The notes under the pieces: model-generated | Told to the model about the DNA's origin: nothing | Seen by the model: the letters and a program-made list of their open reading frames with translations, nothing else | The model's database searches: none | Part shown: one piece after another, positions 1 to 64,000 of the stretch | Layout: each line of letters starts with the position of its first letter | Position numbering within the stretch: position 1 is the stretch's first letter | Program-made: the position numbers and the translations under genes | Virus record (IMG/VR): IMGVR_UViG_2778260994_000001 | Reading direction: 5' to 3' (one strand) | DNA length: 64,000 nt | Source of the DNA: a virus | Taxonomy: Duplodnaviria > Heunggongvirae > Uroviricota > Caudoviricetes

Positions 1-1484
1 TATTCATTAAGCCATGCCAGAGCTTCATCAACCTGCGCTTCGTCTTCGACGCTAAGCACTTCATCCTGGGGAACATAATCCGCCAGCATAGCGAAACAAT
101 ATGTATCCCAATGGTCTGGTGAGTGCAGGTTGAGTTTTTTCTTCATATCCTCCTTACTCATCACCTTCCATTGACCTGCGGAGTTAATCCCTACAGGGAT
201 TTTCGACGCTTCCTCAATAGTTTCATTACCCTTATCCAGTCTCATACGACCAGATTTTACGGCCTCTGCGGCTTGAACGTTGGCATAAGCACGTTTATCA
301 AAGTACAGGCTCTTATCTTCACGGCTATGCATCTTTTTACCCCAGCGTATACGCTGTACGGTAATACCATAATACTCGTACATCAGATCCGCCGTTGCTT
401 TACCCAAGCCATCGCCGTCTATCGCTATGGTGATATTTGGGAATCGCTCAGGATTGCATTCTGCGAAAATTTTGGCGGCAAGCTGCGTTTCTGTAACGTC
501 TGTGTATTCCAGCATTCGATAGTTGATTACACGGCGTTTATTTCGCTGGCCGGACACCATCATGATATTGATAACGGACTTATCCCGTCCCGTACCACCA
601 GCAACGTCCACACATGCAAGCCAGCCCCATCCTTTGGCAATCTTGACTTTCCGCCGCGTTGCACGTTCAACCTCATCACGTCCAAGAAGGAAGCCATCCT
701 GTGATTTAGGGAATAGGCCGCGTACCTTAATCATGTACATAGGGTTATCACGCCCGCCGTACTCCGCCAGCTTCATTTTGATAAATGCTGGCGTTACCAG
801 CGGTGATTCCTCACTGTTAAGCGTGATCGCCGTATAAACGCCATCAGGGTTACCAGGACGCTTGGCCAGTTTATGGTGTGTATCGTAGAAATAGCCGCTT
901 GGGCGTGTAGGCTGTGACAGTAATAAGATGCGGTTATCCTGTCCGGTAAGAGCACCGGTGATGATACCGAAAGCTCTATCACTGACACCGGAGGCTTCAT
1001 CGATAATATACAGAAGATGATCTGCGTGTTCACCGGCGAGAGCTTCTTCACTTCCCAGACGAAAGCCCTTCGGTACTACAGTCCATACACCTTTACCAGT
1101 AACCTCATAGAAAGCGGTTTCTGTCAGAACAAAATAATCAGCAAGCCATGGGAAACGGCTGGTGGCAGTAGCCCAGTTTATCTTGATGTACTTGAATATA
1201 CCGGTCATTACCTGCTGAATTTTGTTCGCAACGATAATGGCGCGGGCACCGGGATACATGATTATGAACAACATGATCATGATAGAAGTCATGTCTGATT
1301 TCCCGGTACCGTGACCAGACGAAACAGATGTCTTGCTACCCTGTTCCTGCACAGACTCAATAATCAGATCCTGCTGCCAGGTAGGTGTTTTGCCGAACAA
1401 AACATCAGCGGCAGCAATCCAGTCATAACGATATAGCGCCACCAGCTCGCGCCAACGTGGATCCGTTACGCAACTTCTGGCCAT
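1..1484 (-). CDS. pacB: Terminase large subunit PacB-like, C-terminus truncated by window edge
   Basis: Reverse translation from ATG at 1484 gives [14 protein letters not shown]... with Walker A (GHGTGKS) and Walker B ([11 protein letters not shown]); start overlaps pacA stop (TAATG). Confidence 0.85.
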
Positions 1485-2677
1485 TAATCATCATCCCCGT
1501 ATAGCTTGCGGGTAACTTCTTCGTCTTCCTCCTCGTCTTCGTCCAGGTCTTGTTCCAGCCATGGGTCGTTTGATACACCTTCAGTATCAACATCTCCATA
1601 ACCGCCTGTATCAACGATATCGGCGATTTCTTCCCTACGCTGCTCAATCCACAATGCGGCATCGGCGCGGCGGTTGGCGGCCCGTTCTCGCGCAACTTTG
1701 TCCAGATCTTCAAGAGAAGGGCCACCGACGGCTGTTTGCCTTTCCTCATCATCGGTATTGGTCTTCGGAGCACGCAGATCGGCTTTGATTTGCTCCAGCA
1801 TCAGGGGCGGCACTTTCCCGCCATGCGCCTCGATGAATTCAGCTGCTTCCAGCACTGACCAGTTATTTTCACGCTTTCGTTCGTATGCCAGCTTAACAAT
1901 GCCAGCTTGCCCCATAGACAAAGCGTGCTTTTCCGCCTCCCGGCTTTCTTTTCGATAGTTATTCCGGATGCTGTAAATGGTGTTGATCAGGCTGCTTATC
2001 TGCGCGGAACAGCTGTTTAGCATGCTCGCGATACGGTATTCAGGCGGAGTACCTTCATCATCGTCCTTTTGCTGATCGCGCATTTCCTGCACCAGGCGAA
2101 TACACGTATCCCTGGCGTTCTCCAGCATAAGGAGATGAGAAAGAGACTTTTCAAGAAGAGTGGTTTCCAGAACATCGGCCCCGGACCGACGCAACATAGC
2201 GCGCGCGGCCTTCCGCGCTTCAACGTTATCTATCAGGTAATCGCCAGCTTCGAATTCAAAGCGTTCACCATCATCATCCAGGGTGTCGCGTTCCAGGCGA
2301 TCACGTAAGGTCCGGTGGGCGCGGGTGATCACGTCATGATCATCTGAACGATCATTTATGCGCTTATTTTGGCGCTTCGCATTCTCGACTGCGGCACTGA
2401 CAACGGCATTAACTCTCTGTTTTTCCGCTATTTCAGCCGCAATATGATCACCTGCATGTTGATCATTAGAGTGATCAATGATCATGCTTTTTAGTGGCTT
2501 CCTGACTGGCTTATTTGGCTTGCGGCTGTCCGCAGTCCTGGTGTCTTCTTTGAAGGCACGGAGATAACGACGTGCGGTATTAGGGTTAAGATTAAACTCG
2601 GCGGCATACTGTGCGATGGTGTAACCACCATCTCGCGCCAGGCGAGCAAAATTCTTTTTGTGATCGTCCCAGGTCAC
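1484..2677 (-). CDS. pacA: Terminase small/pac-recognition subunit PacA-like (397 aa)
   Basis: 397 aa ORF with N-terminal HTH-like segment ([20 protein letters not shown]), directly upstream of pacB; length matches P1 PacA as recalled. Confidence 0.8.
2299..2484. other. Candidate pac packaging site: two clusters of GATC-containing hexamers (TGATCA/CGATCA) inside pacA
   Basis: GATC at 2299, TGATCA at 2326 and 2337, CGATCA at 2349; TGATCA at 2445, 2460, 2472, 2479; P1 pac is known to be Dam-regulated hexamer clusters within pacA. Confidence 0.55.
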
Positions 2678-2762
2678 TTATGCTTCCTTTCGTAAAAACT
2701 CTTTTTGACGCGAGGGTAACGAAAGTCACATGTCAAAAGGCCCGGAACGGGCAAGCAATCAA

Positions 2763-3215
2763 TCAGATACGTGCGGATGTGGCATTACCGTAATGACGGT
2801 GCTGACGGGCCACCTTATTGAAAAGTTGACGCGCCATTACCCAAGGCTGGTGCTCCCGGCGTTCCTTTTCGTCCTGCGTCATATAGAGTTCGTTCTGGAG
2901 TTTTTCATCAAACCGGCGCGGAGCGCGGCTACGGCGAAAGAATTCAGGATTCAGAGAGTGGATCTGAAATCTACGTGGGCGTGTACTGTCATCAATCAAA
3001 ACAGACGAATACTTAGACACAGCGATAGCCTTTAAGCGCAGATAAACATCGCGCTTATCGACATCCAGATGCGGGTATTCCTTTTCAAGAATTGCTGCGA
3101 GTTCTTTCGCTGATAGAAGAGATTTAGTGCGGATCATGTAATCCGCAATCTCGTACGATGTTATTCGTGAGTGTTTTATTTCCATGAAGTGGCGTCCCTG
3201 CCAGTTAAGTAACAT
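2763..3215 (-). CDS. Hypothetical protein (150 aa)
   Basis: ORF between pacA and the doc-proximal genes; no recognisable motifs. Confidence 0.55.
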   Translation of the reverse strand: MLLNWQGRHFMEIKHSRITSYEIADYMIRTKSLLSAKELAAILEKEYPHLDVDKRDVYLRLKAIAVSKYSSVLIDDSTRPRRFQIHSLNPEFFRRSRAPRRFDEKLQNELYMTQDEKERREHQPWVMARQLFNKVARQHRHYGNATSARI

Positions 3216-3285
3216 CCTGTCACCTACTGATTAGCCCATGTCAACTAATCAACGTGGAATATAATACCCTCGATTAAAGAAATAG

Positions 3286-3302
3286 CAATACATTAGAGCA
3301 AT
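3286..3302 (-). promoter_or_regulatory. C1-operator-like 17-mer (ATTGCTCTAATGTATTG, 14/17 to consensus)
   Basis: Minus-strand match to ATTGCTCTAATAAATTT, located between two minus-strand genes. Confidence 0.4.
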
Positions 3303-3303
3303 T

Positions 3304-4347
3304 TTATCTAACGCTCGACGAGTGACTTGTGATAGCGCCGACTCCAAGCGCGTAATCAAAGAACAATCGTTGATGCATCGCCAGCCTACCGTGCGTCTTC
3401 TCCCAATTATCGCGGTCACGCTCAATATCACGCTGGCATGACTGGCACAGAGGAATTGCGTAAATGTCATGCGCGCATAATCGACTATGACGAACGATAT
3501 AAGGCGTAATGTGAGCGCCAGCTCCCGCCGCTCCACACCCACAGCATGGACGGGAAGCAACAAAGTCCATGTACTCAGGTAATTTTAGCGATTGCAGTTT
3601 TGGTATTTTGAAATGCGCCATGCCAGGGTCGGAGTCAACATCCACAGAGCATACTTTTGCACGCATCGGCGCGGCGCGTTCTTCCATCATCTGAACATAT
3701 GCTGTAGCGCGATCGTCATACGGGCGAATATCTGCCTCTTTCAGAGGTCCGCTATCCTGCGTTGCGGCTTTCATCTTATTTATTGATATACGGCAAACTT
3801 CTTCCGGCATCAGGTGCATCATGTTGCGCATGAAAGCCCACCAGCACAGTTCCTGAATACTTAAATCATGGCCATCTGAAAGCCCCATTTCCTGACGGGC
3901 GACATCCAGTATCCAGTTAACGCGATTATTATGCAGCGTTTCTTTCAGCTCATTAAAACCACGCATCCGGTAATGGTTATCGTGATGCCAGCACAACAAC
4001 ACCGCGCTATTGTCTCGTTCAGCGTGGACAATATGGTTGTCACACCAACTACGATCTGCGGCCTGGCATTGACCCTCTTTCCTACGCAACCACGCCACCA
4101 GCGCGTCAATTCCACCAATACGGCGAAACAGTTCATCGCTGTTAAAAAACGGCTGCAACGCCTCATTTGTTGCCATAGTTTGCTCGGAAACAACGAGGCC
4201 GTCGTCCATGTGCTCGATTAACTCACGCGGCACCGGCTCCATAATAAATTTACGGCCAGCCTCCACCAGCTTTCTGACTTCCTGATCCACTTTGAATGTG
4301 GCGACGCCAAGCTCTTTTTGTACAAAGGGAGTAATTACGGCTTTCAC
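3304..4347 (-). CDS. Hypothetical Cys-rich protein (347 aa), possible zinc-binding/HNH-like C-terminus
   Basis: C-terminal CCGCG...CAHD...CQSCQ cysteine cluster; function not assignable from sequence. Confidence 0.6.
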
Positions 4348-4558
4348 ATCACACCTTTCATCACTGATTGGGCTTTATCTGCTGCCCGGCATTCTCTGTT
4401 TAAGCACAACCATTTCCTGACGGCATAACACAGCAATAGCGGTCCTGGCACCAATTTGCTTACCAACCAGGTATTGCTTTACCTCGCGGCGACTCACGCC
4501 ATCAAGAAGCATCTTTAACGCTCTACGGGACAATTTGTTGTATTTACGTGCCATTGAT

Positions 4559-4939
4559 CTACTCCGCAGAACCATACAATCTACGTAACGTGGCGGCGAC
4601 AGTAGATACAGATATCTCTCCGGTCGCAGCCCCTACGGTAAGGTCTACCAGTTCAGGGGAGTCAAATACCTGCACCCCGTTACGGCGTAGAAATAACAGC
4701 GCACTGTTTAGCGCGGTACGCTTATTGGCATCATTGAATATATGCCCTCTCGCTGTAGCCACCAGGTAGGTGGCGGAGACTTCGAAAAGGTCGGTGATCT
4801 CTTCGTAGGCAACTCTGGCCTGAACTCTCCCGATAATGGCCTCTGCCCTACCCGGATCTGACATTCCCGGCAGGCCGCCGTAGCGGTTTATATTCGCATC
4901 ATGAAGCGCAATAAGTTCTTCCGGTGATATATGCCTCAT
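4559..4939 (-). CDS. doc: Doc toxin (Fic-family death-on-curing protein)
   Basis: 126 aa [22 protein letters not shown]...; near-identical to P1 Doc as recalled; start overlaps phd stop. Confidence 0.95.
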
Positions 4940-5166
4940 TATCGGTTAACCAGTTCCTTGTTGGTGGAGTCCAGGGTGTCAAACAGGGATGCAAATTCAG
5001 CATCCAGCGCCGCTTTTTTGTAGGCTTCGAAAGTAGCCTTGCTGACAATTACTGCTGGCTCACGGCCTCTGCGGGTGATTTCAACCTCTTCCCCGGCTTC
5101 AACATTGTTGAGCACTTCAGAAAGGTTGCCGCGCGCGGTACGGAAGTTAATGGATCGCATAAACAC
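4939..5166 (-). CDS. phd: Phd antitoxin (start may be the third codon, giving 73 aa)
   Basis: ...[47 protein letters not shown]...; matches P1 Phd as recalled. Confidence 0.95.
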
Positions 5167-5232
5167 CTCGTGTACTCGTTATGTGTACACAATTATAAAC
5201 TTCACAGGCATAAAGCACCAGCACTTTGCAGC

Positions 5233-5622
5233 TTAAATCACCGGACAATCATCAAATTCCCCACTTCGGGCATCATTGATGACATGAGTGATCACACCAA
5301 AAACAGCATTACTGCCCGTGTATCCATCGTCATCTACTGGTAACGCCTCTTTCTTCCCGGTGCTTAAATCCTCCAGGTGCTGGCGCGGATACTTCCTGTA
5401 TCTCTTTATGCGATATTCACCCTCCATAGCGCACACAAGCAGAGAACCATCAACCGGAGTAAGCGAGGAATCAACCACCAGCAAAGCACCCTGCAATATT
5501 CCCTCACGGTGATGGCTATCAGCTGCCCGCATGAAGTAGGTTGCTGATGGATGCCTGATTAGTTGCTGATCAAGAGAAATTCGGCTTTCAACATAATCCG
5601 CCGCAGGAGAAGGGAAGCCCAT
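5233..5622 (-). CDS. humD: UmuD'-like SOS mutagenesis protein (S24 LexA-like peptidase fold)
   Basis: 129 aa, UmuD-like C-terminal domain; GAGGTG RBS 9 nt upstream; LexA box immediately upstream. Confidence 0.85.
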   Translation of the reverse strand: MGFPSPAADYVESRISLDQQLIRHPSATYFMRAADSHHREGILQGALLVVDSSLTPVDGSLLVCAMEGEYRIKRYRKYPRQHLEDLSTGKKEALPVDDDGYTGSNAVFGVITHVINDARSGEFDDCPVI

Positions 5623-5641
5623 AGCGTTTTCACCTCAATAA

Positions 5642-5661
5642 TACTGTTCATTTATACAGTA
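5642..5661. promoter_or_regulatory. LexA (SOS) box in the humD / 5797 divergent region
   Basis: TACTGTTCATTTATACAGTA fits CTGT-N8-ACAG with flanking TA/TA. Confidence 0.7.
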
Positions 5662-5796
5662 TACATTAAAGAGACACCTTTGGTGCAAACGCGTTACGTA
5701 CATCAACAACCGCTGATGATTTTGTGCGCTTTGCTACTATTCATCACCAACGGATCAGCGTAACCTCGTTGCCAATCAGTTAATAAGGAATTAGCT

Positions 5797-6369
5797 ATGC
5801 CTAATCGCATTCCTCTCGATCCTGTATTGCCCAAAAATTTTGACTGCACTCCTAACGAGAAACGCTCTAAAGCTCAGCTGGACGCCTGGTGGGACCATCC
5901 CTATGGGGTTACAGAACATGACGGGAAAATTGTTGTTTATTGTCTGAATGGTGGCGCGTGGGACCGTCCATCCGTGCTTGGTTTGGCAAATAACTATGAT
6001 GAAGCCTGTGAACTTGCCGAAAGACAGCAGGCTAGATGGGTGAAAACACGGTCACAGCCGACATTCATGTTTTCAAAAGAACCGCCATTTATACTGGCGA
6101 GGATGCCGCAGCGACCGGATCATCAACAAGAAATTGTTGCTGAATTTTCCTCAAGGGATGAGATGAATCTCTTCTCATTAAAGCAGGAAGAAAGGGAGCG
6201 CGTCGAAGTGCCTCCAACTCTCGACCACAACCGGATGAACCTGGCCCAACTCGCCTGGTACAGCAAAGAATTAGAGATGTCTATTGCCCGACTTGAAAAC
6301 GAAAAAGCCGCTATCCAAGCCCAGCATGAAGCTGTCATTGCCAGGATACGAGAAGTTCAAAACGGTTAA
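5797..6369 (+). CDS. Hypothetical protein (190 aa), divergent from humD across the LexA box
   Basis: ATG with AGGAA RBS; C-terminal coiled-coil-like segment; occupies the position of P1 lxr as recalled. Confidence 0.6.
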   Translation: MPNRIPLDPVLPKNFDCTPNEKRSKAQLDAWWDHPYGVTEHDGKIVVYCLNGGAWDRPSVLGLANNYDEACELAERQQARWVKTRSQPTFMFSKEPPFILARMPQRPDHQQEIVAEFSSRDEMNLFSLKQEERERVEVPPTLDHNRMNLAQLAWYSKELEMSIARLENEKAAIQAQHEAVIARIREVQNG

Positions 6370-6375
6370 CTACCG

Positions 6376-6639
6376 CTATTTCTTTACGGCATCATCTTTC
6401 TGATATGCCGGATCGCTCCCTTTTGGCAACTGGAGGCTTAACTGCCGGTAGTGCCGTAGCCGTTCCATGAAATAGGTGCGCAGATTCTCTGGTTGCTCGC
6501 GGGCTACCTGTTCAGCTATGACAGGTATGTTCAATCGCTCTTTGTACGCCACACCGCTGGCAGCCAGATCAACGTTAACCTTATCCCGTTCTTCCTGACT
6601 TTTAGCTGCAATATTCCAATCGTACATATCAAATCCCAT
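6376..6639 (-). CDS. hot: Homolog of DNA polymerase III theta subunit (HolE)
   Basis: [43 protein letters not shown] aligns with E. coli theta as recalled. Confidence 0.8.
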
Positions 6640-7076
6640 CCAGAATAATTGAGTAACGACTATTATTTAACCAGCAAAGTAACTTTTAATTTTTTTTCTT
6701 CTCCCATTGATTTTTGTGCACAGCTTATCTGCCTTGCCGTGCGCAGAATCAACTTTTTTCTTCCTGATTTATCCACAAAGTTATGCACTTGCAAGAGGGC
6801 CATTTTCTAAATATTGTGATGTTTCACAAATGAAATGAATTTTGATTAATGAAGATAAGGAGAAAATTTGAGATGCAATCATGACGTTAATAGATAGGGT
6901 CTGCATTACAGACCCCACCCGCATCAAGGAATTAGCCGTTCCCTGATGTTGTTCCGAAAACATGTGCCGTAAGCTCACGTTAACGACTTTCTTTCACCGA
7001 ATCCAACTATATAAGGGTTGGGTTTCTACGTCAACGTGAGCAAGTGCTCCTTTACATTTGACAAGGAACCACCTTA

Positions 7077-7214
7077 ATGACTGCTTTTTTTCAGTTCCTG
7101 AGTGCATTTTTAGATGCGCCTGTTATTAGCCAGATTCTGGCTATTATCCTCATCATCGTTTTGATTTTGCTTTTAAGGTCAGTAAAAAATGGAATTATGC
7201 ACTGGCTTACTTAA
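7077..7214 (+). CDS. Small hydrophobic peptide (45 aa), candidate membrane peptide
   Basis: MTAFFQFLSAFLDAPVISQILAIILIIVLILLLRSVKNGIMHWLT; AGGAA 8 nt upstream; below ORF-track cutoff. Confidence 0.35.
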   Translation: MTAFFQFLSAFLDAPVISQILAIILIIVLILLLRSVKNGIMHWLT

Positions 7215-7289
7215 TGTTTCAGTGAAACATTAAAATCTCCTTGATGTGGAAACAATCATTTTCTGTATGTGCTGGTGGGTACCTGTAGT

Positions 7290-7640
7290 TCAGCTTTCGT
7301 TGGCATTTAACTTCGTCTTTGCTTTCTCCACCAGCAACTTCCAGATGCCTATTTCATTAGCAGCCGCCTTGATGGCGGCATAAAAAGCATCTTGCTGATC
7401 GTAACGCTGAATCTGTTTTTTCAGTTTTGCCTCCACCAATTTAATTTCATTACGTGCTTTCTGAAGCCGCCGCGCCGCCCGGTTACGTCTGTTCTTGTAT
7501 AGCGCGTTAATCTCTGACAATTGCTTTAATTTACCAGCCTGACTGCGGATTATCGCCTCTCTGACTTCTGCCGTGCGTCTCATCTGATCTCTTAAGAGTT
7601 CACCGTTTTCGATAATTCTTTCAAGGTGTTTGATGTGCAA
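7290..7640 (-). CDS. Hypothetical coiled-coil protein (116 aa)
   Basis: Charged heptad-like sequence; last gene of a co-directional cluster. Confidence 0.55.
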   Translation of the reverse strand: MHIKHLERIIENGELLRDQMRRTAEVREAIIRSQAGKLKQLSEINALYKNRRNRAARRLQKARNEIKLVEAKLKKQIQRYDQQDAFYAAIKAAANEIGIWKLLVEKAKTKLNANES

Positions 7641-7643
7641 CTC

Positions 7644-8576
7644 TCATACTTCACCCTCGCTTGTATCGCCAGCATCCACCAACGGCAATAAAGCCATGGC
7701 CATCTTATGAACCAACAGAGCATCGATAATGCCAAGCGTATGCCCCGGCTTAATGTTTAATGCCGCCTCAAGGTGACACCTTTCTAGGTCACTTTTCTCG
7801 GCTTGTTTATGATGATCTGGCGTAATAACGTCGCCCAAAACACGGCTAATTCTTTCTCGTAATTGCTGGGTGCCAGCACACTTGACCGCTGTATCGTGGA
7901 GGCGGTTAACCAGTTCGCGATAAACATGCGGCTTAATTCGGATACGTTCACCGGGGACGCCCTTTCCTTTCGCTGGCACCGAACTATCCGGAATGTCCGG
8001 ATAGTTGCCAGCCTCGTAAGCTACCCGCAGCCAGTGCATGAATGTTTCAGTGGACACACAACCACAGTCCACATCGATTTTCCCGCGTTGCTGTTCCAGC
8101 CATTGCCCAAAATCCAACCTGTAAGTCTTACTTTCAAGTTCATCACCATTGAACTCGACTTTCTGCGACGCTATGAGAGCTGATTCGTATTGTTCGCGAG
8201 TGACAACTGACTGGTATTCATCGCTATCAAGGTCACCAATTGGAAGCTCAATCTCACAACAAAAATTGCGCCCAAAGAAAGTGTCTTTTTTGTGGTCTGA
8301 GCCAAAAGCAAAAGTCGCGCATGGTGCCATTAAATTGACACTGGGTAGGTAACAATAACTCATTCCATCAGGCCACCCGCCGCACTTAGGCAGCTCCTTC
8401 ACTAACAAGTCGATAAGCTTCATTTTTTTATCATCTTTGCAAGCCGCCAAAGCCATTTGGGCAAGTGCCAATACTTCATCTGCCGTATATCCAGCACCGT
8501 GACCATACATTTCGATACGGGAAATAGTCTCTGATATACGCTCTTCAGTGATTCTGGTCATTTCTTTTTGCGCCAT
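7644..8576 (-). CDS. Hypothetical protein (310 aa)
   Basis: ORF tightly packed with neighbours; several Cys pairs; no recognisable catalytic motif. Confidence 0.6.
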   Translation of the reverse strand: MAQKEMTRITEERISETISRIEMYGHGAGYTADEVLALAQMALAACKDDKKMKLIDLLVKELPKCGGWPDGMSYCYLPSVNLMAPCATFAFGSDHKKDTFFGRNFCCEIELPIGDLDSDEYQSVVTREQYESALIASQKVEFNGDELESKTYRLDFGQWLEQQRGKIDVDCGCVSTETFMHWLRVAYEAGNYPDIPDSSVPAKGKGVPGERIRIKPHVYRELVNRLHDTAVKCAGTQQLRERISRVLGDVITPDHHKQAEKSDLERCHLEAALNIKPGHTLGIIDALLVHKMAMALLPLVDAGDTSEGEV

Positions 8577-8932
8577 TTCTTTTCACATTCCTTAGTCCAT
8601 TTTTCAATGTTCATTTTGGCAATATCAGTCATTCCATCACCTAAGAAATACTTTCTCCGGTATGTCTTGCACTTAAAACACACTACAACAGCCACCAGCC
8701 AGAAAATAAAAGGCCATACAGCAATACCAACGACAGCCGCGATAAAGCCCAATATCCATAAATGAAGCTCTCCAACTTCTGTTTCCGGCAATATTCTTAA
8801 AGAATTAAACAGCAGGCTGAACGAATGGTCGTATGCATTGGCAGTATAAGACATGCAATCCATATAATTAAAGTCATAGCCTGCGGCTGCCGCCCATAAT
8901 GGGCGGTCAAGAAAATGTTTTAGTGTCATCAT
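8558..8932 (-). CDS. Hypothetical membrane protein (124 aa), Lys-rich C-terminus
   Basis: Central hydrophobic stretch LWILGFIAAVVGIAVWPFIFWLVAVVVCF. Confidence 0.55.
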   Translation of the reverse strand: MMTLKHFLDRPLWAAAAGYDFNYMDCMSYTANAYDHSFSLLFNSLRILPETEVGELHLWILGFIAAVVGIAVWPFIFWLVAVVVCFKCKTYRRKYFLGDGMTDIAKMNIEKWTKECEKKWRKKK

Positions 8933-8938
8933 ATTAAT

Positions 8939-9232
8939 TTAAGGTTCAGACCAGTTATCTTCAATAGCAATGCTTAATCTTTGTAGCCATTCTGCTAATT
9001 TCAGCATTGCTTCTCTTTCGCTTAAACCACGAGGAAAATCATCAAGCGATATTGTTGGCTTGAAGCCCCCGTAATTATCCATTTCAACGGTCAGATTTTG
9101 CTCCAGTACGGTATTCCTTACGCGGCTATTGTGGCGAAGCAAATATACTGAACGTGATTTATTGGTTTTGTGGTCGAGCTGATATTCGGTAAGTATCATC
9201 TGGCTTTTGCCATGACTATTACCTCTCCACAT
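8939..9232 (-). CDS. Hypothetical protein (about 97 aa; ORF extends to 9328 if upstream Met used)
   Basis: The upstream extension overlaps a separate small hydrophobic ORF in another frame, so the internal Met is preferred. Confidence 0.5.
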   Translation of the reverse strand: MWRGNSHGKSQMILTEYQLDHKTNKSRSVYLLRHNSRVRNTVLEQNLTVEMDNYGGFKPTISLDDFPRGLSEREAMLKLAEWLQRLSIAIEDNWSEP

Positions 9233-9239
9233 ACTTACC

Positions 9240-9362
9240 TCACTTAATAAAACAACTCCATGCGTAGTTGATGATTTTTTCCCACGTAATATAAATCTGC
9301 ACTCCGGCAGTAAAACCAAAGCCAACAATTGCTGAAAAAATCAAAACATTTACTTTTGACAT
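9240..9362 (-). CDS. Small hydrophobic peptide (40 aa)
   Basis: MSKVNVLIFSAIVGFGFTAGVQIYITWEKIINYAWSCFIK, first ORF of the 7290-9362 cluster. Confidence 0.3.
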   Translation of the reverse strand: MSKVNVLIFSAIVGFGFTAGVQIYITWEKIINYAWSCFIK

Positions 9363-9410
9363 TATAAATTTTCTCTCGGTGTCGTAGGTGATAGCACCAT
9401 AATTGATAAT

Positions 9411-9662
9411 TTAGTGAGTTAGCAGTTCCATTTTTTGGATGATTTCCGCATGAGTATCATCGTTATCAACACTTAACTCGTTTAATGCCTCTCGCACCAC
9501 ATCAACTTCTTCTGGTTGGAAGAAATCATCTCGGTAGTCACCAAATAGAACCGAAACAAGCCTGCCACCAGCAACATCAAGATTGGCGCTAACAGGTGGC
9601 TCTTTACCATCCTCAAATTCGACTACAAAAGTTATTTTTCCCATCGTTACCACCAGCGACAA
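9411..9662 (-). CDS. Hypothetical acidic protein (83 aa)
   Basis: ORF only. Confidence 0.5.
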   Translation of the reverse strand: MSLVVTMGKITFVVEFEDGKEPPVSANLDVAGGRLVSVLFGDYRDDFFQPEEVDVVREALNELSVDNDDTHAEIIQKMELLTH

Positions 9663-9726
9663 ATTGAATACAAACCCAGTGCTGCCGCCATCACAATTCC
9701 TACCGTGGTGAATGCTTCAGGCCAGC

Positions 9727-10611
9727 TCATTGATTCACCTCCTGCGGCGGTTCTGGTAGCGGCATCCAGTGTGACGGTTTCCACGACGCACCAGGAATTA
9801 TCCACCCATCATTAGCGTCAGGATGCCCCGGGATGTAAGTAGCCCATTTCATTCGCCAGTCACCTTTCCTGTCAAACTCCACGGCAACAAGAACGGCTGT
9901 TTTGGTATTCGGCATTCGCTCACTACAGCTTATCCAACCATCCGGAGTTACCGGAACTTGCGGAATGGCTGTCTGCTCTCGAACGTCATTAGGCGCTATA
10001 GGTTCTGCTGCCAACTGACTGGCATATTTGTTAATGGTAACGATAAGCTCTTGCTCAGCCTCATCCAGACAATCACCGATACCTCGCCTGTCACCGTCAA
10101 AATCATCGAAATCGGCACGAATCTTGGCAACCTTCTGGATTGCGGACAACACCTCACTAGGAATTACCGGATAGTTGGTTGACGTTTCCGCGATTTCCCG
10201 AAAATTATTGGTTGACGAATTCTTGTTTTCCCGAAAGTTTCCGGACTGAAGCATGGCGGCGCGGCAGGCGTTCCAGCCATCTGCGTAACAATCTCTGTGT
10301 GTCTTGAAATATGTCACCGCCCTTGGCACATCGTTTACGTCTATTTCATCCGGCACAACCGGCGCGGGTGAGTCAGCATAAACAGGAATAACGTCCGGTT
10401 GCTCTTTATTGCTTTCATCCGTTAAAGCCCAGAATAATTTCCCGGCCGGATGTTTGAAAATATAAGCAACTGGTTCTGCTTCCAGTGATGCCAGCGCAAT
10501 TTTGTATACTTCCAGATCCATTTGTGCAGTTACTAAATCAGGATAACGATCCATAACCGTTATATTGCGCTTAATCATCTCTATTAATTGTTCTTTAGTA
10601 AAAGTGGTCAT
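9727..10611 (-). CDS. Hypothetical phage protein with DUF551-like C-terminus
   Basis: C-terminal GW...SHWMPLPEPP pattern; shares a GWNACRAAMLQ motif with the 10821-11216 product. Confidence 0.55.
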   Translation of the reverse strand: MTTFTKEQLIEMIKRNITVMDRYPDLVTAQMDLEVYKIALASLEAEPVAYIFKHPAGKLFWALTDESNKEQPDVIPVYADSPAPVVPDEIDVNDVPRAVTYFKTHRDCYADGWNACRAAMLQSGNFRENKNSSTNNFREIAETSTNYPVIPSEVLSAIQKVAKIRADFDDFDGDRRGIGDCLDEAEQELIVTINKYASQLAAEPIAPNDVREQTAIPQVPVTPDGWISCSERMPNTKTAVLVAVEFDRKGDWRMKWATYIPGHPDANDGWIIPGASWKPSHWMPLPEPPQEVNQ

Positions 10612-10621
10612 TCGTTATGCC

Positions 10622-10819
10622 TCAATACACAAAATCTGTTTTAAATTCATGGTTACATTCTGGGCAGCATGTTTCGTAACCTTTTATTTCTTCACATGCC
10701 TGTTTTGCTCCAGAAAATTCCCAGAAATCAGCATCGCAAAGCAGATCGAAATTGTGGCCGCATTTTGGGCATTCAGTATCAAGTGATAAACTCCAGTAAG
10801 CAGGTGTGTTTTTGTCCAT
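10622..10819 (-). CDS. Small zinc-ribbon protein (about 65 aa)
   Basis: CPKCGH...CCPECNH; internal Met at 10819 abuts the upstream stop. Confidence 0.5.
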   Translation of the reverse strand: MDKNTPAYWSLSLDTECPKCGHNFDLLCDADFWEFSGAKQACEEIKGYETCCPECNHEFKTDFVY

Positions 10820-10820
10820 A

Positions 10821-11216
10821 TCACTCTCCTTTCCCCTGAAGCATAGCGGCACGGCAGGCGTTCCAGCCTCTCACCTCTGCAATAGCGGCAACAGCATCAA
10901 CCGCGTACATGCTAAGAGGATTAGGCATTGGTTTTTCTTCCGGTACTACTTGCGCTGGAGGGGCGGCGTAAATACCCTCTATCACTAAATGTTTGCGCTC
11001 AAAATCATCTGGCTCTCGATGATATACGTAACTCCAATCACCAAGGTTATCATTGCGCCTGCAACGGAAACCTATCGGCTCGACTTCCAGCGCTGCCAGA
11101 GCAATTCGTGCCAGTTCTTCCGCTTCTTCTGCTGGCAGTACAACGTTGCTACCAGGTCCGTATGTTTCGCGCCACTGCTTGATTGTCAGTAGTCGCTCTT
11201 TGGTAATAGTGATCAT
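10821..11216 (-). CDS. Hypothetical protein (131 aa)
   Basis: Contains GWNACRAAMLQ motif shared with 9727-10611. Confidence 0.55.
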   Translation of the reverse strand: MITITKERLLTIKQWRETYGPGSNVVLPAEEAEELARIALAALEVEPIGFRCRRNDNLGDWSYVYHREPDDFERKHLVIEGIYAAPPAQVVPEEKPMPNPLSMYAVDAVAAIAEVRGWNACRAAMLQGKGE

Positions 11217-11728
11217 GCCGCGTTTCCTTCTTTCTTATTAACAATTACACCGTCATATATTTCATTAAGGTGCCCTCTCAACTCCATGCGCCTTAATGCA
11301 GATAACATGTAATCGCATTCAACCTGCTTATTTCCAGTAAATGGCTTATCGTCAGGATTCCCCCAACAGCAATTACCCTTGGGCCACCCATGTACTTTCC
11401 GTACTCTTCCGTTAACAACGTGAAGTAATCCCCAGCCAGGTGGTAAATCCTCAATTGAAATAATTCCCGGCTCACTAATAAAGAATCGCCAGTCGCCCAT
11501 TCCAAGAGACGGATTTTTACGAAAACGCTTTTTTCTATCTGCTAACAAGTCAGCACGAGAACACTTCGCTTCTATCAGGCATGATGCTGAATTTCTGAAT
11601 CCCATAGCATCTGGCTGTTCTCCGGTACTGGTTACAGCTATAAAGCGGTCATGAAAACAAACCTTGAACCCGTTGCGCTTAAGGAACTTATACGCAATCT
11701 GACAGAGTTCGCGGTGTGTTAACGCCAT
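11213..11728 (-). CDS. Putative PD-(D/E)XK-type nuclease-fold protein (about 171 aa)
   Basis: ...EQPDAMGF...CLIEAKCSRAD... fits a PD...(D/E)xK spacing; start taken at MALTHREL. Confidence 0.45.
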   Translation of the reverse strand: MALTHRELCQIAYKFLKRNGFKVCFHDRFIAVTSTGEQPDAMGFRNSASCLIEAKCSRADLLADRKKRFRKNPSLGMGDWRFFISEPGIISIEDLPPGWGLLHVVNGRVRKVHGWPKGNCCWGNPDDKPFTGNKQVECDYMLSALRRMELRGHLNEIYDGVIVNKKEGNAA

Positions 11729-12090
11729 ATCACTCTCCTTTAGTGCGCAAGTGGTTTTTCCAGCGGTTTTGCGCCGCGCTGGGCTTTTTGCAAAAACCAC
11801 AATCCATCATCCCGTAATATTTCATCAACCCCATCCGTCGGTTGCTGAGTCTCACCCACTGCCAGACGCCAGGAGCGTTTCTACGAACTAACAGAATCTT
11901 TGCTTTACGGTTTTTCATCGTTTTGCTCTCCTGCGTTTCTTTGCTTCGCGTCGTGCAGCCGCAATACCGGTATGGCGGCGCTTTGGTGCCGGGATGATGT
12001 TGTCAGCCATCAGGACATGCGGCTTCGCAATTAGCGCAGAAGCCCAAAAACGAGTCGGGTACGGTAACAAGCCGATACATGCCACACGCA

Positions 12091-12744
12091 TTACTCACCT
12101 CCTTTGATGCGAATGCCAGCTGCGCTTGCTGATTCTTCATATGCGCGTTTAGCAGCGTTAAGGATTGCTGCCAGTGGCGTATAGCCGCCATCCATTCGGA
12201 TTGTGTTGTGGATGCCAGCCATTGTGTCGCGCAATTTGCTGTGGCTAGCAGACAGTTCTGCTATGCGCTTCTCTGCGGATTCCAGCGCTGCAACCAATTC
12301 GTCTACAGTTCCGGCAGCTTGCAGTGCGTAATCGGTAATAGCCATCTCATGATCAATTTCAGTACCGTTCTCATTCGTTGAGGTGATAGCAAAATAATCA
12401 GAGTCGATTTCGTTATCAGCTAAGTGGCGTAGCGTATCGGCAACAAGCTGACCGTTTTCGATTAACAGCTTCCCTACCGTTAGCGCAATATCCTCGTTCT
12501 CCTGATCGCGGCGTTTTATGTATTGCTGGTTTCTTTCCCGTTCATCCAGTAGTGCCAAAGCAACCTTTGGATTAAAGGCGGCAATAAATTCAGCATTGTT
12601 TTTCAGAACGTGTTGCGCAATGGCCTGACTACTTAGTCGGACCTCATAACCACGTGCGCCACGGTGTGGTTTATATGAGTCCCAGTCTCCCCACGTTGCT
12701 TTCTCTGCCGCCTCACGCAGTGCCTGATAGTCAATCTTGCTCAT
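12091..12744 (-). CDS. Ead/Ea22-like family protein
   Basis: N-terminal IDYQALREAAEKAT and AFNPKVALALLDE motifs typical of Ead/Ea22-like prophage proteins. Confidence 0.6.
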   Translation of the reverse strand: MSKIDYQALREAAEKATWGDWDSYKPHRGARGYEVRLSSQAIAQHVLKNNAEFIAAFNPKVALALLDERERNQQYIKRRDQENEDIALTVGKLLIENGQLVADTLRHLADNEIDSDYFAITSTNENGTEIDHEMAITDYALQAAGTVDELVAALESAEKRIAELSASHSKLRDTMAGIHNTIRMDGGYTPLAAILNAAKRAYEESASAAGIRIKGGE

Positions 12745-13442
12745 TGGATGACTCCTTTACGAAGCTGTTCGGCGATATCTTCGAGAACGCCATCAGAGAA
12801 TGAGCGATCAAAATGGCTTTCCGGCGCATTAGCCATAAACTCAGTAGAGGTAAGAATCATCCGGGCAATATCCGCGGCGTTCTTCGCAGTATCATCAATA
12901 AAACCAGCTTTCCAGGCAGCCAACATTCTGTTCGCCACAAAATAAGCGCCTTCCTTGCGTGCTTCAGTCCTCCCTTCAGCCAGAAAAGCATCGGTTGCTG
13001 GGGTTTCGCTGTGGTGCAGGGCATCGTTGATAATCATTGCAGCAACTCCGGCCTGCCCTGCATCCGTGACCGACACATGCTCAAGAGTTACGGCCATTGC
13101 GTGTTTCAGCCCAGCGTTCTCTGCCACCAGCGCAGCGAGATTAGTCTCAAGCTCTGAAATTCGGCACGTGGCATCAATATTTGTGTCCTCCAAGCACTTA
13201 ATTTCACCAAGCAGCTCCAGTGCAACCTTTGGGTTGAACGCGGCAACATGACGAGCGTTGTTCTCTGCATTTTTCTGTCCATCAAAGCCGGTCCATTTGA
13301 TAACGTCTTCACATCGTTCATCACCGGGCGTGTGCACCGCATAAGTACCAGTATCCGTCGAAATAAATGCGACCCATTCGTCTGGTGTTGCCTTTTCTGC
13401 CGCCTCACGCAGTACCTGATAGTCAATTGTCATTCTCGCCAT
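12741..13442 (-). CDS. Ead/Ea22-like family protein (tandem paralog)
   Basis: MARMTIDYQVLREAAEKAT... and AAFNPKVALELL; paralog of 12091-12744. Confidence 0.6.
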   Translation of the reverse strand: MARMTIDYQVLREAAEKATPDEWVAFISTDTGTYAVHTPGDERCEDVIKWTGFDGQKNAENNARHVAAFNPKVALELLGEIKCLEDTNIDATCRISELETNLAALVAENAGLKHAMAVTLEHVSVTDAGQAGVAAMIINDALHHSETPATDAFLAEGRTEARKEGAYFVANRMLAAWKAGFIDDTAKNAADIARMILTSTEFMANAPESHFDRSFSDGVLEDIAEQLRKGVIQ

Positions 13443-14074
13443 CCTTCACAGTTGTAATCACTACAGCCTTCAAAATCATATGGGCTGTACTGCCAGGTGA
13501 TTTTTCCGCAATGCGGACAATTCCAACGCACCTTCCCGCTTCGCGACTTCTTTCTTCTGTTCTGCTCTTTCAACCAGTCAGGCATGACCAAACCTGCGCC
13601 CTGAACCATTGTTCTGCGGTTAAAGTTATTGATATTGAACGTCCGGCGCTTTGCTGCATCAGCAATGGAAAATGGCAACCAAACTATTCCTGGTTCGTTT
13701 TTGTTGGCGACGCTAAAGATGGTCGCTTTACTGAAGTCATCTGTTGGCAATCCACCGTGTTGAAGCCAGTAAACATCGTTGCCGTTCCAGCTACCTTTTT
13801 TGTAGGCCACATACGCAGTGCAATCTGACTCAATCAGGCTTTCTGTAGGGATGTACTGGCAATCAACGTGCCACACAGCCATTGCATCCACACTATCGGC
13901 ACAAACAGGCTGATCGATATCTCGCCCACAACTCCAGGCTTTTTGGGCTTCTTCCAGCGTGTAAACATGAGCGCGATCGATATCAGAACTGTAACCATTG
14001 CCGTTATGGCAATGGAATGAGGCGTTATTACCCACAGTTTCACGCAAGCACATCATGTAAAAACGGTTACTCAC
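13430..14074 (-). CDS. Hypothetical protein with C-terminal zinc ribbon (214 aa)
   Basis: C-terminal CPHCGK...CSDYNC. Confidence 0.55.
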   Translation of the reverse strand: MSNRFYMMCLRETVGNNASFHCHNGNGYSSDIDRAHVYTLEEAQKAWSCGRDIDQPVCADSVDAMAVWHVDCQYIPTESLIESDCTAYVAYKKGSWNGNDVYWLQHGGLPTDDFSKATIFSVANKNEPGIVWLPFSIADAAKRRTFNINNFNRRTMVQGAGLVMPDWLKEQNRRKKSRSGKVRWNCPHCGKITWQYSPYDFEGCSDYNCEGWRE

Positions 14075-14282
14075 TGGATGCCTCCCAGCAAATTTGTCTT
14101 ATATAAGAACTGTTAACGCGCTTTACTTTCCCGTCGAACTCCAGTTTCTTTAGACGACGCAAAACGTATGCCGTTTTGAGTGTGCGATATTTATCCCTAA
14201 GCCAGTTGGTCACGACGTAAGTCATACAGCGCCCGTGTTCTTCCAACACCCGAACTATTTCTTCGTCGGTTGGCTTGCTCAT
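14067..14282 (-). CDS. Hypothetical small protein (71 aa)
   Basis: ORF overlapping its neighbours by a few nt (operon-like packing). Confidence 0.5.
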   Translation of the reverse strand: MSKPTDEEIVRVLEEHGRCMTYVVTNWLRDKYRTLKTAYVLRRLKKLEFDGKVKRVNSSYIRQICWEASSE

Positions 14283-14500
14283 TTTGTCGCTCCTTCAGCT
14301 TTCTCTACTTTCGCTGCCATGATTTCCAGCTTTTGTGCTGCCGATGCCGCTAACCTGTGAAATTCTTCATCTGTTTCAACTGGAATTGGTACAAACCTGA
14401 CACCAATTTGAGCAAGGCTATGCGCCATTTCGAGACTTGCTCTTAACTCTGCTGGGGATGCTTTATTCAGGCCGACTTCCTCACAAATAACAGATTGCAT
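14279..14500 (-). CDS. Hypothetical small protein (73 aa)
   Basis: ORF only. Confidence 0.5.
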   Translation of the reverse strand: MQSVICEEVGLNKASPAELRASLEMAHSLAQIGVRFVPIPVETDEEFHRLAASAAQKLEIMAAKVEKAEGATK

Positions 14501-14509
14501 ACGCTCGCC

Positions 14510-15235
14510 CTACTGAATACGCTCAAACTCGATTACCCACACCCAGGGATTAGCGTTCCAGCTTTCTTCACCATAGATGGATTCCCACAGGCGCTGGAAC
14601 GCAACCTTGGCCATTGCGAAATCCCCCTTGGGAGTAAGGAATGTTCCCGGGTGATCAGGAAGCAAACTTCCAGCAGGCGGAACGCCCTCATCCCTTGCAT
14701 CGCATTCGCTGATATTGTTCAACCGCTCAACGCGCACGTTGGTAATTTCCAACAGGATGCGTGATGCCCATCGCGGCATGTGAATTGATGGACGCCACCC
14801 ACCATCAAACTTTTCATTCACAGTGTGAGGTTTCCAGTCGGCATCATCGGGTATCGACCATAAACCGTAATCACCAGGCTTTTGCTCACAACTGGCCCGA
14901 TAAATCCTTGCTGCGTTCTTCTCATCGCCACGACAAAGGTTGTCGTTCCAGTCCACACTGCAACCATCTTCATTGCCTAATATCGCCCATGTTTCACGAA
15001 CCCAAATTCGATCGCCGACGATACCAAAGGGGCAATTGAAAACACTGCTTACACCATCAGCCCCGTACCACTGAAAACCTGCACCAATTTCCCTAACCAT
15101 CACTGGTGCTTCTGGACCAACTTCCGCAGGCTGATTTTTCATTATCCGCCGCGTCTGCGTTTTCCTTCCTTCGAGGATGGCTCGGACCATCTCATCGTTG
15201 AAAATCATGCCGCGCTCTTTCACTTCGCCTTTCAT
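14510..15235 (-). CDS. Hypothetical conserved phage protein (241 aa)
   Basis: ORF with N-terminal FNDEMVRAILEGRKTQTRR segment; function unknown. Confidence 0.6.
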   Translation of the reverse strand: MKGEVKERGMIFNDEMVRAILEGRKTQTRRIMKNQPAEVGPEAPVMVREIGAGFQWYGADGVSSVFNCPFGIVGDRIWVRETWAILGNEDGCSVDWNDNLCRGDEKNAARIYRASCEQKPGDYGLWSIPDDADWKPHTVNEKFDGGWRPSIHMPRWASRILLEITNVRVERLNNISECDARDEGVPPAGSLLPDHPGTFLTPKGDFAMAKVAFQRLWESIYGEESWNANPWVWVIEFERIQ

Positions 15236-15244
15236 GCATCCCCC

Positions 15245-15331
15245 TTACCCATGCGCGACGATGCCGCCAAAAGTGATAGAGAACAGCCAGAAATAGATCG
15301 CGGCCATAATGATTTTGAATGCCGTGTTCAT
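15245..15331 (-). CDS. Tiny hydrophobic peptide (28 aa) with strong RBS
   Basis: MNTAFKIIMAAIYFWLFSITFGGIVAHG; AGGAG 8 nt upstream of the ATG. Confidence 0.35.
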   Translation of the reverse strand: MNTAFKIIMAAIYFWLFSITFGGIVAHG

Positions 15332-15360
15332 ATTTTCAGCTCCTGTGATTGATTGGATAC

Positions 15361-15390
15361 ATGCCGCGCCTTGCGGCATGTTTTTATTTT
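15361..15390 (+). terminator. Intrinsic terminator-like hairpin (plus-strand sense)
   Basis: ATGCCGC-GCCTT-GCGGCAT followed by GTTTTTATTTT. Confidence 0.4.
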
Positions 15391-15413
15391 CACTTTCTCT
15401 GTTTTAAAAATCA

Positions 15414-15430
15414 AGATTTATTAGAGCAAT
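15414..15430 (-). promoter_or_regulatory. C1-operator-like 17-mer (ATTGCTCTAATAAATCT, 16/17)
   Basis: Minus-strand match to ATTGCTCTAATAAATTT abutting the stop of the 15430-15936 gene. Confidence 0.5.
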
Positions 15431-15936
15431 TACTGTTGATGGAGAAGCGCGTTTTCATACTCCCTGACCATTAACGTAAGTACGCCGTGACTCCTGAAAA
15501 CACGCGCCACTTCAATCTTATCTTCCAGCGCGAACGCGATTTTACTTAGACCAATTTTCTTAAGGAGAGCAATCTTTGCTGGGCCGTCATTTCTGTCATC
15601 GGTGGCAGGACGCATAGATAGCAAAGGCTCAGCCCCGTTTGTTACGTGCTTACGCAACCAGGCTCGTGTTTTATCCCTGGCTATCTCACAGCGCCCGGTT
15701 ACAAACCAGACCGTGTAAACGTTAAATAACTGGCGCACCATATCAATAACTGGAGTGATGGGAGCATCAGTGTCACAGGCAAGGTTAAACTCGTTCCAGT
15801 GCTCTGTTAATGCACCTTTGCCAGGTGGTGGAAGCAAATGCAGCCTGTCTTCCGTTGCCTCTGATATCGTCCCATCAATATCGACTATGACGATATACGG
15901 ACGTTCCTGGTGTGCGTGTTTATTGAAAATACTCAA
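15430..15936 (-). CDS. HAD-superfamily phosphatase-like protein
   Basis: N-terminal IVIVDIDGTI (DxDGT motif I of HAD hydrolases). Confidence 0.65.
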   Translation of the reverse strand: MSIFNKHAHQERPYIVIVDIDGTISEATEDRLHLLPPPGKGALTEHWNEFNLACDTDAPITPVIDMVRQLFNVYTVWFVTGRCEIARDKTRAWLRKHVTNGAEPLLSMRPATDDRNDGPAKIALLKKIGLSKIAFALEDKIEVARVFRSHGVLTLMVREYENALLHQQ

Positions 15937-16009
15937 ATGCCCTCCTCATTGGACGAAAAAAATGCTGGTGGGACGCACTCCACCAGCATTAAAAGTGACA
16001 CTGTAACTA

Positions 16010-17272
16010 TCAGCGAACGTAAATAGTGCCGCCGTTCTCTTTTTCCCATGCATCGCTACGTGCATAGCAAACATCGAGAAGTCTTCTTGCCGCTGTTTCC
16101 TCTAAACCCAATTCGACAACCAACTGCTCATGACGGCGGGTAACCACATCAAACAGGGTATGCAGCCCTTTATTGGCCAGTTCATCAATGAATTCCGGTT
16201 CGAACGGTAGCTCTGCATCTGCCAACATAACCTCTTGCGCCCACTCGACACGGCGGACCAGTTCCGGGCGGCGGCTTTCCATCTCTTTACAGATCATTTC
16301 ATGGAAGAACTCTACCCAACCTTCCGGCTGGAACTCGCGGAAAATGGCCAACGGCTGGAAGTTTGGCATCAACCATTCGTTGATACGTATATCAATGGCA
16401 TAGCCCATGTCGCAGCAGAACTGATAAGCAAAGTCCAGCTTAGAAACGATATAAGGACGCTCGTTATTGAACTCTTTAGGCGATGAGATCCCATAAGCCA
16501 GGAGGCGCGGGAAGAATGAGATTTGCCCTAACGTCGGATGGAGTTTGCTTGCAGGGAAACGGCGCTCAGTAATGCCATACATTTCCTTCTTGAGCGTCGC
16601 AAATTTGGCGTTTTCATTAACCAGCTCGGTAACCTCTGCTTTTTTATTAGCAAATGCCACGCGCGCCTCGCTTGCATCTTTAATAGCCTTTTTGAGCTGT
16701 TGGTTAAGGTCGACAATCTGCTTACGCAGTTCCTGTCGCTCGCTTTTGGCTTTGTTATAGCGTTTCTCAAGGTTAAAAGGATCAAGTTTCATGATCTCTT
16801 TATATTGAGATTTTAGAGTTGAAATCTGTGAGTTCCGCAGCACAACCATCGCGGTCATTTCATTGAGTTTTGTTTCCAGCTCAATGCTTATACGTTCGGC
16901 ATTATCAGCACGCTGGTTGGCGTCATGCGTCGCATCTTCGATCGCGTCCTGTTGCTGGCGTTTCAAATGTTCAATTTCCAGCTGAAGCTCTTCAATTTCT
17001 TTACCCTTCAGACCGAGATCCAACTGCATATTTTCAGCTGCATCTACCAGGGAGTTATGGCTATCAGCTTCTGCGTTATAAACATCAATAAGCTGTGCGT
17101 GAAGCATCTCCGCTGACTGAACCGCATTATCAAAAAAACGCGCTGTGAGGTCATCACAACTAACGCGGCGTTGCGCGGCTCGGATGTTCTGGATAATGGC
17201 CGGGATACCGGCATTCAGGACATCAGGGATAGAAACATTTTCGATTGATTGGTTTTGTGCTGAAGTGCTCAT
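16010..17272 (-). CDS. Hypothetical protein (420 aa) with long N-terminal coiled coil
   Basis: About 200 aa of heptad-rich charged sequence then a globular C-terminal domain; no catalytic motif recognised. Confidence 0.65.
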   Translation of the reverse strand: MSTSAQNQSIENVSIPDVLNAGIPAIIQNIRAAQRRVSCDDLTARFFDNAVQSAEMLHAQLIDVYNAEADSHNSLVDAAENMQLDLGLKGKEIEELQLEIEHLKRQQQDAIEDATHDANQRADNAERISIELETKLNEMTAMVVLRNSQISTLKSQYKEIMKLDPFNLEKRYNKAKSERQELRKQIVDLNQQLKKAIKDASEARVAFANKKAEVTELVNENAKFATLKKEMYGITERRFPASKLHPTLGQISFFPRLLAYGISSPKEFNNERPYIVSKLDFAYQFCCDMGYAIDIRINEWLMPNFQPLAIFREFQPEGWVEFFHEMICKEMESRRPELVRRVEWAQEVMLADAELPFEPEFIDELANKGLHTLFDVVTRRHEQLVVELGLEETAARRLLDVCYARSDAWEKENGGTIYVR

Positions 17273-17273
17273 T

Positions 17274-17492
17274 TCAAAGTTCCGTATTAGCTTGTGCTTC
17301 GGTCATTTTTCCTAAGTATGAAGGTGGAAGGACTACGCAATTTGTATCCAGTCCCTCACCTATGGCAGCCTGTAAAATTCTGGCTAAGGTGAGTCTCTTG
17401 TTGCGATACCTGGTGATGACATGCCTGATACCGCCGGTCGGCGTAACAAAGGCGATCAGCCAGTAGTGATATTTCCGTCGGAATGGCCACAT
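17274..17492 (-). CDS. Hypothetical small protein (72 aa)
   Basis: ORF only. Confidence 0.45.
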   Translation of the reverse strand: MWPFRRKYHYWLIAFVTPTGGIRHVITRYRNKRLTLARILQAAIGEGLDTNCVVLPPSYLGKMTEAQANTEL

Positions 17493-17506
17493 AGTGCACC
17501 TTATAG

Positions 17507-17523
17507 ATTGCTCTAATAAAAAA
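17507..17523 (+). promoter_or_regulatory. C1-operator-like 17-mer (ATTGCTCTAATAAAAAA, 14/17)
   Basis: Plus-strand match; first of a convergent pair flanking a palindrome. Confidence 0.4.
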
Positions 17524-17547
17524 CGTGATGAGTGTACATCACGTTTT
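17520..17547. terminator. Bidirectional intrinsic terminator (11-bp perfect palindrome with A-run and T-run flanks)
   Basis: AAAACGTGATG-agtgta-CATCACGTTTT. Confidence 0.6.
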
Positions 17548-17555
17548 AAAAATAT

Positions 17556-17572
17556 GGAATTATTAGAGCAAT
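17556..17572 (-). promoter_or_regulatory. C1-operator-like 17-mer (ATTGCTCTAATAATTCC, 14/17)
   Basis: Minus-strand match; second of the convergent pair. Confidence 0.4.
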
Positions 17573-17573
17573 A

Positions 17574-18275
17574 TTATTCTGATTCTCGCTCAAAAAACGA
17601 GCTAATGAGGGGAAGCCAATCCTCTGACACTTCGCGAGGCCGCGGTTTGCCGTGGAAAAAGATTATTCGGCAGTCCTTTGGTAATGCCCCATTCCCCCTG
17701 GAGTAACGCGCGCTCGCATATTTTGAACCAGGTTCCACAACATCGGCCTTGTAACTTACAAACCATCCTGGATACAGATCCTGAAATGCTGGTGTATCAT
17801 CGCCCATAACCTTCCGTAAGAACCCCTGATCACCCCAGCACTCAGTAGTGACACAACGAGCAATCCAACCTTCCGGATCTTGCCAGAATGAACTCCAGAT
17901 ATGTGCTTTTACACTATTTGGTATCCACAGGGCACCGCTACCACGATATTGTGGATGGTAAAAATCCCTAAGCATGGTGAAGCAGGTTGGTGGATTCTCA
18001 AGGATTGGGCGTATATCACCGGCAATAACCGTGTCCAAATCCAGATAGAACAGATCATCGGTTATATCCGGTCGGAACAACTCGATTTTCGCCCACCAGC
18101 CACGGCACTTTTGCCACTGGTTGATCAATGGGACAACTTTGACGCCAGGTACATGTAAACGCTTCAGGTCTGTCAGGCAAATAATTTCATAGCCTTTTGG
18201 CAGTTGATTAACCAGCCACTGCACATCGGAAGCGTTATAGTCACCACCAGAGCGAAGAACTAAAGCAATCTTCAT
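17574..18275 (-). CDS. Putative nucleotide-sugar transferase-like protein (233 aa)
   Basis: [11 protein letters not shown] DxD-type motif; translationally coupled to ppp (ATGA overlap); fold assignment tentative. Confidence 0.5.
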
Positions 18276-18964
18276 GCTGCACCATCACCTTTCACTTTCA
18301 TCAATGTCAGGTTTCCGCAAAATACGGCACCAGTGTCGATATACTGCTGATTCCAGAATGTCTTCGGGCTTTTCACCGGAGTGTGACCAAAGATAAAACG
18401 ATCTGCGCCCGAAATTTCGCCACCAATATCATCCATCGAATCACTGATACGCTCGCGCGCCCAGACAACGTTGAAAAGCGGCACCTCCTTACCGAATTGG
18501 TATTCATTATCCGGATAGTCGGCATGGGCTATAACGATAGTTTCTTGCCCGGTGTTCAACTCAATGATATAGGGCAGACGCTTTACCAGCTCCACCAGCG
18601 CCCTGGCTAATATTTCCTGATCAGTGTCCAGCATGAAGAACCATTGTCCGCCATTCATTAGCCAGTTATTCACGTTGCCATCAGGACTTAACGCATCAAT
18701 CATCAGCCGCTCATGGTTCCCCATCACTGCCCTGAACCAGGGCATCTGCAATAGTTCCAGACATTCGACATTTTCAGTACCGCGATCGATAAGGTCGCCG
18801 ACCGATATCAGTAAATCCTGCGCCGGGTCAAAATCCACACGATGGAGTTCGGACATCAGTCTGGTGTAGCAACCATGCAGATCACCAACAACCCAGATAT
18901 TCCTGTATTTGGTACCGTCGATACGGTGATAAATTGTTGGTGCCATCATGTATTCTTCAGCCAT
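18272..18964 (-). CDS. ppp: Ser/Thr protein phosphatase (lambda-PPase / PrpA-like metallophosphoesterase)
   Basis: GDLHG, GDLIDRG, GNHE motifs; long colinear similarity to lambda phosphatase as recalled. Confidence 0.9.
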
Positions 18965-19572
18965 TCTTTAAGAGTCATCTGCGGAATACCTCCCATTTTC
19001 CCGCATGAAACAACGTCAATCCGTTCACGCGCAGACTGGAATAACAAAGGCAGGTGACTTAGATTTTTTGGCGTGCCGCCGGAGTGAACGCGTGGTTCTT
19101 GTGTAGCGTCAACGCCCACCAGGGCGACATGTTTGAATCCGATATGGAAAGCCAGGTTCAGAGCACCATATGCACTATTGCCGCTGGCAATTTCATTCTC
19201 ATCTTCGCAAAGTCCGAAATGTGCGGACCAGCGCCACGCCCACCACTCGGGAGAATTCGTATTTTTTGGCTCCATGCCACGTTCAGCCACACGACGGAAG
19301 CACAGAACGCCGTCTCTGACTTCACGTTCTTTAACATCGGGTAGTGCCATGCAATAACAAACACCACGGCGACGGCGGCCACGACCAACGCGCCGCATAT
19401 TGTCTGGCGATGGATCAAGTGTGAAAAAATAAGAAGCGCGGTTCAGCCAGTCGATGGCCCCATTGACCGCTATAATCGGCACTCCGCGCGGCGCAACAAA
19501 GTTTTCGGCGCTTGGGCCACTGCCGACGATAATAACGCGATCACTGCCTCTAAATTTATTCTTGGGAAACAT
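18946..19572 (-). CDS. MptE-like/DUF115-like protein (208 aa)
   Basis: VIIVGSGPS...IIAVNGA motif pattern; AGGAG RBS 12 nt upstream of the ATG at 19572. Confidence 0.6.
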
Positions 19573-31346: not shown

Positions 31347-31729
31347 CTCCCCGTTCCCTAATACACAGACGGGGACACTCTGCGGTCGATTTTTTGACGG
31401 GGGACGACTCATACCCCGTGGCGTCTGGCTTCTTAGGCCGCTACCATCATCAGATCATCGTTTGCATTTACTTTAATGGTCAGTTTCTAAAACGCCGCAA
31501 AGTCGCTAACCATGACGAAAACCCTGAAAAAAACGCCCACCCGAAGATGGGCAAACTGGAAGCTCGTAACGCACTTCGGTGTTGCCACTTAGGCGTATGG
31601 TCAACCTGGCAACTCGGCGTCATGAGGGGGAAGGAGTCACTACCCCGCCATACTTGCCGCCGCGCCTGTCGCGGCTAACAGCTAAATCGCTCTATAAATC
31701 ACGATTCATTGAGGCGATATTACACTAAT

Positions 31730-31746
31730 AAATTTATTAGAGCAAT
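31730..31746 (-). promoter_or_regulatory. Perfect C1-operator 17-mer (ATTGCTCTAATAAATTT) overlapping the dmt stop codon
   Basis: 17/17 match on the minus strand; positioned to control leftward transcription into the leader/tRNA/ban region. Confidence 0.6.
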
Positions 31747-34001
31747 ATAGCCATAACGTCATGAGCAACACCACGAGTGTCTCCCTTACAAGACACAGAA
31801 CGTCTGGCAAAGAGAGGTTCCACTCTGAAGCCTCTGTCCTGATAAAGTTCTCTGACGTTTGGCGCGCCACTGTTAGTAATGAGTACCTTTGCACCTCGGC
31901 GATGAGCATCCGTCAACAGAGACACCAGGCGTTTTTGCTCTTCAAACTTAAAGTCATGACCGGAATAGTTCGTGAACCCCTCTGTATTGGGGAGCGGTTC
32001 ATACGGCGGATCGCAAAAGATGACATCTCCTTCTCCGGCAGCTTCAATCACTGCTGCAAAATCACCGCATACAAACTCAGACCGCCCTTCCGCACCGAGG
32101 AAGGCTTCCATCTCCTGTAATGGGAAATACGGAGTTTTATACTTCCCATAACCGACATTGAACTCACCGGCCTGGTTGTAGCGCGTCAATCCGTTAAAAC
32201 AATGACGGTTCAGGAACAAAAACGCCGCTGCGCGATGTAAATCATCATAGACTTGTTTGTTAAACGCATTCCGTACTGCCAAGTATCCCTCCTGGGTGTT
32301 GTAGTCCAGGAAAAAACGATGTGCCAGAGTGATAAGTGAATGCTCCTCGCGTTGCAGAGTCTTGTAAAAGTTAATCAGGTCAGCATTCACATCATTTAGC
32401 AGATTTTCCTGGTATCCGGCATTCATGAAGACAGCTCCGCCACCGACGAAAGGTTCAATCAGGCGCTTCCCTTCTGGCAAATAGCGAAAGATTTGTTCCA
32501 GAACACCAAATTTTCCACCGGCCCATTTGAATATGGACCGTTCGAATTCTGCCGCTGGTTTAACTTTTCGCTCTTTTGTTTCACTTCCTTCTTTCTGCCG
32601 ACATACGGCCTTAGTAATCCGATCGCCAATCCAGCGCATTACTGGTATTGCCATACTATTGCCGATCGCTTTGTAACGCGGTCCGTCAGCTGCAAGCATC
32701 GCGGCCTCTTCTTCGCTTAAATCTGGATAGTGATTGCGAAGATATGCCAGTTCATCTGAATTAACTTTTTTACGCTTTTCCGTCGGGATCAACGTATGCC
32801 CATCAGGAAAACCTTGCAGCCTTTCACATTCGACAGGGGTAAGACGGCGGACAGCTACTTCTGCGTTTCTTACTTCATAGCAAACAGCTGTTGGATTTTT
32901 AGCCATTAGAGATGGTGAAGTATTCTTAGTTGCAGCATGTTGTGTACCGCTCATACGCTCAGGAAAAGCCAATGTAACAAGATGCTCATGGCTTTCTTGC
33001 TCACGTGCCCGCAATGTACCATGCCCTTCTGACCAAAAACCTGCTCCTGTGCTGCTAAAAACGGCAAGGTCAGTGGCATCTTTAAAATCTCTTGCCTTTA
33101 CTGTCGATGCGGTTTCATCGTCAATATATTCCCCAAATGCCGCCATCCTGAAAGCGTTTACGACTTTCGTCGATTTCATACCGGGTGGCATGTCAGCGTG
33201 TAGGCATGGATTTAGGCTTTCGCCACTGATTGCAGCGCCATTTGCAATAATGGCGGAAGCGATTTCCTTCTTTTTTCGGCTCGGCGCAATATTCCGGCGC
33301 ACGCCTTCGAACTCAAAAAGTACCGTTGCGGGATCGAGGTCTGTTCGAGCACTTGCGACAACAAACACGCGTCGGCGTCGTTGTGCCACTCCGAAGTATT
33401 GGGCATCAAGGATTCTCCAGGCCACCTTTCGCTGCGGTCCATAAATACAACCACACTGCGGCCACTTTGGAGCATGGCAACCGGTTTTGACATCCCACCG
33501 CCAGAACGTGTTACTTTTTCGTGATTCAGGTCGATCACCAGGTTCGAATGGCGCATCTTCTCCAGCCAATCCGGCAAGGAAACATCCGAACGCGTTGTCT
33601 GCTGATGACAGGACTCCTGGGACATTTTCCCAGACGATAACTGTCGGTTTGAGGAAGGACTCAGACCGTTTGTCGTCAATTGCATTTGCAAGCTCCACAT
33701 ACTTCAAAGTTAGCGCGCCGCGTTCATCATCAAGCCCACCACGTAAGCCCGCGATACTGAATGCCTGACAAGGCGTACCCCCGACGAGCACATCAGGGGC
33801 TTCAATTTCTCCGGCCTGGACTTTTTGGGCGAGTTTTGTCATGTCGCCAAGGTTCGCGACATGGGGCCAGCGGTGCGCAAGAACGGCAGATGGAAAAGGC
33901 TCGATTTCAGCAAACCACGCCGGACGCATACCCAACGGTTCCCATGAAATGCTCGCGGCTTCAATTCCACTGCAAACAGATCCATAGCACAGCTCTCTCA
34001 C
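31737..34001 (-). CDS. dmt: Fused bifunctional DNA methyltransferase: N-terminal C5-cytosine MTase domain, C-terminal Dam-like N6-adenine MTase domain
   Basis: 754 aa; PCQAFS (motif IV), ENV (motif VI), [12 protein letters not shown] in first half; KWAGGK and DPPY in second half. Confidence 0.9.
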
Positions 34002-34903
34002 TGCTTAGCCTCTCCGCCCAGGGCATTTACCAGAGCATCAACCAGGCACGAAATTTCACTGGTTAACAGGAAGAAATCTGCGTCCAGTCGCTGCGCAACA
34101 TCTTCACTATCAATATCAGAGTTCTGCTCAAGCAATTCATCCGCAAATTTGACGCTGGTAAGGCTGAAATTATGGTCCAGTGTAAATTTAATGCGGTTCT
34201 GCCAGTCGAGTGCCAACTTTGTGACGAGCTTGCCAGCTTCCAGGTGTGTGGAAATTTCATCGCTTCCCAAATCCTGCTTTTTCACTCGGGCGATACCGCC
34301 ATCCTCAAGCACGGCCTTAAGTTCTGCCGCATTCCCCATTTGAAATCCCTGTGGAGCACTAGCATCACGTACCCAGTCGGTCAGCGTTAACTCAATGGGA
34401 TTTTCAACACTTAGTGGCACAACAGGAAGAGAACCCAGAGACTTACGCATAAGCGCGAGCATATCCTCTGCCTGCCGCGCGCTGGCATTGATATAGATGC
34501 GTTTAGTTGAACCGTCGTAGATCGCCTGGATAACAGAAAACTTTGAAAAAGCCCGTGGCAGAAGAGAATGTAGAACTTCGTCTTTCAGGGAGTCCTTCTC
34601 TGTTTTCTTCAGTTTACGCGCTTGTTCTTGCTCAAGTTTTTCAATTTTTTCTTGAATAGCTCGCTGAATAACCGGCGGGGGAAGAATTTTTGTTTCGCGC
34701 TTTGCTTCAACAAGGATAAAACCATTTCCATGCATAGCGATAACTTCGGAATTATCACCAAATGGAGATACAAAACCGAACTTGGCCATATCCTGACTAC
34801 CGCATGGCGTGAAAAGGATCATTTTCTTTTTATCTTCTAAGTCGGTCAGATCCGCCTCACGAGAAAGTTTATAAATAGTAATGTTTTTCCAGTGCTTAAA
34901 CAT
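33998..34903 (-). CDS. hrdC: RdgC-like recombination-associated protein (start at internal Met; ORF-track start 35017)
   Basis: [16 protein letters not shown]...[14 protein letters not shown]...[25 protein letters not shown] aligns with E. coli RdgC as recalled. Confidence 0.85.
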
Positions 34904-35183
34904 GTTGTAACCCTTGAATATCAACCACAGAAAGCTCGTCTTTGTAGAAAAATGCCAGGTTGTGGCACCCCCTCGTTTGAGCGTATGAGCTGGGACCAAT
35001 TTCGTTCTTCCAGACAAATGGCTTCAAATCCGTACGGCGAAGCATAAAAACGCGATTTGTTCCGCTCTGATTCCCAATGAGGCAAAAGCCTTCTTTCACC
35101 TTGATAGCCTGCAAGTTGTCGAGTTCACCGCTGGTTACACGGCTATCGAACTCTTTGCGGCTTATTAGCTCCATCTGCATCTG
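34896..35183 (-). CDS. Hypothetical protein (about 95 aa; annotated 118-aa start at 35252 lies inside the operator)
   Basis: Internal Met [11 protein letters not shown] preferred because the 17-mer operator covers the upstream ATG. Confidence 0.45.
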
Positions 35184-35251
35184 ACGACTCCAAACAAATG
35201 CCCATTGAAGGGCGATGGCTGAATGGTACCGAAAATACGACATAAAAAACA

Positions 35252-35268
35252 ATATTTATTAGAGCAAT
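35252..35268 (-). promoter_or_regulatory. C1-operator-like 17-mer (ATTGCTCTAATAAATAT, 16/17)
   Basis: Minus-strand match at the head of the uhr-like/hrdC/dmt gene string. Confidence 0.5.
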
Positions 35269-35349
35269 TTTGCAATAGTTGAACTCCATGTAGTCCACAA
35301 ACAACCTGAGTTAAAATAACGAAAACCAGAGCAAATAATTGGTGATGAC

Positions 35350-35634
35350 GTGGCAAGTATTGCAACAAAAGACAGCATTTGTTCGGGGCACGGAGGATTC
35401 CCATCCAGGCCTCCTGTAGAGAGTGAACCACTACTTAAAGTCAACGGAGTCGAAGTGTTAGTTGATGGTAAGCAATATGCACAGCATACCGATGGAAACA
35501 GTACGCACGGTGGGCAAGCTATATCAACCAGGGCATGGTTTACCGTCAATGGTAAAGGGATCGTATGCGTTGGTGACCCTGTTTCATGCGGATCTACCGT
35601 AGCGTCCGGAGACGGCCTGGTTCAGGTAAGTTAG
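35350..35634 (+). CDS. Small Gly-rich protein, possibly PAAR-like (94 aa, GTG start)
   Basis: SGHGG and GDPVSCGS patterns loosely resemble PAAR-repeat proteins; weak. Confidence 0.4.
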   Translation: MASIATKDSICSGHGGFPSRPPVESEPLLKVNGVEVLVDGKQYAQHTDGNSTHGGQAISTRAWFTVNGKGIVCVGDPVSCGSTVASGDGLVQVS

Positions 35635-35642
35635 GAGATATC

Positions 35643-36431
35643 ATGCTGGAAAAAGACTACCAGTTATCCGCATATAAAAAATTGGCCGCCGCCGGTGGGA
35701 TGAAAACACCTGGTGCCATAACATCGGCACGAAACAGTGCTAACACAGCAAAACTGCTTGCAGAAGAATTGACCGGATTAATTCTGGATACAATTGTCTA
35801 TCCCGACACTATTACCAGCTATGTTTCAACGATCAGAACAACCACAACCGGCTTAACGAACATTGGAGAACTGGCAACTAAGCACGCGGACCTGTTGGCT
35901 GGTTATGCAGATCTGTCAATGCTGCTTCAACTCGATATTGGTTGGGATGTTTACTGCCGTGCTAATGAGCGAGAAGTATCAGAACTGCCGATCTCTATTG
36001 CCATTGGTGATGTGACTATTACTAAATCGCTTGAGGACGCTGTAAACGCGCTTAATACATCAAGTTTAGTCGCTGCTATGGGGGAGATTAACCAGACCCT
36101 TAACACTGGCTCAGGAAGCTCGTCAGGCTCTGGTTCAGGCGGCGGCACTGCCACTCCCCCACCAGCACTAACAGAAGAGCAAATTGAATCTCTGAAAGTA
36201 GCAACTGAACAGTTTGGGGTTGTTTTCAACCAGACAACAGCGCCCACAACTGCGTTACAACAGCAGTATGAACGAGCGAATGAAAGCGCCAATGTAGCCA
36301 TAACTGCTTATAACCATGCTATCGGTACTGCGCTTGCGGAAGCATCAGCAAATAAGGCCAGCACAGCCAGCGCAGTTGCTGCTTTGGTTCCTGATTCTGT
36401 TCTTGATGAATTAAACAAAGCGGCACAGTAA
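35643..36431 (+). CDS. Hypothetical protein with Gly/Ser-rich linker (about 262 aa)
   Basis: AGGAG RBS before the ATG at 35643; internal TGSGSSSGSGSGGGTATPPP linker. Confidence 0.6.
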   Translation: MLEKDYQLSAYKKLAAAGGMKTPGAITSARNSANTAKLLAEELTGLILDTIVYPDTITSYVSTIRTTTTGLTNIGELATKHADLLAGYADLSMLLQLDIGWDVYCRANEREVSELPISIAIGDVTITKSLEDAVNALNTSSLVAAMGEINQTLNTGSGSSSGSGSGGGTATPPPALTEEQIESLKVATEQFGVVFNQTTAPTTALQQQYERANESANVAITAYNHAIGTALAEASANKASTASAVAALVPDSVLDELNKAAQ

Positions 36432-36470
36432 CAAAGGACTTCATTGATAATTTTTCTTCAGGAGGAAGAC

Positions 36471-36893
36471 ATGTCATTCTTTTCTACGTTAAAAACAGCT
36501 TTGTCTTTGAAGGAGAAACTTGCTGCTACTGGTGTTCTTGTTCTGATTTGCGCACTTGTTGGTGCTGGGTTTGCATGGGAACGTCATCAGCTAAAGCAAG
36601 CCATCGAGAAAATTGGCAGTCTTGATCAGGCTGTTAAGGAACGTGATAAGTCAATAATGGATCTTAACCAGACCATTGAGACGATGAACAAAGCAGAGCA
36701 ACATTTTCACAGCCAGGAAGTGAAAAATGAATCAGAACAAGCCAAATATGCTGACAGGCAAATGGAACGAAAAGCTGAAGTTCAGAAACAACTGGTTGCG
36801 GCGGGTAATGTTCGCCAGCGCATTCCTGCTGACACTCAGCGGTTGCTCCGGGAGTCGATCAGCGAATTTAACGCCGACGCCGACAAAGGTTAA
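36471..36893 (+). CDS. Inner-membrane spanin-like protein (N-terminal TM plus periplasmic coiled coil)
   Basis: AGGAGG RBS; TM segment ATGVLVLICALVGAGFAW then charged coiled-coil sequence. Confidence 0.5.
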   Translation: MSFFSTLKTALSLKEKLAATGVLVLICALVGAGFAWERHQLKQAIEKIGSLDQAVKERDKSIMDLNQTIETMNKAEQHFHSQEVKNESEQAKYADRQMERKAEVQKQLVAAGNVRQRIPADTQRLLRESISEFNADADKG

Positions 36894-37059
36894 CCACCCT
36901 GCCCCCAAAAGTGCATTTATGTGCAGAATGCCAGAGTTTAGCAGTGAATATTTTGATGATCTGCCAGCGTATATCCTCGATACAGAAACGATGCTGATGG
37001 GGATTAACAGGAAGAATCGCAACGTTAATGATTACAACCGCGCTATCAGCGGTAACTAA
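36808..37059 (+). CDS. Outer-membrane spanin-like lipoprotein, overlapping the 3' end of the previous gene in another frame (start uncertain, 36727-36808)
   Basis: Lipobox LTLSGC followed by Pro-rich segment; overlapped architecture typical of spanin pairs. Confidence 0.4.
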   Translation: MFASAFLLTLSGCSGSRSANLTPTPTKVNHPAPKSAFMCRMPEFSSEYFDDLPAYILDTETMLMGINRKNRNVNDYNRAISGN

Positions 37060-37070
37060 AAGGGATTTTT

Positions 37071-37463
37071 ATGTCTGATAAAGTAACAGTAAAGCAAACT
37101 ATCAACAAAGCGACTTCAATCTACAAAATTGAGCACATCACTGTTGGCAAGCCAGGATCTGAACAATACCGTCATGCTTTCGAGCTTGCCGATCAGCTTG
37201 GTTTAAAACACCCGGATTGCATCGAGCATGTATTTCCGACCTATGCTGATGAGCAATGTACTCATGTTCTTACCGAAGAGGATTTTTTCAGCACTGAAGA
37301 ACGAGAAGGCGTTGATCGCTGCATTGGTGTGATTTGTTCTTCGGTAAGTGATGATTTATTCCCTAATGTTCCGGAAGGTGGTGGTGTTGGATACCAATTC
37401 CTGTATGAAGGCGATGAGCTTAAATGTTATGAACATGGTCTTCTTATCGAAAGCGTAGAATAA
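37071..37463 (+). CDS. Hypothetical protein (130 aa)
   Basis: ORF only. Confidence 0.6.
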   Translation: MSDKVTVKQTINKATSIYKIEHITVGKPGSEQYRHAFELADQLGLKHPDCIEHVFPTYADEQCTHVLTEEDFFSTEEREGVDRCIGVICSSVSDDLFPNVPEGGGVGYQFLYEGDELKCYEHGLLIESVE

Positions 37464-37477
37464 TACGGTTTCCTTCC

Positions 37478-37502
37478 AACCGGCTTTGTTGGCCGGTTTT
37501 TC
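37478..37502 (+). terminator. Intrinsic terminator
   Basis: AACCGGC-tttgtt-GGCCGGTT followed by TTTT. Confidence 0.65.
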
Positions 37503-37504
37503 AC

Positions 37505-37582
37505 TTATCCACATTATCCACTGAGTAGATCCAATAATTAGGTCCATACAGATCCCAATTAGATCCATATAGATCCCTGATC
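37505..37582. other. Plasmid replication origin core (oriR-like): two DnaA boxes and five GATC sites
   Basis: TTATCCACA at 37505 and TTATCCACT at 37515; GATC at 37528, 37551, 37562, 37572, 37579; immediately upstream of incC iterons. Confidence 0.75.
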
Positions 37583-37621
37583 GTTGCAGGCCGCGCCACG
37601 TCTGGCTTAGAAGTGTATCGC

Positions 37622-37725
37622 GATGTGTGCTGGAGGGAAACCGATGTGTGCTGGAGGGATAAAAATGTGTGCTGACGGGTTGCTAATGTGTGCTGGCGGG
37701 ATATAGGATGTGTGCTGACGGGAAA
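37622..37725. repeat. incC-like array: five direct 19-bp RepA iterons
   Basis: GATGTGTGCTGGAGGGAAA and four variants in direct orientation. Confidence 0.85.
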
Positions 37726-37781
37726 GCCTGGGTAGTTATCACCGCTTATAAAAACTATCCACATAATTCGGAAAAAGTAAT

Positions 37782-38642
37782 ATGAATCAATCCTTTATCT
37801 CCGATATTCTTTACGCAGACATTGAAAGTAAGGCAAAAGAACTAACAGTTAATTCAAACAACACTGTGCAGCCTGTAGCGTTGATGCGCTTGGGGGTATT
37901 CGTGCCGAAGCCATCAAAGAGCAAAGGAGAAAGTAAAGAGATTGATGCCACCAAAGCGTTTTCCCAGCTGGAGATAGCTAAAGCCGAGGGTTACGATGAT
38001 ATTAAAATCACCGGTCCTCGACTCGATATGGATACTGATTTCAAAACGTGGATCGGTGTCATCTACGCGTTCAGCAAATACGGCTTGTCCTCAAACACCA
38101 TCCAGTTATCGTTTCAGGAATTCGCTAAAGCCTGTGGTTTCCCCTCAAAACGTCTGGATGCGAAACTGCGTTTAACCATTCATGAATCACTTGGACGCTT
38201 ACGTAACAAGGGTATCGCTTTTAAGCGCGGAAAAGATGCTAAAGGCGGCTATCAGACTGGTCTGCTAAAGGTCGGTCGTTTTGATGCTGACCTTGATCTG
38301 ATAGAGCTGGAGGCTGATTCGAAGCTGTGGGAGCTGTTCCAGCTTGATTATCGCGTTCTGTTGCAACACCACGCCTTGCGTGCCCTTCCGAAGAAAGAAG
38401 CTGCACAAGCCATTTACACTTTCATCGAAAGCCTTCCGCAGAATCCGTTGCCGCTATCTTTCGCCCGAATCCGTGAGCGCCTGGCTTTGCAGTCAGCTGT
38501 TGGCGAGCAAAACCGTATCATTAAGAAAGCGATAGAACAGCTTAAAACAATCGGCTATCTCGACTGTTCAATTGAGAAGAAAGGCCGGGAAAGTTTTGTA
38601 ATCGTCCATTCTCGCAATCCAAAGCTGAAACTCCCAGAATAA
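37782..38642 (+). CDS. repA: Plasmid replication initiator RepA (iteron-binding)
   Basis: 286 aa ORF flanked on both sides by its own iteron arrays. Confidence 0.9.
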   Translation: MNQSFISDILYADIESKAKELTVNSNNTVQPVALMRLGVFVPKPSKSKGESKEIDATKAFSQLEIAKAEGYDDIKITGPRLDMDTDFKTWIGVIYAFSKYGLSSNTIQLSFQEFAKACGFPSKRLDAKLRLTIHESLGRLRNKGIAFKRGKDAKGGYQTGLLKVGRFDADLDLIELEADSKLWELFQLDYRVLLQHHALRALPKKEAAQAIYTFIESLPQNPLPLSFARIRERLALQSAVGEQNRIIKKAIEQLKTIGYLDCSIEKKGRESFVIVHSRNPKLKLPE

Positions 38643-38930
38643 GTGTGTGCTGGAGGGAAGCTGCATTAAAAAAATGTGTGCTGCCGGGAAGGCTTGTCCA
38701 ATTTCCTGTTTTTGATGTGCGCTGGAGGGGGACGCCCCGCAGTTTGCCCAGACTTTCCCTCCAGCACACATCTGTCCATCCGTTTTTCCCTCCAGTGCAC
38801 ATGTAATTCTCTGCCTTTCCCTCCAGCACACATATTTGATACCAGCGATCCCTCCGCAGCACATAATTCAATGCGACTTCCCTCTATCGCACATCTTAGA
38901 CTTTTATTATCCCTCCAGCACACATCGAAG
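38643..38930. repeat. incA-like copy-control array: nine iterons in two orientations
   Basis: Three direct copies of (A/G)TGTGTGCTGGAGGG-like then six inverted CCCTCCAGCACACAT-like copies. Confidence 0.85.
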
Positions 38931-39189
38931 CTGCCGGGCAAGCCGTTCTCACCAGTTGATAGAGAGTGAAGCCTGGCTACCCGTTGAAGCAGGAAATCAC
39001 CAAAATGATTCAGGCTACAACCTGAACATAGAAGAAATCCGCGTCCTTTATGCGTGGAGGATGCCAAAGCATGTTGTGACACACTTGGCAAAGGAGTAAA
39101 CATGCAGAGAATGCTATGTACAAGCATCTACGCATACATTATTATTTTATGCAGCATTTTTAATTAAATTCAAAAATACAGCATAAAGG

Positions 39190-40395
39190 ATGACTTCGAT
39201 GAGTGATTCCAGCCAGCTTCACAAGGTTGCTCAAAGAGCAAACAGAATGCTCAATGTTCTGACTGAACAAGTACAGTTGCAAAAGGATGAGCTACACGCG
39301 AACGAGTTTTACCAGGTCTATGCGAAAGCGGCACTGGCAAAATTGCCTCTACTGACTCGAGCGAACGTTGACTATGCCGTAAGTGAAATGGAAGAAAAGG
39401 GTTATGTTTTCGATAAACGCCCTGCTGGCTCTTCAATGAAATATGCGATGTCAATTCAGAACATCATTGACATATATGAACATCGCGGAGTGCCAAAATA
39501 CCGGGATCGCTACAGCGAAGCGTATGTGATTTTCATCTCCAATCTTAAAGGCGGTGTGTCAAAAACTGTATCGACGGTTTCTCTGGCGCATGCAATGCGT
39601 GCTCACCCTCATCTTCTGATGGAAGATTTAAGGATTCTGGTTATTGACCTTGATCCGCAATCTTCAGCAACGATGTTTTTAAGCCATAAACACTCTATTG
39701 GTATCGTAAACGCAACATCTGCACAGGCTATGTTGCAGAATGTAAGCCGTGAAGAGCTGTTAGAGGAGTTTATTGTTCCTTCTGTTGTACCTGGGGTTGA
39801 CGTTATGCCTGCGTCGATTGACGATGCCTTTATTGCATCCGATTGGAGAGAGCTGTGCAATGAGCATCTACCGGGTCAGAACATCCATGCAGTCCTGAAA
39901 GAAAATGTGATTGATAAGCTGAAGAGCGATTATGACTTTATCCTCGTTGATAGTGGTCCTCACCTTGACGCCTTCCTGAAAAATGCTTTGGCCTCGGCCA
40001 ATATACTGTTTACACCTCTGCCGCCTGCAACGGTTGATTTCCACTCATCGCTTAAATACGTTGCCCGCCTTCCTGAGTTGGTGAAACTCATTTCGGATGA
40101 AGGCTGCGAGTGCCAGCTTGCGACTAACATTGGTTTTATGTCCAAGTTGAGTAACAAGGCAGACCATAAGTATTGCCATAGCCTGGCTAAAGAAGTGTTC
40201 GGTGGGGATATGCTTGATGTCGTCCTCCCTCGCCTTGACGGTTTTGAACGCTGCGGCGAGTCTTTTGACACTGTTATTTCAGCTAACCCGGCAACGTATG
40301 TTGGTAGTGCTGATGCATTGAAGAACGCGCGAATTGCCGCGGAAGATTTTGCTAAAGCAGTTTTTGACCGTATTGAATTTATCAGATCTAACTGA
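39190..40395 (+). CDS. parA: Partition ATPase ParA (type Ia, with N-terminal DNA-binding extension)
   Basis: Deviant Walker A KGGVSKT; 401 aa; followed by parB and parS. Confidence 0.9.
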   Translation: MTSMSDSSQLHKVAQRANRMLNVLTEQVQLQKDELHANEFYQVYAKAALAKLPLLTRANVDYAVSEMEEKGYVFDKRPAGSSMKYAMSIQNIIDIYEHRGVPKYRDRYSEAYVIFISNLKGGVSKTVSTVSLAHAMRAHPHLLMEDLRILVIDLDPQSSATMFLSHKHSIGIVNATSAQAMLQNVSREELLEEFIVPSVVPGVDVMPASIDDAFIASDWRELCNEHLPGQNIHAVLKENVIDKLKSDYDFILVDSGPHLDAFLKNALASANILFTPLPPATVDFHSSLKYVARLPELVKLISDEGCECQLATNIGFMSKLSNKADHKYCHSLAKEVFGGDMLDVVLPRLDGFERCGESFDTVISANPATYVGSADALKNARIAAEDFAKAVFDRIEFIRSN

Positions 40396-40411
40396 GGAGT
40401 AAGAAACCCCC

Positions 40412-41413
40412 ATGTCAAAGAAAAACAGACCAACAATTGGGCGAACCCTTAATCCTTCAATATTAAGCGGATTTGATAGTTCTTCAGCCTCTGGCGATCG
40501 AGTCGAGCAGGTATTCAAGTTATCAACTGGTCGCCAGGCCACATTTATTGAAGAGGTAATACCTCCGAACCAGGTAGAAAGCGATACCTTTGTTGATCAG
40601 CATAACAACGGGCGTGACCAGGCATCTCTTACGCCAAAATCATTAAAAAGTATCCGAAGCACTATTAAGCATCAGCAATTTTACCCTGCAATAGGTGTCA
40701 GACGGGCTACAGGGAAAATTGAAATTTTGGATGGTTCCCGGCGTCGAGCTTCTGCCATCTTAGAGAACGTAGGGTTGCGGGTTTTAGTCACGGACCAGGA
40801 GATCAGCGTTCAGGAAGCGCAAAATTTAGCGAAAGACGTTCAGACAGCATTGCAGCACAGCATTCGAGAAATAGGTCTGCGTTTGATGCGAATGAAAAAT
40901 GATGGGATGAGTCAGAAGGATATTGCAGCCAAAGAAGGGCTGTCTCAGGCGAAGGTCACGCGTGCTCTCCAGGCAGCGAGCGCTCCGGAAGAATTAGTCG
41001 CCCTTTTCCCTGTGCAGTCGGAATTAACCTTTTCGGACTACAAAACGCTTTGTGCTGTTGGCGACGAAATGGGGAACAAGAATTTAGAGTTTGATCAGCT
41101 TATTCAAAACATATCCCCGGAAATAAACGACATCTTATCCATTGAAGAAATGGCCGAAGATGAAGTTAAAAATAAAATCCTGCGCTTGATAACAAAGGAA
41201 GCCTCACTACTCACGGATAAAGGTTCTAAAGATAAGTCCGTAGTTACTGAATTATGGAAATTTGAGGACAAGGATCGCTTTGCAAGGAAGCGCGTGAAAG
41301 GCCGTGCATTTTCTTATGAGTTTAATCGACTCTCAAAAGAGATACAGGAAGAACTCGACAGGATGATTGGGCATATCCTTAGAAAGAGCCTCGATAAAAA
41401 GCCGAAGCCTTAA
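40412..41413 (+). CDS. parB: Partition protein ParB (centromere-binding)
   Basis: 333 aa ORF immediately downstream of parA and upstream of the parS-like site. Confidence 0.85.
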   Translation: MSKKNRPTIGRTLNPSILSGFDSSSASGDRVEQVFKLSTGRQATFIEEVIPPNQVESDTFVDQHNNGRDQASLTPKSLKSIRSTIKHQQFYPAIGVRRATGKIEILDGSRRRASAILENVGLRVLVTDQEISVQEAQNLAKDVQTALQHSIREIGLRLMRMKNDGMSQKDIAAKEGLSQAKVTRALQAASAPEELVALFPVQSELTFSDYKTLCAVGDEMGNKNLEFDQLIQNISPEINDILSIEEMAEDEVKNKILRLITKEASLLTDKGSKDKSVVTELWKFEDKDRFARKRVKGRAFSYEFNRLSKEIQEELDRMIGHILRKSLDKKPKP

Positions 41414-41510
41414 ACTTTCGCCATTCAAATTTCACTATTAACTGACTGTTTTTAAAGTAAATTGCTCTAAAATTTCAAGGTGAAATCGCCACGGTTTCAC
41501 CTTGGATTTT
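41414..41510. other. parS-like centromere: heptamer ATTTCAC and hexamer TCGCCA boxes around an AT-rich core
   Basis: TCGCCA at 41418 and 41485; ATTTCAC at 41428; inverted TGAAAT at 41481; TTTCAC at 41495. Confidence 0.7.
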
Positions 41511-41637
41511 ACCTTCCTCCCCTCCTCCCGAAAAAATAAAAAAATTGCTTGTCACGAGAAAGTCAACAAGTGACTTTCAATAAAATCTCTTCCGAAAAGG
41601 GATTCACACAAGTGCCTTGTGTTTAAGGAAGAGTAAA

Positions 41638-43344
41638 TTGAGTAACTTACGCGAATACCAGAATCGTATTGCAGATATCGCAAAACGCTCTAAAGCAGTG
41701 CTTGGCTGGGCAAGCACTGCGCAGTTCGGTACTGATAACCAATTCATTAAAGATGATGCCGCGCGTGCCGCATCTATCCTTGAAGCTGCACGTAAAGACC
41801 CGGTTTTTGCGGGTATCTCTGATAATGCCACCGCTCAAATCGCTACAGCGTGGGCAAGTGCACTGGCTGACTACGCCGCAGCACATAAATCTATGCCGCG
41901 TCCGGAAATTCTGGCCTCCTGCCACCAGACGCTGGAAAACTGCCTGATTGAGTCCACCCGCAATAGCATGGATGCCACTAATAAAGCGATGCTGGAATCC
42001 GTCGCAGCAGAGATGATGAGCGTTTCTGACGGTGTTATGCGTCTGCCTTTATTCCTCGCGATGATCCTGCCTGTTCAGTTGGGGGCAGCTACCGCTGATG
42101 CGTGTACCTTCATTCCGGTTACGCGTGACCAGTCCGACATCTATGAAGTCTTTAACGTGGCAGGTTCCTCTTTTGGTTCTTATGCTGCTGGTGATGTTCT
42201 GGACATGCAATCCGTCGGTGTGTACAGCCAGTTACGCCGCCGCTATGTGCTGGTGGCAAGCTCCGATGGCACCAGCAAAACCGCAACCTTCAAGATGGAA
42301 GACTTCGAAGGCCAGAATGTACCAATCCGAAAAGGTCGCACTAATATCTACGTTAACCGTATTAAGTCTGTTGTTGATAACGGTTCCGGCAGCCTACTTC
42401 ACTCGTTTACTAATGCTGCTGGTGAGCAAATCACTGTTACCTGCTCTCTGAACTACAACATTGGTCAGATTGCCCTGTCGTTCTCCAAAGCGCCGGATAA
42501 AGGCACTGAGATCGCAATTGAGACGGAAATCAATATTGAAGCCGCTCCTGAGCTGATCCCGCTGATCAACCACGAAATGAAGAAATACACCCTGTTCCCA
42601 AGCCAGTTCGTTATCGCGGCTGAGCACACGGTACAGGCGGCGTATGAAGCACAGCGTGAATTTGGTCTGGACCTGGGTTCCCTACAGTTCCGCACCCTGA
42701 AAGAATACCTGTCCCATGAACAGGATATGTTGCGTCTCCGCATCATGATCTGGCGTACTCTTGCGACCGACACCTTTGACATCGCTCTGCCGGTTAACCA
42801 GTCCTTTGATGTATGGGCAACCATCATTCGTGGCAAATTCCAGACTGTATATCGCGACATTATTGAGCGCGTTAAATCTTCTGGTGCGATGGGGATGTTT
42901 GCTGGTGCTGATGCAGCATCTTTCTTCAAACAGTTGCCGAAGGATTTCTTCCAGCCAGCCGAAGACTATATCCAGACTCCGTATGTTCACTACATCGGTA
43001 CCCTGTTCGGTAACGTGAAAGTGTACGAAGTACCTGCTGGTATTTGTAAGAACTTAACGACAGAGAACATTCAGTTCAGCTCGATGGATGTGCTGTGCTA
43101 CGTCCGTGATGAAAATCCGGGTAAAGCAGGCTTCGTGACTGGTGATGCTGTCCCGGCCATCCCGTTCCAGCATCCGACCACTCCGGCGCTGGTCAACCGT
43201 ACCACGCTGTGGGGTTCGGCTATCAACGATATGCACCCACGCAACGGCGCTGATTACTTCACTCGTGTAACGCTGACAATGGCCAAAAAAGGCGGGCTTA
43301 ACTTCATAAGCGGCGACACGATTGATGCCGGTGACTCTGAGTAA
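41638..43344 (+). CDS. Putative major capsid protein (TTG start after AAGGAAGAG RBS; ORF-track start 41617)
   Basis: Large ORF at head of the plus-strand structural operon, followed by sheath-like gene; assignment by position and size. Confidence 0.5.
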   Translation: MSNLREYQNRIADIAKRSKAVLGWASTAQFGTDNQFIKDDAARAASILEAARKDPVFAGISDNATAQIATAWASALADYAAAHKSMPRPEILASCHQTLENCLIESTRNSMDATNKAMLESVAAEMMSVSDGVMRLPLFLAMILPVQLGAATADACTFIPVTRDQSDIYEVFNVAGSSFGSYAAGDVLDMQSVGVYSQLRRRYVLVASSDGTSKTATFKMEDFEGQNVPIRKGRTNIYVNRIKSVVDNGSGSLLHSFTNAAGEQITVTCSLNYNIGQIALSFSKAPDKGTEIAIETEINIEAAPELIPLINHEMKKYTLFPSQFVIAAEHTVQAAYEAQREFGLDLGSLQFRTLKEYLSHEQDMLRLRIMIWRTLATDTFDIALPVNQSFDVWATIIRGKFQTVYRDIIERVKSSGAMGMFAGADAASFFKQLPKDFFQPAEDYIQTPYVHYIGTLFGNVKVYEVPAGICKNLTTENIQFSSMDVLCYVRDENPGKAGFVTGDAVPAIPFQHPTTPALVNRTTLWGSAINDMHPRNGADYFTRVTLTMAKKGGLNFISGDTIDAGDSE

Positions 43345-43404
43345 TCAGGGGAAGTTCTCCGTTTAACATAGCGCCCCCGTGCGGGGCGCATAACAGGGAA
43401 AGTT

Positions 43405-44994
43405 ATGTCTCAATATTCAATTCAACAGTCATTAGGTAATGCATCCGGCGTCGCGGTTAGCCCGATCAATGCCGATGCGACGTTATCTACCGGTGTTGCA
43501 TTAAATAGCAGCTTGTGGGCTGGTATTGGCGTATTTGCGCGTGGCAAGCCGTTTACTGTTCTTGCGGTTACTGAGTCCAATTACGAAGATGTTCTCGGCG
43601 AACCGCTGAAGCCGTCTTCCGGCTCACAGTTCGAACCAATTCGCCATGTATACGAAGCTATTCAGCAAACGTCTGGTTATGTTGTCCGTGCTGTTCCGGA
43701 TGATGCGAAGTTCCCGATTATTATGTTCGATGAATCAGGCGAACCGGCTTACAGTGCGTTGCCATACGGTTCTGAAATTGAACTTGATAGTGGCGAAGCC
43801 TTTGCTATCTACGTTGATGATGGTGATCCGTGTATTTCACCTACCCGTGAGTTAACCATCGAAACGGCAACAGCGGACAGCGCGGGTAATGAACGCTTCC
43901 TCCTGAAACTGACCCAGACGACTTCGCTCGGCGTGGTAACGACCCTGGAGACACACACTGTGTCTTTGGCGGAAGAAGCGAAAGATGACATGGGCCGCTT
44001 GTGTTATCTGCCTACGGCTCTGGAAGCCCGTTCTAAATATCTGCGCGCGGTTGTTAATGAAGAGCTGATTTCGACGGCGAAAGTAACAAATAAAAAATCG
44101 CTGGCGTTCACTGGCGGTACCAACGGCGATCAGTCGAACATTTCCACTGCTGCTTACCTGCGTGCGGTGAAAGTGCTGAACAATGCGCCGTACATGTACA
44201 CCGCTGTTCTCGGCCTGGGTTGCTATGACAATGCGGCGATCACTGCGTTAGGTAATATCTGTTCTGATCGCCTGATTGATGGCTTCTTTGATGTCAAACC
44301 GACATTGACGTACACGGAAGCGATCTCTGCTGTTGAAGATACCGGTTTACTTGGTACCGATTATGTAAGCTGTGCTGTCTATCATTTCCCGTTCTCCTGC
44401 AAAGACAAATGGACCCAATCCCGCGTGGTCTTCGGTCTGTCTGGCGCGGCGTATGCGGCGAAAGCTCGTGGCGTCAAGAAAAACTCCGATGTCGGCGGTT
44501 GGCATTACTCACCGGCTGGTGAAGAACGTGCCGTCATCGCTCGTGCATCACTTCAGCCGCTGTATCCTGAAGACACCCCGGACGAAGAAGCTATGGTCAA
44601 GGGCCGACTCAATAAAGTATCTGTAGGTACTTCGGGCCAGATGATCATCGATGATGCTTTAACTTGCTGCACGCAGGACAACTATCTGCATTTCCAGCAC
44701 GTCCCATCCCTGATGAACGCAATCAGCCGTTTCTTTGTCCAGTTAGCCCGACAGATGAAGCATAACCCGGACGGCATTACTGAGTCTGGCCTGACTAAAG
44801 GGATGACCAAACTTTTGGATCGCTTTGTCGCCTCCGGCGCTCTGGTGGCTCCTCGTGATCCTGATGCTGACGGTACAGAACCGTATGTGCTGAAAGTTAC
44901 GCAGGCGGAATTCGATAAATGGGAAGTAGTCTGGGCCTGCTGCCCGACTGGCGTAGCCCGTCGTATCCAGGGCGTACCGCTGCTTATTAAGTAA
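43405..44994 (+). CDS. Putative contractile tail sheath protein (529 aa)
   Basis: Size and position next to tube-like genes; no search run. Confidence 0.5.
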   Translation: MSQYSIQQSLGNASGVAVSPINADATLSTGVALNSSLWAGIGVFARGKPFTVLAVTESNYEDVLGEPLKPSSGSQFEPIRHVYEAIQQTSGYVVRAVPDDAKFPIIMFDESGEPAYSALPYGSEIELDSGEAFAIYVDDGDPCISPTRELTIETATADSAGNERFLLKLTQTTSLGVVTTLETHTVSLAEEAKDDMGRLCYLPTALEARSKYLRAVVNEELISTAKVTNKKSLAFTGGTNGDQSNISTAAYLRAVKVLNNAPYMYTAVLGLGCYDNAAITALGNICSDRLIDGFFDVKPTLTYTEAISAVEDTGLLGTDYVSCAVYHFPFSCKDKWTQSRVVFGLSGAAYAAKARGVKKNSDVGGWHYSPAGEERAVIARASLQPLYPEDTPDEEAMVKGRLNKVSVGTSGQMIIDDALTCCTQDNYLHFQHVPSLMNAISRFFVQLARQMKHNPDGITESGLTKGMTKLLDRFVASGALVAPRDPDADGTEPYVLKVTQAEFDKWEVVWACCPTGVARRIQGVPLLIK

Positions 44995-45003
44995 GGAAAT
45001 ACA

Positions 45004-45819
45004 ATGAGCAAAAACTTTTTTCAATCCGGGGCATTTTTGGGGAATGGACTGTCTCGTTTCGCTTTGAACTCTGATCCTGTGCAGTTGATGGAGTCTGCCC
45101 GAGCAAGCGCCGAACCGACAACAGATCCGGTTATTAATAATAATCCGGAACCGGAGCCACAGACTAACGATAACGTTCCATCTGCCACGGCTCCTGAGCA
45201 AATCCTGGAAGGGAAAGACGGTAAAGAATGGACCGTCGAACAGGCGCACCAGATGATTCTGGAAGCTGCAAATCGAAGTGCTATGCAGAATGCGTTGAGT
45301 GATGCGGCCGACGCCGTTTTCGCCTGGGCTGATAGCGGTGATCTGACTTTCGACTCCCTTGATGGTTTCGTTCAGGCTATCGCTGGTATCTCTGATGACG
45401 ACGACTCCGAAGTTACAGAAGAACAGGACGATGCCTATAACGAAGCATGGGCAAATGTTGCTGACTTCCTCGCGGCATGCGGTGTAGATGATGACCTGAT
45501 CGAAGCACTGGCTGACGATGAAGACGACGACGCAGCTGCTGATGTTGGTGCCTCTATCGCTGGTTTAGATAGCGACGACCGCGACGAACTGGAAGCGGCG
45601 TTTGTTGTTGCTGGCACTTCTGATGAAATGCTGACTGAAGCATTTAAGAAGGTTGTTCGTAACGGTGAGATCAAACTCATCCGTAAACGCCTGCGTAAAA
45701 AACGTCTGACTGCGGCTCAAAAATCGGCGCTGAAAAAAGCGCGTCGTAAAGCCCAGACCGGCGCGGCAAAACTGGCCCGCAAAAAGTCAATGAAACTGCG
45801 CCGTAAGCGCCTCGGCTAA
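45004..45819 (+). CDS. Hypothetical acidic protein with Lys/Arg-rich C-terminal tail (271 aa)
   Basis: D/E-rich middle, KRLRKKRL... C-terminus. Confidence 0.6.
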   Translation: MSKNFFQSGAFLGNGLSRFALNSDPVQLMESARASAEPTTDPVINNNPEPEPQTNDNVPSATAPEQILEGKDGKEWTVEQAHQMILEAANRSAMQNALSDAADAVFAWADSGDLTFDSLDGFVQAIAGISDDDDSEVTEEQDDAYNEAWANVADFLAACGVDDDLIEALADDEDDDAAADVGASIAGLDSDDRDELEAAFVVAGTSDEMLTEAFKKVVRNGEIKLIRKRLRKKRLTAAQKSALKKARRKAQTGAAKLARKKSMKLRRKRLG

Positions 45820-45854
45820 AGGAGGAGGCCGGAGAACTCCGGCCTTTAACTTGA

Positions 45855-46436
45855 ATGGCACCTATACCTTATGGGGTTTACAGCCAGGCTGACGGTGTAT
45901 CGCCATATCTGAAAGTTACTTTAACGAACTCTCAGTACCAGGTTACCGGATATATCAGCCAGGGAGCGGCAATGAACATGGCCCAGAATTGGGAAGCGCC
46001 GTTTACCGGTATGTCCATGGGATCTGTTGCTGGTGCCTTCAGTGGTTTTGCGCAGGTTGGTACTGAAACAACGTCGGTTGCCCGTTGGAACAGCTTAATG
46101 GTTTGGGAAGGGGGAACACCGCCGACTTTCACGCTGCCAGTAACTTTCATCGCTTTGTTTGACCCATTCACGGAGGTTTCAGGAGCTATCGCCGCATTGT
46201 CAGCGATGATTAGCCCGGAACTTAAAGATGCCAGTATTGGTGGTCGAATCCCGGAGCGTGTGACGCTAAACATTGGTCGCCGGATCAACATCATTGATGT
46301 CGCTATCCAGGACATAAGTTTCGATCTCGATGCGCCCAGGGACAGCAATGGGCATTTCCTGAAAAACACCGTCAACCTCCAGTTGACCGGTTCTTCGATA
46401 TATAACAGCTCCGATATTGTTCGGGCGTTCCAGTAA
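45855..46436 (+). CDS. Hypothetical tail-associated protein (193 aa)
   Basis: ORF in structural operon. Confidence 0.5.
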   Translation: MAPIPYGVYSQADGVSPYLKVTLTNSQYQVTGYISQGAAMNMAQNWEAPFTGMSMGSVAGAFSGFAQVGTETTSVARWNSLMVWEGGTPPTFTLPVTFIALFDPFTEVSGAIAALSAMISPELKDASIGGRIPERVTLNIGRRINIIDVAIQDISFDLDAPRDSNGHFLKNTVNLQLTGSSIYNSSDIVRAFQ

Positions 46437-46447
46437 AAGGATTTTAT

Positions 46448-46957
46448 ATGGGGCACAATAATACTAAGGGAAACCGTAAATTTATTAAGGGCCGCTATAC
46501 TGCCAACGCGGCCAAAGGCGAACGACTGGTATCTTCTGAATTCCAGCTCACTTTTGCAGGCCATGAAGATATCAGCGTACTGGTTCGCACGTCGCAAATT
46601 CCTGAAATGACCCGCGAGGATGTGGAGGACTATGGTCCGAATGGTGTGAAGTTCAACCAGCACGGTCCAATTCGAAACTCTGGGGAAATCCAGGTCCAGT
46701 GCGTGGAGACTATCGAAGGCGATATTCTTCAGTTCATTAAAGATCGCATTGCGGCGAAGGACTATGTTGATATCACGATGGCTGCGACCCCTGAATCCAA
46801 ATCTTCCGGGGTTAACGCTGTGACAAAAGCTGCTACAACAATTGAAATGTTGGACTGCAAAATCTACAGTGATGCAATCGACTTTAGTACCGAAGATGTG
46901 ACTGCTGCTGTGCGCCCGTCACTTCGTATCGTCTACAACTGGATTGAGTGGGATTAA
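46448..46957 (+). CDS. Putative tail tube protein (169 aa)
   Basis: Size and position downstream of sheath-like gene; followed by a strong terminator. Confidence 0.45.
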   Translation: MGHNNTKGNRKFIKGRYTANAAKGERLVSSEFQLTFAGHEDISVLVRTSQIPEMTREDVEDYGPNGVKFNQHGPIRNSGEIQVQCVETIEGDILQFIKDRIAAKDYVDITMAATPESKSSGVNAVTKAATTIEMLDCKIYSDAIDFSTEDVTAAVRPSLRIVYNWIEWD

Positions 46958-46976
46958 GAGTCATCCCTTGTATTTT

Positions 46977-47000
46977 AAAGCTCCTTCGGGAGCTTTTTTT
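46977..47000 (+). terminator. Intrinsic terminator closing the capsid/sheath/tube operon
   Basis: AAAGCTCC-ttcg-GGAGCTTT followed by TTTTT. Confidence 0.7.
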
Positions 47001-47128
47001 ATAACTATTTTATATAAACATGCATCGATAACATTGTCTGGAGTTTTATGTTAGATTATTAATGTTCTAATAAACTACAATTATTGAGGTAGATGTTTGT
47101 GCCTGTACTGTTAAAGGGGGACTCTAAA

Positions 47129-47725
47129 ATGGCTGTGATTCCAATGTCGTACTCCCCGGGTACTGTCGCTCGTCGATTTTCGATCCTGGACGGAGTTACC
47201 ATCCAGGGTGTGCTTTACCAGGTTATATGGGATTCCAAAACCCCATTTGCAGCTGTAATAGAGGCTGCGCCTTCTATTATCGATGGTGATATGCGCCATA
47301 AGGTTGTCGCTACTCTTGAACTTCAACGTCGCCCGCAGCTTGAAGGCGTACTGGTAAGGAAGTTCTGGGAGGATAGCGATGTTGCCCAGATTGAAGGTAT
47401 CGTGGTTGATGGAACCGTCCGGGATGTCGGTTTAGCTACTTTTGTTTACGAAACCGTAGCCTCAAAAGCTGGTGTTGTTTTGCTCAGTGATAATGAGCAA
47501 TACGAAGGTGGAAAAGCTCTTTGGCAACACATCGCCCGTCGCTCTTCCGAGCTAAAAGTGTTTATCCTTGACACCGATGCCGCTCAGTATTACCCGTTTG
47601 ACGGCGAACGTGTTTGCTATGACGGGGTAAGTATTCCTGAATCCGAGATATGGAGTGAACACCCAGATCGAAGTAAGCATGGGGTTGTTCTGGTCGCTGA
47701 ATCCATAATTGGAAATGCGGCATAG
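47129..47725 (+). CDS. Hypothetical protein (about 198 aa; ORF-track start 47093)
   Basis: GGGGG RBS before the ATG at 47129. Confidence 0.6.
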   Translation: MAVIPMSYSPGTVARRFSILDGVTIQGVLYQVIWDSKTPFAAVIEAAPSIIDGDMRHKVVATLELQRRPQLEGVLVRKFWEDSDVAQIEGIVVDGTVRDVGLATFVYETVASKAGVVLLSDNEQYEGGKALWQHIARRSSELKVFILDTDAAQYYPFDGERVCYDGVSIPESEIWSEHPDRSKHGVVLVAESIIGNAA

Positions 47726-47907
47726 CAGTAAAAAATTCCTTGCTCCTTAAAAGGGGAGAGGGTTAATCTACGTATGCTAAGCATAGAGATGGCCTCAGAT
47801 TAATGTTAAGCGTCTTGCAGGACGCGTAATGTTATCTGGGGCTTTCTTCTATCTGCTTTTCGGGTAATGCCTGAAGCAGATAGCCTCAAGCACCCGTAAC
47901 GATTGTA

Positions 47908-48153
47908 TCAATGTCTGGCTTTTTTTCTATAGAAATCACCAGGAAGGGTGAATATCCACATCAGAAGAAATGTTGCAGCAAACATGATCCCTAATGGCCA
48001 GACCGCGCCAAAGAAAATCCATACTAAGATCTCCTCTGTTCGTTCTTTGCGGTCGATATCGACAAGCATTCTTCGGCTGATCATGTATACACAGAAGCCA
48101 ATACAAACATATCCTGCAAAAGCGATCGCTAACTGTAAAAAATCAGATTGCAT
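47908..48153 (-). CDS. Small two-TM membrane protein (about 81 aa; ORF-track start 48234)
   Basis: MQSDFLQLAIAFAGYVCIGFCVYMI...ILVWIFFGAVWPLGIMFAATFLLMWIF; GAGG RBS; upstream extension would overlap repL. Confidence 0.5.
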   Translation of the reverse strand: MQSDFLQLAIAFAGYVCIGFCVYMISRRMLVDIDRKERTEEILVWIFFGAVWPLGIMFAATFLLMWIFTLPGDFYRKKARH

Positions 48154-48203
48154 CTCCGACCTCAAACTGAAAACGCCAGGTGACTCCAGATTAGAGCAAT
48201 CTA

Positions 48204-49049
48204 TCACCCTCTGAATCCTGCCGGTATACCCCATTGTTCGTTATCTTTATTTTTGGCTAAAACCGCATTAAGAGCTTTGTTTACCGTCATGCAATGCGGC
48301 AGATTATCGAAGTTTGATATCCCGCAAATATCAGGAGAACGCTTGTTCTTCAGGTAAGCATATTTCCGCGCTGCCGCCTCTACTTTCTGCTTGAACTCAT
48401 GTTTTTGAGCGCGTTTTTTGGATAACCGCAGATTGTCAGCCTTTGCTTTTGCCTCAGCGATCCATGAAGTCAATTTTTTGAGTCTGCTCGTTCCGGCACC
48501 GCCGGAAACTGATCTTTTTGTTTTTTTAACTTGTGACTTCTTATTCTTTATTGCCACGTCATCCTGACAGGGGGAGGGGGTATCATTTTGACATGGGGGT
48601 GTGGATAAAAAATTAAATAAAGCCAATGTCTTAGCGAGAACAGCTTTAACCTTGGTTGCCGCTGAAGAGATCTTTAATTTGCTTTCAATCAGCGCATTTT
48701 TGGCTTGTTGTGCGAAGGCCAAAAAGGATGGTGTAAACCGGTACAGGTTAGCGCGACGTTCACGGTGATCGCCGATAACAATCTCTACAGACAGGATTCC
48801 TTTGTTTACAGCTTCACGGAATGCACGAACGACGGTTGATTGGCTATAACCAGTTTCTGCCGCGATCAGGCGGTGAGGCTTGTGAATGAAGTATTCACTG
48901 GTTGTTGCCGCGAGATTTGCACATTGCGACAGGATATGCCCGGCGCTACGGGATAGACCGGAGTGTGTTACAAAGCAGGCCAATTCATAGCCAGAAAAAG
49001 TAAAATCGCTCATCGTTATACAGCTCAGGAAAGTGACTTTAGCCAGCAT
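48204..49049 (-). CDS. repL: Lytic-replicon initiator RepL-like protein
   Basis: 281 aa ORF immediately downstream of the KilA-N gene in the same orientation, as in the P1 kilA-repL lytic replicon. Confidence 0.75.
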   Translation of the reverse strand: MLAKVTFLSCITMSDFTFSGYELACFVTHSGLSRSAGHILSQCANLAATTSEYFIHKPHRLIAAETGYSQSTVVRAFREAVNKGILSVEIVIGDHRERRANLYRFTPSFLAFAQQAKNALIESKLKISSAATKVKAVLAKTLALFNFLSTPPCQNDTPSPCQDDVAIKNKKSQVKKTKRSVSGGAGTSRLKKLTSWIAEAKAKADNLRLSKKRAQKHEFKQKVEAAARKYAYLKNKRSPDICGISNFDNLPHCMTVNKALNAVLAKNKDNEQWGIPAGFRG

Positions 49050-49078
49050 TACAATGCTGGTGGTTCTTACTACGTCTG

Positions 49079-49879
49079 TTAGCGCGTTGCCGCGACAGGT
49101 ACCAGCACACCAGCATCAAGCAATCGCTTCATCAGCCACTGCTGACCTTTGCCGGTTATACGAGTCGTGAAAGAAATCCTGCTTCCATTGCTTGTATCGA
49201 TCACGGTTTCTTTAAGGGGGAAATACCCACGGGATATGTATTCTTGTTTGGGGACGTTCCTGCGTTCACCGGTTGCGATCAGAATTCCGTTATCACGCAA
49301 CCAGGTGAAGAGATAGTTTTGGCCCAGGCCGAGCACTTTGGCATAGTTGCCGATTAGAACCCCGCTGGCGGTAGCAACGCGTTCGGCGAATTCGACTTTA
49401 GGTGCATCCATAAGCATTTTTTGCTCCAGCCGTTGCTTTTGCTCTGCCAGGTCGGCAGCCAAACGGAGAGCTTCAGGGAGACTCTGCGGAATAGCAGGTT
49501 GTAATCTTCCAGCTCGATAGTCGATAAATGTCTGGTTTACCTTCAGCCGAAACGCGGGAGAAATCCAGCCTGCGTACTCCACTGCGAGCAATTCATGGGC
49601 AAAAGTGCCGCCGCCACGGCCTTCGAACGAAACTATGCAATTCTGCATAGTTTCTTTTTCAAGCTCTTCGATGAGCTGTTTAGCTGACAGCGTTCTTAGC
49701 CATTGAGCTGGCGCTTTATGGGCACCGAGTCCGCTCGCTCTGTGTAGAGCATTAAGGTTGTAACGGCCAGCGCGGTCGGTCGTAATTTCAACACCACAAA
49801 TAACGGGCAGAGTGGTTGAAGGATCGACATTTTGATGAAGGTTTGATATATTCATATCCGCATTGAATGTTTGTTGCAT
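49079..49879 (-). CDS. kilA: KilA (KilA-N domain N-terminus plus antirepressor-like C-terminal domain)
   Basis: 266 aa; C-terminal 150 aa paralogous to the C-terminus of the ant product. Confidence 0.8.
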   Translation of the reverse strand: MQQTFNADMNISNLHQNVDPSTTLPVICGVEITTDRAGRYNLNALHRASGLGAHKAPAQWLRTLSAKQLIEELEKETMQNCIVSFEGRGGGTFAHELLAVEYAGWISPAFRLKVNQTFIDYRAGRLQPAIPQSLPEALRLAADLAEQKQRLEQKMLMDAPKVEFAERVATASGVLIGNYAKVLGLGQNYLFTWLRDNGILIATGERRNVPKQEYISRGYFPLKETVIDTSNGSRISFTTRITGKGQQWLMKRLLDAGVLVPVAATR

Positions 49880-49948
49880 TTTTTCTCCAAATTTGCATCA
49901 ACCTTCAATCACCAGCTCGAAATGGTGATTCTTTGCACTTAGAAAACA

Positions 49949-49965
49949 AAATTTATTAGAGTAAA
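49949..49965 (-). promoter_or_regulatory. C1-operator-like 17-mer (TTTACTCTAATAAATTT, 15/17) upstream of kilA-repL
   Basis: Minus-strand match in the kilA promoter region. Confidence 0.5.
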
Positions 49966-50010
49966 TTTTTCTGACCCGATCCAGATCGGGTTGGACGATC
50001 TGCTCAGAAA

Positions 50011-50037
50011 CCTGCCAGTTTGCTGGCAGGTTTTTTT
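50011..50037 (+). terminator. Plus-strand intrinsic terminator between ant and kilA (antisense to the operon)
   Basis: CCTGCCAG-tttg-CTGGCAGG followed by TTTTTTT. Confidence 0.6.
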
Positions 50038-50043
50038 CTTTTG

Positions 50044-51081
50044 TTAACCTATTGCTACTGGTTTTAACAAACCAGCATCAAGTAGCTTGCGAGTTAACCA
50101 CTGCTGGCCTTTACCCGTTAATTGGGGCGTCAGCCGTATCTGGTAGCCATTTTCATCATCCAGCACCACTTCTTTCACCGTGAAATACCCGGCGTTAATG
50201 TACTGCTGGCGCGGTACGTTTTTGCGCGCACCAAAAGCCATGAGAATGCCGTTCTGGCGCAACCATGAGAAAAGGGCGTTTTGCTTAAGTCCAACGACCT
50301 TTGCAAAGTTCCCGATCAGGATTCCATTAGCCGCTGATACCCGGTCGGCAAAATCGACTTTAGGGGCTGCGGCCACCAGCTGTTGTTCCAACTGCATTTT
50401 CTGTTCTGCCAACTCGGCAGCCAGGCGTAGAGCTTCTGGTAATGTTTGGGGGATCGATGGGGCAGGGGAGTTTGCCTGCTGCAATTCTTCCAGTTTGTCG
50501 ATCAGCGAACGGCGGACAGCTTTTGATTCGCGCGCGGCGACTCGCATGGCTTGTTTGAAAGTCATGGTTATGACAAGCATTGATGTTTTGTTCATTTTTT
50601 CCACTACACTTTTTGTGTAGTGCTCACCATCAAGCTCATCGAGTATTTTTTCTATGAATTTGTTGTTCCGAACCTCTGGTTCCCCACATAACTTACGCGC
50701 TTCATTGACCATCTTTAACAGTGTCAGGCTGTCGATTGTGTCTCCGGTGTTGGGGATGATATTCACGGCTGGTGCTGGCGTAGCTGACGTAACAGGTGCT
50801 GTTTTTTCAACATTCAAATTATTACCGGTCATTCTATGTGCCTCCTTTCTCATTTCTGCTGCCACTGTTGCGTAACGTAGACGTCCTTGTTCAATCAAAT
50901 AATCCCTGATCTCGGCTATCAGTAGCTTGTTGATCACAGCCTTATCTGTTCGGGTATAAAAACGTCTGGTTATCATGAAATAGTTGGCAATTGCGCCGGG
51001 GATCTCCCGTGTCGGCATACAGGCAGTGTGCAGGGCGATCGCTTCGGCTATGTCATTACGGGTGACGAGAGGTTTTTTCAT
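50044..51081 (-). CDS. ant: Antirepressor Ant-like protein (345 aa)
   Basis: C-terminal antirepressor domain shared with KilA; downstream of icd-like ORF and c4-like region. Confidence 0.8.
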   Translation of the reverse strand: MKKPLVTRNDIAEAIALHTACMPTREIPGAIANYFMITRRFYTRTDKAVINKLLIAEIRDYLIEQGRLRYATVAAEMRKEAHRMTGNNLNVEKTAPVTSATPAPAVNIIPNTGDTIDSLTLLKMVNEARKLCGEPEVRNNKFIEKILDELDGEHYTKSVVEKMNKTSMLVITMTFKQAMRVAARESKAVRRSLIDKLEELQQANSPAPSIPQTLPEALRLAAELAEQKMQLEQQLVAAAPKVDFADRVSAANGILIGNFAKVVGLKQNALFSWLRQNGILMAFGARKNVPRQQYINAGYFTVKEVVLDDENGYQIRLTPQLTGKGQQWLTRKLLDAGLLKPVAIG

Positions 51082-51299
51082 AAACCCCCCTGAACGTCGG
51101 CAGAGAAGGGGAGGCTCCAGTAACTAAGTGAATTGCGCGAGTTAGTTGAAAAACGGGCAGTAAAAATGCAGGGGCCGTCAGGCAATTGAGAGCGTGCTTC
51201 GTCTTCTGTTGCTGCGATAACGAAGTGATAGTGGTGTTTTTGGCAGGAGTAAAAGCGCCAGATAAATTCAGGATGAGTAGGGGTAGGGATAGTAGCCAC
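51078..51299 (-). CDS. icd: Icd-like small protein (73 aa, GTG start) translationally coupled to ant
   Basis: AGGAGG RBS 8 nt upstream of GTG; 4-nt overlap with ant start; length matches P1 Icd as recalled. Confidence 0.5.
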   Translation of the reverse strand: MATIPTPTHPEFIWRFYSCQKHHYHFVIAATEDEARSQLPDGPCIFTARFSTNSRNSLSYWSLPFSADVQGGL

Positions 51300-62119: not shown

Positions 62120-62197
62120 CAATCACCCCGTCCGCAGGGCGGGGTGACAAGTTACTTCTCTTACAATGAGGCTTCACAACATTGATTAGGGAAAATC

Positions 62198-62632
62198 ATG
62201 TCTGACGTCTCAACAAACCTCTATAAGAGTCAGTTGTTGGACTATTACTATCAGCGGCGCGCTGAATCGTCCATTAACAAAGGCTCTCGATTTTTAATCA
62301 GCAAGGCCGTTTTCGGTACCAGTTCACTGGTTACTAAGAAAGGAGATGGCACTTATGAGATTGGAGAACTGCCAAAGGCTTTCGATCTGGCAGAACTGAC
62401 CAGTCAATTTTGCACCATCAACCTCGTCCCAACCTACTCAGGCGGGATAATTACTGTCCGAATGGACCTTGATCAAAGCCAGTTGCAGGAAGGGAAAAAC
62501 TACCCATTCAACACTCTGGTTGTTCTGGATAACGAGAACAAGCCAATCGCCATTATTTGTGTCCAGGAAGACTCGCTGTATGTGGGCAAAACATATACCG
62601 CAGTTATGGCCATAAACACGACAACAGCATAA
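62198..62632 (+). CDS. Tail-fiber-associated protein (144 aa), immediately upstream of the tail-fiber gene
   Basis: Position and size consistent with P1 R as recalled. Confidence 0.55.
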   Translation: MSDVSTNLYKSQLLDYYYQRRAESSINKGSRFLISKAVFGTSSLVTKKGDGTYEIGELPKAFDLAELTSQFCTINLVPTYSGGIITVRMDLDQSQLQEGKNYPFNTLVVLDNENKPIAIICVQEDSLYVGKTYTAVMAINTTTA

Positions 62633-62643
62633 GGATATGCTTG

Positions 62644-64000
62644 ATGAATGACGTTACAGTTGTTACATCAGTTACTTACCCATCACCCGAGTCGTTGGCT
62701 CTGGTGGCTGATGTGCAATACCACGAACCATATCTGTCAGCCGCGCTAAACCGAAAATTCAGGGGGATTGTTGACCCGGGATTTTATGCCGGTTTCTTAC
62801 CTAAGCCTGGCGGTGGGATGAACCTGTTAATCACCTCAGTGGATGGTGATAAAACCGCAGGCGCGGCGTCGGTGGATATTGGTGAATTCTACCAGGTAAC
62901 TATTCAGCAACGTAAGGATATTTCTCTTGCACTTAGTGCAGGCAAGAAATATGCAATTGTGCTGAAGGGAAGATACCTCCTTGGAGAAGATACCTATCAG
63001 GTTAATACAGCGTCACATATTTATGCGGCCGAATTTATTGCCAGAACCTATACCGATTCATATCAGTTAGGAGATGGAGAGCTGCTTGTTTGTACGGTGA
63101 ATATTCCAGCTGGTGTATCTGCCATTACCCAAGAGATGATTGATACATCCGAGCGTATCAACCGCACTATCGGCATTGATATTTCAGACTCTGTAACCAG
63201 TACCAGAAGTGATGTTGCGGCAAGTTCGCTGGCAGTTAAAAAAGCCTACGATCTGGCGAAAAGCAAGTATACAGCGCAGGATGCAAGCACAACGCAAAAG
63301 GGATTAGTTCAGCTCAGTAGCGCAACTAACAGCGACAGCGAAACAATGGCGGCTACCCCTAAAGCTGTTAAGTCTGTAAAAGATCTGGCTGATACCAAAG
63401 CGCCAATAGAAAGCCCGAGTCTGACAGGAACGCCAACCGCGCCGACGGCGGCGCAAGGTACAAACAGCACACAGATCGCAAATACAGCCTTTGTTAAGGC
63501 AGCTATAACTGCACTTATCAACGGTGCACCTGGCACACTGGATACACTTAAAGAAATAGCTGCTGCGATCAATAACGACCCGAATTTCAGCACAACTATC
63601 AACAATGCTCTGGCCCTTAAAGCGCCTTTAGCAAGTCCTGCATTAACGGGAATACCTACTGCGCCTACCGCTGCACAGGGTACGAATAACACGCAGATTG
63701 CTACGACCGCTTATGTAAGAGCTGCCATATCCGCATTGGTTGGTTCATCACCAGAAGCTCTTGATACCCTGAATGAGCTTGCCGCAGCACTTGGCAATGA
63801 CCCGAACTTTGCGACAACAATGACAAATGCGCTGGCAGGCAAACAGCCTCTGGATGCAACTTTAACCGCTCTCGCTGCCCTTGCGACTGGTGCAAACAAA
63901 CTGCCTTATTTCACTGGTAAGGATACGGTAGCTCAGACTGATTTAACGTCAGTCGGTCGCGATATTCTGGCTAAAACAAGCACACTGGCCGTTATCCAAT
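62644..64000 (+). CDS. Tail fiber protein, N-terminal part (continues past window end)
   Basis: MNDVTVVTSVTYP...; two tandem copies of a tail-fiber repeat (TGTPTAPTAAQGTNSTQIANTAFVKAAI... / TGIPTAPTAAQGTNNTQIATTAYVRAAI...). Confidence 0.8.
   Translation, partial: MNDVTVVTSVTYPSPESLALVADVQYHEPYLSAALNRKFRGIVDPGFYAGFLPKPGGGMNLLITSVDGDKTAGAASVDIGEFYQVTIQQRKDISLALSAGKKYAIVLKGRYLLGEDTYQVNTASHIYAAEFIARTYTDSYQLGDGELLVCTVNIPAGVSAITQEMIDTSERINRTIGIDISDSVTSTRSDVAASSLAVKKAYDLAKSKYTAQDASTTQKGLVQLSSATNSDSETMAATPKAVKSVKDLADTKAPIESPSLTGTPTAPTAAQGTNSTQIANTAFVKAAITALINGAPGTLDTLKEIAAAINNDPNFSTTINNALALKAPLASPALTGIPTAPTAAQGTNNTQIATTAYVRAAISALVGSSPEALDTLNELAAALGNDPNFATTMTNALAGKQPLDATLTALAALATGANKLPYFTGKDTVAQTDLTSVGRDILAKTSTLAVIQ

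Follow-up and report, generated by a model that had tools for sequence, protein, structure and literature searches.

The 64,000-nucleotide stretch of viral DNA analyzed here (the window) contains a 45-codon ORF for a hydrophobic peptide, and the reading that best accounts for the locus is that of a new type I toxin-antitoxin-like sense/antisense module of P1-like phage-plasmids. We hold this reading tentatively, at slightly less than an even chance; it would comprise two opposing RNAs, translation of the ORF, and toxicity of its product. The evidence consists of the ORF and its conservation, the homology of the promoter that precedes it, the conservation of an antisense promoter in its leader, and the predicted folds of both RNAs. 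The module is carried on a low-copy plasmid prophage, and its features are listed in Table 1.

TABLE 1 Features of the module (positions in the window; + denotes the strand of the 45-codon ORF)
Feature	Position	Strand	Details
nrdA-like promoter	6739-6817	+	Homology to the E. coli nrdA promoter, ~85 bp
DnaA boxes	6769-6777; 6781-6789	+	TTATCCACA; TTATGCACT; within the nrdA-like promoter
Hexamers of the nrdA-like promoter	-35, 6789-6794; -10, 6812-6817	+	TTGCAA, 17-nt spacer, TATTGT; predicted start ~6822
Predicted 5' leader of the peptide mRNA	6822-7076	+	~255 nt; conservation in the module peaks in the core, 6851-7043
SD-like element and mini-ORF	6854-6884	+	GATAAGGAGAAAATTTGAGATG (6854-6875); strong SD match, invariant
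21-codon uORF	6881-6946	+	Overlaps the mini-ORF stop (AUGA); inside the antisense target
Predicted antisense RNA	6886-6999	-	~110 nt; both ends predicted, start near 6999
Sigma-70-like antisense promoter	7006-7034	-	TTGACG 7034-7029, 17 nt, TATAGT 7011-7006; 10/12 consensus matches
Shine-Dalgarno (SD) sequence of the 45-codon ORF	7063-7068	+	AAGGAA in P1, GAGGA in the divergent clade
45-codon ORF	7077-7214	+	Encodes MTAFFQFLSAFLDAPVISQILAIILIIVLILLLRSVKNGIMHWLT; P1 85992-86129, complement strand; ATG 7077, TAA 7212-7214
3' untranslated part	7215-7285	+	Anti-SD-like TCTCCTT 7236-7242; right boundary (~7285) from the alignment

Location and annotation of the locus

The window is DNA of phage P1; over the 661 bases compared around the ORF, it is 100% identical to the P1 genome (NC_005856), which is reverse-complemented here, so that P1 positions are obtained by subtracting the window position from 93206. 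An earlier note on this DNA had described the ORF as unannotated and as lying in a long AT-rich intergenic region. The first part of this description is true of the P1 reference record, which has no plus-strand gene at this locus, but not of other records: in P1-like plasmids, PGAP annotates the identical ORF as WP_000123562.1, a hypothetical protein, and the record of phage JL22 lists the 45-aa ORF as gp107. In P7-type and divergent-clade plasmids, PGAP has left the ORF uncalled. The second part is borne out by the base composition (37.5% GC at 6640-7289, compared with 47.3% in the whole window), but the segment is not empty in the reference annotation, which places the ORFs upfM, upfN, and upfO (function not known) and predicted promoters on the opposite strand; upfM overlaps 7077-7107, and upfN and upfO are found further left. 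These opposite-strand ORFs appear spurious. Because all three contain stops or frameshifts in the divergent clade described below, while the neighboring gene hot, used as a control, is intact there, upfM, upfN, and upfO are probably not genuine genes.

According to the P1 reference annotation, the neighboring genes hot, lxr, and humD are related to replication or the SOS response, and the addiction module phd-doc is located 2 kb to the left of the module in the window. A survey of the literature on upfM, upfN, and upfO, on P1 transcriptomics, on type I toxin-antitoxin systems in P1, and on WP_000123562 returned, within the library searched, no report of this ORF or of a small RNA or a type I system at this locus. 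The region was nonessential for lytic growth in CRISPR interference and deletion surveys, in which upfM was not among the genes tested (PMC10695390), and this dispensability argues neither for nor against a type I system.

Distribution and clades

The ORF and its surroundings are confined to P1-like phage-plasmids of Escherichia, Salmonella, and Shigella. Carriers include 229 plasmids in PLSDB, 216 of the 5,426 complete E. coli genomes, 13 phage records, 54 IMG/VR contigs, and 20 metagenome contigs. Three clades can be distinguished, namely, the P1 type, which includes a JL22-like subclade; the P7 type, which differs by T2N and V16I; and a divergent clade with 56 to 60% amino acid identity. 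Searches for more remote members returned the same set. Neither tblastn nor sensitive blastn against plasmids, phages, and E. coli genomes retrieved copies outside these three clades, and no fourth clade emerged from motif scans of viral contigs, metagenomes, and one genome per species or from a back-translated scan. A word-indexed protein search and phmmer, run exhaustively over 1.84 billion representatives, retrieved nothing beyond alleles of this peptide that are truncated or frameshifted.

Disrupted alleles, which are common for toxin genes, were observed: in two clades, IS1 has inserted close to codon 39, and one allele has a frameshift in a run of six adenines. As judged from the alignments, the module is bounded by recombination breakpoints, on the left in the P7 type and on the right in the divergent clade. 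P7-type plasmids lack hot on the left, and homology begins near the DnaA boxes; in the divergent clade, a type I restriction gene replaces pmgV on the right, and homology ends at ~7285.

The 45-codon ORF and its predicted peptide

Translation from the ATG to the TAA reproduces exactly the 45-aa peptide quoted in the earlier note, and the ribosome-binding site proposed there corresponds to the SD-like AAGGAA upstream. The AGGA core of this site ends 9 nt 5' of the ATG in P1; a 1-nt deletion shortens the spacing from 9 to 8 nt in the divergent clade, and the purine core is retained within a 33-nt segment that is otherwise just 66 to 69% identical between P1 and this clade. The peptide reaches a top 19-residue Kyte-Doolittle score of 3.08, the highest among the 273 ATG-initiated ORFs of at least 40 aa in the six frames of the window, and none of 3,000 shuffles of the 650-bp stretch gave an ORF of at least 45 aa with comparable hydrophobicity. 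AlphaFold2 (mean pLDDT of 88) places one helix at residues 2 to 12, a break at D13-A14 before P15, and a second helix at residues 15 to 44 with pLDDT values of 86 to 95. In the predicted architecture, an Ala-Pro kink separates a short helix from a long transmembrane (TM) helix with a basic tail, which is formed by R34, K37, and H42 in P1 and by K34, R39, and R42 in the divergent clade. The single TM helix with a basic tail that had been seen initially is in agreement with the hydropathy score, the long modeled helix, and the residues R34, K37, and H42.

Several lines of evidence make the plus-strand ORF a probable gene, although the coding signal is moderate and the three clades amount effectively to one deep comparison. 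(i) P1 and the divergent clade differ at 31 of the 138 nucleotides (22.5%), with no indel, and the start codon, the stop codon, the reading frame, and the SD sequence are conserved; the ORF has exactly 45 codons in all three clades. (ii) The dN/dS ratio for this pair is 0.45 (Nei-Gojobori). (iii) Replacements are conservative and exchange I, V, L, and F; R and K; or D and N. In a neutral simulation in which transitions and transversions were matched in number to those observed, the frame stayed intact in 16% of the trials, and it stayed intact with replacements at least as conservative as the observed ones in 2.4%. (iv) All changes within the JL22-type subclade and within L049 are synonymous. 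The differences at the three codon positions (11, 8, and 12) are flat and show no third-position excess.

Leader, plus-strand promoter, and 3' part

The promoter upstream of the ORF is homologous to the characterized promoter of the host gene nrdA. The 69 bp at 6739-6807 match the ypaB-nrdA intergenic region of all 5,426 E. coli genomes with 91% identity; the orientation is that of nrdA, and homology reaches the -10 hexamer and stops directly after it. GenBank entry M95666 already carries plus-strand labels for an "nrdA-like promoter" and for a DnaA box. The -35 hexamer is invariant, and the -10 hexamer varies in the divergent clade (TACTGT, TACCGT). Since this promoter points at the leader and the ORF, we predict the mRNA start and the leader length given in Table 1. 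We set aside a possible NrdR box in the P1 version of this promoter, as inspection by eye revealed a half-site only.

The identity between P1 and the divergent clade is 89% at 6851-7043, 77.5% in the ORF, and ~70% in the flanks, and it rises to 93 to 97% at 6961-7020. The consensus fold of the leader contains several hairpins, and the fold of the full mRNA has z scores of -2.5 in P1 and -3.6 in L006, a member of the divergent clade. The 22-mer GATAAGGAGAAAATTTGAGATG near the start of the conserved core is identical in every copy retrieved, including the 54 viral contigs, the 20 metagenome contigs, and all three clades, and it may serve as a standby or loading site. It leads into a mini-ORF that reads ATG CAA TCA TGA (6873-6884; MQS-stop) in P1 and ATG TAA (M-stop) in the divergent clade. 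The frame of the 21-codon uORF that comes next is kept in P1 and in the divergent clade. Six of its seven changed codons are nonsynonymous, and two of the changes form a compensatory stem pair; the uORF is thus probably constrained as RNA and not as protein, and we rejected it as a conserved peptide since its codon changes track RNA stems.

Two further elements of the mRNA fold were considered. In the minimum free energy (MFE) folds of P1 and the divergent clade, the leader motif AAGGAG pairs with UCUCCUU located 25 nt beyond the stop codon, and in L006 a 16-bp helix joins the extreme 5' end to the 3' untranslated region (-30.9 kcal/mol). The strength of the native 5'-3' duplex was reached by 2 of 1,000 shuffles for L006, by 81 of 1,000 for the P7 type, and by 197 of 1,000 for P1. 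Since it beats the shuffles in the divergent clade only, a hok-like fold-back is not robustly conserved. In every clade, the SD core is largely base paired (probability of being unpaired, 0.19 to 0.27), but its pairing partner is a different one in each clade; SD sequestration is therefore not robustly conserved either, and a conserved SD-sequestering element was rejected.

Antisense promoter and predicted antisense RNA

The earlier note had proposed a search for a cis-encoded antisense RNA, and a plausible source was found inside the conserved leader in the form of an invariant promoter that runs from 7034 to 7006 on the minus strand and whose predicted product is structured. This promoter matches the consensus at 10 of 12 positions versus 8 of 12 for the sense promoter, and the P1 reference annotates it as the predicted promoter PupfN. 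It is identical in P1 and L006, and neither of its hexamers varies among the 18 unique variants of the module, which represent more than 250 copies. The promoter lies in the block with 93 to 97% identity, as opposed to ~70% in the flanks.

The predicted RNA begins with 13 single-stranded nucleotides as a 5' tail and then folds into three hairpins, of which the last is GC-rich (6892-6920) and is followed by UAUCUAUU. Its MFE is -43.2 kcal/mol, with z scores of -5.55 in P1 and -4.13 in L006. The mRNA segment that would face the 5' tail is predicted to form a single-stranded loop (probability of being unpaired, 0.58 to 0.86). Several stems contain G·U pairs, which correspond to A·C mismatches on the other strand. 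One compensatory pair was observed at 6900/6912 (U-A to C-G) together with two changes from G·U to A-U, of which one occurred independently in the JL22-type subclade. Substitutions were not significantly enriched at unpaired positions (Fisher P = 0.26). With a single compensatory pair, this P value, and few clades, we do not use covariation as support for the fold. The terminator scan did not call a terminator for the antisense RNA; its end at UAUCUAUU is terminator-like but noncanonical, and because of this, the leftward transcript may read on toward hot.

Comparison with known toxin and antitoxin families

To classify the peptide, we used the definition that PMC8309996 gives for membrane type I toxins, namely, proteins of less than 60 aa that are hydrophobic and have one alpha-helical TM segment. 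With 45 aa, a hydropathy score of 3.08, and a helix predicted at residues 15 to 44, the peptide corresponds to this definition. Cationic residues are present C-terminal to the TM segment in both P1 and the divergent clade. Such residues are common, but not universal, in membrane type I toxins.

As far as sequence comparisons can tell, the module belongs to no known toxin or small RNA family. (i) Pfam and NCBIfam searches with the P1 and divergent peptides returned only noise at E values of up to 10, with no match to Hok_Gef, Ldr, TisB, Ibs, Fst, or ShoB. (ii) The PHROG scan of both peptides retrieved no family and no holin. (iii) PADLOC gave no match for the P1 peptide and 10 bits (E = 0.11) for the divergent form. 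(iv) An Rfam search of both strands of 6300-7700 at E values of up to 10 yielded no relevant match, which includes Sok, RdlD, Sib, IstR, OhsC, and OrzO. (v) A mok-like leader ORF that overlaps the toxin start is absent, as the upstream ORFs at 6873-6884 and 6881-6946 end 130 nt before the ATG at 7077. We also checked a sibling plasmid slot (L065) for a known type I system and found none. The earlier suggestion of a type I toxin gains real support, if in an indirect manner, by the anatomy of the locus, the invariant antisense promoter, and the structured predicted RNA, but not by a match to a known toxin or antitoxin family.

In its anatomy, the putative module fits the type I locus as described in PMC8309996, with a weak promoter linked to stress, a structured leader, a TM peptide of less than 60 aa, and a stronger opposing promoter. 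Its closest analogues are hok/sok and ldr/rdl, in which the cis-antisense RNA faces the leader, and tisB/istR-1 or zorO/orzO, in which pairing occurs far upstream of the SD sequence and stress regulates the toxin promoter. The hok/sok locus of plasmid R1 (parB; relatives flm, srnB, and pnd) is a type I system for postsegregational killing that is likewise plasmid borne. Both would have a single-TM peptide of ~50 aa, a long (~400- to 480-nt) structured mRNA with upstream translation signals, and a fully complementary cis-antisense RNA that is transcribed from a stronger promoter in the leader and whose single-stranded 5' tail faces an accessible target, as is predicted here. A 5'-3' end pairing is also predicted in the divergent clade but is not significant in P1 itself. 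However, there is no sequence similarity to hok/sok, and neither the Hok_Gef Pfam profile nor the Sok Rfam model matches. Moreover, the P1 module has no mok-like frame over the toxin start, its antisense target is located 78 to 190 nt upstream of the AUG and not at a coupled ribosome-binding site, and its peptide has a short basic tail predicted to be cytoplasmic, whereas Hok has a periplasmic domain that contains Cys.

The E. coli chromosomal systems tisB/istR-1, dinQ/agrB, zorO/orzO, and shoB/ohsC share with the predicted module a small hydrophobic toxin, a long 5' untranslated region, and a divergent antitoxin RNA that originates in or upstream of this region and pairs far upstream of the SD sequence, in the standby or processing region. 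A DNA-stress regulon governs the toxin promoter in the chromosomal systems, by way of LexA, and would do so in P1 by way of the DnaA boxes of the nrdA-like promoter. They differ in that complementarity is short and trans-like in the chromosomal systems, compared with a complete overlap of ~110 nt in the P1 module; in that the implied P1 regulator is DnaA, and possibly NrdR, instead of LexA; and in that sequence similarity is absent. In ldrD/rdlD of the E. coli LDR repeats, a TM toxin of 35 to 45 aa with C-terminal cationic residues is likewise combined with an antisense RNA opposite the 5' leader and not the coding region, but no match to the Ldr_toxin Pfam profile or the rdlD Rfam model was found, and the P1 module is present as a single copy on a phage-plasmid, in contrast to the long direct repeats of the chromosome. 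P1 already employs an antisense RNA regulator, c4 (icd-ant, immI); c4, however, is processed from the transcript of its own targets and controls an antirepressor instead of a membrane peptide. The existing P1 addiction module phd-doc, in turn, is of the protein-protein type II.

Proposed mechanism and alternative explanations

The type I module may operate as follows. A weak DnaA-box promoter, captured from or shared with host nrdA, would transcribe an mRNA of ~480 nt (~6822-7300), and the stronger invariant promoter in the leader would fire in the opposite direction to produce a three-hairpin antisense RNA of ~110 nt that is perfectly complementary to nucleotides ~70 to 180 of the mRNA leader. 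The single-stranded 5' tail of the antisense RNA would meet the accessible mRNA loop, and the resulting duplex would block the use of the leader (upstream SD and uORF), trigger cleavage, or both, so that peptide synthesis stays off. The mode of control is the least secure step of this scheme. Because pairing is predicted 78 to 190 nt before the AUG, and the accessibility of the SD sequence did not change when the antisense target was blocked in a thermodynamic model, we infer control by duplex-directed cleavage or by an upstream SD/uORF block. Decay of the antisense RNA after plasmid loss or overinduction of the mRNA by replication stress via DnaA would act as the trigger; the peptide would then insert into the inner membrane with its N terminus out and its basic C terminus in, and the cell would be arrested or killed. 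Next to phd-doc, the module might then be a second system for addiction or stress.

The conservation of the ORF and of its SD sequence would be explained equally well by a nontoxic small membrane protein, such as a modulator of host membrane proteins, an exclusion factor, or a replication-linked factor, that is made from a DnaA-regulated nrdA-like promoter; the leftward promoter would then be lysogenic and serve the genes toward hot, and any antisense effect would be incidental. The position of hot downstream of this promoter in two of the three clades, the noncanonical end of the antisense RNA, and the replication- or SOS-related neighbors hot, lxr, and humD are compatible with such a protein. 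The earlier note had also named a membrane regulator, and the peptide may be one. We nevertheless consider a nontoxic protein of this kind unlikely, as hot has its own mapped late promoter immediately upstream, the P7-type clade retains the module in the absence of hot, and a simple promoter leaves unexplained why the first ~110 nt in the leftward direction are so extremely conserved and stable. A similarly low probability is assigned to an ORF that is not translated, in which conservation would reflect elements at the RNA or DNA level (for example, a noncoding RNA from either promoter) and the T-rich 3' segment would be open by chance. In support of this possibility, the leader is better conserved than the ORF (89% versus 77.5%), which barely exceeds the neutral flanks; the frame would stay intact by chance with a probability of 0.16, and the codon positions are flat (11/8/12); DNA with 41% T yields hydrophobic codons; and PGAP skips the ORF in P7-type and divergent plasmids. 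Against it stand the lack of indels over 138 nt, while adjacent segments of 33 and 75 nt contain indels, the retention of start, stop, and SD sequence, the conservative replacements (joint P = 0.024), the purely synonymous changes within two subclades, and the failure of any shuffle to give such an ORF.

An element that acts at the DNA level, with an incidental ORF, might titrate DnaA, act as an auxiliary origin, or provide operators for some regulator. The two DnaA boxes are followed by an AT-rich segment that is longer still in the divergent clade, and two palindromes of 10 bp, ACGTTAACGT and ACGTCAACGT, separated by 55 bp, lie on either side of the antisense promoter and overlap it. This explanation appears very improbable, since the homology to the nrdA promoter fully accounts for the DnaA boxes, the palindromes also make a stem of 12/13 bp in the plus-strand RNA, and the retention of the ORF is left unexplained; in addition, the known origins of P1 are located at other sites. 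The earlier note had also suggested a holin-like peptide, and a single TM helix with a charged C terminus would be expected of a holin or lysis-timing peptide. This suggestion is to be abandoned almost entirely, as there is no plus-strand Lpa late promoter (the sole late promoter here, LPhot, faces the opposite way), no adjacent endolysin or other lysis gene, and no match to a holin PHROG, and the region is nonessential for lytic growth (PMC10695390).

Implications for P1-like phage-plasmids

P1 is among the most used and studied phages, and resistance genes in E. coli and Salmonella are carried by P1-like phage-plasmids that are widespread. In its most far-reaching form, which we regard as rather doubtful, the type I proposal would define a toxin family in which a captured nrdA promoter makes toxin synthesis report the status of replication initiation or of the deoxynucleoside triphosphate pool, with a cis-antisense RNA that holds synthesis in check and with upfM, upfN, and upfO as misannotations of the antisense RNA and promoter region; the loss of the plasmid prophage or replication stress would be coupled to membrane depolarization. 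The predictions are inexpensive to test, as exact start sites, promoter boxes, and the 45-codon ORF have been specified. If they hold, the annotation of this 650-bp segment (upfM, upfN, and upfO) would have to be replaced by one small protein gene and one antisense RNA, adding a toxin family that is beyond the reach of homology searches. Besides phd-doc, P1 would then possess another module for maintenance or stress that is under RNA control and whose input is unusual, namely, a promoter with DnaA boxes that was copied from nrdA.

Promoter fragment and reference ORFs at the peptide module

The P1 family bears a piece of the host's nrdA promoter, approximately 85 bp long and comprising two DnaA boxes, the -35, the spacer, and the -10. 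Upstream of the DnaA boxes, the P7-type copy is nearer to the E. coli sequence than the P1-type copy. About 100 further places in E. coli plasmids match this fragment, and the peptide module is absent from them. Three P1 reference genes, upfM, upfN, and upfO, are annotated on the minus strand of this region. In the divergent P1-like clade, all three are broken by in-frame stops or frameshifts, and the adjoining hot is intact. Judged by sequence, upfM, upfN, and upfO are probably not genes; the stretch is that of the putative antisense promoter and RNA and of the nrdA-like promoter.

Two 10-bp palindromes or near-palindromes, ACGTTAACGT and ACGTCAACGT, lie around the predicted antisense promoter, the second overlapping its -35. 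In RNA of the plus strand they pair into a 12/13-bp stem; just as well, they could be a pair of operators at which some regulator binds.

Coordinates of features in the window and in related copies
Feature	Sequence	Coordinates	Strand	Details
nrdA-like promoter fragment	Window	6739-6817		
upfO	Window	6663-6803	-	
upfN	Window	6781-6978	-	
upfM	Window	6994-7107	-	
Palindrome ACGTTAACGT	Window	6977-6986		55 bp from the next
Palindrome ACGTCAACGT	Window	7030-7039		
Terminator-like stem arms	Window	7272-7282 and 7327-7337		
Terminator-like stem arms	L006 (divergent clade)	1685-1725		
124-aa ORF	Window	8558-8932	-	maximum 19-residue hydropathy 2.64
78-aa ORF	Window	29900-30136	-	maximum 19-residue hydropathy 2.82
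Strong terminator	L065	~1640-1670		
31-aa hydrophobic ORF MRPIVLNLLFKIVPPMFAIIEAIIEYVNQRP	L065	1958-2053		own terminator

Right edge and disrupted alleles

The right edge of the module is marked by GCTGGTG, which is the 5' arm of a stem resembling a terminator. In the divergent clade, the partner arm comes immediately after it, and the two make a good hairpin followed by a U-rich tail. The P1 sequence has a 9-bp complement of this arm 45 nt off, within the 3' end of pmgV.

Several alleles of the 45-codon ORF are disrupted. In the metagenome contig OGIW01000442.1 (L084), an IS1 end (GGTAATGACTCCAACTTATTGATAG...) is found in a P1/JL22-type copy at nucleotide ~115 of the ORF, around codon 39. A divergent-clade allele, P0003, has the same IS1-derived tail, VMTPTY. 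The insertions in these two types of copy are independent events, both near the 3' end of the ORF, where the sequence is rich in A. P0001 carries a frameshift within the A6 run, and P0002 and P0004 are truncated.

After the 45-codon ORF, the next most hydrophobic ORFs of the window encode 78 and 124 aa.

A different cassette in a sibling plasmid

The sibling P1-like plasmid NZ_JBXRYT010000003.1 (L065) retains, within positions 1500-2100, part of the nrdA-like promoter (its DnaA boxes and -35), after which its cassette differs from the P1 peptide module. This cassette, which had no match in Rfam or Pfam, contains a strong terminator, repeated AATCGTGCCG motifs, and a short hydrophobic ORF. It might encode a small peptide too, as a further cassette of this kind occupying the slot of the P1 module.

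Follow-up and report, generated by a model that had tools for sequence, protein, structure and literature searches.

Five uncharacterised genes of a P1-like phage-plasmid as the probable distal end of a C1-controlled early accessory operon

The window analysed here, a 64,000-nucleotide stretch of DNA, is that of a P1-like phage-plasmid, as judged by sequence comparison with P1, and the locus under study is flanked as in P1, with pap upstream and upfM/N/O, hot, lxr and humD downstream. Between positions 7,290 and 9,362 it carries, as the first-pass annotation had described, five minus-strand ORFs of 40, 97, 124, 310 and 116 aa; the spacings in this order are 7, 6, -19 and 3 nt. The earlier view of these genes as accessory and uncharacterised, within a variable part of a P1-type prophage, agrees with published comparisons that define the segment from pmgT to humD as variable region 8 of P1-like elements (PMC9603915).

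The promoter-proximal gene of the five (9240..9362, minus strand) encodes a 40-aa single-pass membrane peptide of phrog_5525, whose transmembrane segment was placed at residues 3-25 by hydropathy; copies of about 50% identity adjoin ea22/eaa genes in lambdoid phages. It is followed by the gene for a soluble 97-aa protein (8939..9232, minus strand), which matches phrog_1258 over its entire length (E=2e-49, residues 1-97 of 97) and belongs to the family of N15 gp44, with 55% identity over residues 4-97. Relatives of this protein are encoded by a nin-region ORF between ninF and HNH/rusA in mEp235 and SPN9CC, and its length is kept across genera in many Enterobacterales prophages. The family alignment of 39 sequences contains 17 invariant columns, structure prediction yielded a confident fold of a four-stranded beta-meander with a long C-terminal helix, and the dN/dS of the gene is 0.08. 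The 124-aa membrane protein of phrog_2638 (8558..8932, minus strand) displays a 39-residue hydrophobic block at residues 52-90 by hydropathy; its N-terminal part is acidic (net charge -4), and its C-terminal tail is basic (+8). Its family is characterised by conservation of the first 35 residues and by three invariant Cys, and homologues at 50-60% identity keep the length, the invariant Cys and the N-terminal motif (dN/dS 0.24-0.29).

The 310-aa protein (7644..8576, minus strand) is modular, comprising an Eaa-type N-terminal part (residues 1-45), an alpha/beta domain that was confident in structure prediction (~50-140), a “CGC” core (~140-203), and C-terminal helices of PmgU type (200-310). 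It matches phrog_60 (E=8e-20) and, with its N-terminus, phrog_3323, and the modules of both groups are common to the neighbouring 294-aa and 131-aa proteins. The core, of the form W...CGC...AYEAGN, was found in hundreds of representatives, with W159, C171, G172, C173, E177, Y187, G190 and N191 being near-invariant. In 22 of 64 relatives the core is followed by DUF551, and in 3 of the 64 its fusion partner is a Lar restriction-alleviation domain. A Pfam scan found no DUF551 (PF04448) in the 310-aa protein, which instead carries the PmgU-type C-terminus in that place. Furthermore, chimeric and truncated variants are frequent throughout this family; the dN/dS of the gene is 0.18-0.24.

The last gene (7290..7640, minus strand) starts with TTG at 7640 and encodes a 116-aa coiled-coil-like protein, the counterpart of P1 PmgV and P7 Upf90.8 (96-99% identity to these orthologues). 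A 5-nt deletion (GATCA) puts the ATG used by P1 pmgV (7647) out of frame. PmgV is proline-free, consists to 65% of E/K/R/Q/A/L and shows a hydrophobic periodicity of 3.5 residues; relatives with 36% identity occur in Klebsiella phages, and its dN/dS of 0.27-0.57 is based on few changes. With transmembrane segments in the 40- and 124-aa proteins and this periodicity in PmgV, the earlier description of two membrane proteins and one coiled coil is borne out.

Adjoining pmgV lies an AT-rich stretch (6640..7289, minus strand; GC 0.36-0.42) of about 99.6% identity to P1 DNA. It had been taken for a 650-bp intergenic region that the five genes follow, but it is located downstream, 3' of the operon, and it holds P1 upfM (6994-7107), upfN (6781-6978) and upfO (6663-6803), three predicted sigma-70 promoters, DnaA boxes, and the late promoter LPhot with its -22 box at 6685. 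The comparison with P1 upfM/N/O that had been suggested was nevertheless apt, with the pmg genes of P1 as the other point of reference.

Profile searches brought no functional assignment. None of the five proteins, scanned alongside five neighbours, matched a Pfam, NCBIfam or PADLOC family above threshold, so that the statement of the first-pass annotation that no motifs could be assigned stands with respect to these collections; it does not extend to PHROGs, which contain all five proteins, each in a group of no known function. PADLOC-DB v2 gave no match for four of the proteins, and the single match of PmgV, to PbeC (E=0.029, 11 bits), covered the coiled-coil stretch and was discarded as noise together with weak matches of PmgV to the exonuclease VII small subunit and DndD. 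Family profiles of the 97-aa and 310-aa proteins found nothing at E<=1 among all PDB sequences, and fold searches with the models predicted for the 97- and 310-aa proteins gave no assignment. An Rfam search of positions 6000-16500 returned no element at E<=0.1. The five ORFs are nonetheless real genes, each under purifying selection, because dN/dS is below 1 and the lengths are conserved.

Delimiting these five genes as a cluster proved to be an arbitrary cut, since the run of same-strand genes continues upstream as far as a C1 operator, with gaps of at most 84 nt. About 18 minus-strand ORFs, packed or overlapping, span the roughly 8.1 kb from this operator at 15430 to 7290, and the five are the promoter-distal end. 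The head of the operon (15386..15430, minus strand), which shares 96% identity with its annotated counterpart in P1, contains the PpmgT promoters and the C1 operator Op88/OpmgT, of sequence ATTGCTCTAATAAATCT at 15430-15414, which overlaps a sigma-70 promoter directly downstream of pap. According to the P1 annotation (NC_005856), Op88/PpmgT is an experimentally defined C1 operator, and in the P7 record this site is named Op(hea) and given as the regulator of a “hea operon”. A consensus scan of positions 6000-16500 found Op88 as the sole C1-operator-like site. The first ORF after the promoter (15245..15331, minus strand) encodes a hydrophobic peptide of 28 aa, MNTAFKIIMAAIYFWLFSITFGGIVAHG, preceded by an AGGAG ribosome-binding site; P1 carries an identical copy, which is not annotated there. 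Next comes a 241-aa PmgT-like gene (14510..15235, minus strand), intact in the window. The immediate upstream neighbour of the five genes is an 83-aa ORF of phrog_3876 (77 aa from its ATG; 9411..9662, minus strand; dN/dS 0.04-0.10), 48 nt from the 40-aa gene. Pfam matches within the operon comprise two Ead_Ea22 proteins, DUF1382 and DUF551.

Neither inside the operon nor upstream of the five-gene block did consensus scans find a further C1 operator, an Lpa late-promoter box, or a strong match to a sigma-70 promoter or terminator. These scans are crude enough to overlook a promoter in the short spacers of 48 and 64 nt that precede the 40- and 83-aa genes, and they are not of a kind to prove co-transcription. 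What they did detect within the operon was limited to terminator-like hairpins, all weak, and a single weak promoter-like site inside the DUF551 gene.

Comparison of P1 with the window by blastn revealed that a segment of 6,521 bp (8020..14540) is missing from P1, its endpoints falling within the 310-aa and 241-aa genes. This segment contains the DUF1382 gene, two Ead/Ea22-like genes, the 195-aa, 131-aa, Zn-ribbon, DUF551 and 83-aa genes, and further the 40-, 97- and 124-aa genes with the 5' 60% of the 310-aa gene. The P1 junction reads GTAA/CCCAGGG with 1 nt of microhomology, and it was found in only 5 PLSDB plasmids versus 252 with intact sequence. A clean 6.5-kb deletion explains the chimeric pmgT and truncated pmgU of P1: PmgT corresponds to the first ~231 codons of the 241-aa gene, joined to the 310-aa gene in a different reading frame, and PmgU to the last 111 aa (200-310) of the 310-aa protein. 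On the strength of this sequence comparison, pmgT and pmgU of P1 are deletion scars. The possibility raised in the first-pass annotation that all five products are conserved P1 backbone proteins with morphogenetic roles does not hold, as P1 has no more of them than PmgV and the C-terminal third of the 310-aa protein.

Outside P1-like elements the five families are not linked, and inside these elements they assort independently of one another. Families of the set are found apart from each other in N15-like, lambdoid, P22-like, Proteus and Klebsiella phages, and 124-aa homologues reside in early operons of N15-like elements without the other four genes. There, a gene of 79-80 aa overlaps the 124-aa homologue and was considered as a possible 97-aa homologue, which would have meant a conserved pair, but it is not a diverged member of that family (E>0.2). 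Among P1-like elements, P7 possesses the 310-aa family and PmgV and lacks all three small genes, and in pHS30-1 pmgV is missing and the 97- and 124-aa genes are separated by an additional gene. Different pieces of the locus were found in 310, 200, 252 and 109 PLSDB records, and the locus is nearly unchanged in more than 100 sequenced P1-like plasmids of Escherichia and Salmonella. Many plasmids with the locus carry resistance genes.

The closest known system is the pmgT-pmgU-pmgV region of P1 or the “hea operon” of P7 (upf86.8 ... upf89.5, upf90.8), which has the same replicon type, promoter, operator and flanks. P1 differs by its lack of the 40-, 97- and 124-aa genes and of the 5' part of the 310-aa gene, P7 by its lack of the three small genes and by Upf89.5, a length variant of the 310-aa protein that in P7 takes the form of a 432-aa chimera, and the window by its 5-nt lesion at the 5' end of pmgV. 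A second likeness is to the ea/exo-xis and nin regions of lambdoid phages, which hold Ead/Ea22, DUF1382 and DUF551 families also present in the window operon and consist of small, dense, non-essential and mosaic genes. Lambdoid Eaa/DUF551 proteins have the N-terminal and core modules in common with the 310-aa protein, in which a PmgU-type C-terminus replaces DUF551. However, the lambdoid regions are controlled by N antitermination from pL/pR, whereas the window operon is under P1 C1 control. In N15-like elements, which are linear phage-plasmids, 124-aa homologues of the same length and 50-55% identity lie downstream of Q, in an accessory stretch that also encodes an RNase T-like exonuclease, Dam and DinI; the 97- and 124-aa families are found there in different genomes and non-adjacent, and the other three genes are absent. 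By its gene content, the operon is a patchwork of ea/exo-xis, nin and N15-like early families.

Taken together, the five ORFs are probably the tail of a C1-controlled early accessory operon, known as “pmgT” in P1 and “hea” in P7. Genes behind a C1-repressed promoter should be off in the lysogen, and the sequence together with the P1 and P7 annotation predicts that these five would be silent there. Once infection or induction lifts C1 repression, a single early polycistronic mRNA would be produced from PpmgT, and translation may be coupled at the short gaps and overlaps. The 40- and 124-aa products are predicted to reside in the inner membrane, and the 97-aa protein, the Eaa-type 310-aa protein and PmgV in the cytoplasm. 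Judging from location and analogy, the products may work independently of one another, as non-essential accessories that modulate the host or counter its defences. In P1, transcripts of pmgT, pmgU and pmgV were measured 10-20 min into P1vir infection, and the three genes, pmgT and pmgU being scarred copies, are dispensable for plaque formation in laboratory E. coli according to single-gene knockouts and CRISPRi (PMC10695390, PMC9024508).

Other roles have to be weighed against this operon-tail reading. The presence of two small membrane proteins within an accessory region that is a recognised hot-spot of variation in P1-like elements brings to mind defence or superinfection exclusion, in which the membrane pair and its soluble partners would block incoming phage DNA or abort infection and so protect the host of the plasmid prophage. 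Exclusion proteins already known, among them T4 Imm and Sp, lambda SieB and P22 SieA, are small and membrane-bound, and the likeness to these and to P1 Sim is that of small accessory membrane proteins; no sequence or profile similarity was detected, and the position of the window genes does not suggest expression in the lysogen. Being subject to C1, with no promoter of their own detected, they should be off in the protected lysogenic state, and neither the lack of PADLOC matches (bar the coiled-coil noise) nor the independent assortment of families that do not co-occur outside P1-like elements fits such a module. The proposal of a self-contained membrane-plus-soluble operon for defence or exclusion finds no support, as no promoter, C1 operator or late promoter belonging to the block itself was detected. 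Nothing points to such a function of the 40- and 124-aa proteins, for which we consider it improbable, as is a defence role for the group. Participation in head or tail assembly, implied by the “pmg” names, is very improbable. It derives from the P1 annotation of pmgT, pmgU and pmgV as of “putative morphogenetic function” and from the genome region shared with the essential pmgR, but the label is contradicted by the knockouts and CRISPRi, P1 forms virions despite a truncated pmgU and the loss of 6.5 kb of the operon, and the paper on the P1 virion proteome does not mention the three proteins in its main text. Furthermore, the relatives are located in early regions (ea, nin, N15 early), not in structural modules. 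The five products appear to be neither a lysogen-protecting defence module nor virion-assembly factors.

Similarly remote is the view of the ORFs as non-functional, decaying remnants swept along by recombination. The loss of the pmgV ATG in the window, the frequent chimeras and truncations of the 310-aa family and the scars in P1 would suit it, but dN/dS values that are all below 1, and well below it for the 97- and 310-aa genes, the constant length and confident fold prediction of the 97-aa protein, and the features retained by divergent 124-aa homologues argue against decay. Counter-defence or host takeover, with the distal hea/pmgT genes inhibiting restriction, abortive infection, division or replication early in lytic growth, is unlikely. 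The early, repressor-controlled placement, the rapid shuffling and presence/absence variation of modules, the Lar fusion of the core in a few relatives of the 310-aa protein, and relatives in ea and nin regions, home of other host-modulating genes, are consistent with it. On the other hand, neither homology nor a fold match to known anti-defence proteins was found, and P1 pmg/upf knockouts without plaquing defect were unchanged in antirestriction activity, a result that concerns P1's scarred genes only. A more specific version, which we hold to be doubtful, would have the distal operon of wild P1-type phage-plasmids, most of which is deleted in laboratory P1, as an early-expressed counter-defence or host-takeover island, whose membrane proteins would hit membrane-associated host functions and whose 310-aa family would diversify by domain swapping in an arms race.

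Returning to the operon tail, the locus is an ordinary variable accessory region, in which no new mechanism was found and which holds no surprise for phage genomicists. The main gain is a correct annotation of a locus otherwise labelled “hypothetical” or, via P1, “morphogenetic”: the five genes are clarified as the probable tail of a repressor-controlled early accessory operon, and pmgT and pmgU of P1 as artefacts of a rare deletion. The 97-, 124- and 310-aa families are those worth testing in wild-type elements. If the distal operon were indeed a counter-defence island, the targets of the 40- and 124-aa proteins might be systems of exclusion or abortive infection, or alternatively the division machinery, and the laboratory reference phage would represent that part of P1 biology poorly.

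The five minus-strand ORFs, encoding 40 aa (9240-9362), 97 aa (8939-9232), 124 aa (8558-8932), 310 aa (7644-8576), and 116 aa (7290-7640), were all found at the sizes claimed in the first-pass annotation, with spacings of 7, 6, -19, and 3 nt between them. However, the five-gene cluster they had been taken to form has no boundaries of its own, as the run of same-strand ORFs extends upstream with a largest gap of 84 nt. In order from the five genes, this run includes an 83-aa gene, a DUF551 protein, a zinc-ribbon protein, and proteins of 131 aa and 195 aa, and further upstream two Ead/Ea22-like proteins, a DUF1382 protein, and a 241-aa PmgT-like protein (14510-15235), all on the minus strand. 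The promoter region at its end is 96 % identical to P1 PpmgT and carries the C1 repressor operator Op88 (15430-15414); the curated P7 record describes the same site as “Op(hea); predicted to regulate expression of hea operon”. Within 6000-16500, Op88 is the sole C1-operator-like site and LPhot at 6685 the sole P1 late-promoter box, while consensus scans revealed no convincing promoter or terminator inside the operon or before the five genes, and Rfam no element in the same interval. We consider it likely that the five genes form the promoter-distal part of a C1-repressed early accessory operon, which is a structural and regulatory reading.

Several further features were noticed along the operon. 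Between Op88 and the pmgT-like gene lies an unannotated hydrophobic 28-aa ORF (15245-15331, minus strand; MNTAFKIIMAAIYFWLFSITFGGIVAHG) with an AGGAG ribosome-binding site, whose P1 copy is identical and likewise without annotation. A GC-rich hairpin at 15359-15381 (ACATGCCGCAAGGCGCGGCATGT), located between PpmgT and the first ORF, has a T-run on the plus strand only and is therefore no obvious terminator for the operon; a 5' stabiliser, an attenuator, or a terminator of opposing transcription are candidate roles. The 195-aa protein (11213-11800, minus strand) matches phrog_9263 and phrog_631 with E down to 1e-124 and, weakly, phrog_5429 “DNA repair protein” (E=0.004), its Pfam search being empty.

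The 650-bp intergenic region previously thought to precede the cluster is indeed AT-rich (6640-7289, GC 0.36-0.42), but it lies downstream of the minus-strand genes and is gene-bearing, consisting of P1 DNA with upfM, upfN, upfO, predicted promoters, DnaA boxes, and LPhot. Here, a strongly hydrophobic 45-aa ORF (7077-7214, plus strand; MTAFFQFLSAFLDAPVISQILAIILIIVLILLLRSVKNGIMHWLT) runs convergent to pmgV and overlaps upfM. Frameshifted in vB_EcoM-813R1 but intact in P1, P7, MH422554, and the E. fergusonii plasmid, it has no P1 annotation and represents a candidate small membrane peptide gene. A perfect 10-bp palindrome at ~7212-7232 (TAATGTTTCA-C-TGAAACATTA), ~60 nt 3' of the pmgV stop, overlaps the P2upfM promoter predicted in P1; as no T-run follows, it may be a protein-binding site.

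In nucleotide comparison, 6600-9800 matched P1-type phage-plasmids, with the Escherichia fergusonii IncY plasmid pRHB23-C02_3 at 99.5 %, over 100 plasmids of E. coli and Salmonella at ~98 %, phage vB_EcoM-813R1 at 98 %, and Salmonella phage SJ46 at 97 %, and P1 itself matching at 99.6 % over the first 1,420 bases. Both flanks consist of P1 genes, one of humD, lxr, and hot and the other of pap, pmgS, and pmgR. The locus is one of the ordinary variable accessory regions of this well-known phage-plasmid type and is almost the same in more than 100 public records.

The 116-aa ORF corresponds to PmgV at 99 % identity. Right behind the P1 pmgV ATG, a 5-nt deletion (GATCA, holding a Dam site; 7640-7647, minus strand) is present in the window and in pRHB23-C02_3 and not in P1 or vB_EcoM-813R1; the P1-type ATG is therefore out of frame, leaving TTG 7640 as the sole possible start. 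P1 PmgU equals the final 111 aa of the 310-aa ORF, every residue matching. By blastn, the P1 region aligned in two collinear blocks (P1 locus 1-5425 to window 2600-8019, and 5425-9425 to 14541-18542), and therefore 8020-14540 (6,521 bp; junctions at 8019/8020 and 14540/14541) is missing from P1, whose own junction reads GTAA|CCCAGGG with 1-nt microhomology. One endpoint falls inside the 241-aa gene, 30 nt before its end (in the window, the gene ends in frame, “...NPWVWVIEFERIQ*”), and the other in the 310-aa gene at codon ~186. Thus, the reading frame of the 309-aa P1 PmgT covers the ~231 first codons of the 241-aa gene and then crosses, out of frame, to the 310-aa gene, whose orphaned 3' end is pmgU. 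According to the P1 annotation, PmgT resembles its Salmonella Typhi homologue only up to residue ~239. P7 is contiguous at the junction point, and a 200-bp probe across the P1 junction, with a full match required, found the P1 type in only 5 PLSDB plasmids, versus 252 plasmids contiguous at the same point of the 310-aa gene. The P1 arrangement is the rare, derived one. A 2022 survey (PMC9603915) lists pmgT-humD simply as “variable region 8”, with pmgT “replaced” in one plasmid.

The 310-aa protein is itself modular. Its relatives, 195-432 aa long, differ from one another in entire blocks: an N-terminal module (phrog_60, phrog_3323), a middle block (residues ~46-147), a core (~140-203; “LDFGQWLEQQRGKIDVDCGCVSTETFMHWLRVAYEAGN”), an optional block (205-260), and a conserved, helical C-terminal part. 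The N-terminal module recurs in three paralogous genes of the operon (7644-8576, 9727-10611, and 10821-11216, minus strand), the latter two encoding the adjacent 294-aa DUF551 protein and the 131-aa protein, which also share the linker motif “GWNACRAAMLQ”. A 432-aa variant of the P7 Upf89.5 type, from a cluster found on 257 contigs, combines sequences of the 131-aa, 294-aa, and 310-aa ORFs in one chimera, indicating recombination between paralogous modules that is, by implication, frequent. An exhaustive search returned 580 representatives, most matching the core alone, and among 64 aligned relatives 22 had DUF551 behind the core, 3 had a Lar restriction-alleviation domain, and 1 had Ead/Ea22. 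The protein is therefore of the Eaa/DUF551 modular type, but without DUF551 itself.

By their distribution, the five genes do not form a set. The 124-aa membrane protein has few relatives (16 clusters), and its homologues at 50-55 % identity occur in elements that encode a primase of 1,323 aa, a CI-like repressor, and a Q antiterminator and are, from this gene content, probably N15-like; there the gene is accompanied by RdgC, an RNase T-like exonuclease, Dam, and DinI, and the other four genes are missing from its vicinity. The 97-aa protein belongs to the N15 gp44 family, also represented in phiKO2, and in mEp235 and SPN9CC it is an unnamed ORF between ninF and HNH/rusA. In Proteus phages with members of both the 97-aa and the 124-aa family, ~6 kb separates the two genes. 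Relatives of the 40-aa peptide (~50 % identity) adjoin ea22/eaa genes in lambdoid phages, and those of PmgV in Klebsiella phages share 36 % identity. Within P1-like elements too, each gene varies in presence on its own. In P7, the 310-aa family and PmgV are present and all three small genes absent, and some plasmids carry the 97-aa gene alone. In pHS30-1 (NZ_CP147010.1, 1434-3399), a further arrangement of this distal slot, the 97-aa and 124-aa genes are separated by an inserted 54-aa gene, the member of the 310-aa family has 249 aa, and an unrelated 88-aa gene takes the place of pmgV. Across PLSDB, the three-small-gene block occurs in 310 records, pmgV in 200, the intact middle of the 310-aa gene in 252, and the whole of 6600-9800 in 109.

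That the ORFs are junk is very improbable, as it is contradicted by dN/dS and conserved lengths. Against copies 92-98 % identical in nucleotides, the 97-aa gene had a dN/dS of 0.08, the 310-aa gene one of 0.18-0.24, and the 124-aa gene one of 0.24-0.29, with 0.27-0.57 for pmgV from few substitutions. The 97-aa length is constant in dozens of prophage copies at 50-70 % identity (Klebsiella, Citrobacter, Salmonella, Erwinia), and the 124-aa family, at 50-60 % identity, retains its length, an N-terminal motif, and three invariant cysteines; the ORFs are real genes. A morphogenetic role, as the “putative morphogenetic” label of pmgT/U/V would imply, is equally improbable and is contradicted by knockouts. 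Only PmgV and, as PmgU, the C-terminal third of the 310-aa protein represent the five in P1, and among 29 single-gene knockouts of pmg/upf genes, infectious virions needed only pmgA, B, C, G, and R, the remaining 24 having no plaquing defect and unchanged antirestriction (Gonzales et al. 2022, PMC9024508). Since pmgT, pmgU, and pmgV are non-essential by that survey and by CRISPRi (Piya et al. 2023, PMC10695390), the label is unsupported. In a 2025 preprint, pmgT/U/V transcripts are reported to change at 10-20 min of P1vir infection. P1 itself shows most of the operon to be dispensable.

The first-pass suggestion of a defence or exclusion module, here protecting the lysogen, drew on the mixture of membrane and soluble products. 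The 40-aa peptide indeed has a single hydrophobic segment (residues 3-25, by hydropathy), and the 124-aa protein a hydrophobic block of 39 residues (52-90), preceded by an acidic N-terminal part and followed by a strongly basic tail, while the proline-free, E/K/R/Q/A/L-rich 116-aa protein shows heptad-type periodicity. We regard such a module as improbable, as profile matches and linkage are absent and no convincing promoter of its own was seen. No assignable motifs had been reported, and Pfam, NCBIfam, and PADLOC scans were empty above threshold, but every one of the five proteins matches a PHROG, albeit of unknown function; sequence-profile searches of PDB with the 97-aa and 310-aa families were both empty. 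A specific counter-defence island, a sharper version of our main reading, is somewhat less doubtful, though still unlikely, its basis being location, variability, and the rare Lar fusions.

In the accessory operon that we favour, C1 would repress transcription in the lysogen, keeping the five genes silent, and infection or induction would switch the operon on, with the five genes co-transcribed. It would be filled with small, individually mobile, non-essential genes like those of the ea/nin regions of lambdoid phages and the early operons of N15-like elements. The products of the five, two membrane-located and three cytoplasmic, may act separately on the host in host-modulating or counter-defence roles. 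As a by-product, pmgT and pmgU of P1 can be recognised as deletion scars, and the five genes are given their correct operon context.

Follow-up and report, generated by a model that had tools for sequence, protein, structure and literature searches.

The C1 repressor of phage P1 binds an asymmetric 17-bp consensus, ATTGCTCTAATAAATTT. In brief, 22 operators are scattered over the P1 genome, and Lxc (Bof) is the corepressor of C1 (PMC8546580). The operators considered here, OpmgRa and OpmgRb, were catalogued decades ago, and both the P1 and the P7 reference record carry them as annotated features. In the P1 record (AF234172), OpmgRb is labelled 'monovalent C1-controlled operator', the entry for OpmgRa reads 'controls expression of pmgR and pmgS', and a predicted sigma-70 promoter, PpmgR, is placed between the two. 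The orthologous sites of P7 are annotated as Op(sht[b]) and Op(sht[a]) (AF503408). The P1 sites are the former Op86b and Op86a, names that imply an earlier mapping of binding sites. Neither Op86 nor OpmgR is mentioned in the accessible literature, from which the P1 genome paper (Lobocka 2004) was excluded.

Other C1 operators of P1 resemble this pair in part. OpmgT/Op88 (15414-15430 in the DNA analysed here) is also located at the junction of two short minus-strand operons, and it has the same module as OpmgRa, ATTGCTCTAATAA-N6-ATTTTTAAAAC, with TTGCTC inside the operator as the -35 and TAAAAC as the -10 after 17 nt. It differs in standing alone, as a monovalent operator that lacks an inverted partner. 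In the hairpin near it (15359-15381) the T-run is on the other strand, and this hairpin is found past the promoters, not over them. The bivalent C1 operators (for example Oc1ab/Op99ab; 31719-31746) likewise place two inverted C1 17-mers on one promoter region. There the 17-mers overlap as one imperfect palindrome, whereas OpmgRa and OpmgRb are each annotated as monovalent, are 49 bp apart from centre to centre, and have the predicted promoter and a hairpin between them.

The pmgQ-pmgR junction and its repeats

We analysed a window of 64,000 nucleotides, by which we mean the whole stretch of viral DNA at its full length. The window is a phage-plasmid of the P1 type. The region matches P1, P7, RCS47, SJ46 and other Punavirus records at 98-99% identity, and over 701 bp it is 100% identical to plasmid pO111_2 of E. 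coli O111:H- 11128. The operator pair has the same position (pmgQ/hdmD to pmgR/shtA), the same orientation and the same 17-mers as OpmgRa/OpmgRb of P1 and Op(sht[a])/Op(sht[b]) of P7, and the surrounding DNA is 98.3-98.4% identical to theirs. Over 124 nt around the junction there are 2 differences from P1: the spacer between OpmgRb and the Shine-Dalgarno sequence reads CTAT (CTAC in P1), and the 3' end of pmgQ reads CTCG (CTCA in P1). From this correspondence, the two sites are the catalogued Op86a and Op86b in another P1-type replicon. The earlier note had called them "operator-like"; they coincide with annotated C1 operators of P1 and P7, and finding them was a rediscovery.

We predict that C1 binds this copy of the operators as well. 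A search for c1 inside the window found none; the window begins at the 3' end of pacB, which is next to the position of c1 in P1. Plasmid pO111_2, identical at the site, encodes a 'phage repressor protein C1', but at the window start the two are not collinear.

All genes at the junction are encoded on the minus strand, and the plus-strand ORFs found here are antisense artefacts (Table 1). Upstream of the element, pmgQ is the final gene of the pmgN-pmgO-pmgP-ppp-pmgQ operon (the 'ppp' operon), with its stop codon at 17574-17576. According to the P1 annotation, this operon is preceded by PpmgN with the C1 operator Oppp/Op83 and, further upstream, by the late promoter LPpmgL. The short pmgR-pmgS operon downstream ends in a strong sense-strand terminator-like hairpin at 15990-15961. 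The pmgR gene is essential and its deletion results in unjoined heads and tails (PMC9024508). A role of pmgR in head-tail joining is also given elsewhere, as is the dispensability of the ppp operon genes (PMC10695390).

Table 1. Genes and signals at the pmgQ-pmgR junction, in window coordinates
Feature	Coordinates	Strand	Basis and remarks
ppp	18964-18272	-	ORF list
pmgQ, 233 aa, glycosyltransferase in RefSeq	17574..18275	-	ORF list, P1/P7 annotation
OpmgRa (former Op86a), ATTGCTCTAATAATTCC	17556..17572	-	P1 protein_bind; P7 Op(sht[a])
PpmgR predicted -10, TAAAAC	17543..17548	-	P1 annotation (prediction); 17 nt after -35
Putative core terminator hairpin, CGUGAUG-UACACU-CAUCACG, 7 bp, -8.5 kcal/mol	17524..17543	-	folding, repeat search, covariation
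U-tract UUUUUU, directly 3' of core stem	17518..17523	-	sequence; also positions 12-17 of OpmgRb on the other strand
OpmgRb (former Op86b), ATTGCTCTAATAAAAAA	17507..17523	+ (inverted orientation)	P1 protein_bind; P7 Op(sht[b])
pmgR Shine-Dalgarno AAGGTG (17502-17497) and ATG (17492-17490)	17490..17502	-	sequence, P1 pmgR CDS
pmgR (72 aa) and pmgS (420 aa), short operon downstream of element	16010..17492	-	ORF list, P1 annotation

The earlier note described two opposed sites bracketing a perfect 11-bp palindrome with A-run and T-run flanks, and placed them between the end of the ppp operon and the next minus-strand gene. Both parts of this description are borne out. The element lies between the pmgQ stop codon at 17574 and the pmgR start at 17492, and a repeat search recovered both repeats with fully complementary arms. 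The outer inverted repeat consists of ATTGCTCTAATAA (17507-17519) and TTATTAGAGCAAT (17560-17572), which are 13 nt long, 100% complementary and 40 nt apart. The inner one consists of AAAACGTGATG (17520-17530) and CATCACGTTTT (17537-17547), with 11-nt arms that are likewise 100% complementary and enclose a loop of 6 nt, AGTGTA in the plus-strand reading. The 11-bp palindrome is composed of a 7-bp core of mixed sequence, CGTGATG/CATCACG, and four A-T pairs contributed by the A and T runs.

The operators are clearly distinguished from background sequence. OpmgRa and OpmgRb each match the C1 consensus at 14 of 17 positions and have a perfect 13-nt core. Five exact copies of the 13-mer core are found in the window (chance expectation about 0.002 in 128 kb). 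When up to 2 mismatches are allowed there are 14 matches, compared with 2.1 +/- 1.6 in shuffled sequences, and none of 100 shuffles reached 14. A search of the window with the 17-mer gave 4 matches where 0.43 were expected. The whole 66-bp element is a near-perfect long inverted repeat with a sense RNA fold of -26.4 kcal/mol, and the 101-nt region folds much better than its shuffles on the minus strand (z = -5.3) as well as on the plus strand (z = -4.4). An Rfam search of 16900-18300 at E <= 1 gave no match.

Hairpin and predicted promoter between the operators

The RNA of the minus strand reads AAAA-CGUGAUG-UACACU-CAUCACG-UUUUUU-AUUAGAGCAAU, and the hairpin begins 31 nt past the stop codon of pmgQ, on the same strand. 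Four A-U pairs lengthen the core stem to 11 bp (17520-17547; -12.9 kcal/mol). The tail that follows the sense core stem is UUUUUUAUU, which gives a terminator score d of +10.7. Here d is a d'Aubenton-Carafa-type score. On the plus strand the core and extended stems are nearly as stable as in the sense RNA (-8.0 and -12.4 kcal/mol), and the tail is UUUU followed by AAAAAUAU (U4 then A5), with d = -20.7. We consider the hairpin a likely intrinsic terminator on the coding (minus) strand only. The terminator proposed in the earlier note is supported for the minus strand, with its U6 tail and positive score, and not for the plus strand.

A stock terminator scan omits this hairpin, as its maximal 11-bp stem uses up four of the six Ts. 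Because of this technical miss, we wrote a scan of our own and calibrated it on shuffled sequences. Applied to both strands of the whole window, the rule gave 8 hits, compared with 0.56 per dinucleotide shuffle (25 shuffles). Five of the eight, including the pmgQ-pmgR hairpin, are found at most 40 nt past the stop codon of an ORF on the same strand that is 100 aa or longer. At the score of this hairpin, 0.36 terminator-like hits are expected per 128 kb of shuffled sequence, which scales to about 2e-4 for the 80-nt spacer and the one strand concerned.

Like canonical Rho-independent terminators of enterobacteria and their phages, the structure is a stem-loop followed by a U-run, located 31 nt past a stop codon and on the coding strand, and its score is within the range of the other gene-end hairpins of the window. 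It is unlike them in its short stem, and in that its U- and A-tracts double as operator tail and predicted -10. As a terminator it would be only moderate, with four G-C pairs among the seven of the stem and a value of d just above the threshold. A map of predicted Rho-independent terminators exists for the P1 genome (PMC8201110). No terminator is marked at the junction in the P1 and P7 records; as none is marked anywhere in the approximately 20 kb of the P1 record inspected, this absence is uninformative. The accessible literature (P1 genome paper excluded) yielded neither Term-seq nor in vitro termination data for P1, and neither transcription-start nor footprint data for this junction.

The predicted promoter PpmgR is interwoven with these features. 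Its -35, TTGCTC, is formed by positions 2-7 of OpmgRa (17571-17566), and its -10 coincides with the A-tract and the first stem base of the 5' arm of the hairpin. Since PpmgR is annotated with its -35 inside OpmgRa, the main annotated role of the sites is promoter repression. The reading in the earlier note, operators and a terminator, had overlooked this annotated promoter between the operators.

As a sigma-70 promoter, TTGCTC-N17-TAAAAC has 7 of 12 consensus matches, its -10 is without the conserved final T, and a consensus promoter scan returned nothing at PpmgR at its thresholds. In some lineages the -10 differs: TGAAAC occurs in P1-clade contigs and TGAAGC in Cronobacter phage JK004, and TAAAGC is a further variant. 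The key second A is thus replaced by G in some of them. Because the -10 is weak and variable, the promoter is uncertain, and so is the logic of transcripts that 'escape' the terminator, as described below. In favour of the promoter, OpmgT/Op88 has the identical module, and several other operators of the window have a hexamer starting with TA exactly 17 nt after TTGCTC. OpmgRb has no promoter-like hexamer at the spacing typical of operators.

We note that the hairpin loop itself contains a conceivable alternative -10, TACACT (TATCAT in a diverged clade); both are of the form TAnnnT, and there is no credible -35 at 17 nt. We also considered a late, Lpa-dependent P1 promoter and rejected it. The hairpin and loop do not match the annotated 9-bp -22 boxes (such as AAGTTACTT, ATGTGACTT or TAGTCATTT), there is no -10 at the right distance from the palindrome, and the diverged clade does not keep the sequence.

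Conservation of the junction and alternative readings

An IMG/VR pattern scan, together with PmgR-profile scans of metagenomes and IMG/VR, gave 255 loci with 92 junction haplotypes. The profile scans returned mostly sequences that were 96-100% identical, and one further member of a diverged clade, L182. A PmgR search of genome contigs gave just two near-identical loci. The 82 P1-clade haplotypes were selected either through PmgR or through the search pattern.

The layout of the junction is constant. Of 22 distinct variants, 20 have an inter-operator arrangement of 64 nt, those of the diverged clade among them, and the two 65-nt variants have a seventh T or a fifth A. Among the 82 P1-clade haplotypes, the first 11 nt of OpmgRa have no segregating site, and OpmgRb has 2 in 13 nt, a bin that includes the two outer Ts of the U-tract. 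The four Ts nearest the stem (17520-17523) do not segregate in these haplotypes, and T7 variants of the U-tract occur. By comparison, all 4 sites of the 4-nt spacer before the Shine-Dalgarno sequence segregate, as do 18 of 32 at the 3' end of pmgQ. The operators are thus under purifying selection relative to the flanking non-coding DNA, with near-invariant cores next to spacers saturated with variants. In the 3' stem arm, 6 of 7 positions carry rare variants, some of which break pairs, and the constraint on the stem is, on these counts, weaker than that on the operators.

The diverged clade comprises Cronobacter phage JK004 and the loci L182, L074/L091 and L060, with PmgR proteins that are 75-81% identical. 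It keeps both operators, their spacing and the TTTTTT run, while the loop and the adjacent spacer have diverged freely. Its stem is CATGGTG/CACCATG compared with CGTGATG/CATCACG, so that both partners have been exchanged in two pairs, one from G-C to A-U and the other from A-U to G-C. It should be noted that this covariation comes from one diverged clade, in which each of the two compensatory changes represents a single evolutionary event. Across all variants, 97% of cells in the inner helix are paired, compared with 39-54% for slid registers. Pairing of the outer helix never varies, and was selected by the search pattern.

One-sided changes differ between the strands. Six pairs of the inner stem carry changes of the G.U type. 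Of the single changes, about 10 transition events keep the pairing as G.U in the sense RNA and 4 do so in the antisense RNA only; stability is lost less in sense than in antisense in 13 variants and more in 6. This bias toward sense wobble pairing is no more than suggestive (binomial ~0.09). JK004 and L182 have CGCCATG as their 3' arm, so that the sense RNA forms a U.G pair and the antisense RNA has a C.A mismatch. The plus-strand version of JK004 has no T-run and loses one pair, with d = -75.

These observations bear on whether the palindrome stops polymerase from either side, including antisense transcription from the side of pmgR, in a bidirectional version of the terminator of the earlier note. 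The perfect palindrome, flanked by an A-run and a T-run, has the look of such a bidirectional terminator, the plus-strand fold is nearly equal to that of the sense strand, and the AAAA/TTTT extension is retained in the clade of L074 and L060. We nevertheless consider it unlikely, and do not retain that version. The plus-strand tail is poor, with a score far below that of the sense strand, the antisense version of JK004 has a mismatch and no T-run, and the one-sided changes favour pairing in the sense RNA. Moreover, there are no converging plus-strand genes, and the P1 and P7 annotations show neither a gene nor a promoter that would enter the site on the plus strand.

The palindrome may instead act in the DNA, as a site for a dimeric protein, or as a cruciform or bend that aids cooperativity or looping between C1-bound operators. 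C1-mediated DNA looping at the c1 operators is said to have been described by Heinzel et al. in 1994. The constant operator spacing, kept despite differing spacer and loop sequences, would fit such a role and is the one observation that bears on the repressor looping raised in the earlier note. The long inverted repeat formed by the whole 66 bp would fit a DNA-level role as well. The spacing is equally explained, however, by promoter spacing and hairpin length, and 49 bp corresponds to about 4.7 helical turns, which would put the sites out of phase and be very short for a loop. In the diverged clade the two half-sites have changed in concert, as the recognition sequence of a protein would rarely do, and variants such as the fixed CGCCATG arm break the symmetry of the DNA while they keep G.U pairing in the RNA. 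A role at the DNA level therefore seems to us quite improbable. Yet less credence goes to an element of RNA processing or stability, in which a target of RNase III, or a stem-loop protecting a 3' or 5' end, would uncouple the fates of the pmgQ and pmgR mRNAs. In readthrough RNA the 13 bp of the paired operators could stack on the 11 bp of the inner stem to form a 24-bp helix with a 12-nt bulge, the sense fold is stable, the pmgR Shine-Dalgarno sequence follows immediately 3' of the structure, and an hfq transcriptome preprint has pmgQ/R and pmgS/pap shifting in different directions. The outer helix, however, follows entirely from the operators repeating a single motif in inverted orientation, so that its pairing is no independent evidence, a hairpin directly followed by U6 is the signature of termination, and the Rfam search was negative. 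Least credible of all, and in our view highly improbable, is that the palindrome arose by chance or survives as a neutral, functionless relic, such as an old inverted duplication of an operator cassette might leave behind, and that only the operators matter. The rare pair-breaking stem variants in natural contigs and the many low-frequency segregating sites of the 3' stem arm point in that direction. Against it are the low number of terminator-like hits expected by chance, given above, and the fact that compensatory changes preserved the hairpin even as the neighbouring spacer and the loop diverged.

A probable compact junction of overlapping signals

We suggest that the pmgQ-pmgR operon junction probably packs four overlapping signals into shared bases: two C1 operators, the promoter PpmgR and a sense-strand terminator. 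The U-tract of the putative terminator is the 3' variable tail of OpmgRb, and the A-tract before the stem is the predicted -10. The element may thus be a compact stop-and-restart junction. In the lysogen, C1 together with its corepressor Lxc/Bof would occupy OpmgRa and occlude the -35 of PpmgR. C1 bound to OpmgRb, just downstream of the predicted start (approximately +13 to +30), would block the early transcribed region. The terminator would halt transcripts from the pmgN-ppp-pmgQ operon, which is driven by PpmgN/Oppp and LPpmgL, and pmgR-pmgS would then be expressed mainly from their own weak, C1-controlled sigma-70 promoter. If this promoter is real, transcription would start at about 17535-17540, inside the hairpin loop. 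RNA started there would lack the 5' arm of the hairpin and would therefore escape termination.

Going further, one may speculate that C1 occupancy sets the fate of polymerases that arrive from the ppp operon. Because the U-tract is also the tail of OpmgRb and OpmgRa is located just upstream of the hairpin, C1 could in principle influence an incoming polymerase. Such a repressor-tuned junction of terminator and promoter, which C1 might stabilise by binding cooperatively over the constant 49-bp distance, would act as a roadblock or enhance termination in the lysogen and allow partial readthrough after induction, while RNA started at the promoter, without the 5' arm, would escape. We regard this extension of the stop-and-restart reading as doubtful.

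The finding matters little beyond the biology of P1, and what it describes is ordinary regulation at a gene junction. What our comparison adds to the known operators is the covariation that supports a terminator on the sense strand, and the apparent overlap of operator, -10 and U-tract signals. The reading of the junction becomes cleaner: a one-way terminator would close the ppp operon, and a C1-controlled promoter would be nested in that terminator. This may be useful for the re-annotation of P1-like phage-plasmids. It may also be of use in the engineering of P1, where pmgR is essential and its upstream neighbours are dispensable, and in reading polarity in CRISPRi or transposon screens over the region.

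C1 operators and the reused module

OpmgT (Op88) and OpmgRa (Op86a), the latter being one of the two C1 operators at the pmgQ/pmgR junction, have an extended module in common, TTGCTC-N17-TAAAAC, in which the predicted -35 hexamer lies inside the operator and the predicted -10 hexamer beyond it. Its presence at both sites suggests that an operator-promoter cassette has been reused or duplicated.

Coordinates of operator-like sites, hairpins and the pacB end in the window (d, d'Aubenton-Carafa-type terminator score)
Feature	Position	Strand	Sequence or score
pacB 3' end	1-277		89% identical to P1
Hairpin, pmgT 5' UTR	15359-15381	T-run on plus	CATGCCGC..GCGGCATG; d about +34
OpmgT (Op88)	15414-15430	minus	ATTGCTCTAATAA-N6-ATTTTTAAAAC
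Hairpin after pmgS	15961-15990	minus	11-bp stem, TTTTTTT; d about +31
OpmgRa (Op86a)	17556-17572	minus	ATTGCTCTAATAA-N6-ATTTTTAAAAC
Degenerate operator	~20273-20289		
Overlapping operator cores	31719-31746	plus; minus	ATTACACTAATAA; ATTGCTCTAATAA
Operator-like site with hairpin	41461-41510	plus	ATTGCTCTAAAAT; CAAGGTGAAA..TTTCACCTTG, then GATTTT

The two overlapping, inverted cores form an imperfect palindrome, predicted to be a C1 operator of the 'bivalent' type. The plus-strand operator-like site is directly followed on its 3' side by a hairpin with a 10-bp stem, and is the second instance within the window of a C1-type site adjoining a hairpin. The position orthologous to P1 Oppp/Op83 holds no more than a degenerate operator, which matches about 12 of the 17 consensus positions when counted by eye; a search with the 13-mer core at up to two mismatches did not recover it.

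Hairpins flanking pmgT and pmgS

The strong terminator-like hairpin on the sense strand follows the pmgS stop (16010) and precedes the pap start (15936), a position in which it would mark the end of the pmgR-pmgS operon; neither the P1 nor the P7 record annotates it. Another, G+C-rich hairpin is found downstream of the OpmgT/Op88 promoters, within the 5' UTR of pmgT and ahead of the start of the gene. Its T-run is on the plus strand despite pmgT being encoded on the minus strand, and none of the plus-strand ORFs of 100 aa or more has its end upstream of the hairpin. This hairpin may act as a stop for antisense transcription or be a 5' UTR structure.

The c1 region and C1 specificity

Since the window starts at the 3' end of pacB, where identity to P1 is only 89%, the repressor gene c1 is located just outside it. 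In pO111_2, the plasmid of E. coli O111:H- 11128 that is identical at the pmgQ/pmgR junction, IS1203 and an ant gene adjoin c1, and collinearity with the window start is absent. The window therefore derives from another P1-like element than pO111_2.

PmgR of the diverged P1-like clade (Cronobacter phage JK004, L074/L091, L060 and L182) is 75-81% identical. The exact P1 C1 operator core is kept at the pmgQ/pmgR junction of this clade, which implies that its C1 would have the same DNA specificity as P1 C1.

Follow-up and report, generated by a model that had tools for sequence, protein, structure and literature searches.

UpfC of a P1-like phage-plasmid as a PAAR-type spike-tip protein encoded in a conserved pair with upfB

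Gene content of the upfC locus

The locus lies in a 64,000-nucleotide stretch of viral DNA (IMG/VR record IMGVR_UViG_2778260994_000001), the whole of which is called the window. It consists of a short open reading frame and the genes that follow it on the same strand, and the gene for the tail spike is found upstream. The features are as follows:

35350-35634, plus strand: upfC, a 94-aa open reading frame with a GTG start and a TAG stop at 35632-35634, assigned to a PAAR-type spike-tip protein
35341-35345, plus strand: possible weak Shine-Dalgarno sequence GGTGA, 4 nt 5' of the upfC GTG, as read from the sequence
35643-36431, plus strand: upfB, 262 aa, with an AGGAG ribosome-binding site at 35633-35637; the product is reported to form trimeric "tripods" on the spike tip (PMC12810830)
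36471-36893, plus strand: ppfA, 3' of upfB, a candidate Rz-like i-spanin gene (PHROG_89, Rz-like spanin, E 5.1e-25)
36727-37059, plus strand: mlp, a candidate Rz1-like o-spanin lipoprotein gene overlapping ppfA out of frame (PHROG_30284, E 2.2e-77)
37478-37498, plus strand: terminator-like GC-rich hairpin with a T run, from a consensus scan only, just 5' of oriR and repA
25388-26020, plus strand: gene 5, encoding the trimeric spike gp5 (OB fold and beta-helix, no lysozyme domain), the blunt end of which is capped by UpfC

The window is a P1-like phage-plasmid that is 95-98.5% identical to P1 and its relatives at the nucleotide level. In a megablast search with 34800-36600, 18 phage records were matched, which belonged to the P1 family (Punavirus) without exception. 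The identities to vB_EcoM-Ro157c2YLVW and the P1 reference NC_005856 were 98.5% and 95.3%, respectively. Since upfC is annotated under this match, the frame at 35350-35634 was identified as P1 upfC. It corresponds to P1_gp066 of NC_005856, with equal length and the same GTG start (the 2004 annotation facts on P1 used here were taken from the notes of this GenBank record). Furthermore, 93 of the 94 residues of the product were identical to PDB 9VYI chain A (9vyi_A, "UpfC"), and the sole substitution was S86 in the window for A86 in P1. The two genes differed at 14 nucleotides, comprising 13 synonymous third-position changes and one non-synonymous change, which points to purifying selection. Thus, the gene is the already characterised upfC of P1, and its spike-tip role is not a new finding.

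A large protein collection held 71 UpfC homologues, nearly all of 94 aa, and many of them were on contigs as long as a P1-like phage-plasmid (about 80-100 kb). The GTG start and the weak ribosome-binding site, together with several NCBI entries that call homologues "alanine racemase", might be taken to mean that upfC is a chance open reading frame or a mis-called gene. However, the length of 94 aa was kept over the 71 homologues, the substitutions were 13 synonymous against one non-synonymous, and both a confident fold prediction and a solved structure are available for the product. A chance or mis-called frame is therefore exceedingly improbable, and upfC is a real, conserved gene. In the relative L007, the upfC homologue has a strong AAGGAGGAG and an ATG at the position matching the weak Shine-Dalgarno sequence and GTG of the window. 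The antisense frames overlapping upfC on the minus strand (35259-35549 and 35165-35431) gave no PHROG match, and no Rfam family was found to overlap 35-38 kb.

The name "alanine racemase" is carried by homologues P0005, P0007, P0009, P0011, P0015, P0028, P0038 and P0042, and also by the SJ46 record KU760857. An all-beta cone of 94 aa is incompatible with a PLP-dependent racemase, so this name is an annotation error copied between records. In phage JL22, a "putative phospholipase" is annotated inside the matched 34800-36600 region.

Organization and expression of the upfC-upfB region

The first-pass annotation had described the frame as an orphan gene sitting alone. This description was not borne out: upfB begins 8 nt past the upfC stop and is followed by ppfA/mlp and upfA, all on the same strand. 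Far from being an orphan, upfC is one half of a conserved pair with upfB, the product of which is reported to be attached to the tip. The upfC TAG overlaps the AGGAG ribosome-binding site of upfB. The ppfA/mlp overlap is followed by upfA on the same strand as upfC, and mlp is annotated in P1 as "membrane lipoprotein precursor". We infer that upfC-upfB-ppfA-mlp-upfA form one transcription unit closed by the hairpin at 37478-37498. It is observed that genes for envelope entry (the tip genes) and for envelope exit (the spanin pair) are linked at 35350-37059.

The start codon of upfB was examined. The P1 reference gives a 281-aa UpfB, equivalent to a start at ATG 35586 in the window, which overlaps upfC by 49 nt. 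Positions 1-263 of the 263-position PHROG_1559 profile aligned to residues 1-262 of the shorter UpfB, and the UpfB homologues in the relatives L007 and L010 begin with ML(D/E) right at the upfC stop. As the profile and these homologues start at MLE/MLD, and an AGGAG precedes this position, ATG 35643 rather than 35586 was taken as the start, and the true UpfB product is probably of 262 aa, with MLEKDYQ as its predicted N-terminus. No significant sequence match to UpfB was found among solved structures, and no Pfam family was found for it.

On the other side of upfC, two minus-strand frames were longer than annotated in P1: hrdC at 33998-35017 (339 aa from TTG vs 301 aa) and uhr at 34896-35252 (118 aa from TTG vs 94 aa). 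The longer frames probably reflect merely in-frame upstream alternative starts. The 94-aa form of uhr matched PHROG_2213 "nucleoside triphosphate pyrophosphohydrolase" end to end.

The product of gene 5 matched PDB 9vzk_q ("Gp5", E 1.6e-136) and PHROG_430 (baseplate hub/tail lysozyme, E 1.3e-51), and its score for the Pfam Phage_base_V OB domain was 22.9 bits, below the cut-off of 23.8. The spike gene at 25388-26020, which is P1 gene 5, ends 9.3 kb before the start of upfC, in agreement with the distance of about 10 kb given in the first-pass annotation. At least 45 transcription units have been described for P1, so scattered virion genes are not unusual in this phage.

The annotated LP23 served to define the P1 late-promoter pattern AAGTNACTT-N4-TANNNT, which recovered LP23 at 41568. 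In the 97-nt gap upstream of upfC (35253-35349), no Lpa-type late promoter was found even at 2 mismatches. The sole promoter candidate was a weak sigma-70-like match at 35311-35339, and the region has fewer such sites than shuffled sequences. The gap also contains the divergent Pdmt promoter and the C1 operator Odmt according to the reference record, and no promoter is annotated for upfC in NC_005856. A second perfect match to the late-promoter pattern was observed at 62149-62167 on the plus strand (AAGTTACTTCTCTTACAAT), the only perfect one besides LP23.

Elsewhere in the window, the Rfam scan gave gathering-level hits to a sok antitoxin RNA (91 bits), a C4 antisense RNA beside an isrK-like RNA in the immunity region, and three tRNA genes; the coordinates listed are 47721-47895, 51354-51564 and 28992-31061, all on the minus strand. 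P1 is not known to carry a hok/sok module, and the sok match therefore suggests an accessory insertion.

PAAR family, fold and putative metal site of UpfC

The 94-aa product contains 14 glycines. Both motifs quoted in the first-pass annotation are present, SGHGG spanning residues 12-16 and GDPVSCGS residues 75-82. The PHROG_281 family ("PAAR motif") matched residues 1-93 with E 2e-30. The Pfam family PAAR_motif (PF05488) reached 26.4 bits (gathering cut-off 27; E 8.5e-6) over residues 51-91 only, and most of the homologues bear a precomputed PF05488 match. At the sequence level, the match of UpfC to the PAAR-repeat superfamily (PF05488/cd14671) is thus marginal in Pfam and clear elsewhere. [quoted passage not shown]

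The structure of UpfC was predicted using AlphaFold (AF2). The single-sequence run gave a pLDDT of 40.5 and was replaced by a run on a 58-sequence family alignment, for which the pLDDT and pTM were 97.9 and 0.87, respectively. In the Foldseek comparison with the PDB, the significant matches of this model were PAAR cones exclusively. The TM score and rmsd were 0.96 and 0.7 A for 9VYI (the cryo-EM P1 baseplate), and 0.92 and 1.3 A for T4 gp5.4 (4KU0_D). Moreover, the TM scores for 9F4B_BA, VCA0105 (4JIV_D) and c1882 (4JIW_D) were 0.93, 0.88 and 0.87, respectively, and the Foldseek probability was 1.00 for 4KU0_D, 4JIV_D and 4JIW_D. According to AF2 and Foldseek, the three beta-hairpins of UpfC are predicted to form a tapered cone with a local threefold crossover. 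Structure prediction, which had been proposed as a check in the first-pass annotation, gave the PAAR fold at a pLDDT of 97.9. The PAAR likeness noted there therefore stands (PHROG_281 E 2e-30, TM 0.87-0.96), but it is not weak, as had been stated; the resemblance is clear. This result indicates that a PAAR cone can be recognised from the raw sequence alone.

No literal P-A-A-R tetrapeptide is present in the UpfC translation. Residues 2-9, 31-42 and 66-77 appear to replace the PAAR segments, judging from the repeated ..VNG.x.V.V.G.. pattern. H14, H46, H53 and C80 were invariant among 22 and among 58 homologues, with identity down to 40%, and aligned with the His/His/His/Cys of T4 gp5.4. In T4 gp5.4, the cone apex has a tetrahedral three-His/one-Cys site holding Fe, and the H14A mutant lost binding to the gp5 spike (T4 study). 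These four residues of UpfC are accordingly aligned with known ligands, and they are proposed as putative apex metal ligands (three His and one Cys).

Several database labels would place the protein outside the virion. In PHROG, the family PHROG_281 belongs to the category "moron, auxiliary metabolic gene and host takeover", and the JGI name of the homologues is "Zn-binding protein involved in type VI secretion". Moreover, upfC, for which no late promoter was found, is surrounded by plasmid-maintenance and accessory genes. UpfC might then be a moron-type or T6SS-related PAAR protein supplied to the type VI secretion system of the host. Nevertheless, UpfC has been modelled in the P1 baseplate (PDB 9VYI), and this virion structure effectively refutes such a function. 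Its closest solved relatives outside P1 are the spike tips of the KP1 and T4 phages rather than T6SS proteins. In addition, UpfC comprises the cone domain of 94 aa only, with no toxin or adaptor extension, and the homologues are found on phage-plasmid-sized contigs or within a P2-like baseplate cluster. No T6SS genes were seen in the neighbourhoods of UpfC homologues that were examined, and the neighbours in the window are phage and plasmid genes. Supply to the host secretion system is thus very unlikely, and UpfC is best read as a phage spike tip. The "moron/host takeover" category of PHROG_281 was assigned although the family is a structural protein.

Several annotation problems can be flagged from these results: the start codon of upfB, the labels "alanine racemase" and "moron" that were copied between records, and a virion gene that carries no annotated promoter.

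Conservation of gene order in relatives

In the P1-like relatives L007-L012, UpfC was 56-62% identical, and its gene was followed by one encoding 258-262 aa. The two genes overlap as TAATG in L007. The UpfB homologues in diverged P1-like relatives showed identities of 24-28% (E 1e-18 and 2e-24). A spanin-like gene was also present 3' of upfB in L007 and L010, and the order upfC-upfB-spanin was kept across L007-L012. The picture of an orphan is thereby corrected, as the tip gene is accompanied by upfB and spanin genes.

In L007, the gp5 homologue (45% identity) was located apart from upfC, with rdgC, dmt and a parM-type partition pair in between. In a P2-like phage, by contrast, a UpfC homologue of 40% identity is encoded at the textbook location, flanked directly by the Phage_base_V spike gene on one side and the gpW/J/I baseplate genes on the other. 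The separation in L007 and the pairing with upfB, set against the P2-like arrangement, indicate that the displaced position and the partnership with upfB are features of the P1 lineage, while the UpfC protein itself is an ordinary spike tip of contractile tails. In L010-L012, a 226-aa gene at 5321-6001 lies directly 5' of the upfC homologue and abuts its start. It was considered as a spike gene, which would have represented an ancestral adjacency of gp5 and upfC, and was rejected (BLASTP E 9.7, no PHROG match).

Published evidence on UpfC, UpfB and gp5.4

A role at the spike tip was put forward for UpfC in 2022, and models of the protein in cryo-EM maps of the P1 baseplate followed in 2025-26. 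The note to upfC in NC_005856 states that aa 10-93 are 31% identical to the T4 ORF5.4 product. In an HHpred comparison by Gonzales et al. 2022 (PMC9024508), UpfC was aligned with gp5.4, the spike tip of T4, and deletion of upfC left plaquing unaffected. In the same study, LC-MS/MS of purified P1 virions did not reveal UpfC, which the authors ascribed to its single copy per virion and its small size. A preprint (bioRxiv 2025.07.21.665459) located UpfC at the tip of the gp5 needle, where an AlphaFold multimer of gp5-gp6-UpfC was placed in the map unrefined. Furthermore, baseplate maps of P1 at 3.2 A with imposed threefold symmetry and at 3.7 A without symmetry were reported in PLoS Pathogens 2026 (PMC12810830). 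UpfC was built manually, and the spike was described as trimeric gp5 with monomeric UpfC, strikingly similar to T4 gp5-gp5.4. As UpfC is modelled in P1 virion density (9VYI, PMC12810830), its presence in virions, on which the first-pass annotation had made the spike-tip assignment depend, is supported.

In the same maps, three "novel" UpfB trimers (the "tripod") were described as anchored on the spike tip, with UpfB as an AF3 model fitted to medium-resolution density only (PMC12810830). It is possible, though not probable in our view, that UpfC acts mainly as an adaptor recruiting UpfB tripods to the tail tip in the manner of T6SS PAAR proteins, with piercing as a secondary function. The stop-start coupling of upfC and then upfB in every P1-like relative examined, despite the 24-28% identity of UpfB, agrees with this, as does the density read as UpfB trimers on the tip. 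A genome-wide CRISPRi screen of P1, in which upfC and upfB each scored non-essential, also fits. However, recruitment is compatible with piercing, and UpfC shares its cone geometry and metal site in full with T4 gp5.4 and T6SS PAARs. Moreover, the P2-like UpfC homologue has no UpfB-like neighbour, the UpfB density is of medium resolution only, and UpfB is absent from the main text of the 2022 proteomics paper (PMC9024508).

The dispensability of UpfC was similar to that of its T4 counterpart. T4 gp5.4 and UpfC are the only tail protein pair linked by BLAST between T4 and P1 (E 1e-8), and gp5.4 is dispensable for assembly and plaquing (T4 spike-tip preprint). Nevertheless, gp5.4 gives a 1.55-fold fitness advantage per cycle, and the 5.4am mutant loses in competition (T4 preprint; competition design in PMC12407873). 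The 5.4am mutant also cannot infect deep-rough LPS mutants (T4 spike-tip preprint). The UpfC tip is likewise dispensable for plaques on laboratory hosts, and by analogy with T4 gp5.4 its benefit is probably quantitative or host-dependent, affecting infection efficiency or fitness. As P1 itself adsorbs to the LPS core, the deep-rough test used for T4 does not carry over to it directly.

Proposed function of UpfC

With a probability of about 95%, UpfC is the single-domain PAAR-repeat protein that tips the central spike of the tail in this P1-like phage. The monomer folds from three beta-hairpins into a tapered cone. Because of its local threefold symmetry, the cone would dock on the blunt end of the beta-helix formed by the gp5 trimer. 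The base would be zipped onto this helix by main-chain hydrogen bonds, as described for T4 and seen for P1 (PMC12810830). Judging from their conservation, H14, H46, H53 and C80 may hold a metal ion that rigidifies the apex. Upon contraction of the sheath, the tip would be the first part of the virion to enter the outer membrane, by analogy with T4, P2 and the T6SS. In P1, the cone would in addition carry the UpfB trimeric tripods (PMC12810830). Since P1 gp5 has no lysozyme domain, the transglycosylase domain of Sit, the tape-measure protein, has been credited with cleaving peptidoglycan (PMC12810830). The identity of the gene, the fold, the conservation of the ligands, the place of UpfC in the virion and its dispensability are established by the present analysis or by published work, whereas metal binding, membrane piercing and a fitness benefit are suggested for P1 UpfC by conservation and by its relatives.

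More tentatively, P1-like phage-plasmids might carry upfC-upfB as a conserved and self-contained "tip cassette", in which the PAAR cone docks a lineage-specific, fast-evolving trimeric UpfB. The pair would share a transcript with the spanin genes, would have no Lpa late promoter and would be required conditionally, for the passage of particular host envelopes. This extension is considered doubtful at present. If it were true, the tip cassette would be a hidden determinant of host range or fitness that is missed by K-12 plaque assays, as with T4 gp5.4.

Comparison with known systems

P1 shares the flanks of upfC in the window, with dmt-hrdC-uhr diverging on one side and upfB-ppfA-mlp-upfA-oriR-repA on the other. 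The gene of the P1 reference differs from that of the window by one substitution and 13 silent changes, and the window is nearer to vB_EcoM-Ro157c2YLVW.

The tip of the Klebsiella phage KP1 variant vB_Kpn_Lilla1 (9F4B chain BA), solved within a baseplate structure, shared 31% identity with UpfC at a TM score of 0.93. This chain is deposited as "Phospholipase", which is a surprising label for a PAAR cone of 97 aa.

The T6SS PAAR proteins VCA0105 (4JIV) and c1882 (4JIW) have the same cone fold as UpfC (TM 0.87-0.88) and bind in the same way to a trimeric beta-helical spike. Their identity to UpfC was 14-22%. In contrast to them, UpfC is phage-borne and has neither literal PAAR tetrapeptides nor an effector extension.

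T4 gp5.4 (4KU0, 5IV5) resembles UpfC in being a single domain of about 95 aa, with a three-hairpin cone and a three-His/one-Cys site. It is likewise a monomer that caps the trimeric gp5 beta-helix and is dispensable for plaques, but the identity of the two proteins was only about 28-31%. The T4 gene 5.4 lies near baseplate genes (its PDB name is "segC-Gp6 intergenic region"), whereas upfC is 9.3 kb from gene 5. Unlike T4, P1 has a gp5 without a lysozyme domain, and UpfB tripods are added on its tip.

Follow-up and report, generated by a model that had tools for sequence, protein, structure and literature searches.

The parS centromere of bacteriophage P1 (incB; P1par family) lies directly after parB and carries ParB boxes in two arms on either side of an IHF core. 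ParB binding needs only the boxes A2-A3-B2 (PMC10999674), and a passage of PMC2241845 that cites Hayes and Austin states that IHF bending is partly replaceable by correctly phased, intrinsically curved DNA. Since three boxes suffice for ParB and, as far as that passage goes, curvature can partly replace IHF, the sequence of the parS spacer does not appear to be critical. The P7-type parS has the same box/IHF/box architecture and a variable centre, but its box B is of the TTCCCA type and its centre, ACATTCATGAAAAATTT, is devoid of an operator-like core. Genes flanking P1 parS are reportedly silenced by ParB, through ParB spreading and not through C1, an effect said to have been described by Rodionov, Lobocka and Yarmolinsky in 1999.

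The C1 operators of P1 and P7 follow an asymmetric 17-bp consensus, ATTGCTCTAATAAATTT (PMC8546580). They nearly all have T at position 11 and a right half in register with the left, they are conserved among relatives, and many overlap the -10 hexamer of a promoter. We analysed a stretch of viral DNA of 64,000 nucleotides (the window, by which we mean the whole of this stretch) in which parS contains the first ten positions of this consensus. At this site position 11 is A, only 12 of 17 positions agree and the score is 13.2 bits; it is neither conserved among relatives nor annotated in P1. In silencing by ParB it is the partition complex that affects transcription, and the window adds nothing to that effect.

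A P1-type centromere directly after parB

The window carries a P1-type plasmid prophage, whose gene order between about 37.8 and 45 kb is repA, parA (39190-40395), parB and the major capsid gene, as read from the list of open reading frames. The stop codon of parB ends at 41413 and box B1 begins at 41418, the same position relative to parB as in P1. Over 211 bp around parS the window shares 98.6% of its bases with bacteriophage P1 and 99.1% with phage RCS47. Mapping of the P1 parS annotation (NC_005856; K02380) onto the window by gap-free alignment left two substitutions only. At 41464 and 41494 P1 has A and the window has G; the first of these changes creates the operator-like decamer, and the second is shared with P7. 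The order, spacing and sequence of B1, A1, A2, A3, B2 and of the IHF core are those of P1, including the essential A2-A3-B2 'small parS', and among the boxes only the first base of A4 differs. A first-pass annotation had assigned 41414-41510 to parS, and this assignment stands, with P1-type boxes and IHF core present at 41418-41500 (Table 1). The left arm is nearly invariant among 67 sequences (n = 67). From its near-identity to the experimentally characterised P1 site, the window parS can be expected to bind ParB and IHF and to confer partition and incB incompatibility.

Table 1. Features of the parS region, in coordinates of the window
Feature	Position	Strand	Description	Source
parB	40412-41413	+	333 aa; final gene of the parAB operon, parS 3' of its stop codon	list of open reading frames
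parS centromere, P1-type	41418-41500	+	box order B1-A1-IHF-A2-A3-B2-A4	alignment to annotated parS, NC_005856 and K02380
Left arm	41418-41435	+	B1 TCGCCA 41418-41423; A1 ATTTCAC 41429-41435	P1 annotation
IHF consensus core	41439-41451	-	+ strand TAACTGACTGTTT; bottom strand AAACAGTCAGTTA; 2 mismatches to WATCAANNNNTTR	P1 annotation, consensus scan
Predicted -35 of 'P2 23'	41446-41451	+	CTGTTT	NC_005856 annotation
Decamer	41461-41470	+	ATTGCTCTAA; C1 operator consensus positions 1-10	exact match
Operator-sized 17-bp frame	41461-41477	+	ATTGCTCTAAAATTTCA; 12/17 match, 13.2 bits; overlaps 6 bp of box A2
Hypervariable spacer trinucleotide	41463-41465		TGC in the window, TAC in P1, CCA in most relatives
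-10 hexamer of predicted sigma-70 promoter 'P2 23'	41468-41473	+	TAAAAT	transferred from NC_005856
Right arm	41472-41500	+	A2 ATTTCAA 41472-41478; A3 GTGAAAT 41480-41486; B2 TCGCCA 41486-41491; A4 GTTTCAC 41494-41500	P1 annotation, alignment
Right-arm palindrome, boxes A2-A3-B2-A4	41474-41506	+	terminator-like RNA hairpin followed by UUUU	terminator scan

An operator-like decamer in the parS spacer

The decamer ATTGCTCTAA had been noticed in the first-pass annotation, which quoted the centre of parS as AAATTGCTCTAAAATTT and placed the operator core in its first ten bases. The match is real, but the quoted sequence spans 41459-41475 and the decamer occupies its bases 3 to 12. The comparison with P1 parS proposed at the same time gives the same centromere, in which P1 reads ATTACTCTAA in place of the decamer. 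P1 (reference), K02380 and RCS47 all have this reading, so that the perfect decamer results from a single A-to-G change at 41464 relative to P1.

It had been suggested, as a fallback, that the decamer is just the IHF-binding core typical of P1 parS. An ordinary parS centre is indeed what we found, but the decamer lies outside the IHF consensus core, and it is not typical of P1, which has A where the window has G. A consensus scan with WATCAANNNNTTR, allowing up to 3 mismatches, gave no match over 41461-41470; the best matches, with 2 mismatches each, lie at 41436-41448 and 41439-41451, the latter being the annotated core. Judged by its sequence, the decamer belongs to the AT-rich spacer that separates box A2 from the IHF core, and not to that core. 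The trinucleotide 41463-41465 is located 12-14 bp, and the decamer 10-19 bp, 5' of the W of the IHF consensus, a placement that we take to correspond to the flanking arm which carries an A-tract in the H' site of lambda, as reported for the complex with IHF by Rice et al. 1996. The spacer bases around the trinucleotide, AAAT and TCTAAAATTT, are invariant and AT-rich.

Candidate operators were scored with a weight matrix derived from the C1 operators in the NC_005856 annotation (20 half-sites). The window has 10 sequences with at most 3 mismatches to ATTGCTCTAATAAATTT (0.29 expected), and the parS site is not among them. The ten operator-grade sites of the window score 18.7-28.0 bits; the parS 17-mer, ATTGCTCTAAAATTTCA, ranks right behind them as the 11th-highest of 127,968 window positions, 5.5 bits under the weakest. 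Among the annotated P1 operators, 18 of 20 reach at least 17.8 bits, a value that belongs to Orlf (ATTGCTCTAATTATAAC), an operator with a poor right half. The weakest stand-alone annotated operator, Oc1c (ATTGCTCTAACGCTTTA), scores 14.55 bits. Since the homologue of Oppp in the window scores 13.1 bits, a value of about 13 bits, next to that of Oc1c, falls in a twilight zone and is not clearly negative.

The right half of the parS site is where it departs from the operators. At position 11, annotated operators have T (19/20) or C (1/20) and never A, which is the base found in parS. The CTAAT core is accordingly incomplete, TAA being present at positions 8-10 and T11 replaced by A. The parS centre corresponds to the consensus minus 'TA' (positions 11-12), which moves its right half by 2 bp. 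We considered whether a gapped alignment, with this TA deletion, could be taken as a sign of function and rejected it, since the near-invariant T11 is lost and the right half moved. In the full NC_005856 annotation, with its 20 operator half-sites, P1 parS carries no C1 operator. A full-text search of the available literature returned nothing relevant to a link between C1 and parS. The proposed coupling of partition to immunity through C1 bound at parS is not supported: T is missing at position 11, the right half is out of register, the score falls short of that of the operator-grade sites, and P1 has no annotated operator here.

A site of this quality is also to be expected by chance. Sites scoring at least 13.18 bits are expected 0.76 times per 64-kb window by exact calculation and 0.89 times in dinucleotide-preserving shuffles, 62% of which (n = 200) contained at least one. 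The bare decamer occurs 8 times in the window (0.23 expected), and all copies except that in parS are at positions homologous to annotated P1 operators. A single stray decamer per 64 kb is unremarkable. An excess of two 'extra' decamers over chance, in parS and at 48191-48200, was considered and discarded, the latter being the homologue of the annotated operator Orlf. The parS decamer overlaps the -10 hexamer of 'P2 23', a promoter that the P1 annotation gives as predicted only, and a consensus promoter scan called no promoter on the + strand at this place.

Variation of the spacer and readings of the decamer

Two independent samples of relatives were compared, the first consisting of 65 loci that match a DNA pattern with four free bases, the second of 66 IMG/VR loci picked by ParB protein similarity alone (96-100% identity). 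Both show ParB boxes that are invariant or nearly so and a highly variable trinucleotide at 41463-41465. We could thus discard the idea that this variability is an artefact of selection with a fixed DNA pattern, as the sample chosen by ParB similarity only gave the same result. Fourteen alleles are found among 65 loci (CCA 28, CAC 7, CAA 6, TAC 6, CCC 5 and smaller classes), with TGC occurring once. The entropies at 41463, 41464 and 41465 are 1.11, 1.35 and 1.25 bits, the highest three-column mean among 6,906 columns (±3.6 kb); the mean entropy of third codon positions in parA and parB is 0.062 bits. A neighbour-joining tree was computed for the parA-parB-capsid region (5.8 kb); on it, parsimony requires 13, 16 and 19 steps at the three positions, against 0.32 for the mean column. 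Of its 5,820 columns, 41465 is the most homoplasic and 41464 the next. Alleles of the trinucleotide differ even among loci whose 2-kb flanks are otherwise identical.

A second variable patch coincides with the NNNN of the IHF core (41442-41445), where entropies reach 0.99 bits and the parsimony steps are 6, 10, 12 and 2. In the P7-type family (34 loci and P7) the boxes do not vary, and between A1 and A2 everything but the IHF consensus bases is variable; the trinucleotide homologous to 41463-41465 has entropies of 1.1-1.3 bits. Both patches of the P1-type parS change faster than all else in the par region, including the synonymous sites of the almost invariant neighbouring par genes. This could be due to a lack of constraint, to a mutational hotspot in IHF-bent DNA, or to diversifying selection. 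The fast-changing trinucleotide and IHF NNNN may be of interest to partition specialists.

The trinucleotide corresponds to operator positions 3-5, which in real operators are T (19/20), G (18/20) and C (19/20). The decamer is present in one of the 66 P1-type relatives and in none of the 32 P7-type relatives. When the highest operator score is taken for each parS, P1-type sites have a median of 1.0 bit; for P7-type sites the median is 0.1 bit, and the best of the 32 has 7.7 bits. A single relative attains 13 bits. As a control, the true operator Odmt (35252-35268 in the window) was found in 58 of these relatives, with 54 identical copies and the remaining ones varying solely at the naturally degenerate position 6. 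That relatives without the decamer nonetheless conserve Odmt, and that the most variable trinucleotide falls on operator positions 3-5, further weakens the proposed coupling of immunity and partition through parS.

The G allele was traced with exact-seed 46-mers able to seed only across the variable base. It occurs in 20 PLSDB plasmids, most of them from E. fergusonii, and in 6 complete genomes of E. coli, whereas the P1 allele (A) was found in 19 genomes and 20 PLSDB plasmids. A 61-mer search detected this parS in 528 PLSDB plasmids, of which about 20 (about 4%) carry the G allele. Ten plasmids of E. fergusonii share the 61-bp right half of parS with the window letter for letter, both substitutions included. 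Over 8 kb, no plasmid in PLSDB matches the window completely, the closest having 99.1% identity.

The decamer is almost certainly a coincidence, since it arises from one changed base just where the centromere spacer varies most. We give a probability of nearly nine in ten to its being a chance allele of an unconstrained spacer in an ordinary P1-type parS, in keeping with the parS anatomy, the allele distribution, the non-conservation and the sub-operator score. ParB would bind the heptamer (A) and hexamer (B) boxes of both arms, and IHF at 41439-41451 would bend the DNA so that the arms are bridged by ParB. The segment 41452-41471 would then act as an AT-rich spacer whose length and bendability count and whose exact sequence does not, leaving it a probably purely structural role. 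Its fixed bases, AT...TCTAA, supply 7 of the 10 bases of the operator core, and the free bases at 41463-41465 drift fast among P1-like plasmids, TGC being one transition away from the TAC of P1. In this lineage, TGC would complete by chance the 10-bp match to the left half of a C1 operator. The decamer would thus be neither a functional C1 operator nor a device coupling partition to immunity, and C1 probably has no useful binding at it in vivo.

The decamer might instead be part of the surface recognised by IHF, the A-to-G change tuning IHF affinity or the geometry of the bend. The trinucleotide does sit where the A-tract arm of H' would lie, between invariant AT-rich bases. However, its 14 alleles, among them the GC-rich CCC and GCC, occur in plasmids with identical ParB and boxes, which indicates that no particular sequence is required at 41463-41465; moreover, no IHF consensus match covers the decamer, the annotated core being at 41439-41451. 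We regard such tuning as very improbable.

The main rival reading, with a similarly low probability, is a lineage-specific weak C1 site at 41461-41477 in plasmids with the G allele, where C1, aided by Lxc, would compete with IHF and ParB at A2 or repress a cryptic promoter within parS. The left half matches perfectly, and it is there that operators are most conserved; with 13.2 bits the site comes near Oc1c and the Oppp homologue, and annotated operators with poor right halves, such as Orlf and Oc1c, exist. The frame overlaps 6 bp of box A2 as well as the predicted -10 of 'P2 23', which is the usual place of an operator. The co-repressor Lxc is reported to strengthen binding of C1 to its operators (PMC8546580). 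Nor is the G allele a singleton: it has been kept in a clade of plasmids from E. fergusonii and E. coli, and is present in 6 complete E. coli genomes and about 20 plasmids of PLSDB. Against this, the A at position 11 is absent from all 20 operators, the right half stands 2 bp out of place, and chance alone would give about one equally good site per window. The allele is rare (1/66 relatives, about 4% of PLSDB parS sites) and affects the fastest-changing bases of the locus, P1 and P7 lack the decamer, and 'P2 23' is a prediction that fails a standard consensus scan. In addition, parS is expected to be occupied by a high-affinity complex of IHF and ParB. If C1 did bind, it might tie the immunity state to partition or to leaky transcription of the capsid gene.

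Least probable of all is that the A-to-G change created, in the TGC sub-lineage (mostly E. fergusonii), a weak Lxc-assisted C1 site overlapping A2 and the cryptic -10, by which the repressor would compete with IHF and ParB or silence transcription internal to parS as a newly evolved link between immunity and partition.

Were C1 to bind inside parS, the centromere would join immunity to plasmid inheritance, and this would be a regulatory principle new to phage-plasmids. Our results speak against such a C1-wired centromere and for the match being a by-product of free drift in the spacer. The parS site, its boxes, the IHF site and the C1 operators were known already; what is new here is a chance resemblance in one allele. 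It calls for caution with half-site matches to an asymmetric operator, which are to be expected by chance in AT-rich architectural DNA.

Minor features of the right arm and of other operators

At 41494, the first base of box A4, the window has G (GTTTCAC) and P1 has A (ATTTCAC). The window is alone in this among the 67 sequences selected by ParB, and the same G is found in ten E. fergusonii PLSDB plasmids and in P7. The right-arm palindrome folds as RNA with -20.9 kcal/mol (z = -7.0), and this arm may also serve to terminate transcription of the parAB operon. The G at 41494 turns a U-A pair of the hairpin into U-G, changing the fold from -21.5 kcal/mol (P1 allele) to -20.9 kcal/mol. An Rfam search of 41000-42000 gave as its sole match a sub-threshold snoRNA outside parS. 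The A-run 3' of parS (41532-41545, GAAAAAATAAAAAAATTG) has one A fewer than that of P1, and its length is polymorphic among relatives.

Two further operator positions of the window differ from P1. The homologue of Orlf (formerly Op55), on the - strand at 48184-48200 directly after repL, retains ATTGCTCTAAT; homology to P1 stops exactly after position 11 and the DNA downstream differs, which points to a mosaic junction inside the operator that left only its left half. The homologue of Oppp at 20273-20289 (+) reads TATGTACTAATTAATTT (13.1 bits) where P1 has CATGCACTAATTAATTT (20.4 bits), so that a genuine operator position has decayed in this plasmid to the score of the parS look-alike. In the P1 record itself, Omat (NC_005856.1, 2628-2645) is annotated as 18 bp on the minus strand; CATGCACTAATAAATAT reads on the plus strand at 2628-2644, and the annotation looks like a strand slip in the public record.
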